A stretch of DNA of 48,124 bases, taken from positions 1 through 48,124 of the forward strand of contig FLMG01001141.1 of NCBI GenBank assembly GCA_900088475.1, written 5' to 3'. Position numbers and translations under genes: made by a program. The notes beneath the pieces are model-generated. The model saw nothing but the letters and a program-made list of their open reading frames with translations, was not told where the DNA came from and searched no databases. Shown here piece after piece: positions 1-48,124 of the stretch; positions within the stretch are counted from its first letter, which is position 1, and each line of letters opens with the position of its first letter. Origin of the DNA: Hyphochytrium catenoides (lineage: Eukaryota; Protista; Hyphochytriomycota).

Positions 1-1816
1 AGTAGTCTAGTTAAATCATGAAGGCGTCAGAGACAACGCTGGCCAATTGGTGGCATGGGAGGAGGAGCAGCTATTTCGGATCTATCGGCTGGTATAATAC
101 TGGTTGTTCGTTGATCTACCAACATACATATCTGTGCTCCTTACTGCGCTTCATCGCATGCTAACCGGTACAAATTTCGCAGCACCTGTTGGTCTCCAGA
201 TTCTCCCTCGTCTACGGTTTAATCCATTCACTTGTACTGTTCTTATCCTCAGGCCAAGTTGCATAGCTCCGTTCCGTCTATTTATTTGTTCCCTCTGACG
301 AGAATGGATTCATTCATGAAGAAGAAGGAGACAACAGGTTTGAGGTGGGTTTCTGTCAAAGGCGTTAGCAAAAGAAGCTTGTGGCCTTGTGTTCCAAGTG
401 TCCTCCCATGCCCCTCTGCTCTTCTGCTTGCGAAGGGCTCCTACACGTAGTAGCAGCGTTTCATCCCATTCCTGGGTCTTTTTTTTTTTCTCTGTAACCC
501 CCGTTGCACAGAGTTTTGCCCGGCACCTCACCTAACTCATCATCATAATCTCGCCAATGATCGGAAGAACATGATGATGACTGTCAACAATGAGGATTGA
601 ACGAAGAGACAAAGAGAGAGACAACATTTAGGCAAGAATAGGGACTGAAGAACATTAACTAGTTATAGACACGTCTAGCGTATACACGAGACATGAAAGA
701 GAAAGAGTGCTATGGAAGAGAAAGCTGATAGAACAAAGAGAAGCAATGAGGTGATAGAGAGCGCTGGAATAAGCTAAACGTTGACGCTCAGGCCAAAAAA
801 GGAAGGAAAGCTGCTACTTAGAAATTGGTTAACAGACAACTGGAAATAGCAGAGGGAGAGAACTGGCAAGTAGGAAGCTGAAGTCTTGGCGTTGAAAGGT
901 ATTTCAAGAAGATAGAGAGAAAATTAAGAAGGAGAAGGAAAGGCAGAGAAATAATGAGCGAGGACTTGGCAGATAGAAAGGGGGAGGTGGAAAACGGTTA
1001 CAGCAGACCTGATTGAGAAGATGAGCAGCCCCGAGTATCGCCAGTGAGAGAGTAGTAGAAAAGATAGGGAGTGAGACTGATGGAGGGAAGAGACCAAATA
1101 AAGCAGAAGCAACCGGGAGCGGCGGTGCCAACAACAACTAGGTATCAATTAATCCATTCATTCATAAAAAGGCGACCATCGCAAGAAGAAGGAAAGAAGG
1201 ATGGGGGGCCGAGAAGCCTGTCAGGAAAATGGGAGAGAAATAGATATTCTAGCCACTAAGGCAACAGAGACACACGAAACGGAGGCAACAAGGAAAGGAG
1301 AATGTAGACGTGGAGACAATCTGAGAGAGCGTTAGAGGAAGAGCTAATCAGAGGAAGAGTTAAAAAGCACTGAAAGAGTAGTGTGGGGGCTTCCCAAGAA
1401 AGCGCGAACAATAAAGAGCCTTTAAAGCGCTAACTCAAAAGAGAGCAAGAGGGCCGCCGCTTAAAGTTGTCTAGGAGAATAGAAGAGTGGGCAAGTAGGA
1501 GAGAGGCAGATGCCGGATGGAATGGAGAACTCTTTACTGTTTGCTGTTTTTCAGTTCAATAAACGAGGGGAAAGTATTGCAGGAAACGGGGAAAACTTGG
1601 GGAGGAAGTATAGAAGAGGACAGCCCAGACGGCGTACTAATGAGCTCTTTATACCTAAATGTGAATGATGCAAAAGGCAGAGAGATTAAGAGGACAGAGG
1701 GGTTACCGGACAGGAAGAGAGAGAGAGAGAGAGAGCAGCGGAGGCAGGCAAAAGCTTGACCGAAGAGAATAGCAGGAACAGGAGAACGGGAGAACGGGAA
1801 AAAGGGAGAATATTGA

Positions 1817-3359
1817 ATAGACAGAGAGAGGGAGAAGGGGAGAGTTACTTGCAAAAACTTGAAGACAAACAAAAAGAGAGAAAGAGGGAGAGCAAGCCTG
1901 AAACGAAGGATCTAAAGGAGATGCTGAATTCGAGAGAAAGACGGCAGAGTGAGGAAAGGAAAGAGAAAGACAATAGAGAATGGGCAAACAAGAGTAATTG
2001 ATAATAAGATGCTGCAATAAGACGGCCATCCTGGACAGCTTACCATCAGAAATGAGAGTCGTCTAAGGCTATATTGACTCCCGGTTTTGTTTCCTAAAGT
2101 CTGCTGCTCATTACAGTGTCGACGGCAGCAGGCACGACCAAACGCGTCAGATGGTAATCAAACAGAAGAGAGAGAATATACATTCATAAAAGAGATACAA
2201 GTTGGGGTGCAGGCTAAAAGAGGAGAGGACAACAAGAAGGCGAGCGGAAGGCTACTCGTGACAGCTTTATTGAGGCTGCTTCTTAGACGGGAAGAGGAAG
2301 AATGGAAAAGATGTAATGGGCTTCAGAGCGGATGCGGCGGTGCTTCCGAAAGGAATAGGTGAGCCATTTTTGAAGAAGTCTCTGATGGCTGCGCGAAGAA
2401 GAGGAGTTGGGGGTAGCCACTATTGATAAGCTACGCTTTTCCATGTGTGCTGCACAATAGCGCCGTCTCTATGAAAAGCAGACTAGCCGGGAACCCAGCA
2501 ATAGAGTACTACGCAGAGGAGAGCTTAGAAAGCAAGCAACAAGAAGCCAAAGAAGAAGAGGTGGACCTCGATAGCAATACGTACGAGCAGCAGGGGGAAG
2601 AAGAAAAGAAAGAGAAAGAAGAGGAGAGGGCATAAATTCGCTGGAACGCCGCCGGTGTTACCGCAGCAGCACCAGGAGTTCAGTTTCTCTATAAGAAATG
2701 CTTCATCTCGCCTTATTGCTCCTAGTAACCGCCACCCGACACTGCGCGTCCCACCAACAAGAGCTAGCGGGCTAAAAGAAAGGAGCTAGGAGTCAAAGGT
2801 GGCCCTTTAGTGACCAGAATATGACTAGATCTGTGCCTCTTCTCCTCAATTCCGCTCAGTCCCATCTTGCTAAGTCCTCTTCTTTTCTCGCTGCCCTCAC
2901 AGTTCTTCATCTCTCTTCTCTCTATCGTTCTCTCTCTCTCTGATACTGTCTCACACGCCCCAGCTTCTCTCCTTTTTCTTGCACTTCTCCCCCTCTCTCT
3001 CTCTCTCCCTCCTAACCCTAACGGTAACCAGGCACAGGATGGATCGTGGTTGCAGCAAGCACTACCTATGACTGTTGGCATGCCTTTTGATGCTTGCACA
3101 GCAGCCCTTTGGTCCGCTTCTGTCCTCTTCTGCTTTCTCTTCTTCTTGCTCTCTCTCTTCTCTTTCTCTCTCTCTTCATCTCCCTCTTTCTCTCTCCCGT
3201 CACCTTTTTAATTCTCTCTTTTCTCTCTCCTTCCACTCTCTCTTTCCTCCTCTCTCTCTCACGCTTTCTTCCTCCCTCTCTCAAGACAAAAGCTCCGCAC
3301 CTGGTCTGTTAGGCTGCTGTTGGTTCCTCTGCTGGAAAGCTTCATTATCAGTACTCGTA
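1817..3359. repeat. Copy 1 of a ~1.54-kb diverged direct duplication (copy 2 at 4522-6068)
   Basis: Both copies start ATAGACAGAGAG(A/G)GGGAGAAGGGGAGAGTTACTTGCA and end GCTGGAAAGCTTCAT(T/A)ATCAGTA. They are colinear throughout, with substitutions and small indels. Confidence 0.95.
2320..2790 (-). pseudogene. Decayed hAT-superfamily transposase C-terminal (dimerisation) region, repeated at ~5020-5500
   Basis: Allowing frameshifts, the minus strand gives in order: FSPLA..WWDAQ (2742-2775), LLLSVPAS(S)AFIE (copy 2, ~5175-5215) and HRRIS/LKPIT (copy 2, 5022-5052). This matches the hAT dimerisation pattern pL.WW...L.iPASS...ER.FS...RR..L.p.t. Confidence 0.45.
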
Positions 3360-3769
3360 GCCTAATGATTAGAAAGTATTCGTGGGGTTTCTCCTTTCCT
3401 CTTCATCCAAGCTGCTGCTGCTGTCTGTGTAACAATGTGGTCGCAGCTGGAGAATAAGCGAGCGGCACGTCTGGTCGGTTCCAAAGGAGAAGCAGCGGTG
3501 ATGGACAGGGGCGAAAACTGCTGTAGTTTTCACTGAATATTGCCGCACACCACGCGGGGTATAAAAGTACTAAGCTGATTTTTTGGTACCAATATCAATT
3601 TTTCGTTCTGTTAGTTCCCAAGGGGCGATTGTTTGGAGAGATGCCCAGCAGTTTTGACCCCCAAATAACCTCCCCTTAGTTCTGCCTCTCGGGCCCTCCC
3701 TGATAATAACGGACCAACTCGATGGACCAGGCTGAGAAGAGAAACAGAGTTGTTCTATGAGTCTGATGG

Positions 3770-4115
3770 GTCCTACGTTTCTCTGCCGCCTGTCTCTGGT
3801 TCTCCCCTATGATGTACCAACTCCACAATGGACTGGTCTGAGAGAAGAGCTCATTCAATATTTGTCGAGTCTGAGACCAGCGGACGGACAGGTTCACTCG
3901 TCTTTGGTGTCTACCACTCCGTACTATCTTGTCTGTTCTACGACCCAGTCAGACTGATGAGCAAATATTATGCAAATATCCTACCTTTCTCTTCTGCCTC
4001 TCTCTAGTTCTATCGTGTAACAATGAACCAGCTCCGCAACGGACCGGTCTGAGAGAAGTTCAGTCTAAGACCAGAGGACGGACAAGCTCACTTGTTTTCT
4101 ATGCTACTACCTTTT
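3770..4115. repeat. Imperfect local direct repeat (3770-3920 vs 3980-4115; partial third copy near 3679-3745)
   Basis: Shared blocks: TCCTAC(G/C)TTTCTC...TCTCT(G/A)GTTCT...ACCA(A/G)CTCC(A/G)CAA(T/C)GGAC(T/C)GGTCTGAGAGAAG and GTCT(G/A)AGACCAG(C/A)GGACGGACA(G/A)G(T/C)TCACT. Confidence 0.75.
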
Positions 4116-4521
4116 CTGTCCTTCTGGACACGTAAACTGTGGGGCCTTGCCCGCCTACCTGTCCATTGTGGCTCCTCGCCTGCCTCTTCTTTCTCCGTGC
4201 TTCTGACTAATGTCTCTCCTCCGTCCTTTCTGCATATCATCATAGGTAACAGCGGCGGACTTCTGCTCCTCTATCTTCTTTCTAGTACCTGGACGAGGCT
4301 GTCTGCTGTATCGTAAGATAGAACAAATGGGGAAGAATGACTGGAACCAACCATCATTTACTTCTAAACAAGCTCAAGTCTGTGACAGACAATTCCACCT
4401 CTGCTGGTTCTTTAGTTAGGGTGCTTGCGTCACTTTGCCACGAGCTGCCGTCAGAGCTTTTGGCACTCAAAGAGCTGCCCGACACGCGGGAAAGGGGACA
4501 CTTCTCTCCGCTCATATATAT

Positions 4522-6068
4522 ATAGACAGAGAGGGGGAGAAGGGGAGAGTTACTTGCAGAAAATTGAAGACAAACAAAAAGAGAGAAAGACGGAGAGCAA
4601 GCCTGAAACGAAGGATCTAAAGGAGATGCTGAATTCGAGAGAAATACGGCAGAGCGAGGAAAGGAAAGAGAAAGACAATACAGAATGGGCAAACAAGAGT
4701 AATCTATTATAGGATGCTGCGATAAGACTGCCACCCCGGACAGCTTACCATTAGAAACGAGAGTCGTGTAAGGCTATATTGACTCCCGATTTTGTTTCCT
4801 CTAAAGTCTGCTCCTCGTTACAGTGTCGACGGCAGCAAGCAGGACGAAACGCGTCAGATGGTAATCCAACCGAAGAGAGAGAGTGTACATTCATAAAATA
4901 GGAAATGTAAGTTGGGGTGCAGGCTAAAAGAGGAGAGGACAACAAGAACGCGGACGGAAGGCTACCCGTGACAAATCTGATGAGGCTGCTTGTTAGACGG
5001 GAAGAGGGAGAAGGCAAAAGATGTAATGGGCTTCAGAACTAATGCGGCGGTGCTTCCGAAAGGGATAAGTGAGCCAGTTGTGAAGGAAACTCTGATGACT
5101 GAGCGAAGAAGAGGAGTTGGGGGTGGTCGCTATTGATAAGCTACGCTTTTCCATTTGTGCTGCACAATAGCTCCATCTCTATGAAAAGCAGACTAGCCGG
5201 GACACTCAGTAATAGAGTACGACGCAGAGGAGAGCTTACAAAGCGAGCAAGAAGAAGCCTAATAAGAAGAAGAAGAGGTGGACCTCGATTGCAATACGTA
5301 CGAGCAGCAGAAGGAAGAAAAGAAAGAGGAAGAAGAGGGGAGGACATAAATCGCTGGAACGCCGCCGGTGTTACAACCACCGCAGGACCCTGAGTTCGCC
5401 CTTCTCAAAAGGAACTGCTTCATCTCGCCTTATTGCTCCTAAATAACCGCTACCCGCCACTGCCCTGTCCACCAACAAACAAGAGCTAGGGGGCTAAGAG
5501 AAAGGAGTGAGGAGTCAAAGGTGGCCCTTTAGTGGCCAAGAATATCACTAGATCTGTGCCTCTTCTCCTCATTTCCTCTCAGTCCCATCTTGCTAAGTCC
5601 TCTTCTCTTCTCTCCGCCCTCAATAATTCTTCATCTTTCTTCTCTCCATCGTTCTCTCTCCTCTCTGTTACTGTCTCACACGCTCCTGCCACTTCTCCCC
5701 CTCTCTTCCTCTTTCGATCTCTCTCTCTTTCTCCTTTTTAACCCTAACGCTAAGGAGGCACAGGAGCGTGGCTGCAAGCACTACCTATAATTGTTGGCAG
5801 GCCTTTTGATCCTGGCACTATGGCCCTTTGTTCGGCGTCTGCCCTCCTCTTGTTTTTCTTGTTTCTCTCTCTCCCTCTTTCTCTCTCTTCAACTCCCTCT
5901 TTGTCTCTCCCGTCTCACCTATAATTCTCTCTTTTCTCTCTCCTCTGACTCTCTCTTTCCTCTTCTCTCTCTCATCCTTTCCTCCCTCTCTCAAGAAACA
6001 AACTCCGCTCCTGGTCTGGTAGGCTGCTCTTGGTTTATCTGCTGGAAAGCTTCATAATCAGTAGCGTA
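4522..6068. repeat. Copy 2 of the ~1.54-kb direct duplication
   Basis: Aligns by eye to 1817-3359. Preceded by a short (TA)n run at 4514-4523. Confidence 0.95.
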
Positions 6069-6399
6069 AAGTTGCTTCTCTCCCTACTACTATCTTACTT
6101 ATCTTTGTTGCACTCTTATCTAAGGACTTAAAGGGTATAAGTGGTCGCTCAGTGGTGATAGCTCCTAGGTAGGAACTTTGGTAAGTTAGCTATAAGAACT
6201 CTAGTCAAGAGCTTGATGAGCACTTGTCAGTCGATAAATTCATTCATACATCATTCTCCTACGGAGAGCAGAAATCCAGCACTACCACCTCTCAATCAAT
6301 CAGCATGCAACTAAAAGGTTTCAGCTCAGGTATCAGCGCAGCTTCGGTGCCGTTCTACGTCCCCGCTTAGTGTCAGTCTTGATTCCAACAACCGCACTA

Positions 6400-9090
6400 T
6401 ATTGCAAGTGGACGCCAGCCCTGGTACGTGTCGTGGTGCCGGCATTGGTGCCCGCGTGGTGCTCGCGTTGGTGCCAGTCTTGCTGCCGGCTATAAGTGCC
6501 ATCTTTCATGGTAGCCTGGCCTCAGTCATTGTGCAAACCTTAGGCACAGCCCACCTAAGTTGGCAACCGCAAGCGCTGGGATAGGCTGAAGCCACGGTCT
6601 CCGCCTAAGCCTAAAACGATAGCCTGGGACAGCCATAGATGCAGCCTTAGCTGGCTAGAGATCCGCCTTGATAGCCACCTTTAAGCCAGCCTTGTATGCC
6701 TGCCTTAAATGCTCGTGTAATTGAAGGTAGGGGTCGCCGCATGTGGCCAGCTACCCAGTCTAGGTGCCAGCCTGAAAACCAGCATAAGTGCCCTCTTTGA
6801 CGAGAATCTGTTAGATCCCGCTTGGTGCCAGCGATGCTTACTGCTTTGGTCCGAGCCTAGGTTCCCAGTCTCAGAGCCAGCCCTACGATCCAGCCTAGGT
6901 ACCAGCCTTTGGGGCATTGTCATAACATCACAAGAGACAAGAGGAACATTGTCATCCGCAAAATATTAGGGCATTCTGAGTGCGTAATAAGAGATGGAGG
7001 TCCTTGGTCTTTCCTGATAAGCTTGGACCAGTACCGTTTGGATTGGTCGGAAGCAATTAAGTCCAGAAGCATGAGCACTGACGCTCTTTATACAGGCGAT
7101 ACCATGCTCCAGCTTCAACACGAAGAGTCGTGTACTTCAGCAGTAAGTAGTTGTTCAAGCAGAGTTGTTCACAAGCACCTTAGCCTTCCTTATCATACAG
7201 TTGGTCCCATGGTGCTGCGTATGAGCGCAGGTGACTGTGTCAGTCCTCCCATTTTATGTAGCAATCTTTACAGAAAGTAGCGGTATCATTTCTTCTTCCA
7301 AAGGACTAGTAGTGTCTGTCTAAAGCAGCATTGTTGGTCGGGTAAAGACACAAGTGCTAGACACGTTAGTATAGACTGATCTTACCTTGCGGTCTGCATG
7401 GGCAAGATCAGACACAGAAGGCGGGCCTCGCGGCACTGAAAAGCGTGGTAATGTCTACAGTCACGTGCTAACTCAAACCTATAAAGATTTGTAGTAGTTA
7501 ACCTGTCTCCAGCTAGAAGCACCAGTGATTTGTAGGGACAGACCAAGGGAGAGAGAAGGCAGAAAGTATTGCTGCCGTAAAGGTAAGACGAAGCTCAGGA
7601 TGGGAGCTCAGTGTTTGACCGTAAGTTTTACCCTCAATATTGTCCCCGCCTAGGGACTTGCCAGCCTTTTGCAGTTGTTGATGTCTTTCAGCTTGCTGTC
7701 AACCTTCGGTGGTGCCAGATTATGTGCCAGCATGTGCCAACATAAGTGCCAAACAGCATAGGTGCTGGCCTACGTTCCAGCCTTATATACTATACTTGCC
7801 AATTTTTTAGGTGTTAGTCTAGGTATCAAGCGGAGGTACTAGTAGCCTATGTGTCAGCGTAGGCGTCCGGCTAAGTACCGCATAGAAACTAGTATTGTAC
7901 GCGACAATCTCAAATGACATCTAGATAGCTGCCTTAGGTGTTAGATTAAACGCCAGCCTTGATACTGAATAGTTGTCAAGCCTTGCCGTCGGACTTACGT
8001 GCCACCGGACAACCCATCTAAGTGCTAAGATACGCGTACAGGTGAGGTGCAAACTCCTGCGTGTTGGTCTAGGTTGCCAGAGGCCCCGCCCCCCCTTAGC
8101 GCCAGTCATGGTGGTAACCGTGAGGTGGAGCTTAGATACCAGCCTCGATACTACTAGCCTACGCTTCCAGATTAGGTTCAAACTCTTACGTGTTGATCTA
8201 GTTGCTATAGGCCTCCTACTTAGCGCCAGTCGTGGTGGCCAGTGGAGGTGGTGCAGCCTAGGTACAACTTTTGATGCCAGCCTACGACGTTGTAGGCCGG
8301 AAAAGACCATTGTCGGTGTCAAGATGTATACGCCTTGGTGTTGGATTTGATGCCAGTCTTGCGGCCAGCCTTAGTAAGTATTTGTCGAACTCGCAGCGTA
8401 CGTCTCAATCTCGGTACTATGGTTATTAGGTATTGGCCTAGGAGGCCACTTGATTGCATGGCGTGGGCCGACAGTAATTGCCCGCTTAGTTACCATCATC
8501 CCAAGGTGTCCAGCACCTCAGATCACCGGCAGTCGCAGATATAGCTTAATTGACCTCCTTGCTGTCAGCCCCGGTGCCAGGATAGGTGGCTGCCTAGATA
8601 AACATTGTAGGTGCCAGTCTGTTATTAGCTCCGGCCTTTGGGCCAACGTACTAGTTAAGTACCAGCATTTGCTGATCTTCTGCCCTTGGGTTATTAGGGT
8701 CAACTTGCCTCGGTGTCGGCCCAGATGCCACCCTTAAGACCGCACTTAGTTGCTATCTTGCTTAAGTTATAAACCCTAATACTAAGCGGCATGTAGCAGC
8801 TTAGACAATGCCAAGCCTCATAGCAGTATTATGTGGAAGCCAACTACCTGTCATACTCACAACCAGCTTTAGTTGTCAGCGTAACTTGTCGTCCAGGCTG
8901 GCCACACCTGGTGCTAACCTACTAGGTGTGGCCAATTCCCAGCCTTAGGGCCAGCCTAAATGCCAGCCTTAGGTACCGTCTCCGGAGGCCACCTGGTTCT
9001 TGCTCTTGGTGTCGACGCCTAGGCGCCCGCGTATGTTCCAGTCTACTTGTCAGGCTAGCTGTATCCGGCGTAGTTTTCAGCAAAGATTAT
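6400..9090 (-). pseudogene. Decayed mucin-like surface-protein gene: degenerate 12-bp repeat (plus-strand consensus ~GGTGCCAGCCTW) at ~6400-6910 and ~7700-9090, around a non-repetitive Cys-rich segment
   Basis: Units such as GGTGCCGGCATT/GGTGCCCGCGT/GGTGCTCGCGTT/GGTGCCAGTCTT at 6435-6481 read LAPTRAPTRAPMPAP on the minus strand with one frameshift. The middle segment gives GACEQLCLNN (7148-7179) and ITHSECPN, which are PAN/apple-like. Many stops. Confidence 0.5.
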
Positions 9091-9239
9091 GACCAGATTA
9101 GTGGTCTTCTTCTGCTCACCTGGATGACGTGACAGAGTATGCAATGTATGACATGCCTCTGGCTGGGGACATCAAACTGGTGCTTGACAAAACTAGCCTG
9201 GGAGATCTCCTTGCCGCATAGCTGGGTCAAGCTGGAGGA

Positions 9240-9870
9240 GGCTCTTGAGGGACAGAAATTAGGTCGTCGTAGCAGTGGGTTATGTGGGCGCTTGGCCTAG
9301 CGAATGTTCGGGAGTGGTAGTTGGAGAGCCTCCCGCCTGTTTAGGCCCTACCATTCTCGCCGAAGTGTCTGGGTCTCGGCCCCCATGAGGCAGTACTCCG
9401 ACCTTCTGAGGAGGAAAAAGTAGGCCAGAATAGTGAGGCTCCATACGAGTTGGTGGTGTGGTGTGGACCAAGAATAGAGTTCGAGAAGCGCAGCAGGATT
9501 GGACCGGCTACGGGCTGCTTCTCAGTAGTGGGAGCGGATTCGGCTAGGGCCCAGTCTTAGGAGCGCGAAGCCCGGGGTGAGAGGAATGTCCCGCGCGTGG
9601 AAGAAGAGTTGAAGCCAGAGAACTGCGCTGAGCTTCCAAAGGGTGGTGGCCTTTGTGTTGCCGTCCTGGGCATCTCGTTGGAACCATATTCTCCGCAGTA
9701 AGCAGCGAAAGCGGGAAGGTGCTCAATATTTCTATTCGCTGCTGCATGGGGGTAGTCAGCTGTGCCTGCCTGCCTTCTCTATTGCCACTGTGTCTAGGTT
9801 CTGGGCAGGCGCCAAAGGCTGAGGCTGACCGAGCAAATCTGAGTCTGAGCAGCGATGGCAGCCCCATCCC
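9240..9870 (-). mobile_element. Frameshifted tyrosine recombinase relic (DIRS/Ngaro- or Crypton-like)
   Basis: Joining frames gives LPAFAAYCGEYGSN / GNTKATTLWKLSAVLW...PLTPGFALLRLG / PTTEKQPVAGPILLRF / HHQLVWSLTILAYFFLLRRSEYC (9391-9455). The last block is the box I R..SE motif of eukaryotic YR elements. Box II (HxxR...Y) was not found. Confidence 0.85.
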
Positions 9871-10379
9871 GTAAAGGCAGCCACCGCGTGCCAAAACAAA
9901 TGCGCTGATATTTTTTTAGTAAAGCATCTTCAACAGTACCCTTTCTCTTGGTCGCCTACTCGAGAGTTATGATGGTCTTGTGTGCCCTCTCTTCTTCCTC
10001 TCTCTCTCCGATTGTAAGTGCTGAAGAAATCAGCTATGATGACTCCTTTCCTATCTTGATGGCGGACCGGGCATTAGATACACCAAGACTTCGTAGCAAG
10101 GTTCTCCTTTTATTGTTATGATTGCTTCTATCCTTTTCTTTAATTTCCTTGCCTTTTCTGGAAGTACTTATTCAGAAGCAGCAAGAAAAAGCAATGCCCG
10201 CCATATATACAGTAGGGTGGTGATTTTAGAGACAGAAGAATGCCCGGGATGAGAGGGGACATACAGTCAAGGGAGGTGATAGGGAGCTCAATATCGAAGA
10301 AACAGTGTCAAAAGCAGCGGAAGAAAGAAGTACCAGGAAGCTATTGAAGGCTCACCCTATACAACGTATTAGGGGCTAG

Positions 10380-13190
10380 GAAGGTTATGTGTAGGACTAA
10401 AAGACTATCGTCTCAATGAGAGCGCAAAGAGGAGACGGCGGAGGTAAAGAAAATTCAGAGCAACAGGTAGCAAATGTCCAGTGGGAGCAGACGGACGGAA
10501 AGGAAGGAAAGCATGATTTACCTTCGACGAGACAGAGAGCACAAAAGAGACAGAAGAGAGGAAGACGGAGGGCCTCGAGTGAAAAGAGACACTGACTTCG
10601 GGGGAGGAGGGCTATTGTTATTGTTCAGTATTTATGATCAGCAAAGCAGCAGCGTGGAAGGGAAGGAGGGCTGAATAGATTGTGAGAGTACGGCCAGCTA
10701 GGACAGCAATCAAGGCTAAGCAATATAACGCAAGAAGAGAAAGCGAAGCTCAAGGAGGCAGTCGGATGTAGGAAAGGCTTACAAGAAAGCGAAGAATGGT
10801 GAGCCATTCACTAGGACAAGGAAGGGTAGCCAAGAGGGCGAGATGAAGGAGATGAGATTCGGCTTGAATGAACCAATATATACGGAGAAGAGCCGAGTAA
10901 GAATGCGCCAAGACGGAGATCAAGCTGAGAGAATCACCCAAATAGTGCAGACACGGAAGACAACAAAAAGAGCAAGTGTTAGAACCCTAAGAAGGCAAAT
11001 GGGAAATGGAGGGCCTGTTCAGACAAGTGGAGCATGCAACAGCTTACAGATTACTTATCAGCCCCAAAGCGATAGAGACACCAAGGGAGATTGAACTTAG
11101 AGGCACCAACAAGAGATCACCAGGAGGAGTGCAAGAATAAGAGGGAGCAAATAATNGAGAGAGAGAGAGAGAGGCATCGTAAGAAAGAGAGGCACGTGGT
11201 GAGACCTGGTGAGGCGGAAAGCGATGGTTCATATATCTCCTATTAGGGTAGACTAGACAAAGTTAAGGAGTGTAGAGAGCGAAAAGGAGGGGGCACTGAG
11301 GGAAAGACGAAAGACCGGGAAGAGATGGGAGGCAAGGAAAGGAGAAAGGAAAGAGAGAGAAAGAGAGAAAGACAGACAGACGACACAACGAGAGAGAGGG
11401 TCATGGTGAGAGGCGAGTCAACCTGAGAAGAAAAATTTTTACATTCCTTCTCTACATCTTCACTCTACCTGATCAAAGTTCTCAGGGAGCGCAACCCAAT
11501 TCTGACATGAATGTCGTGCTTGGCTCGATTCAATCTATCATAAAGAAGACAGAGCTGAGTTAGGAAGAGTATGCGTGATGCCATTTTGAAAGTGGTTGGG
11601 AGAGTAGCAGCGAGAGGGAGAGGATAGGAAGGTTCATGACTGAGGAGGGAAAAGGTCGGTGACATTGAACGAGGAGGAAGAGAGCGTGCAAAGAAGAATA
11701 AAGGAGGAGAAACAAAACGAGAAAACGAGGAGAAAAGAAACTGAGGGAGATTTTGACTGCTGAGAGGAGAGAGAGAGAGAGAATCAGAAGACAGGAAGAG
11801 AAACAGACACACGGAAGAAAGGAGGAGTGAAGAGAAACCTGACGACCTTCAGCAGAGGTAGATGTTGATGATGTCTGGAGCTTTGTCTAGATGTAAATGT
11901 AACGAAGGGATTTGATGATGATTATGTGTCAATTGACTGAATGACTGTGTCTCTCTTAGTGCTCTGCCTATCAATCTGCGAACAGCGACAGAAAGAGAAA
12001 CTAACTAGGGAGAGGGAAAAGAGATGCAAGAAGAAGGCCTGCTGGAGGAGGAAGAGTAAGAAGAAAGGCAGTCATGGTGAAGAGAGATAAGAAGAGAGAA
12101 AGAGGAAAGACCCAGCACTAGGTAGTAGGGAAGAGGCCAGGTAAGACCGAAAAGGGAAGGCAGAGGGCCAATCTGAAGAGGAAAGGGAGATATAGAGCAA
12201 CATAATAAGGAGAAGAGAAAGAGAGTCAAAGCAAGAAAGCAAGGCAGAACAGAAACAGAGGAGGCAAATATGGAGAAAAACAGAATGATGGATCATTATA
12301 AAGACCGTAGTCTTGAGAAGTTGTTGCAGACTTTACTTAGATCCCCTCTTTGCTGCGCCCTCCACCTCTGCTGTCAACGAGAACAGCAAACTTGGCGGTG
12401 ACTCCAGGCTAGCCTGCCACGCTGGTACCTGCTGTGACTGCCTCAGATGATGATATTTCAGAGTGGGAGGCACTCAACATTGCAGCAGTTTCTGATGCAT
12501 ATAAGAAAAGGGTCGCGGGGGGATTGTCGCGAGATTGCATCGTGAGGAAACGCACGGGGCACTCCCTATTCAGCCACATACATTGCATCCCTCTCGCTTT
12601 AGCTCTCGAACGGTATCTGCGGTCTGATGTGATCTCTTCTGTTTCCCCGCCTAGTAGTCTTGGCCCGAATATTGGTGCAGCAAAGGGATTACTCAGCTTT
12701 CTCCTTAGCACCTCGGAGGCGGCGTAAGAAAACACCTGCTAAAGCCATGATGCGACACTGCAGATTGTACAAAGATAGAACCTTGTTGAGGATAGATTGG
12801 AAAGCGCTAAAGGAGGAGCGGAAAGAGGGAAAGGGAAGAGAGGATAGCGCTATAATAGAGAGAGAGAGGTACAAGAAGGGCAAGAAGGAGAAAAGAGGGG
12901 AGTAGCAGCTTACGAGGGTGGAGAGTTCCAAGAACAGAAGAGACACCTACACAAACAGACAAGACAACCAAGAATATAGAGACTACACAGGAAGGACAGG
13001 CAAGGGACAAATAGAGAGAAAATCAAAAAGAGCAGCAGAAGGCGCACAGCGAGACAAAAGAGAGAGACACGACTGCAAATGACGAGGTCATCAGCAGGAG
13101 AGATTTCATCTTGTCGCTTTGATACATACTGTCCACAAAGACTTGTCTCTCCGACAGCAATCTGACATCTGGTGCCTGTGTCCGAGGTGG
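10380..13190 (-). mobile_element. Probable second, highly decayed, intron-interrupted hAT-like transposase relic
   Basis: Minus-strand fragments appear in the expected order, separated by GA-rich (minus-strand pyrimidine) tracts: PDVRLLSERQVFVDSMYQSDKMKSLL (~13095-13175), AFQSILNKVLSLYNLQCRIMAL (~12740-12805), TTFKMASRILFL (~11560-11597; cf. RWNSTyxMlxRxlxL), SLRR*SFSP (~10393-10420). Catalytic residues are not recoverable. Confidence 0.35.
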
Positions 13191-13339
13191 AGAAGTATTC
13201 AGCAGATGGATATACTAGCCATCCGGCAGCTTTGATCCTGACCCATCGTATAGACAGCAGCAGCTTCTACAGCTACCCCTTATTGCTTCTTCCGCCCTCA
13301 CAACATCCCAGCTCGTAGAGTCTCGTCTGACTGCACCTT

Positions 13340-15040
13340 TCTTCCTGGGACTGCTGGCAATTATTGTTGGGGCGGCGCGGGCCTTTATCGATCGCTCTGC
13401 TACTGTCTTTGGGAGGTCCTTCTGCAGCTCCCTCACCTTTACCACATAAAGGCTGATCGTCATCCTCATTGTTACTCGTACGAACAACCCAGCACTCCCC
13501 CTTGGAAGGAGTCAGCCGTTACCAGTCCTTGCTGCAGACAAGTGAACGGAACTCAACACTTGCAGATTCATCACAGCTTCCTCCTACTTTGTTGGGAAAG
13601 GGGTATTATCATCAGGGTCCGCCAACTGCTGAAGAGGAATAGGCATGGATTGCTGCATAGGGAAGGGGTTCTGGATGGCAGCGAATCCTTGACGAACACA
13701 TCAAAGGCCGTGTACTGATAGGAAGTTGAGAAGCCACGAACCAACCACCCTCCAGGCTTTTGATTGGAACCTGGACAAAGGTGTCGAGGTTCGTCGCCGG
13801 AGACTTGAGTGAGACCAGAGTCCCATAAGGATGAAAGAGAAGGTTTTGCCATGACGTTAGTGAGAGCCACCGCCACTATGACAGACAATACCATGATTCC
13901 CGAAAACATCCGATCCAATGGGGGGAGAGCAGGTCTGACAAAAAGCTGCTGGAGTGTACAGAAGAGGATACTCAAAAAGCGCCACAGATTACCCGGAACA
14001 CCAAAAGAGAAGAAACCTTCTTCAATTGCAACCAGGGGACAGGAGCAGCGCCCGAAGGAAAGCGCCCCCGTGCAGGGGAGAAGATGCCCACAAGCGAGCC
14101 TTTGAGCCCAATTCCAGGCCAGCAGAAGATAGGAGAACATTGGATGCCGTCGCTCAAAAATATCTGGACAGGTACTACCCTTGCAGATGTTGTTGAGCAA
14201 AAGGTCAGGCAAGCACTAACCCACCACCTTAACATTGTGCACGTTGTTGGAGTTTCAGGAGGCAACGAGAAGTTCGACGGCCAACGGAGGTGAGTAAGCC
14301 TCGGCGTCTGGCATAATACACAGAACCTTTGAGAGCAAATATAGTAGCAGAGGCACCAACAGAACCAAGACCAGCAGGGAACGCGAGGGAAGAAGCAGAA
14401 GTGATACCAAAGCCACCCAGGCGGATGAATAGGAGGGTAGCTTGTTTCCAGACCAGATCCGACACGGCTGGCAGACCCAATAGCCAAGGCAGAAACCACG
14501 TAAGCAGAGGTCAAACTTGAAAGAAGAGGGAGGCTAGCTGTGAAGGAGGAGAAAGAGGTAAAACCCAAGCCTTGCATGTACTTCATCTAGACGAGAGAGG
14601 ATGGAAGAAACAGAAGAAGAGACAAAAGGGGCGGAACCAGCGAGTACACCTAAGAGTCCACGCCATTCATAACGGCCACTAATCTCGAGACTACCGCAGG
14701 GGAATCTTTAAGACGCTCGAGGTCCATACTGGGCCAGCAAAGCTTGCATTTGCCAAGGTTGAGCTTTGAGCTTAGGCGGGACCGCGCTAGGATGGCAGGT
14801 CTTGGCGACATTTTCCGGCTTCCACTATGCCAAGAAGAGCACCGTCATCAAGGTGCCGCACGTCGTGGAGATCCAAGGAAGGTACAGATATGGGATGTCA
14901 GTCACAAGAGGATGAAGAGCTAACGCAAACAACGGCGGACCAAGAGGATCACCTTGCTAGCTCCGCAAGAACTAGCCACCAAGAGAGCAGCCCCGTCGAA
15001 AATCTGGGATCTAGGATGTGGGAGGGTTGACTTAGTTTGA
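13340..15040 (-). mobile_element. Decayed, 5'-truncated CRE/SLACS-like non-LTR retrotransposon (RT + CCHC + restriction-like endonuclease)
   Basis: Minus-strand motifs in correct order: QGDPLGPPLFALALHPL (~14905-14956), HLDDGALLG (~14830-14855; YxDD position), KLNLGKCKL (~14740-14767), GLLGVLAGSAPFV, KQATL..IRLGGFGITSA..LAFPAGLGS (~14360-14450), GRCSC, EPRHL..GSNQKP...TAFDVFV (13691-13793). Multiple frameshifts and stops. Confidence 0.9.
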
Positions 15041-15742
15041 GTACTACGATGAAGCATGAAGATGGATTTTCTCTGCATCTTGTTAGATTTAGTTAGCCCT
15101 AGAAGAAGGAACTACAACTCAACATTATAAGAAGACAAGAAAAAGAGTAAAAAGCAAGAGCTACATACTCTTTTCTCATCCTTCTTTCAATCACTCTCGA
15201 AAAAGGTAGAAGCCATATTTCTGTTCATTCAGCGATAGTAATAAGAAAGGGACGGGACAAGAGAAGGCATCAGAATCGCTACTACTCTCGTCGGTCATTC
15301 AAGGAAACAAGAGCAAGGTCCAACTGCAGAAGAAAAGGAATGCGCTTCAGAGTCTTAACCACATTGTCTTCATGAATGCCAGGTATGGAGACTCTGATGT
15401 GTAGGCGTTACCCATTGTCATCCGAGGCGAGCGAGGACCAGTGTCCCTACGGAGAATTTTCAAGTGGAGAGCAATCACAGTGAAGCGTCACAAAAAAGCC
15501 GCCAAACCTTCAACGACACAAGAGCTAGCCAACCCCGCCTCCCAACCACAGCCCCAAACCAGCGGGACAGACCGCAGCTCCTCCACAACCTTCTTACAGC
15601 CAGACTAGTACCTCTTCACTTCGGAATATTAGATAAAGGTCCTTATGATGATTAAAGCTTGAGTTTCCTATTATAAGGGATAATACTGGCCGGAACGACT
15701 TCATCTCAGGTTTGATGGTCGTACTTTTGTCGCCACTGGGTG

Positions 15743-15786
15743 CCATGCATTGTTTAAGTAGAGACCATGCATTGTTTAAGTAGAGA
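15743..15786. repeat. Perfect 22-bp tandem duplication
   Basis: CCATGCATTGTTTAAGTAGAGA x2. Confidence 0.95.
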
Positions 15787-15957
15787 GCGCCAGGAGAGTG
15801 TGGCTTGTTAGAAGAAGGAGGAGAGAAGGCCTAACCTATTGAAAGAGTGAGGACAGCTCCTTTCCTTTGCACTTCCAGGAGAAGCTAATATCGTAAAGTA
15901 CAAATATAATAGCAGCATCATATTAACTCGGCTTGGTAAATGACGTCTGGATTGTTA

Positions 15958-17190
15958 TCACCACGGTATGAGCTCTATAAAAGAACAGGCTAAAAGGGCT
16001 GCCGTCTTCTTATCAGACACTGGCCCATCTTTCCCAAGCATCTGGCCAAGGTACTTTGCATCAATTCCGATGACTGCAGCACCCAACTCAGGTGCGTGCC
16101 AAAAGCGCAAACTGCCGCCGGCAAAAAGAAATGCTCTACGGTAGGCATCGGGGTCTTGAATCCTAAAGCCACGAATGTCATTCTTCAGATATCTCCATCG
16201 ACCAAGCGTCAAGCCCGTGAAGCTGATCGGGGCCAGGTGTTCAACTTTGCTAGGAGGAGAGCCATAAAGTGCAGCTTGACTCAGCAGTAAGTAGTGCCTA
16301 CCGCCATTTGTGTCTCTCTCAAGGCGATCCCATACAGCACTGGTGTCATTTCTTTGAGCTTGGTCGCAGAAATCGAGTACCATGTCTGAGACATGGAGAG
16401 AGACAACTGGACTTGAAGGTTCTCCACGTGTCGAGTCTTCTTCGGATACAGGACTATAGGCTCGAAATACATTAATAACTACCTGATAGTCTGAAGGGTA
16501 CTCAGGAGGTAGAGCTAAGGACATAAACCGCATTTGTTGCAAGCCATGACCTGTGACGAAAGGTTGAGGTAAACGCGATGCGTTGCAGTTGCCGTAAGAC
16601 AGGGACTGCCCCGTAGTTCCTCCTCTCATACCCTCCTCGTCTGTCAACTGCGTAAGGAACATGATAAATGGCAATTTCGATGCCTCGGTGTTGTTGACCT
16701 CAATGGCGGATACGATATCGGTAGAAGAAGAGGTGGTGGTGTGATTCTGAAACTTGATCGGGGTGTAGCAGAGCGACTCTACATACAGATGACTGCCATA
16801 TCTACTAGCAGTAGAAGGGGCCGGTGGTCTTGTTGTCGTCTGTAGGTCGTGTGATGATTGACTTGGATCAGGAGGAGCGGGCGAACTCCGGGGAGAAGAT
16901 TCATCCTTGAAGTAGAGATAGCCTCCTACAGCACCTACTAACAAGGGTATGGCCAAGAGTAAGATCCACAGCAGCCGTCTCCTTGTTGTCTCTTTGTCGC
17001 TCTTCTTTTTAAGGGGCGCCGTTTCACATCTTTCGCTAATAACAGCAGCAGAGTCTTCAGGAAGAGCGGTGGCTTGATGAAGCCTTGGCACAACATAAGA
17101 GCCTTCTGGCACTTCGTCCTCTCCTTCTACGACAACATACACTTGTTGACTCCGTTGCTTCGGCACTATCTCTACCACTACCGTTTCCAT
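15958..17190 (-). CDS. Uncharacterised type II single-pass membrane protein (410 aa, intronless ORF)
   Basis: RRR followed by TM LLWILLLAIPLLVGAVGGYLYF, a Pro/Ser/Thr stalk, then a ~270-aa globular region with N-glycosylation sequons (NHT, NNT, NAS, NDT) and 4 Cys. No family recognised. Confidence 0.65.
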   Translation of the reverse strand: METVVVEIVPKQRSQQVYVVVEGEDEVPEGSYVVPRLHQATALPEDSAAVISERCETAPLKKKSDKETTRRRLLWILLLAIPLLVGAVGGYLYFKDESSPRSSPAPPDPSQSSHDLQTTTRPPAPSTASRYGSHLYVESLCYTPIKFQNHTTTSSSTDIVSAIEVNNTEASKLPFIMFLTQLTDEEGMRGGTTGQSLSYGNCNASRLPQPFVTGHGLQQMRFMSLALPPEYPSDYQVVINVFRAYSPVSEEDSTRGEPSSPVVSLHVSDMVLDFCDQAQRNDTSAVWDRLERDTNGGRHYLLLSQAALYGSPPSKVEHLAPISFTGLTLGRWRYLKNDIRGFRIQDPDAYRRAFLFAGGSLRFWHAPELGAAVIGIDAKYLGQMLGKDGPVSDKKTAALLACSFIELIPW

Positions 17191-18866
17191 CCTCCTCCTC
17201 GTCCTTTTGAAGAAGCTCTAATGGCTTAACGCTATGGCGCAAATACGTCAGGCTAGGTCAGCAGCCTGTGATTGACCGAGACCAATGATGGGAAAGAGTC
17301 CTAACCCTCATTCAATCGCTAGGATCAACCAGGTCACTTTTGATTGACTACTTCGAGCCTGGGAAATTTCCCAAACAGCATGCCTCTTCATCTGCTGACC
17401 TGCTGCAATCATCATCGTGCTCGCTTTCCTAGACCGAAAGATTTGACAACAACGAGTGTGAAAAAGAAAGTGGTTGCCGCTGAACTGAAGCTTCCACGGA
17501 GGAAGGACTGTGCTTCCAAGTTCTGCAAGCGCAATTAGCGAATCCACCAATTGGGAGCTAGGGCTGGGAGAAGCGTTGGAGAAGTAGAACCATTGCTCAT
17601 CAGTTCCAAATATTCTCCGTATGCCCCCAAGCCCACCCTACTTGATGAGCTAAAGACTCATGACCTCCACTGACTGACTGCAGAACTATTATTTGATCGT
17701 CCTACCACGACGTCCTTCCTCTCCCGCCAAAGATGCAGCGGTTTTTCCCTTCCCCTCTGTTCTGGCCTGTTATTTTGGGTTTGAGGAGGGCGGTAGTGAA
17801 GGCAGGAGAAGGACTCCGTGAAACAAAAACAAGCCCACCAATAATGACCTTCCTTACTATCATTGACTGTCACCACTGTGAAGTTCTTCCTACATTATTG
17901 TGAAGATACGCCGTCATCAGCTCGGCTGCAATTTGTGGTGGTTATTACTCTCTTCCTCCTCTCCTTCATAATGGTGGTGGTATGATTGGTTGCTGGTACT
18001 GCTAGCAACTACCTAACAAAGAACAGAGAAAGAATGTAAGGACTGCAGTTCCAAGAGAGAATAGAGAGACAGAGGGGAAGGAATACAGAGGGCGCAGGGT
18101 AGAAAGGAATGTGGCTACAAGTACTGTAGTAGGAGAGAAGTGCACATGATGAAGATGGAGTTGACGAGTGAGCTCGCAGTGTGAAGATGCTGTCCCCCCT
18201 CGGCGTCCAACTAGCCGTTTTATTCTACCTTTAAAGTAGCTATCTATGATAAGTTGCGTTACTATAGGATTTATACTAGACATTTGTTGTTATCTTCGGA
18301 ATAGTTACTCGAACCGTACCTCCATTGTGGCCTTGTGAGGGCTAAAGGAGGCAGCAACCTGGCTCTCTCTCCTCTCTCCTCTCTTCATCCTTCTCCAACA
18401 ACGCCTCTGCGCTGGTGGACGGCAATAATGAACAAGAGGAGCCTTCCTCAGTGCACTGCGCGCACAGAAGAGTTCAGGAGCCGCAGGACGGTCCTCATTT
18501 CGTGATTCTGACAGAGAGCTGGATGCAGAGAGCATCGGGTCGTTGTTCAACTGTATCGTTCACCTAAAAGCAGCACGAGAAGAAGCTTGCCTGTCGCCAA
18601 GCGCATCATTATCGGCCTATTCTTCTTTCTACTGATCTCTGTCGGTGTGATGAGGATATGTTGGAGACTGATTATGCTGAGACAGAACTCGTGACCAGCC
18701 TAATTGTTCCTCCAGCTCTCTGCTGATTCGTGCGAGCTCGCTTGGGCAGCTGGAAGTATCCAAAATTGTTGGTGTCGTTGCCGTTAATTTCCTACTATCG
18801 ATCGCCTTTCATCTAACAGGCGGTATTTGCTCCTGTCCTGCTACCAGGTGTTTGACGAACTAAGAC

Positions 18867-21800
18867 ATGGGGCATGAAGGAGAAAGTCCTGCTGCGCCTA
18901 CGTCTCCCCGTCCTTCGTCAGCGCTCGTAGACAGTGGTCCCGAAAATACTCCATCATGCTCCCCAAGAAGTGATCAACCACCTATGAAGGAGCAAGTCCC
19001 CTCAGAAGAGGTGTGTCCATTAGTATCCCCGATCCCCCTGAACCGGCAATCTTTGACCACGACGATGCGTTTTGATCCTTTTTCCCCTGCTTTCTTCTTC
19101 CTACTCTTACCAGCAGCATAAGGCAATCAGCACACAGCCTTCAACATCATGCAGTCGCTCTTCGGGACCGGAAGAACCTGAGCATGCAGTTAGTATCCCA
19201 ATTTTGCGGACTCCTCTGACAATGAAGGAGCTATATATATTTCGATTCCTTGAGTTACTCCGGCTGCACGTGGAGCCACTGCTCTCTCAAGAAGTCTTTT
19301 GCATGGCAAGTCTCATTGTGCAAGCGCAGCATCAGAAAACTTTATCACTTTCAGCAGACGGCTTGAAGGCAGTGCCACAGCCGAGCTGGCAAGCGGAAAT
19401 TCTCGTGCTGGAGAGGAGTGTCGTCTCGCGCAAGAAACCTCTTACTGAGCACAGTCAGTTAGACATCCTCACCATCATCAAGTGCCTTGCTACGTGGCTC
19501 CGAGTCCAAGGTCTTGCACCCTACGCTTGCCTCTACGACAATCATCGTGACGCGTTGCATCAGAATCTGACTCTGCTTCAGAACGTGAGAAATAGATTGG
19601 CTCACAATTGGGAGGGGGTCACAGAGGCAGAAGTTCTTTCTGCTCTATACGGACTGAAGAATATAGTAAACGTCATGGAGGAAACCGTGCAGGAGAAGCT
19701 TGCTCCGGAATCCATCGCAAGATTGAGCATAGTACAAGGCAGGATCTCAAGAACGATCACAGAGCTTATGGGGCTTTCATCGGCATTCATGAAGCGTGCC
19801 GAGAACAGACAGAGGTTAGATGATAAGCCCATTCACAGTCAAAGTTCCACCACTTTGAATAATGATGCCCATGCCCAGCCTTCGAGGGGGTTGCATGCCC
19901 ATTTGACTGACCTAAGTCTCCAGTCATTCGGCCTTCTTCTAGCGGTGAAACTTGTGTCCACTCTCGAGCAGTTTGTGGTCCGGAGAGTTTATCAAGCGCA
20001 GGAGCTAGGTCATCTTCCTCCGGACAGCGAGCTCGGCCCAGCAGTGACGTGCTTGCAGAGATTGTGTCAATACATTCGTAATGAGCGGACTCATCAACCC
20101 CTTAGACTTGCCTTTCAAAGTGTCCAACCCACAGAGCTGACTAAGCGCTCTCCAAGTCCGTTGGCCACCTCCTCTGTCCTCGATGACTTGTTATCTCTTC
20201 GAGCTGAACTTTTCCATGCTCAGGAGGAAGTCGAGGTTGGGAGCACGACCTTAAAGCCAGAAGATGCCAAAGTGAGCAGCCTACAACGTTGGTTGAAGGC
20301 CAGTGCCTGTATCATTGGACAGTTCGCCACAGCGAAGCATTCTATCATGTCTTCTCTGTTGCCAAGCATGGACGAAGATTTGAGCTGTGTCATCACAGCG
20401 GCGAAGACAAGAAAATTTCGCGGAGAGCAGCCTCTTAAGGAGAATTCAAAGGATTCGTACAGGCACATTACCTTAGGGACTAGCGCCATTAACAGCCATT
20501 CATTTTCTTCTGAGTCGTCGTCATGCTCATTCCAGACGTATCTTTACATCTCCTGCCATCCTCCTGTCGCCACAGAAGACAAGGATGCAGAGCAAGAGAG
20601 GAGCCGATTTACAGAACGGAAGCAACCCGATGGCGCTCTCTTAAGCGCATCACCAAGTCCCGCCAGGCATAAAGTATCGCCCGTCCTCCGTATCCCTTTG
20701 CCAGACCCTCCAATTTTAATAGGTAGAGACGTGACAGTGCAGGAAATAGAGGATATTCTGCTGCCGAACTACTCTAAAGAGCTGTATCCAAGAGGACAAA
20801 CTCAGGACGAGGAGGACTTAGCGCGCCATCCATGCTTCCTGCGGTCCGTTGTGCTCTATGGCATGCCGGCCATGGGAAAGACAACGTTAGCGACAGTGGT
20901 GACAAAGAAGATTGAGGCGAGTGGAAGGTTCAACTACCATCTTTGGTTGACGGGCTCCTCTGCGACGCTGCTGGAAGCTGGTCTTGTGGACTTTGCAAAA
21001 ACTTACGTCGCACCCTATCAGATATCGAGAGCGAGCAGCGTAGCGCAAAGTCTTAAGGTGCTCAGGAACTGGTTTGCCGCTCGGAGCGACTGGTTCATCG
21101 TAGCAGATGACGTAACTCCTGCAGCAGCAAGGATTTTGCGCTCCCTACTTACGCCTAATATGGATGGAGCCAAGGACGTGAGGAAGGGAGGAGGCACTAT
21201 CTTATTCACAACGTTACACAGCAGTCTACCCAGTAGCGGCCCAGATGCTTGTGTCTGGCCAACCACAGTGTGGATGGAGCTTCCAGCGCTCGCCCCTTCA
21301 TCTTCCATGCAATTGCTAGAGTGGGTGATGGTTTCCGATATGAACCCTCATATGAAGCAGAGCAAGTCTTCCAAGGCAAAGAGAAAGAAGAGAGTAGAGG
21401 ACATGTTCCAGGGAAAGAGCAAGGAGGACATTTCTCTAGTCCTAGAGGCAGTCATAGGTAACAATCCCCTAGGGGTCTGGCTCCTAGGACGGCTTCTGAG
21501 AAAGGGAGAGCCTTTAGAGGCCATCCTTGAGGTCGTTGATAGTGATCGTGCGTCTCTCACCTCTGCGCCTCTAGAGCTCTTAGCTCTTGTCCGTAATGGT
21601 TCGGATGAGGGCTCCACGACGAACAGCGGGAAGAATGGAGGAAATCGCAGTGCTCCTACTACTTCCTCAGCGCGTTCTGTCCTAATGCCTGGGAGGGTGC
21701 GAGGGATCGAGGGAACTGTAGCTATGATAATGCAGAGAATGGAGGAGCAAGCCATCCAGCATCAGAGACGGAGGAGCCCTGGGTCCTCGGATGACGTTGA

Positions 21801-24546
21801 GGGCGACGGACTAGTCTCAGGAGGAGAAACAAGAGAAATTGAGCCAGAAGTAATCCAGGGCTGGCTCGCTGTGTTATTTGTTTGCAGCCTCCTCAGTCCT
21901 TCTGGGATTCCGATTGAGCTGCTCTTGGCCATCACCACTAGTCAGCAGAGCTTGACACGTTCTACGATCGCGGAAGAAGCAGAACAGAGAGCTAGCAGCA
22001 GGAGCTTACTACCCTTTCCCCTTTCGTCCGTGCAGCTATATTCTGCAGTCGATCTCGCCGAATCCCACGGCCTTCTCATGCGCCGCGAACTGCCTAGTCA
22101 ATCGCATTTTGCTCCTCCCTCTGTCCTTATAATCATGCATCAGCTCACACAAAGAGGAGTAAGGAGAGTACTGCAGACAAAATGGGCAGAGTGTCTTATG
22201 CCCTTAATGGAGAGCGTGATGGCTGGGATGACTGGTCCGCTGTATGGCTGGTGCAGACCGCAAGAATTTGGAGATCGACAAACCTTTGGTCTTTGGTATG
22301 AAAATGTCCAGAACTCTAAAGTGGGAAGGTTCTGGAGAAAACAAGCCACCTCACCGGGAGGCACTTTCTGGCAGGGAGGACGGACTCAAGTGTCACCGCC
22401 ACAGGCGAAGGGAGGCCCTGCTGAGGGTGGTGGTGCTCACGACGGTGCCTTGCACAAGTCCGTCGTATTATCTAGGGAAGAAGCTACGTATGGAGAGAAT
22501 GAGCATCCCTATCTCTCCTCGTTGATGGCCTTGGCATGGCTGTTCGCGGTGATGGAAGAATTTGAGAAAGCTAAGGACTGTCTGGCCCAAGTAATTGAGT
22601 GGGGAGACGACGAGCAGCAGATGGGACAAGCACTAGGTCGGAAACTGAGACTCCCATCATTATCTTGCCAGCAAACCAGGAATAGTCCCGGCCACCGACA
22701 TCATGGCCCCGACGTAGGGGCCGAGAGTAAACTCAAGCACGAGGAAGTATCTCCTGCGGCTGATCTCACGATTGAAGGCTTTCGAAGCTTGATTGGTAGG
22801 GGAATCCCTATCTTCGCTGTTCTAGCTAGCCGCGCCTACATTACCTCTCGGACCTTGGAACTGGACATCTACAAGGCTTGCTTGGAACTAAGTCAAATCC
22901 TAAAGCCCCTTTTAGTTGGAGGTAACCGGCGCCTTATCTTGGACTACTGCCAGTTACTCTTGAGCCTTGGAACTTCAATGGCTCTTAACGGCGTTCAAAT
23001 TGTGATGGCTCAAAGGATCGTCTCGTCTGCCATTGAGCTCGCGCGCCCTTTCTCAGATATTACTCGGCCCTATGACGACTTTCATCACGTCATGGCACAA
23101 TCATTGGTCCTGATGTCGGGACTAGCGGCTGCACACTTTCTAGACTATGCTAAGGCCTACACATTTGGCTGTGAGGCCCGACGCTGGATTGAAGCATCTG
23201 TGGAGGTTCCGCAACAAGACGTGAAGCATGCGAAGAAAGCTACGATAAAAGCTGTGACATCACCTTGGGTCTCCACAGAGAGGACATCTAGGATCTCAGT
23301 GAGAACGCTTCCATCCCCCCAGCTCTCTTGGATGTCAGGGCTGTCTGATACCTTGCAGGTGGCAGCGACTCGGTCGAAGGCTCTTATGGCTCACATTGGC
23401 GACGTCTACCTTTACTGTGGAATGGCGCAGCTTCGCCTCGGCAACTTGGATGAAGGCGTAGTCGAGATGCGTACAGCTCTCTCTCTTGCGCTTTTAATTT
23501 TTCCTGAGGAGCACAAGACGGTCCTGGTTTACCAGGGCTACCTATGTGAAGGATACCGGTTGGCTGGAAATGTGAAGGAAGGAGAAGAGTTATGCCTTGA
23601 CGCATTAGACAAAGCCAAGAACAACCCTTCCCTCGGTGAGAACAGCTACCTTTATGGGATGCTGCTCTCGTTGAGGGCCGCCTTTCATGCTGAGAAGGCA
23701 GAGTTCTTACAGGTCTATGACACAATGGTAAAAGCCCGAGACCTCATCGCTGCCACCAGAGGAACAGAACACTTCAGGGTGGCAGATGTTTGCACCTGGA
23801 TAGCAGAGGCTCTGTTTGAGCTACAGAGATACGAAGAGGCCCGAGCACTACTGGAAGATAGTGTCATTCCAACCCTGCGGCGGACTCAGGTCATAGCTGA
23901 CAAAGGCTTCTTGGCCCGGGCACTCAGCCTACTGTCAAACATTCTCCTGACACAGGTATATACAATGGGATCTCTCGTCGAAAGGGACAGTGGTGCTGGG
24001 GAAATTGAATTGGGTAAATGGCAAGAGAACAGGACGGCATTCTTGAAGAGATGTAAAGAGCTCTCAGAGGAAAGTCTGGAACTCGCACTCCAGCCAGGCT
24101 GCGGAAACGGTAAAGCACTTTTATCGTTCGTCTTCTTAGTAAAAGGGAAAGTTCTTTATGCAAGTGGAGAACGGGAGGAAGCCCTGGCAGCCCTAGAACA
24201 AGGCCGAGACCATTTGAGCTGCCGTAGCAGTGCTTACCGGAGAGGAGACGTGCACTTTGAGATGGGCTCCGCTCTCTGTTTCCTGCCTGTAAAGTGCAAG
24301 GAAGGTAGGGCTGGACAAAGAGAGGTGAAGAATAAATCAGAAAATCACGGCAACAGCGAAGACCATGACACATGGGACGAGCAATATGGTCGTGGCTGTA
24401 AACTCCTTCACGAAGCTCGAGACCTCTTTATGGGTCAGCTAGGAGAGGCTGACAGGAGAACCAAGGCGGCCAACAGAGCCATTCACCTAGTCATGAGCAG
24501 AAGAAGAGGACGAATGGATTACCAAGCAAGCTTTCCTCCACGCTAG
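18867..24546 (+). CDS. STAND/NLR-like protein: two HEPN-like modules + NB-ARC NTPase + winged helix + TPRs (~1858 aa; exons 18867-19010 and 19114-24546)
   Basis: ATG exon of 48 codons, then a GTGTGT..CAG phase-0 intron joining in frame to a 5.4-kb ORF. Motifs: RNRLAH (19588-19605), RAELFH (20200-20217), LIGRD (20716), Walker A GMPAMGKT (20860-20883), Walker B WFIVADDV (21091-21114), GGTILFTT (sensor 1), GNNPLG (GxP, 21457), MHQLTQ (22135), and kinesin-light-chain-type TPRs (GENEHP, PEEHKTV, LGENSY, GTEHFRVA, LGEADRRT). Confidence 0.9.
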
Positions 24547-25163
24547 ACCTCTGACTACTACTAGATCTAACTGAACGACAGCTTCAATGATATTTTTTGT
24601 GGCCACTTTACTCTCTTCCTGGTTGTTAGTATCAGGACGCCTTGCGCTTAGTCGTAGCAAATAGTTTCCATTGCTTTCTCTCTTACGTCATGTTTGGCCG
24701 CTAAGGCTTATCGGGCTAAACACCTTCCTCCTTCTTCACCTCATCTTGTTGGTCAATCATCACTTAACTATTTATTAGCCGAGCCCTACCGAGAAAGACA
24801 TTCTCTCTACAATCCTACTGGATCCCTGTCTTCCCGCTCGTCCCCTAGGTGTCCTCGGGTTGAGAAAGACAAGAAGTGTGATTCCAGAATAGCTCGTGAC
24901 CTAACCGCGACGCTAAGTATTCATCCCCCATACCGTTGGGCATCACATGTACCAAGAACAACCGGCTCGTGGCTCTTTTAGTCCTCACAATGCAAAGTTG
25001 TATGAGTGGGCTGCCGACCGTGTAGAGGCTTGTAAATTGTACGCTGACGAGCCTTTGCCTCTTGATGTCCTTGGTTGCGGCCCACTAAGAAGCACAGATA
25101 CTTCCAGGCTAGGGAACGCTCACACCATGCAGCGTCCGGGGTGAAAACCTTTATTTCTCCTCT

Positions 25164-27285
25164 TTAGCCTGATTGTCCTCCTTCCTGGCCTGACGTGACG
25201 TGCCTGACAGAGGCATTCTGTTGTAAAGGAGGAGCAGCAGCTGGAGTGCCATTCTGGTAGCCTTCTGAAGAACCGTGTGCGGTGTACCTAACAGCAGGCG
25301 ATGCACCAGGCATGGCCACCGCCTTGGGAACTGAGTCTACGGAGGATGGTTCCTCACTGTCACTCATAGGCAACGCGTCTGCCTCAACCTCAGCAGTGTG
25401 GTTGTTGGGGAGTATGGGCCTCTCACCGTTGGGACTAGAAATTGACATTGAATGTTGGGCCAGCAAATCCTTTGCAAGTTGTATATCTTTGACCATGTCT
25501 TCTCTATACTTCCCGAGATCAATGTCCAGCCCGCTGTTGGAAGAAATAATTGCATCTAATTCCTGCAAAGCAGATATCTGCAACCTATCCAGAGCTGCAA
25601 TACAGGCGGTGGCATGAGCAGAAGCGGCAGGAAGACACACAACGAGAAGGATTGAGCAGGCGAACACCACCTCTTTGAGCCACCGACCTTGAGGGGAAAT
25701 AAGACCCTTTCTGTAGGCCTGATTGCCTGCATCAACGTAGTTCCTGAAGACAACCACTCCAGCAGCTTGCATCGTCTTCACCATCTGCTCACGCTGCAAG
25801 ACGTCCTTTTCTCGCTTCTTGGGCTTGAGCAACTGAGTAATATCATGAATGAAAGGCTGGGCCATTCCGTGGTAGAGCAGCTGCAACGCTACATCCGGAT
25901 CTCCTATCAAGAGGACGGGAACGCTGTCAATGCCCACGCTCTAGGGAGAAGATAAGGCTCGCAAGAAGCAAAACGAGGGTAGCAGCAGACCTTGTCCGTT
26001 GTCCCCAAGGAAAAATAGCTGATAACCTGGGAATCCTATGATCAATCGCCGGATGTTCTGCCACATAGCAATTTAGCAAGACAAAAATGTTAGGGGAAAA
26101 AGCTCTAACAATGTCAATGCCTTCTAGAGCTTACATCCATCTTGTCTTTCACCATCTCGTGATTGAAGAAGGAGTCAAAGAGCGATCCTCCCATCATCAC
26201 TGCAGCATGGGAAGGTGATAATGTGAGGTTTGTAAGAGGCAAAAAAGCTTCAAGCGCTCCTCTATGGTAACTCTATTGGAACTCACGGCGGTAAGCCCCC
26301 GGACCGAGGATCTCGTTCAGTTCCCACTCTGTCCATGGGGCCAACAGCTTTCTAGCTCGGGCAGAGAGGAAAACGAGAAAGGATCTGTTCGAACGGTGAT
26401 GAGCAGGAAAAGACGAAATCAGATGGGGCAAGGGCTACCACGAGCGACACCCGCCAACACTCCAAGCTGTCAGCTCGAGCGTTCAGCATGAACAGACGAT
26501 AATGACCTGAGTTTCGACAGTCCTCCATCGAGCGACGGGCTTTTTGAGAACTTGACACCATTTGTTAAGGCGTCAGTGAATGCTCCACTGCCTGGAAGTG
26601 CAGTTCCACTAGGAAGCCCAGTATTTAAGCCAGCAATTCGAGTGTCATCGATATCACTGAGGAGAGGAAGGTAAGAAACGAGAAAGGTTTGTGAGTACCC
26701 ATTGCTCTCTTGTTGGTGGTTTCAATGAAGCTGTCCAGCTTACGAGATGACCAGGCGGTGCTCTCCGGTTGATGGTGGCGGCGATGGCATCAGATTGACG
26801 AACTTTAGCAAGATGTTGTCCAGCGTGCCCTGCTGATCCTTGTTGAGACTGAAAAAGAACTTTTCCCATTCCAAAGGAGAGCCCACCGCGTTTTTCAGGA
26901 AAAGAAGATCTTCAGCACTTTTGACAGACGTGAAAATGATCCCAAGGGCTCGGGCTGGCTTGGGTCTAGCACTTAATGGCGCCAGGGCCTTCACCCATTC
27001 CGCTTTCTTTTGAATGGGGGTGCTTGGATTGTTAGCGTTAGCTTCAGCCTCTGCAATCAGCGGCTTCAGCTTATTTACTGCCGCACCATTCGTGATGAAC
27101 TTAGGGAAATCCTCGAGTAGGAAGCTTGGAACTGAGTCTGCCAAGAACTCAACAACCCTATCGATGAGGCTTGCTTCCGTTGCCTCGGGGACTGAGAGAA
27201 GTATGACAAGGGCGAGTAAGGTAACGATTGGAGTCCATGGGCCGAGACATCTGCTCTTTCTTTGCCTTGCCATTCTGCTATCCAT
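25164..27285 (-). CDS. App1-type HAD-superfamily (phosphatidate) phosphatase-like protein with N-terminal hydrophobic leader, multi-exon
   Basis: Spliced motifs: LVIS|DIDDT (exon ends 26744/26656; DxDxT at 26641-26655), LPGSGAFTDAL, FMLNARA, GGSLFDSFFNHEMVKDKMD, NIRRLIIGFPGYQLFFLGDNGQ|GDPDVA, FIHD, FRNYVDAG..AYRKGLIS. The leader WTPIVTLLALVILLSVPEATEA looks like a signal peptide. The start codon and two short introns are uncertain. Confidence 0.8.
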
Positions 27286-29348
27286 GGGATTCTCTGGCCG
27301 ACAGATAGAGCAGCTATGGGGGGCTTGACCGCCAAATCTCGTTGATGGCAGTGGCACCAATGGGTTGCCAAGGCCTACACGTTAACTGTCCACAGTCTGC
27401 CGGTCTTCTCTGTCCTCCGGAGAAGCGAACTGTCTACGAGCAGAAATGCAAATGGAGTTTGTTCACGAATCACTGTCGGGGCAGATCAGACTAGGCGCTG
27501 GATGAGACTGTTGACGAGGAACGTGTCTCCAGCCATGAGGCCGTAGAAGGCCCAAGCGGCTACCTGACACCGACATTCACTTGGGATGTGGCTACTCAGC
27601 ATGCTGATGCTGTAGCACGGATCATCATCAAGCAACGATGCAAGCCGAGGCTGGGAAGGAGAGGAGGACGTGCAGCTGAGAGAGATTCGGGGCAAACAGA
27701 AAAGACTCGGATGCTTCTAAAGACCTAGAACGGGGAGGAAACATATCAAAATCTATTGCATGGAGATGGTGGCAGGTCGTATTCACTAATAAACAGTAGT
27801 AGTAGAAGAACTATCCTTTCAATCACCGACGTAGTGAGGGATGCCTAGACCTCGAGGACATCTGCACATTCTAATGCTCCTTCAGCCCTTGCCCCGAATG
27901 TTCTACACCTAGTAGAACCGTACACTGTGGTTGTGGTCGCATCGTTCTGCCGGTAGTAGAGCCGTACACTACTATAGAAGGCCAGTACCGTTACTAATAA
28001 GAACTACTCCGTGTAGGACATCGGAGAGGACATGAAGAATAATAACCAGCGCAGTACAAGGAGACTACTAAGGGACAAGGTTCTGAACAGATCTGGGCTG
28101 TTGAACCAGCACGAGGCATTAGGATTAACAGGCAGTTGGAGGATAGACCGCGTCACGTTCTTCTAGAGGTGCGACAATAATATGCTATGCAAGGGAAGAT
28201 GCACATGACAGATGACAGTAGTTTTCTCAACCAAAGGCCCTAATCACAGAAGCAGCGGTAGGTTACTCTACTGCATATAGTTGTTGGTTATAGTTATCTA
28301 TGAAGACAAAACGGCTTCCCAACGCTATGCTAGACTCTCCAGGCAAGGTTACCGTGTATGGTAGGCACCTATCTAGAGCTTCCTGACATTCGAGTCTAAT
28401 ATCTTGTCCGATAAACGATAGATAGGAAGACTAGGCCGTGACCATCACCCTCGTGGGTGCCTGCTGCCTTTCTTTATCTGAGGATTGATGGTCAACGATT
28501 CGGACCTATCGAACAAAGCAAAGCGTGACAAGCTGCTTCCAGGCTCATGCCTGTGCGCTAAAGCTGAAGGAGCCCTACTGCGGTAGTAAAGTAAAATGTT
28601 GTCGGTATATATATCGTACGTTCGAGCACCTCTTCCTAGTTGGGACGCTGGCTACGGAAGGCAAGCCCGGCTTGTGTGTAGACACTGTAAAAGAACAAGG
28701 CATCTGATTGTAATGAAGTTCTTATGATGAAAAAGCGCGAAAGGCGAAAGAAGGAAGTTTGACTCTAGTTGTCGTGCCGAAGAAGTGTCAACCTATAATC
28801 ACGTAAAGTTGTTGAGACCATCAGCAGTCATCACCTTGAAAAATGGTATCAATGCGGTGTATAGGGACGTTGTAGCACGGAAAGAAGAAAGCTATAAAAT
28901 GAATAACTGATAAGAAGTAGCCAGCGACTAGCTAAAAGAGATGATTCAGCTACTTTGAAAAAGGTGAAACAAAGACCACCCTGGTGACACCGCTGGAAGA
29001 AGTGAGTCCTTCTTCCTTGCTCATAGCGCAGACGAGAAGAGGTATAGGGAAGGATGTCCGCAGCAGATAGTGCACTTGCCAGTGTCAAAGAGCAGTGGCG
29101 CTCAAGGTGTTTATTCCTTCTGGCAAGAGTCTCCTCTCATTACTCCAGACAGCAACTGCTATCAGTCGAGCTGCAATTTAGTTGCTGGCTTTATCGCAGC
29201 GACTGGGATCGTCCTTATCATCCTCTACTAATAGCGTTTGTCTTCTCCCCACTCACCTCGACCGAGATGGCGTCCTTATGGGGAATCGATGATTGTCTCA
29301 GCTAACCCAAGTGAAGCTGTGGCTGGAGCATTGTAAGGGCCTGACAAG

Positions 29349-29632
29349 CTTGTTTGCACGACCACTGCTGAGTGATGATCAACATACGTCCTATATCATC
29401 ATCAGGCGATACGAAGCAAGACCGTAGAGACTCTGCTTCCTAGTTGGCGTTTATCGTGATAATATCGAGTGGCTCCTAGAAAGTGCAGGCAGCCTCAGTG
29501 CACCTGTAGCATTAATCAGGGCTTGCTCTATCCGTCCTCGTCGTTACTACTGCAAGTTCCCTTCAAATCTTGCTTGACACGACCACTACTGCTGCTCAAC
29601 ATACGTCCAATATCATCGCAATACTAAGTAAT
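29349..29632. repeat. Two imperfect ~60-bp direct repeats (~29349-29420 and ~29570-29632) downstream of the pogo transposase
   Basis: CTTG(T/C)TTG..CACGACCACT(G/A)CTG...TCAACATACGTCC(T/A)ATATCATC..GC(G/A)ATAC(G/T)AAG occurs twice. Confidence 0.7.
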
Positions 29633-29899
29633 GGCAGCTTCGCTGTCGCACTGATGAGTGCACATCATTGTATTTAGCGCCTATTTGCTAAGGAGATGAG
29701 GCTGCAGCCCTCTTACTATCGTGGCTCACTGCTGCTCCGCAAGGGGCAGTAGAAGGAAGAAGAGCGTCATTGCAAGTGGTGCGGACGAGAAAAGAAGGAC
29801 GAGCTTGTTGTTTGCAGGAGGTTGAGGGTTGAGGAGAAATAGAACAGAGGTGGTGGCTCACCAGCTCGGCCTTATCATCAGTCCGGTTACCTTCTTTCT

Positions 29900-31738
29900 C
29901 GTTAGAGGTTGGTACGACCTGCAGTGGTGGTGCTACAGGAAGTGATGATACTAATGAGCAACAAGTTCTCCGGTTGTGTCCGATCTGATGGCAAACACTG
30001 CAGGTGATTTTTCTCCTCTTTGGCTTCTTGGGGCCTGCTATGAGGTCTCCTCCTGCAGCGCCTTCTAGAGCAACGGAGACGATAAAGGAGACGGAGAATA
30101 GTAAAGTGGGTGCCATCGTAAACTGTTTAACAATTTGAGGCGGTACACATACCTTGGGCCTTTCCTTTTACCTCTTCTGTGTCCCTCATCCTCTTGCGCT
30201 TCGAACTCTCACCATTCAGGAGATACCACCTAGAAGTTCTCCTACTTCGTACCAGCCGCCCCTCTTCTCGCAGCAACCGTTTTGTCAGGGCGTCTTCCTT
30301 TGCCATTTGTCGCCTCTCTTGCTTCTCATTATACTCCTCAATTCTCCGTCTTTCTTCGGCGACTTGAAGCTCATGACAGAACAGCCTATTCGGTGACTGA
30401 CTCGCTACGATCTTTCTTCTCACCGTTTTCTTCTGACTCTCTGATAAGTGAACAATCTCCGAGTTGGCAAGGTTGATCCCATTTCGCGCAAGGACCCTGT
30501 TTTCACGGTCAGACAGGGTGTTGAGAGGTAGAGGTCAATGAGAAGATTGAACTGCCCATACCTGGAGTCCGGAGCAGCATTCTCTTTGAGCTCGCTCAGG
30601 TTGATGCGTTGCCTATTGACCGGCCACATTCCTCTGCTTTCCCACGACTTTTGTGTGATCTCTCTTGTGACCGCTGTCTCGAACGCTCGGTCGAAGACAC
30701 TCGCCCTTTTTTCTCGAGGAAGGGACTTCCCTCTTGTTCGCAGCGCCCAGGAATGTACCTCCTTTCTCCACTGCGATTTGAAGGCTCTAAAGATTCCACC
30801 ATCCAACGGTTGCAGAAGATGAGCCAGATGAGGTGGAAAGGAGAGGATGTGTATTCCATTGGCCACGCACTTCCTGACTCCAAGTGCAACGTGCGCCTTA
30901 TGGTTATCGAGTAAGAGCAACACAGGCCTGACTGGTGGAGCGTACTAGATAAAATGGTCTATCCATTTCTCAAAAAGAGCAGAGTCAATAAAAGCACTCT
31001 CTGTTGCAGCCACTCTGCTGCCAGGTGGGGCCCCGTCCAGGAGAGTGCTCGCGACTTGTTTGCCCCTGAAGATGAAGAATGGAGGAATGTAGGTTCCATT
31101 CCAGTACACAGGGCGATAGTGTTCTCCCGGGTGGCACCTCTTGTATGTCTCACATTCTCTGCGCCCTCCTTTGCATTCACCTTCAGTCCAGGCCCGCCTT
31201 GAGGTTCTAGCCCAGTCTCATCGCAGTTGAAAATCTGTGCTGCAGTAAGTAGGGGATGCTCCTTCAGGAAAGCTTTATACTCAGCGAAGAAGTAATTGAC
31301 CTCTTCATCCGCCGCAGCGTTGGTACGATCAGCGTCCAGAATTCTTGACTTTTGAAGACTGAGTCTGTGCCGGTGCCTCTCGAGGAAGCGCCTAACCCAC
31401 TTATCAGACGGACCCTCCATAGGGAATCGATGGGTCCGTCCATCCGCAACTATGTCAAGGATGGTTGCTTTGATTTGCCAGGTTGTAGCCGGAAATCCTC
31501 TACGGGCTCTATCGATGAGATCTTCAACAAGTGCATCCTCTTCCTCTGGTGACAAAGCCGGACGTGGGCCAGGACGCTTACCAACGAAGGGGACCTCTCC
31601 TGCCACATGACGCCTGATCGTGCTCGCCGGGACATGATAAAATCTTTCAGCCCCTCTCAGAGATCTCTCCTCTTGGCGAACAGCACTGACTGCCGCCTGA
31701 AGGGTGTCCGCACTATACGTTTTTCTGGCGGTCAACAT
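29900..31738 (-). mobile_element. pogo/Fot1-like (Tc1-mariner superfamily) DDD transposase pseudogene
   Basis: HTH-psq (YSADTLQAAV...YHVPASTIRRH), CENP-B HTH (LSPEEEDAL...GFP...KWVRRFLERH), D1 IFNCDETG, D2 LLLDNHKAH and D3 LQPLDGGIF (34 residues between D2 and D3), a coiled region, and C-terminal CSVCHQIGHNRRTC (29961-30002). Frameshift near 31105, in-frame TAG at 30945-30947, further breaks 3'. TIRs not identified. Confidence 0.93.
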
Positions 31739-33259
31739 TATGATGATACGAGCTTGCTCTTACTTCTTCTTATTATATAAAATAGACGACGAGGGCGGCA
31801 GCGGGAAGAAGATCAAAGGCGTCTGAGACACGACGACCAGCATCTTCAAAGACGTCTGACGCGAGCAGCAGTGAAGATTGAAGATCAGAGAAGAAGAGAA
31901 AGGAACCTCCGTCCTTCTTCCTATTATTCTGACAAAGAGCTTTAGAGTAACGGAGGGCCGAGCTCCGCTAATTTCCAATTCATAGTTCCCGCGTCAGCAA
32001 CGGTTAGTAGGATTGGAAAACCTATGAAAGGGAAGGAAGAAGTGAGGCTCATGTGAGTAGCTTTCTCTACAATGATGCTTCTATGGCGCTTGCAGCTGAC
32101 AACAGAAGGGATTGATGGGCAGCAGCAGCAGGAGGAGGATCGGACCTGATGAGTGAGTGCACCTGCTGCTCTAGGATCCTTCAATCCGCAGCAGCAGCGG
32201 CTGGCAAGCAATGTTCCCACCTCGCCATACCAGCAGTCTCCCTGTAAATATACCTCTGAGCCCAAAAAAAGACTGGATTCTGATGTTCTTCGTCCTTGAA
32301 GGAATTCCGCCTAAGGATGGGAACAAACAAGGGGGAACACAGGTTCCTCTGTCTCTTTCTCCACTTCCGTCACTGTCTCCTCGCTGCTCTATCTCTTTCC
32401 TCCATAGCACTGTATACGTCAACCCTTACAATGCACTCTTCCTGCCTGAAACGTTCACTCTGGCTCTCACAATACATTTATCTCTCTACATCTTCTCTTG
32501 TACAGCTTTACACAGCGTCAATCTGCGAATTTCTCTGTGTGCGGGGTCCTCATTGGCTCCTCCTCTTCGCTCCATCGTCATCTTACTGTACAAGTTGTAC
32601 AAGGAGAAAGACCTAGACAATCATAGCACTGCTATTATGTATGTAGGATGGGGCCGATGATGATGATGATGCCAGGCAGCTGGTAGATAGAACGATACCG
32701 CGACGTGTTCGGCCTATGATTGAGTCCACGATGTCCTAGATTCCTCTTTGCAAGATCTCTGGCATAATCTAAATAGCAGACCCTGTTCTCTTCTCAGAAG
32801 CGGCCATCACTACTCTCGCCAACAACGGAGAATTATAGTGTCAAGCTTTGCTATCTACTCGACAACGGAGGTTTGGCTTTGTTGCAGGCAGGTACTTCCC
32901 AAGACCACCTTAATCTTTGCGAGCAGAGATCACGTCTTCCCTCAGCACTGGTATCCGAAGACTAGCACTGAGTATAGTACGGAGTAAGCAGGACGAGAGC
33001 CACGCTTCTCGGTCGAAATTGGGAACAGAAGCATCATCACCCTCTCTAGGTGGTCGAAGATTATTCTGCGGCGGCAGCCGCATTGTATCCATCGCACACT
33101 TCATCAACCATCAACGCCGCAGGGCAACAAAAGCCCATCATCTGTCTGAAGCCAACCTTCTACTACCGGGAGCAACGACGTTCGCTAAGAAACCTCTCTT
33201 CATCATTCGAAAGAGAAGTCGCAGCGGATAAAAGACCAAACACACCCTGATCAGGAAAA

Positions 33260-33967
33260 ATGAAGAAGCTCATCGTATCGTCCCCGTCAATACCTACATT
33301 TATCGGCATTCTTTGGAGGGTTCGAAGTGTGCTCTTGCAGCTGCTACCACTCTATCTCAGCGTCATTTTCTTGCCTGATCTCATTCTTCACGTGACATCT
33401 TTGCCATTTGTCTCTTCTATTCAGATGTTCACCTTCTTTATTTGTTCTCTCTTTATCCTCTGGCTCTTCGCCATCTACACCTTTATCTGCCTGGCCGTGC
33501 GAGGGTTGACGAGCCTGGGTCGAGCAGCACCTGCCGCGCTCGTCCGTCCGCCAACGCCCAAGTTCCTAAAAGGAGCCATGACATCGTCCTCTTCGCCAAG
33601 CCATTCTTTACTACTTTTTGGCGTGTCCTTCATCTTCTCCTTCTGTCTCACTATCATAGTGATTGGCCTCCTCCAGCCTGGTGGAAGCGGCGTAATGTCT
33701 GACGCTGCTACAGCTGCTTCTACTCCAATCACCGCCGTCGCCGCTGGAAGGAGCGCAGTCGCAGGAATCTTGGGAAGCGGACTGGGAGGAGTAATGCCTG
33801 GGATCAATAGCCAGCCTTCAGTGATGAGCAGTTCATTGGGAGGAGCAGAGGCAAGTTCCTTTGCTCCTTACCTGCACACTTCTCTGTATGCTGTTGGCCA
33901 GCCGCTGCAATGGCTGCAGAAGGCCTGGCTTGTGATCCCAGCCGCCTTGGGACGAGCCAGAATGTGA
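33260..33967 (+). CDS. Possible small multi-pass membrane protein (235 aa)
   Basis: ATG-initiated ORF with three to four hydrophobic segments and a Gly/Ala/Ser-rich tail. No recognisable family, and CT-rich DNA can mimic hydrophobicity. Confidence 0.35.
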   Translation: MKKLIVSSPSIPTFIGILWRVRSVLLQLLPLYLSVIFLPDLILHVTSLPFVSSIQMFTFFICSLFILWLFAIYTFICLAVRGLTSLGRAAPAALVRPPTPKFLKGAMTSSSSPSHSLLLFGVSFIFSFCLTIIVIGLLQPGGSGVMSDAATAASTPITAVAAGRSAVAGILGSGLGGVMPGINSQPSVMSSSLGGAEASSFAPYLHTSLYAVGQPLQWLQKAWLVIPAALGRARM

Positions 33968-34334
33968 ATGTAACGCCTCCCAGGACGGCCGAAGACAACT
34001 TCACAACAATTTTGACATTACCTGTGTATAATGAAAATCAACTGTAAATTACATACTGTTATCCAGATTGCTCGTTCGAGTCCTTCCCCTCTATTTATTA
34101 TTCACATTGGTTGTCCACAATATGTCCGTTATGTGAAGAATGATGGTGTGTTTGGCAGTGATGAAGAGACATGCTCCACACTTCTGTTGCTGCTGTTGCT
34201 GCTGCCGCTAAGTAGAGGGAGAGCCGTGGACAGACAGGGATTTAAGAAGAGGAGCTGGAATTGAAGATGAAGAGAATGTAGGGAGGGAGATAGTTCTAAA
34301 AGGAGGTGAGATGCTGTCGAGACCATGAAGACGA

Positions 34335-34363
34335 GAGAAGAGAGAGAGAGCGAGGGGAGAGAG

Positions 34364-34410
<47 letters not shown>
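34335..34410. repeat. (GA)n microsatellite
   Basis: Long, near-perfect GA run. Confidence 0.95.
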
Positions 34411-34412
<2 letters not shown>

Positions 34413-35395
34413 GGAGAAACAAGGAGGACCAAGAACATGAGCCACGAGAGGGATGAGCGAGCCTGTCTCCTATAGAGGAAGGATAGAAGTAGGTCATGTG
34501 ACACAAAGGTGACAGGAGACACGCAGGAACTGTGTCTCCTTTCTCTCCGCCTCGTGTCAGAGGCAGACCAGCGCGAGGAGGAGCCATGACGAAGAACCAC
34601 CAACCAGCAGGCCATGATGATGATGAAGGCAGAGAGGGCTGGAAGAAGAGGGAGGAAGTGGGCGGAGGGTTGACCCGCCCGTGTAACTTAACCATTGAAT
34701 CTACTATGCTGCTGTTAGCTTTCTTCCCTCTGTCTCACGCTCATCATATCCTCCTCTCTCACCCTCCTCTTTCTCGATTCTCTATTCCCCCGTTCCTGCT
34801 GCTCTCGCTCATCCTCTTGTTCTTCTTCGGTCCTTCCCTTCCACATCAGTGCCGCCACCCAGCCCAAGGAGAGCGCACTGGCTGTTCAAGTTGTCGATGG
34901 GGTGAGAGAGAAGTAGACAGGGGAAAAGAAAAGGTGCTGTGCTGGTTGCAAGGCAAGCGACGGGTAAAAAAAGATAAGAGACACTGGCGAGCGAGATACA
35001 CCACGCCGCGCCGACGCCGCCACCGCCGTCGTCAGATCAAGAAAGGGAGAGGACATAGGGAATTGCAATCACAAAACTCCTGCTGCTGCCGCTCCCGCAG
35101 GCGCACAACAGGCGACTCTTTCTTTCTGTTCGGAGCCATTGCGTTACGTTTTCTTTATTTTGTTGAGCTTTGTCCATCCGGTGGGAAACGTTGCTGTCTC
35201 TCGCCTCAATCTCTTCCTGATGAAAGCTTTGAACTGCAGCTTGTGAAGGTCTCCTGCTTGCCTTCCTGGAGCTGTCCCTTCAGAAAGGGCGCCTTTTGGC
35301 AGCGCTAATCTCTGTCCCTGGGTTGCCCCATTTGGTCAACCGCTAGAGTTATACTAAAAGAAGAAGGGCCTCTTGCTCAAAGTCACGCATATCAG

Positions 35396-37153
35396 ATGGC
35401 ATGCTTAGGCGGACAAATGAGCGGTAGAGAATTGTTGCCCTTATCAACGCCAAAGAAGAGGGAGCAGGACTCCAAGCCACGGACACGACGCCCTTCCTTT
35501 TCCTCTCTTTGCTTCCTGATACTCCTGGCTTTCAATTGCCTCCTTCACTTAGGTCTAGGAGAGTTAAGGCCTGACAATTATGACATTGTGATGGACAAAC
35601 AGCAGCGTTATGCAGCGCAACCTAAGAAGGATGGTGCACTACTGCAGGAGGCTGAGAGGGACGTCGCACTGGGGAGCAAACGATCGCTGATATCTTCCTT
35701 ACCGTCCTTTCGGTTAAGAAGAATGCAGCAGGCGCGTCTTCCTCCTCTTCCTCCAAAACGAGCGACCCCAACACCAGCAACTAACGGTTTGGGCTTTGAC
35801 TGTCTCGATCTGGCAAACATTGCCAACCCTCTTGGTCTCTCTTGTGAGGACCTTCTGAGGCTCTTTCCTACCACTTCCGGTCCGATTAGAGTCCCGGCAA
35901 CACCATCGGCTATCCCTTTCCCTACAGCCAGCCCGACGCTCTCACCCGTGCCTTTCCCTGCCCCTACTCGGGCTAGAGACCAAGATCCTGGAGCTGTTGG
36001 TGCGAAGGGTAACTCGGACTCAGCTACTTCATCACCGCAGGCAGAGGGAGTTGGCGCATGGAGATCTACCTTATCGCCATCCCCACCAGCAACAGACCAT
36101 CAGATGGGAGCCCAGGGAGGGAATGCTCCTGTTCCACTTCCTGCTGAGAAAGATGACGCAGGCCCGAACGGACGTCCAACAGACGGAGCAGAAGGGGCAG
36201 GAAGTGATGGGGCACCAAACGGGCTCAATGGGAACTCAGATGACGGCAACCCTACAACTTCCGCGCTGTTCTACATTCTGCTTATCGTCTCTCTTACGGT
36301 CTCTGTGGGTCTTCTTGCCATGATGATGGTACTCTATTCGCGGAAGAGAGCCCGGAAGAGGGCGCAAATGATGGAGATTGTTGCCCAGTACCACAGTAGC
36401 CACGACAGAGAGGAGCAGGGAGGGAGAAGCTTCATGAGGGTTAGACATCCGGACACCACGGAAGATGGGGGCCGCTTGGGAACCAGCCTCTCTATGCTGA
36501 ACTCTGTCCGCGGACCCCTGTCACGAAGTCCGTCGGTGCCTTTCCAGGCTTATCGGGAGGTGAATGGCAGAATGTCTGTCACACCATCCTCCGGTGTGTT
36601 TCTCTTCTCTCCCACCGCTGGCGAGGATGTCAACCTCAGAGGGTTTAGACGGGAGAAATTGACTAAGAAGGAGCGAAGGGCAGAAAAGAAGCGAAGGCGA
36701 AAGGAGAGGAGAGAAAGAAGGGAGCGGAGAGAGAAGAAGAGGGTAGAGGATGAGCCTCCCTCCCCTCCAGAGCCTTATGCCATGCCAGTGCCCTTCCTAA
36801 TAGCTCCAGAGACTGTCGAGACTCCTGCTGAGGAGAGGACTCCTATTGACCAGGGAACTATTGGTAACGAGACTGCGCATGCTGAGGAGAGGCTCTCTGC
36901 GCAGGAGAGCGCTCCCTCTACGAACGAGAGGACCACGGCTAATGAAGACACGGTAGCTCACCCTCCCGTTCCTGGGGCCAGCACTGGCACAGGCAGAATG
37001 GCCACCACAAGGAGATCTCTTCCTCTCCTTTCTACTCGGGGCGGCCTCCTACCATCTTCGGTGCAAGGACCTCAAGAGGGCGAGAACGGCCGTCGGCCCG
37101 GCCTGGGAGGCCGAGCGTCTATTGCGTCCACGACCTCCTCGTTTGTTCTCTAA
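35396..37153 (+). CDS. Uncharacterised single-pass membrane protein with Pro/Thr/Gly-rich ectodomain and long disordered tail (585 aa, intronless)
   Basis: N-terminal hydrophobic stretch FSSLCFLILLAFNCLLHLGLG, PATP/PTASPT stalk, TM ALFYILLIVSLTVSVGLLAMMMVLY followed by the basic stop-transfer SRKRARKR, and a K/R/E-rich tract in the tail. Confidence 0.7.
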   Translation: MACLGGQMSGRELLPLSTPKKREQDSKPRTRRPSFSSLCFLILLAFNCLLHLGLGELRPDNYDIVMDKQQRYAAQPKKDGALLQEAERDVALGSKRSLISSLPSFRLRRMQQARLPPLPPKRATPTPATNGLGFDCLDLANIANPLGLSCEDLLRLFPTTSGPIRVPATPSAIPFPTASPTLSPVPFPAPTRARDQDPGAVGAKGNSDSATSSPQAEGVGAWRSTLSPSPPATDHQMGAQGGNAPVPLPAEKDDAGPNGRPTDGAEGAGSDGAPNGLNGNSDDGNPTTSALFYILLIVSLTVSVGLLAMMMVLYSRKRARKRAQMMEIVAQYHSSHDREEQGGRSFMRVRHPDTTEDGGRLGTSLSMLNSVRGPLSRSPSVPFQAYREVNGRMSVTPSSGVFLFSPTAGEDVNLRGFRREKLTKKERRAEKKRRRKERRERRERREKKRVEDEPPSPPEPYAMPVPFLIAPETVETPAEERTPIDQGTIGNETAHAEERLSAQESAPSTNERTTANEDTVAHPPVPGASTGTGRMATTRRSLPLLSTRGGLLPSSVQGPQEGENGRRPGLGGRASIASTTSSFVL

Positions 37154-37669
37154 AGACCCTGACCCCCTCCATCTTCTACGATCCTTCTCCAATCTTCTCT
37201 CTCTTCGTCTCCCTCATTATTCCTTTTACAAAGGGGACCCATACCTCTCTCCTTCTTCTTCAGCTCTCTAGGGCATAGAGGGCACACCATGGAAGAGAAA
37301 GAGCGAAACTATCCGATCCTTCTTTGCAATGTCTAGACCCTACCACGCCTTTTATTAGAAGTAAGGTCATAACAGTAACTTTCGCGTCGCTTTTCGTCGC
37401 CGGTCCCAGGTTCCATCCCGCTTTACCTCTTCTTCTTCTCTTTCTCTCTCCTCTCTCTCTCTCTTTCTCTCTTATCCTTCGGCCAGCGCCTCGTCTACTC
37501 CTCTGCTCTTCTCCTTGGACTATGAAGACCGTATGAGCTTGAAGAGCCAAAGAAAGGCTCAACTCGAGGCGAAGATGAAGAGGCAAAGATGGAGGCGGGC
37601 AGGGGAGTGGAAATGGGCGGAGGCTTCACATCTCATACAGATGAGGAATGAGATAGTAGCGATGTGCGC

Positions 37670-37674
<5 letters not shown>

Positions 37675-37703
<29 letters not shown>

Positions 37704-38154
37704 NNNNNNNNNNNNNNNNNNNNNNNNNNNNNNNNGAGAGAGAGAGAGGAAGAGAGAGGAAGAGAGAGGAAAAGAGAGAGAGAGAGACAGAGAGAGGAAG
37801 AGAGAGGAAAAGATAGAGAGAAAGAGAGAGAGAGAGAGAGGAGAGAAGAAAGAACCTCTTATTACAAGAGGGGTAGTGAGCTCCTCAAGTACAAAGAAGA
37901 GGAAGCATCAACTCACGCCCTTCACACTTTCACACAGAGTTGTCTTCCGTTAATTGTCGCCACCAAGAAAATCCATGGTTTTTTCCTATCTACTAAGAGT
38001 TACGTTTCCTGGAAGATGGCGGACGTGTGCCTTTTCATAGGCGCTCAACCTACTTTCGTCGCTATTATGATATGACCAGGACCGCTTTTCTCCTCCGGCA
38101 TCCTTTCGCCTGTAACATCTCTCTCTCTCTCTCTCTCTCTCGCTCTCGCTCTCG

Positions 38155-38205
<51 letters not shown>

Positions 38206-38210
38206 TCTCC
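37675..38210. repeat. (GA)n tract with assembly gap (N 37704-37735) and (CT)n/(CTCTCG)n tract at 38118-38210, upstream of the sirtuin
   Basis: Directly visible simple repeats. Confidence 0.95.
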
Positions 38211-38618
38211 TCCTAGTTCTACAGTGTCTGTCGCTGGCTCGCTCTTCCTCTCTGCTCTTCCTCTCGCTTCTCTCTGGCGCCATGATCTAACGCCAGGCCT
38301 TGTCACTCTCGGTTGATGTTTTGCATGCTCCCTCACGTCCTCCTCCTGCGCCTCAAGGTTCTGAGCCTGACAGCCTGAGGCTCAAGACTTGTTAGCGTTG
38401 TCGCAGGAGTTGGCTTGATAAGTTGCGCCACCTTCCGTTTGTCCTGCTTGACCCACTCTCTCATCTTTCCCACCTACCCTCGTTTCTTCTGTCGCTCAAC
38501 TCTTCAGTTGAGTCTCTCTTGCGGTTCATCTTTTGATCATAGTGCACTGTGCCTGGCGCCTCGATTCTCTGGGCAGAGCTCGATTTAAGGTGGAAATCAA
38601 GGTGAAAAGAAGTGCGCC

Positions 38619-41600
38619 ATGGAAGAGCAGGAGGCGCCCGGGCAGCGAAGGAGGAGCTCTAGAGCCGCAAGACAAAAAGTTCAGGACTGGCAAGAGTTCT
38701 TCGCGCTGGAAGGCGGAGATGCTGACGAAGAGACGCGAGAAGGCCGGAGAAAAAAGCGTACGAGACGTCTCAAGAATCATAGTCTCCTCTCCTTCTTGCT
38801 CCTCGCTCCCTTCTTCACTTTTCTCTCTCGTTTGCCTGCAACAACTTTCTCTCTTCTCCCCTCTCGCCGTCCCACCAAACGCTCGCTTCCTTGGAAGTCT
38901 TCCTTTTCATGGGACGCTCTCAAACAGGTCGTCGGGTCAAGAAAATAGAGGATAGAGCAATCGAGACACAGAGCGAAAGGGAAAGAGCTACCCCGCCTCC
39001 TCGGCCGGCCCCAAAGACGCCCAGAGCGCGGCTCGCTGACTTTTCTAAGCTGGAAGATCTGCTTCAGCTGCTTCAAACGGCAAAGAACATAGTAGTTCTC
39101 GCGGGCGCAGGTAGCGAAGCTCACCTTGTTCTCTCTTCTTATTGCTGATCTTTCCTCTAGATTGGGCGTTGCTAGTCCTTCCCTTTAGCCAAGCCGGGAT
39201 TACTCTGCTATCTGCCCGCCACCTTGCGTCTGTTCATCTTTTCTTCCAGTCTCTCTTTCTGCGGTTGGTTCATTAGCTCTCATAGTTCGACGGGCCTAGC
39301 CTACGGCCTGCCGTCATCCCTTATCTGACATAACAGCCTAACTCTTAGGCATAAGCGTCGCTTGTGGCATTCCGGACTTCCGTTCAGAGGTGAATTGGAT
39401 CCCCTTCTATCTTTAGGATATGAGATCTTGTCCTAGCTCTGCTGCAAAGGTCTCTTCATTAACCGTCTTAAAGCCATCACTCTGGCCCTTACTCTCTCAA
39501 CATCGGATGTTTCGAACGTCGCTTGGTGTCCTCCGCCCGCATTCGCCGCCACTGACGTTCAGTTCTCTGCAGAACGGAGTCTACGCTTTAGTGAAGAGTA
39601 TGGCTTTGGATGTAAGACACTGAGCAACCTCTCTCCCTCGATCATTCTTCGATCTGCACTTAGAAGAGAACTTCCTGACCATCAGCTGTTTTTTGTTCAA
39701 TAGATCCCTTCGTCGGCTGCGTCCCTGTCTGATCTCCTACAATCCCTGCGTCTCTGCTACAAGCTCTGGATGTTTCAAACTTTCCAGTTCTTAGTTGCGT
39801 TACTCTTTACCTCCGTCCTGTCCTAGCTACCCAGCCCAGAAAGCCTCTTTGACATCGACTACTTCCGATACGATCCTAAGCCTTTCTTCCAGTTCGCGAA
39901 AAGGATGCTCCCAGGTCACTCTATAGTTCTCTCTTCCAAACCTCTGCCTCCTGTGTCTTAGATCCTACATTCTCTGCTCTCAAATATTTTGGTCGCCTAC
40001 ACTCTGTGGCTATTGCTCCGATCCCTTTTCTAAACCTCGTCACATGTGATGGAGCCTCCTATCATATGCCACAGATCGCTCCATCCTCTACTGTCGGTTT
40101 GCTATGCTGATCTTCAGTGTTTCTCTAACCTACCTTCTACTTCTATGGCTGATTTTCCTCGACAGGAAGCCATCGGCCTAGCTTGACACATCGGCTTCTG
40201 AAGCTCTTACACGACAAAAGAAGGCTACGCCGTATCTACACCCAGAACATCGATGGGCTAGAACAGGTGGGAGGGTTACTCCCATTCCCTCCTTTGTCCT
40301 TTTCCTTCATCACTGTTCTCTGTTTGCCTAGAGTTTATATGGCTTCTTTAGCGCTCTTCTACTTGCCGTGATGACGTTTATCATTCTCCTTTCTTCGAGT
40401 AGATGGCAGGACTCCCTTCAAACGTTGTTACGTACTGTCATGGCACTGTGTGGAGTGCTACCTGCCTTCGCTGCAGGTAGATACAAGTGACGCAGACTGC
40501 CTGCTTTCTCTTAAAGGATTGTGCTGCTATTTTTAGATCTTTTTGTTAAACCTTTTCTTTGGCGCTCCCTTGCGTCCTCAGTCTCGCCTTGTGCTTATCC
40601 GGAGTCTACTGACTTGCTCTTGGTTCTTTGGCGTCGTTTAGGTCTCAGGTGGGCATCCAGGAGGTCGCTCCTGCGATAAGAGAGGGAAAGGTGCCGCTAT
40701 GCACCGAGGGTAGCTGTAGTGGAGGTATTCTAAAGCCCGATATCACTTTCTTTGGTGAGAAGTTACCCGCTGCCATCAGCGCCAACATTACAAAGGACGC
40801 TACGAAGGTCTCTTTCTTACTTACCAAGCTTAAGCCAATCACTCAATCTTCTTTAAGGTTCACCGCTGTTAACGACAGTCCTCGCCCTTTCTTTCCATGC
40901 TTTCGCCCTCCCTGCGCTTTCCCTTTCTCGGCCACTAAGGTCTCTCGTCTGCTGCTTCTTGGGTGTTTTATCCGTCCTTCTGAGATTGTGTCTGCTTCCT
41001 TACAGGTGGACCTGTTACTCGTCATCGGCACCTCACTGAAAGTAGCGCCAATGTCACAGTTGCCTAGTTACTTGCCATTGAACATACCACAAGTGCTCAT
41101 CAACCGGTACGGGGACAACCGAAAGGACTGCAAACAGGGGAGACTACTAGATAAAAACGCGAGAGCTGTGGTCCTTCGAGCCTATAGATATTGACATCAA
41201 CCTCTCCCTTGCGCTAGCGAGAGAATTGAGCTGCGGAAGTCAGCTTCAGAAGGATTCGACTTGGAGCTGCTAGGTGACGCGGACGCAGTAACCGACTATC
41301 TTTGTCGGCAGCTGGGCTGGCGTATGGGGACAAACGAGACCAAGCAGAATAGTGACTTCCAGGCATGAAAGCCCAGCTCTGTTGCCCTAGCTGCCTTCCC
41401 ATACAGTCCGTCATCATATTTATTTGTGGTACTTTCTATCTCGTCAACCTGCCTCTAAATGCCGCCTTTCATCTCATTTGGGCCACCGCGTATCTCGCAC
41501 TATCCAATGTCGACGGTACAATCTCACCTTAATTCTCTCCTCGTATTTCAAGGAACCTCGCGAGGTTCATCCGCGGTGTTATCTATTCCAAGGAGGGATA

Positions 41601-42160
41601 GTCCCTCCAACGGCAATAGCGAGGGAGGAGACGAAGGACGAAGACGGAGGCCCTATTATATGGTAAAGACCTATATCGCTTGCGATCCCGTTCCCCCTTG
41701 TCGGTTCTGCTGTTCTTATGCTCTTTTACTGCGCCTGAGCGCTTCCATTGCTGCGTGTTCGCTAATCTGACTCCTGCCTCCCTCACGCGTGGGTCTTTAT
41801 CTCTCACCTCTCGCCATTCCCTACTTATAGCGACGGCTGTGACTCCAAAGTTCAAGCGCCCTCAACCTATTATCACTGCAGGTTAGGCAGACCTCTAAGG
41901 CACCTTAGTCTGCCAGTTCCCAGCCTTCATCGAATCTACCATAGCATCTCCTTTTCATGGCTGGCACTGTCGCCGCTGTACTCGCTCCATCATCAATATC
42001 TCTTCTCTCTTCTGTGAGCTTTTTGGTACCCCTAACCTCACCACAATTTTCTTTCCTGCATAGAATGTGCTTCGACTTCGACCTCTGTGAACGCTGCTAT
42101 GCACAGAAGTCACGAGACCACGGTCACGAGTTCATCAAGCTTCCTGCGACAGAAGATTGA
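38619..42160 (+). CDS. SIR2: Class I (SIRT1/Sir2-like) NAD-dependent deacetylase with C-terminal ZZ-type zinc finger, 13 exons
   Basis: Spliced motifs: KNIVVLAGA|[14 protein letters not shown]|[93 protein letters not shown], then IICDGC...[17 protein letters not shown]...HGHEF. Stop TGA at 42158-42160. Confidence 0.95.
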
Positions 42161-42535
42161 GCTACTTAAGGCCCTTTTGCCATTCTCCATTATTGTTGTA
42201 CTTTCCTTAGATTCCCCCTCCTTTCCCTGTCCAAAAGGGTAGCCCTCTAAATCTGATCCTGGGTTTGAGGAGGAGAAGAGGAAGTGCTAAATGGGCTGCT
42301 CTAACCTCTATTAGAGCTTACTAGAACCTTCACCCATGTAACACTACGGAAGCATCTATTATGACTAGAGCACACAACCCTGAACTGCCTCCATTCCGTG
42401 TCGTGGATGAGTGGAGGGCCATGTCTGGTCTAAAAGTACAGGAGGGTTCCAATCCCGACTGTAGAAGTTGGCATCGATTCTCGCAAACCTACCTGTATGT
42501 ATCGATGGGATCAAGAACTACAAGCGTAGTCTAGC

Positions 42536-42615
42536 NNNNNNNNNNNNNNNNNNNNNNNNNNNNNNNNNNNNNNNNNNNNNNNNNNNNNNNNNNNNNNNNN
42601 NNNNNNNNNNNNNNN
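42536..42615. other. Assembly gap (80 N)
   Basis: N run. Confidence 1.
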
Positions 42616-43694
42616 TACTGGGCCTCAGAAGTCACGGATTGTACATTAGAGCAGCGGAAGCGGCGGCTATAAGTAGCTCCTGTTTGTTGCTGCAGAGAAA
42701 GAAACAGGATGCGTTCTGTCCCTCTCCCCTGTCTCTCTCCCTTATTCTCCCTAACGGCTGGAGCTTGCCTGGTCCTACTCCATCCTCAAGGTCATTAGCA
42801 TCCCGTTGGAGAAGGTGTGTTGCCCGGGGAGAAGAAACTGAGCTCTACGTCCGGGCTAATAAGCATGATAGGCATCTCATGGACTCTAAAGAATAATCAG
42901 TGTGACAGCTAATCATTGCCTGTTTCTCTGTTTGGCTGGTCTTACGATTGACTGATGATGCTGTGTGATGAGTGATGCGCAGCTGTCTTTCTCCTTTCCC
43001 CGAGGCGCCAGCACCCCTTGCCCTTCCGCCACCTTCATTACTGTTTTATCGGTTACCAAGATTGATAACTGCGACTTTAGTATTTTCATGATAACTACAT
43101 AGCTTCATGTTGAAGACTTTGAAGTGGACCTTCTGAAAAGATACAAGAAAGGCAAGGGTCTTTGAGATAAAACTGAATAGACAGAGTAGGCCTTTCATAG
43201 ACATACAGTAGACTCACCCAGCACGAGACAGAGAGCTCATTCTACAGACAGAGCACGTTTGCCCATTCCTTCAATTCTCTCCTTCGAAAGCGAAAGAGAG
43301 ATACTCCAAAGAAGTGCTGGTAGAGGCAGGAAAGCTCTACAATCGGATATGTCCGTTCATACTCTGTCACTTCGCCCAATCTTATGCCGCTTGGCATTAA
43401 ATCACCACAGCAAGAATAGGCCTTCACTTGCCCCTCTCCCTAAAACAGCGCCGCCCACAAGATCATTGCCACCGAAGCAGCAGATCTTGCACTCATTGCC
43501 CCAGGAACGACAGAGGAAGCCAAGGTCTCGAGCTCAAGAGATGATGAGCAAGGCGCAGCAAGAGCCAAGAGCTCATTCTTCATCTTTCCCAGAGCAGTTA
43601 GAGCATCTGACATTGTTCATAGGCAGCGCGCAGGTGCAGAGAGACTGAGGACTGACCAAAGACAAACAGAAAAGGCGATAGCGAGAAGACCTCA

Positions 43695-45789
43695 ATGGCG
43701 TCAAACGGCGGCGGACAGAGCCCAAAGAAGATGGCACCCAGCTCTCCCAGCAAAGTGGCTCCAAACTCTCCCACAACCACAAAGAGAAAGGCAGGCGAAG
43801 CCGCTGGGACAGATGATCTCCTCTCTCCACGCACGACGCTTGTAAACCAGGATAAGATGAAGAAAGACCTTCTTCAGACCTATAAGAATCTGCACATCTC
43901 CACTCACCCCTTGCTGTCCCACAAGCTTACGATTCTCAGAGACAAGAACACGACTTCGAAAGAGTTCCGTGCGGTTTTGCAGGACGTCACCTTCTATCTC
44001 GGGTAAGAACAGGGCTCCTGCCTTCAGACCAAAGACTTAATGACGATTAAGACGAAGGGTTAGATGTAAAAGAGAGATTAGAGAAGTTGGATGCGTTGGT
44101 GAGACAGAAGGGAAGAGGGGGAAGGAATCGTAAAGGGCGGCCTCTGCGATGTTAAGCCTGCTTTCCGGACGCCATCCATCTCATTGTGCACAAACCTCGT
44201 ATCTTCTATGTCTTAATAGCTATGAGGCCACTGCCGATCTGAAGCTTGTTCCGAAGGATATCCAGGTAAACAGGCCAGCTAGGTGATACATAGCGAACAG
44301 CGCGAGGCAAATGGGGCAAAAGAATGTGAATTAGCTAAACACGGCAAAGGCTCAGCAAAGGAACACGGAAGCTATCGTACGGAGAATAGGCTAACCGCTC
44401 TGTCCACCTCTGCAGACTCCTCTATGTGGGTTCAAAGGCAAAGAAGTCTCTCAGACTGTGGCGCTGGTGCCCATTCTTCGCGCGGGTCTTGGGATGGTGG
44501 ATTCCATGCTTGATCTGGTGCCAAAAGCGGTGGTGTACCATATCGGTAAGGATATAAGGTCTCAAACCTTCAGCAGATGTTCGTCAGACTTGAGTGGCCT
44601 TATGTTTCTCCTTATCTCTTCTGTCCACAATGCTTTCTATGTCCCCTGAGGGCCTTTCTCCGTCTCCTGATCTTCACTAATGTTTGCTGCTTCTGGGGAT
44701 AAGCCTCTGATGATGTGTCTATGTAGGCATCTACCGCCACAAGAACTCTCTCCTCCCTATCGAGTATTATAAGAGGCTTCCTAAGACTTGTGACTGTGAC
44801 ATTGCTGTCGTCCTGGAGCCCATGATTGCGACGGGTACGCGGCCTTAGTTATCCCTTCTAGAAATGCTACGTTTCCCTCCTCCCCTTCTTAGCCTGGCTG
44901 AAGGGCATTTTGGCCATGCAACATCGGGCTTGTGTCTGTTCAGCGATCTATTCTCCCTCCTTCAATTATGCCTCTTCGCTCTTTATGCACTCTTATAGCT
45001 CATCTCATTCTCTTTCCAACCACCCAGCTGGCACCGTCAACGCCGTCGTCTCAACTCTTAAGACCTGGGGCGTGAAGAAGATCAAAGTCCTTACCGTGCT
45101 TGCGTCCGAGGAAGGCACGTAACGCTCACGCTCTAGCCACTCTTTGACGCTCTTGTTTACCTCTTCTGTCTGTTACTCTCATTCGCCACTTATCTACCGT
45201 GGGGTGGTGTAGTGCCACACGATGGCTGTTGGGCCGCCGTATGGAGCCTAATCCAATCCTTCACCACTCCCTGGTACCTTTGCCTCCCTTCTATTATGCG
45301 GTTAACGCTCCTGACGCTCCTTCTCTTCATTATCAACGTCAATGTGGCTTCCACAGGCATTACGCGCTTCTGTCAGGACCATCCCGATGTCGAGGTTCAG
45401 GTCGGCGACGTCGATAAAGCTCTATCAGAGGTATATTTTTGCCACAGTGAACTATTTGTCTGCTTATACCTACTTCCCTTTTTGGAGGTCTCTCTTCCAT
45501 TATCTTGCCGTCGTTTAAGTGCTGCGTAAACTTTCATGAACGACCACGCCGCATGTCTCTCTCTCCCTCTGCCGTCGGTGCTCAACTCTTAGCATAAGTC
45601 ACTTTCTTCTCCAGGCTCTTGGGATCCGTCCCCAGGTCCTCACTCATGCTTCCTCTTTGTCATCCATGCTTTGCCCCTCAGAGCGGCCATATCGTGCCTG
45701 GCTTAGGAGATGCTGGAGATCGCCAATTTCGCACGCACTATGTGGAGCTGCCTGATGAGTCGCAGGATAAGAAGCAGCGGACCCGCTAG
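43695..45789 (+). CDS. UPRT: Uracil phosphoribosyltransferase, 7 exons
   Basis: [19 protein letters not shown]...LG|[20 protein letters not shown]|GIYR, EYYKRLP, LEPMIAT|AGT, and last exon (45682-45789) [14 protein letters not shown]. Confidence 0.96.
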
Positions 45790-46122
45790 TCTCTTCTATA
45801 TCTTGGACTTCTGCCCTTGACACGCCAATTCTTATCTGCTCAAACCTTTCCTTATATTTCAGATTAGCACTCTCCTCCTCCTCTCCTGTTAGGCTAGTGT
45901 CGTTTAAACAGCTACGTGCTTTAGGTGTCAAGGTTAACGATATGCTAATAGCTCTTTAAAGTACCTCTACTGCTGCACGCTTAAGTGCTATACCTTCTGA
46001 TGTCAGTGCAAGCACTAGACCGCTCAGCTCTCACTATTAGCAGACCTCACATCCGTCAATGAGCAGCTTATCCACCTCATTGGTGCCTCTGTCTTGGGGA
46101 CAGAAATCGCTGTACCGATCCG

Positions 46123-48124
<2,002 letters not shown>

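Follow-up and report, generated by a model that had tools for sequence, protein, structure and literature searches.

A divergent NB-ARC-TPR receptor-like gene of Hyphochytrium catenoides with a probable HEPN domain near its N terminus

The window analysed here, the whole of contig FLMG01001141.1 of Hyphochytrium catenoides (48,124 nt), contains a gene whose product is best explained as an NLR/apoptosome-like STAND receptor with a divergent HEPN domain in its first helical module (module 1) and a second module (module 2) of uncertain nature, a reading that we consider fairly probable. The architecture belongs to a class that has already been described, of which this gene is a very divergent protist member. 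A preliminary description had proposed a tandem-HEPN effector at the N terminus. The first HEPN was borne out by weak but convergent matches, while the second copy was not.

An intact gene with an NB-ARC switch and a TPR region

The gene is carried, as are all features given below, by the + strand. It comprises a single open frame of 1824 codons (19072..24546), the numbering of which is used for the amino acid positions of motifs and modules. The proposed exon 1 (18867..19010) is an in-frame, Ser/Pro-rich leader of 48 codons that starts from an ATG and ends at a GT donor. It is followed by a proposed GT-AG intron of 103 nt (19011..19113; GT at 19011, AG at 19112-19113) with a polypyrimidine tract, and by exon 2 (19114..24546), which encodes the remainder of the protein and includes the stop codon. 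Joining 18867-19010 to 19114-24546 gives a product of exactly 1858 aa whose single stop is terminal, in agreement with the nearly single-exon gene of about 1858 aa described initially.

The haplotype variants respected the reading frame of this model. The other haplotype has an in-frame deletion of 3 nt in exon 1 (at 18952), and the well-supported indels in exon 2 are also in frame (-6 at 19865 and -9 at 21178). The intron contains indels that would break a frame (+1 at 19064, -1 at 19091), and three 1-nt indels in exon 2 were confined to the low-depth run X3. The 40 haplotype SNPs listed comprise 22 synonymous and 18 non-synonymous changes (pN/pS about 0.25; about 0.2 for those listed within aa 45-480). 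By its open frame, splice model, indel pattern and pN/pS, this is a real, intact and constrained protist gene. No paralogue was found within the window.

The central part of the protein (20716..22161) was identified through motifs, Pfam and NCBIfam as an NB-ARC/AP-ATPase-type STAND NTPase with a winged-helix region. Walker A (GMPAMGKTT, aa 597-605) fits GxxxxGK[ST] and Walker B (WFIVADDV, aa 674-681) fits hhhhDD; LIGRD at aa 549 and an RNBS-A-like motif at aa 620 could also be read directly. NB-ARC domains further carry TTR at RNBS-B/sensor-1 and motifs of the GLPL and MHD types. By eye and without an alignment, we found a GLPL-like motif, GNNPLG(V), at aa 796 and an MHD-like motif, IIMHQL, at aa 1020 (MHQ at aa 1022), in which Q replaces D. 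RNBS-B/sensor-1, also picked out by eye, is TILFTTL (aa 709) and thus reads TTL instead of the expected TTR. This Leu at the position of the sensor-1 Arg of the ATPase may affect hydrolysis. The Pfam NB-ARC model scored 22.9 bits (E 6e-5), just below its cut-off of 23.5, and spanned aa 592-677 only. The region was also matched by NCBIfam FxSxx_TPR (E 2.7e-4) and by NRC1 in the PDB (E 0.34). The NB-ARC motif set described initially is readable, with the qualifications of a sub-threshold Pfam match and an altered sensor-1.

As proposed in the preliminary description, TPRs follow the NB-ARC. The C-terminal TPR-rich helical repeat region (22459..24471), the presumed sensor, was recognised through Pfam: TPR_2 exceeded its cut-off (29.1 bits; cut-off 27), TPR_12, TPR_4, TPR_8 and TPR_16 were near their thresholds, and TPR_1 also matched. 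TPR matches were located at aa 1151-1176, 1536-1597 and 1690-1730, those of TPR_2, TPR_12 and TPR_16 lying within aa 1536-1730. As judged from these motifs and profile matches, the reading as an NLR/apoptosome-type STAND protein with NB-ARC and TPRs holds.

The candidate HEPN domain of module 1

Module 1 (19216..19701, aa 49-210) was delimited from predicted helices, HMM matches and Atlas neighbours. It contains RNRLAH (19588..19605, aa 173-178), the candidate catalytic Rx4H motif; its position at 19588, and that of RAELFH at 20200 in module 2, were as first described (aa 173 and aa 377). Members of the HEPN superfamily have an Rx4-6H motif with a polar residue (N, D or H) after the Arg, placed at the end of a helix that is followed by a loop and another helix (PMC3710099). 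RNRLAH agrees with this description and has the typical Asn after the Arg. A predicted helix (residues 105-134 of the modelled piece), preceded by a helical insert in the predicted secondary structure, carries the motif at its C-terminal end, H178 being residue 134. In both AF2 runs, although the models are of low confidence, this helix leads through a loop into another one (residues 141-165).

Several profile libraries pointed to HEPN families at this motif. Four PADLOC models of the Csx1/Csm6/CARF_HEPN group aligned on RNRLAH, the best being Csx1 (E 8.8e-5; CARF_HEPN, E 4.6e-4), and NCBIfam Csm6 did so with an E value of 0.03. Three of the five best Pfam matches to module 1 were HEPN families (HepT-like, Cas_Csm6_HEPN and DUF3644, the last assigned to HEPN in PMC3710099), again on RNRLAH, with E values of 0.05-0.1. 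No HEPN model reached its curated threshold on module 1, the best Pfam scores being 13.8 bits for HepT-like and 13.2 bits for Csm6_HEPN (cut-offs about 23.5), and the Pfam models HEPN_Swt1 and HEPN_DZIP3 did not match it. In the whole protein of 1824 aa, HEPN-family HMM matches occurred at RNRLAH alone. In the ESM-Atlas, all of the named neighbours of module 1 were HEPN_Swt1, HEPN_DZIP3 or DUF4559 (top score 0.92). This weak but convergent evidence from HMMs and a language model suggests that module 1 is probably one divergent HEPN-type domain, and a putative RNase.

The HMM matches to module 1 all rest on one motif helix of about 45 aa and are thus not independent of each other.

We looked for relatives of the protein in several ways. 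An exhaustive phmmer search with aa 45-493 against 1.84e9 representative proteins gave 0 matches at E<=0.001. Word-indexed searches with the N terminus, the NB-ARC region and module 1 found no relative (with module 1 this held up to E<=10), nor did a metagenome locus scan, and a PDB sequence search with the N terminus and a motif fragment found nothing. Matches to nucleoside hydrolase genes obtained by tblastn against plasmids were discarded as chance. PHROGs gave two weak families of unknown function. AlphaFold, run twice without alignment on the N terminus, reached pLDDT values of only 41 and 49.5 (pTM 0.33 and 0.41), because the N terminus has no homologue among the 1.84 billion representative proteins. 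With the better of these low-confidence models, shape searches (Foldseek against the PDB, and the Atlas) returned generic helical bundles, no HEPN and nothing significant. We take these generic matches to be uninformative, and not evidence against a HEPN fold.

Four-helix-bundle membrane-disrupting domains and protein-interaction domains are common at the N termini of NLRs. The helices found here could be another helical effector or adaptor, for example of this kind, the Rx4H being a coincidence, which we regard as possible but rather doubtful. This would fit with HEPN matches that are all sub-threshold and centred on the motif, with the poor models and their HEPN-free shape matches, with the lack of homologues in which conservation of the motif could be seen, and with the frequency of bare Rx4H in the protein. 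Yet three HMM libraries and the language-model search agreed on HEPN families, no competing family appeared, and RNRLAH has both the Asn and the helix-end position that are typical.

It is also conceivable, though improbable, that module 1 derives from a HEPN domain but is catalytically inert, serving in RNA binding or dimerisation. Inactive HEPN domains are documented, but these have lost the motif (PMC3710099), and a non-catalytic role in RNA binding or dimerisation has been proposed for the HEPN dyad of Swt1 (PMC3710099). The extreme divergence of module 1 would be in keeping with inertness, whereas the R, N and H of its motif are intact and RNRLAH is unaltered among the haplotype SNPs listed. 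A divergent HEPN domain with a putative RNase function remains the reading that we prefer for module 1.

Module 2 and the tandem-HEPN proposal

Module 2 (19912..20361, aa 281-430) is helical according to very low-confidence predictions and possibly a second, degenerate HEPN. RAELFH (20200..20217, aa 377-382), initially taken as its motif, lies in the middle of a predicted helix (residues 320-348 of the piece) and has no polar residue after the Arg. RNERTH (20077..20094, aa 336-341), a canonical RNxxxH that had been overlooked, comes where a predicted helix (residues 278-296) ends and seems the better candidate in view of its sequence and of this predicted position. The only haplotype variant in its vicinity is I335V.

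That both modules are HEPN domains forming an intramolecular composite active site within a single NLR chain, as in Cas13, appears unlikely to us. The presence, within the first 480 aa, of two RNxxxH separated by 163 aa (RNRLAH and RNERTH) speaks for it (shuffle test, P 3.5e-4), as do the helix-end position of RNERTH and the existence of HEPN dyads in Swt1 and in Csx1 MJ1666 (PMC3710099). In the Atlas, the neighbours of module 2 that bear a name all belonged to the HEPN superfamily (a cluster named RiboL-PSP-HEPN, Csm6_HEPN and DUF4145; scores 0.80-0.84), but one third of shuffled proteins also reached 0.84. Module 2 had no HMM match in Pfam, PADLOC, NCBIfam or PHROGs, even when isolated fragments were searched, and its model confidence was 25-50. 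Nor did the two modules prove to be similarly built, as had been claimed: their comparison gave an E value of 92 in BLASTP and a z of 0.87 (P 0.18) in Smith-Waterman alignment, with no internal duplication. A tandem with both halves in one chain is backed by no more than a motif and weak Atlas leads.

Bare Rx4H counts were dropped as HEPN evidence after a shuffle test (six in the open frame; N-terminal enrichment, P 0.018). A third RNxxxH, RNSPGH (aa 1203), lies in a low-complexity linker and was judged to be a chance occurrence; that RNxxxH can arise in this way also counts against the tandem. A more elaborate version is likewise unlikely: two very divergent HEPNs, one with RNRLAH and the other with RNERTH, would make up a pre-assembled but autoinhibited composite RNase site of the Cas13 type, unlocked by STAND oligomerisation, in a lineage-specific domain family without detectable relatives.

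Proposed mechanism and relation to known systems

In the reading that we favour, a disordered leader would be followed by the HEPN module 1, the helical module 2, a long low-complexity linker, the NB-ARC switch with its winged-helix and MHD-like part, and the TPR sensor. We infer a likely mechanism that would run from TPR sensing through oligomerisation and HEPN pairing to RNA cleavage. Binding of a ligand to the TPRs would lift autoinhibition, and nucleotide exchange would allow the NB-ARC modules to oligomerise, bringing together the HEPN domains of adjacent chains. Because HEPN sites are composite, this pairing would create an active, metal-independent RNase, which would cut cellular or invader RNA and lead to growth arrest or cell suicide. 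One HEPN per chain would suffice for this, as in RNase L and Ire1.

N-terminal HEPN domains fused to NACHT/STAND modules have been described in cnidarians, corals among them, cephalochordates and bacteria (PMC3710099, PMC8260672, PMC10236652, PMC8195603). The metazoan CXorf38/DZIP3-like HEPN-NACHT/NB-ARC NLRs (PMC3710099, PMC8260672, PMC10236652) share with the present protein an N-terminal effector slot with a HEPN like those of the Swt1/DZIP3 clade (here probable), a STAND module and C-terminal repeats, as well as a presumed output in RNA-level immunity or cell death. The present protein differs from them by its protist host, its NB-ARC/AP-ATPase type combined with TPRs, a HEPN too divergent for Pfam HEPN_DZIP3 or HEPN_Swt1, an additional helical module, and the lack of any detectable homologue. 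Bacterial HEPN-STAND and NACHT/Avs-type receptors (PMC3710099; bioRxiv 10.1101/2022.07.19.500537; PMC8195603) have the same order of HEPN (here probable), STAND and sensor and would share an abortive-infection-like logic, whereas the present gene is eukaryotic, contains an intron and encodes long low-complexity linkers. Neither among the 1.84e9 representatives nor by tblastn against plasmids was a sequence relationship to bacterial proteins detectable.

The likeness to RNase L and Ire1, whose KEN domain is circularly permuted (PMC3710099), is one of working only: ligand- or stress-induced self-association pairs their HEPNs into a composite RNase, but through ankyrin/pseudokinase or kinase modules instead of a STAND ATPase. 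The comparison with the NB-ARC-TPR proteins that are candidates for immune receptors in brown algae and fungi (PMC3341825, PMC4986451) covers the NB-ARC switch and the TPR array behind it, which they share with the present protein, in eukaryotes that are neither plants nor animals; here the N terminus is a probable HEPN. Cas13, Swt1 and Csx1 (MJ1666) have two HEPNs per chain, and the present protein would resemble them only if module 2 were a HEPN. It has no guide RNA, PIN or CARF module, and its activation would occur by STAND oligomerisation.

In kind, the system is not new. Should the HEPN assignment be right, the range of RNase-armed NLR-like receptors, which covers animals and bacteria, would come to include a protist, with NB-ARC and TPRs as the chassis. 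This would favour the idea that HEPN RNases have repeatedly been recruited by STAND switches as cell-suicide or antiviral effectors. The N-terminal effector is invisible to standard annotation, with no Pfam match at threshold and no homologue in 1.84 billion representatives, and the hidden diversity of NLR effectors in protists may be large.

Gene structure, haplotype variation and surroundings

The NLR-like STAND gene occupies positions 18867-24546 of the forward strand, and an open frame of 1824 codons, to which all residue numbers refer, runs in it without interruption from 19072 to 24546. A product of 1858 amino acids had been announced in the preliminary description. Joining 18867-19010 to 19114-24546 matched this length exactly, as translation of the joined sequence gave 1858 residues and one stop, at the end. 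In this splice model, the proposed exon 1 (18867-19010) starts with the ATG at 18867, comprises 48 codons, is Ser/Pro-rich and ends at a GT (19011). It is followed by a proposed pyrimidine-rich intron of 103 nt (19011-19113, with GT at 19011 and AG at 19112-19113) and by the proposed exon 2 (19114-24546).

Indirect support for this model was obtained from the indel pattern in DNA runs of the same organism, in which the locus is covered by two haplotype-like contig sets. The well-supported exon indels were all in-frame (-3 at 18952, -6 at 19865 and -9 at 21178), three 1-nt exon indels were seen only in the low-depth run X3, and a +1 indel at 19064 and a -1 indel at 19091 both fell within the proposed intron. 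The coding pieces diverged by about 1% between the contig sets. The 5' piece with the leader and the intron (18844-19243) occurred at near-equal depth in two contig forms. Over its 400 nt, 29 letter differences and 5 gaps separated the two, suggesting either a diploid with two diverged haplotypes or the presence of two strains. Among the variants listed (40 of 123), 22 were synonymous and 18 non-synonymous (pN/pS ~0.25), the numbers for residues 45-480 being 10 and 7, respectively; none of these 40 altered an R, N or H in the candidate HEPN motifs. With well-supported indels that are in-frame in the exons and frame-breaking in the intron only, and a pN/pS of ~0.25, the gene is real and intact, and purifying selection acts on it, also in its N-terminal part.

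About 6 kb downstream, a 259-aa ORF on the reverse strand (30962-31738) encodes an HTH_Tnp_Tc5 domain (Tc5 transposase DNA-binding, E 7e-6) and Psq-type HTH domains, and is probably a pogo/Tc5-like transposon remnant. No Pfam match (E<=0.01) was found for the long ORFs at 35396-37153 (forward, 585 aa), 15958-17190 (reverse, 410 aa) and 25164-25937 (reverse, 257 aa). The window also shows a strong purine/pyrimidine strand skew at 1-2000, 10001-16000 and 38001-42000 (GC skew and AT skew alike close to +0.3 or -0.2), and long GA/TC microsatellites at 34333-34409, 37736-37851, 38118-38209 and 47701-47786.

The NB-ARC and TPR parts

Pfam NB-ARC matched residues 592-677 with an E of 6e-5 and 22.9 bits, slightly below the cut-off of 23.5, and the NCBIfam model FxSxx_TPR, which describes bacterial NB-ARC-TPR proteins, matched residues 587-719 (E 2.7e-4). 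The sole match in a PDB sequence search was the plant NLR NRC1 (E 0.34). Direct reading gave, in order, LIGRD, GMPAMGKTT (Walker A), FNYHLW, WFIVADDV (Walker B), TILFTTL, GNNPLG and IIMHQL, a series that, as read from the residues, is AP-ATPase-like. The motif set previously called complete is readable, but Leu stands in place of the expected Arg at the sensor-1 position (TILFTTL) and Q replaces D in the MHD-like motif (IIMHQL). The spacing of the GLPL-like and MHD-like motifs is extended by a low-complexity insert. The TPR region was recovered by Pfam TPR models at residues 1151-1176, 1536-1597 and 1690-1730, TPR_2 exceeding its cut-off.

The two N-terminal modules

The N-terminal 449 aa (residues 45-493), taken whole, gave no match in Pfam, PDB or homologue searches. 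As there was no homologue, no alignment could be supplied to AlphaFold, which reached a pLDDT of 41 for this piece and 49.5 for a 215-aa piece. Foldseek against PDB and an Atlas shape search with the better-scoring model returned unrelated helical bundles, none of them significant, an outcome that weighs neither for nor against a HEPN fold.

For module 1 (residues 49-210; 19216-19701), the C-terminal HEPN part of four PADLOC Csx1/Csm6/CARF_HEPN models aligned on residues 163-210 (E 9e-4 for the long query, falling to 8.8e-5 when a 71-aa fragment was used), as did that of NCBIfam Csm6 (E 0.03), and three of the five best Pfam matches of the fragment were HEPN families (HepT-like/DUF86, Cas_Csm6_HEPN and DUF3644), all these matches resting on one motif helix, hence not being independent, and lying below the curated thresholds. 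DUF3644 is counted among the HEPN families (PMC3710099). A PADLOC scan of the entire 1824-aa protein found no HEPN-type match outside residues 163-210. In the ESM-Atlas feature search, the best score was 0.92, HEPN_Swt1 accounted for 33 of 100 hits, and all named neighbour sets were HEPN_Swt1, HEPN_DZIP3 or DUF4559, a family found together with HEPN_DZIP3. The motif RNRLAH (R173 to H178) is an Rx4H with the typical Asn after the Arg, placed at the end of a predicted helix, after which come a short loop and a further helix; this is the placement given for the motif in PMC3710099. Judging from these sequence comparisons, module 1 is likely to be a HEPN domain.

The preliminary description had proposed a second, similarly built HEPN module. 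Module 2 (residues 281-430; 19912-20361), whole or in fragments, had no match in Pfam, PADLOC, NCBIfam or PHROGs; the HEPN assignment of the N-terminus was supported for module 1 only, where weak profile matches and Atlas neighbours converge on the RNRLAH helix. No similarity between the modules was found by BLASTP (E 92) or Smith-Waterman (z 0.87). The Atlas neighbours of module 2 (a RiboL-PSP-HEPN-named cluster, Cas_Csm6_HEPN and DUF4145) all belong to the HEPN superfamily, at scores of 0.80-0.84 that a third of shuffled proteins equal. Its proposed motif, RAELFH, does exist at residue 377, but within a predicted helix, and the bare Rx4H pattern occurs six times in the whole protein. RNERTH (residue 336), overlooked before and situated at a predicted helix end, is the better candidate. 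Two RNxxxH within the first 480 aa are unlikely from composition (P 3.5e-4). A third, RNSPGH (residue 1203; 22678-22695, forward strand), lies in a low-complexity linker that joins the winged-helix region to the TPRs and was taken for a chance occurrence; it indicates that RNxxxH can arise by chance. Altogether, we consider a tandem-HEPN arrangement unlikely, and the preliminary description is confirmed in its observations, and borne out in its interpretation, only in part.

Possible mechanism and relation to known proteins

The active site of HEPN RNases is composite, built by two HEPN domains, and RNase L and Ire1 are activated by induced self-association. By analogy, ligand binding may cause STAND oligomerisation, whereby HEPN domains from separate chains would meet; a single HEPN per chain would then be enough and a tandem layout unnecessary. 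We infer every step from TPR sensing to RNA cleavage, computation backing the domain composition only. HEPN RNases are metal-independent, and the Rx4-6H motif is the main determinant of their active site (PMC3710099).

The same study (PMC3710099, 2013) reported HEPN dyads in Swt1 and Csx1, bacterial proteins with an N-terminal HEPN and STAND, and, in cnidarians and cephalochordates, CXorf38 HEPN domains of the Swt1 clade that are fused with NACHT and DEATH domains. In cnidarian surveys, DZIP3-like HEPN is the commonest NACHT partner, a species having as many as 83 such genes, and is often N-terminal in coral NACHT/NB-ARC proteins (PMC8260672, PMC10236652). HEPN is also among the enzymatic effectors of bacterial NACHT proteins (bioRxiv 10.1101/2022.07.19.500537), and inactive STAND modules occur with HEPN effectors (PMC8195603). 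NB-ARC-TPR receptors of brown algae and fungi are described in two further reports (PMC3341825, PMC4986451). Among the papers searched, none treats HEPN, NLR and protist together. Because HEPN-NACHT/STAND and NB-ARC-TPR proteins have been published, the architecture class is not new, and the Hyphochytrium catenoides gene is probably an unusually divergent instance of the already described HEPN-STAND type.
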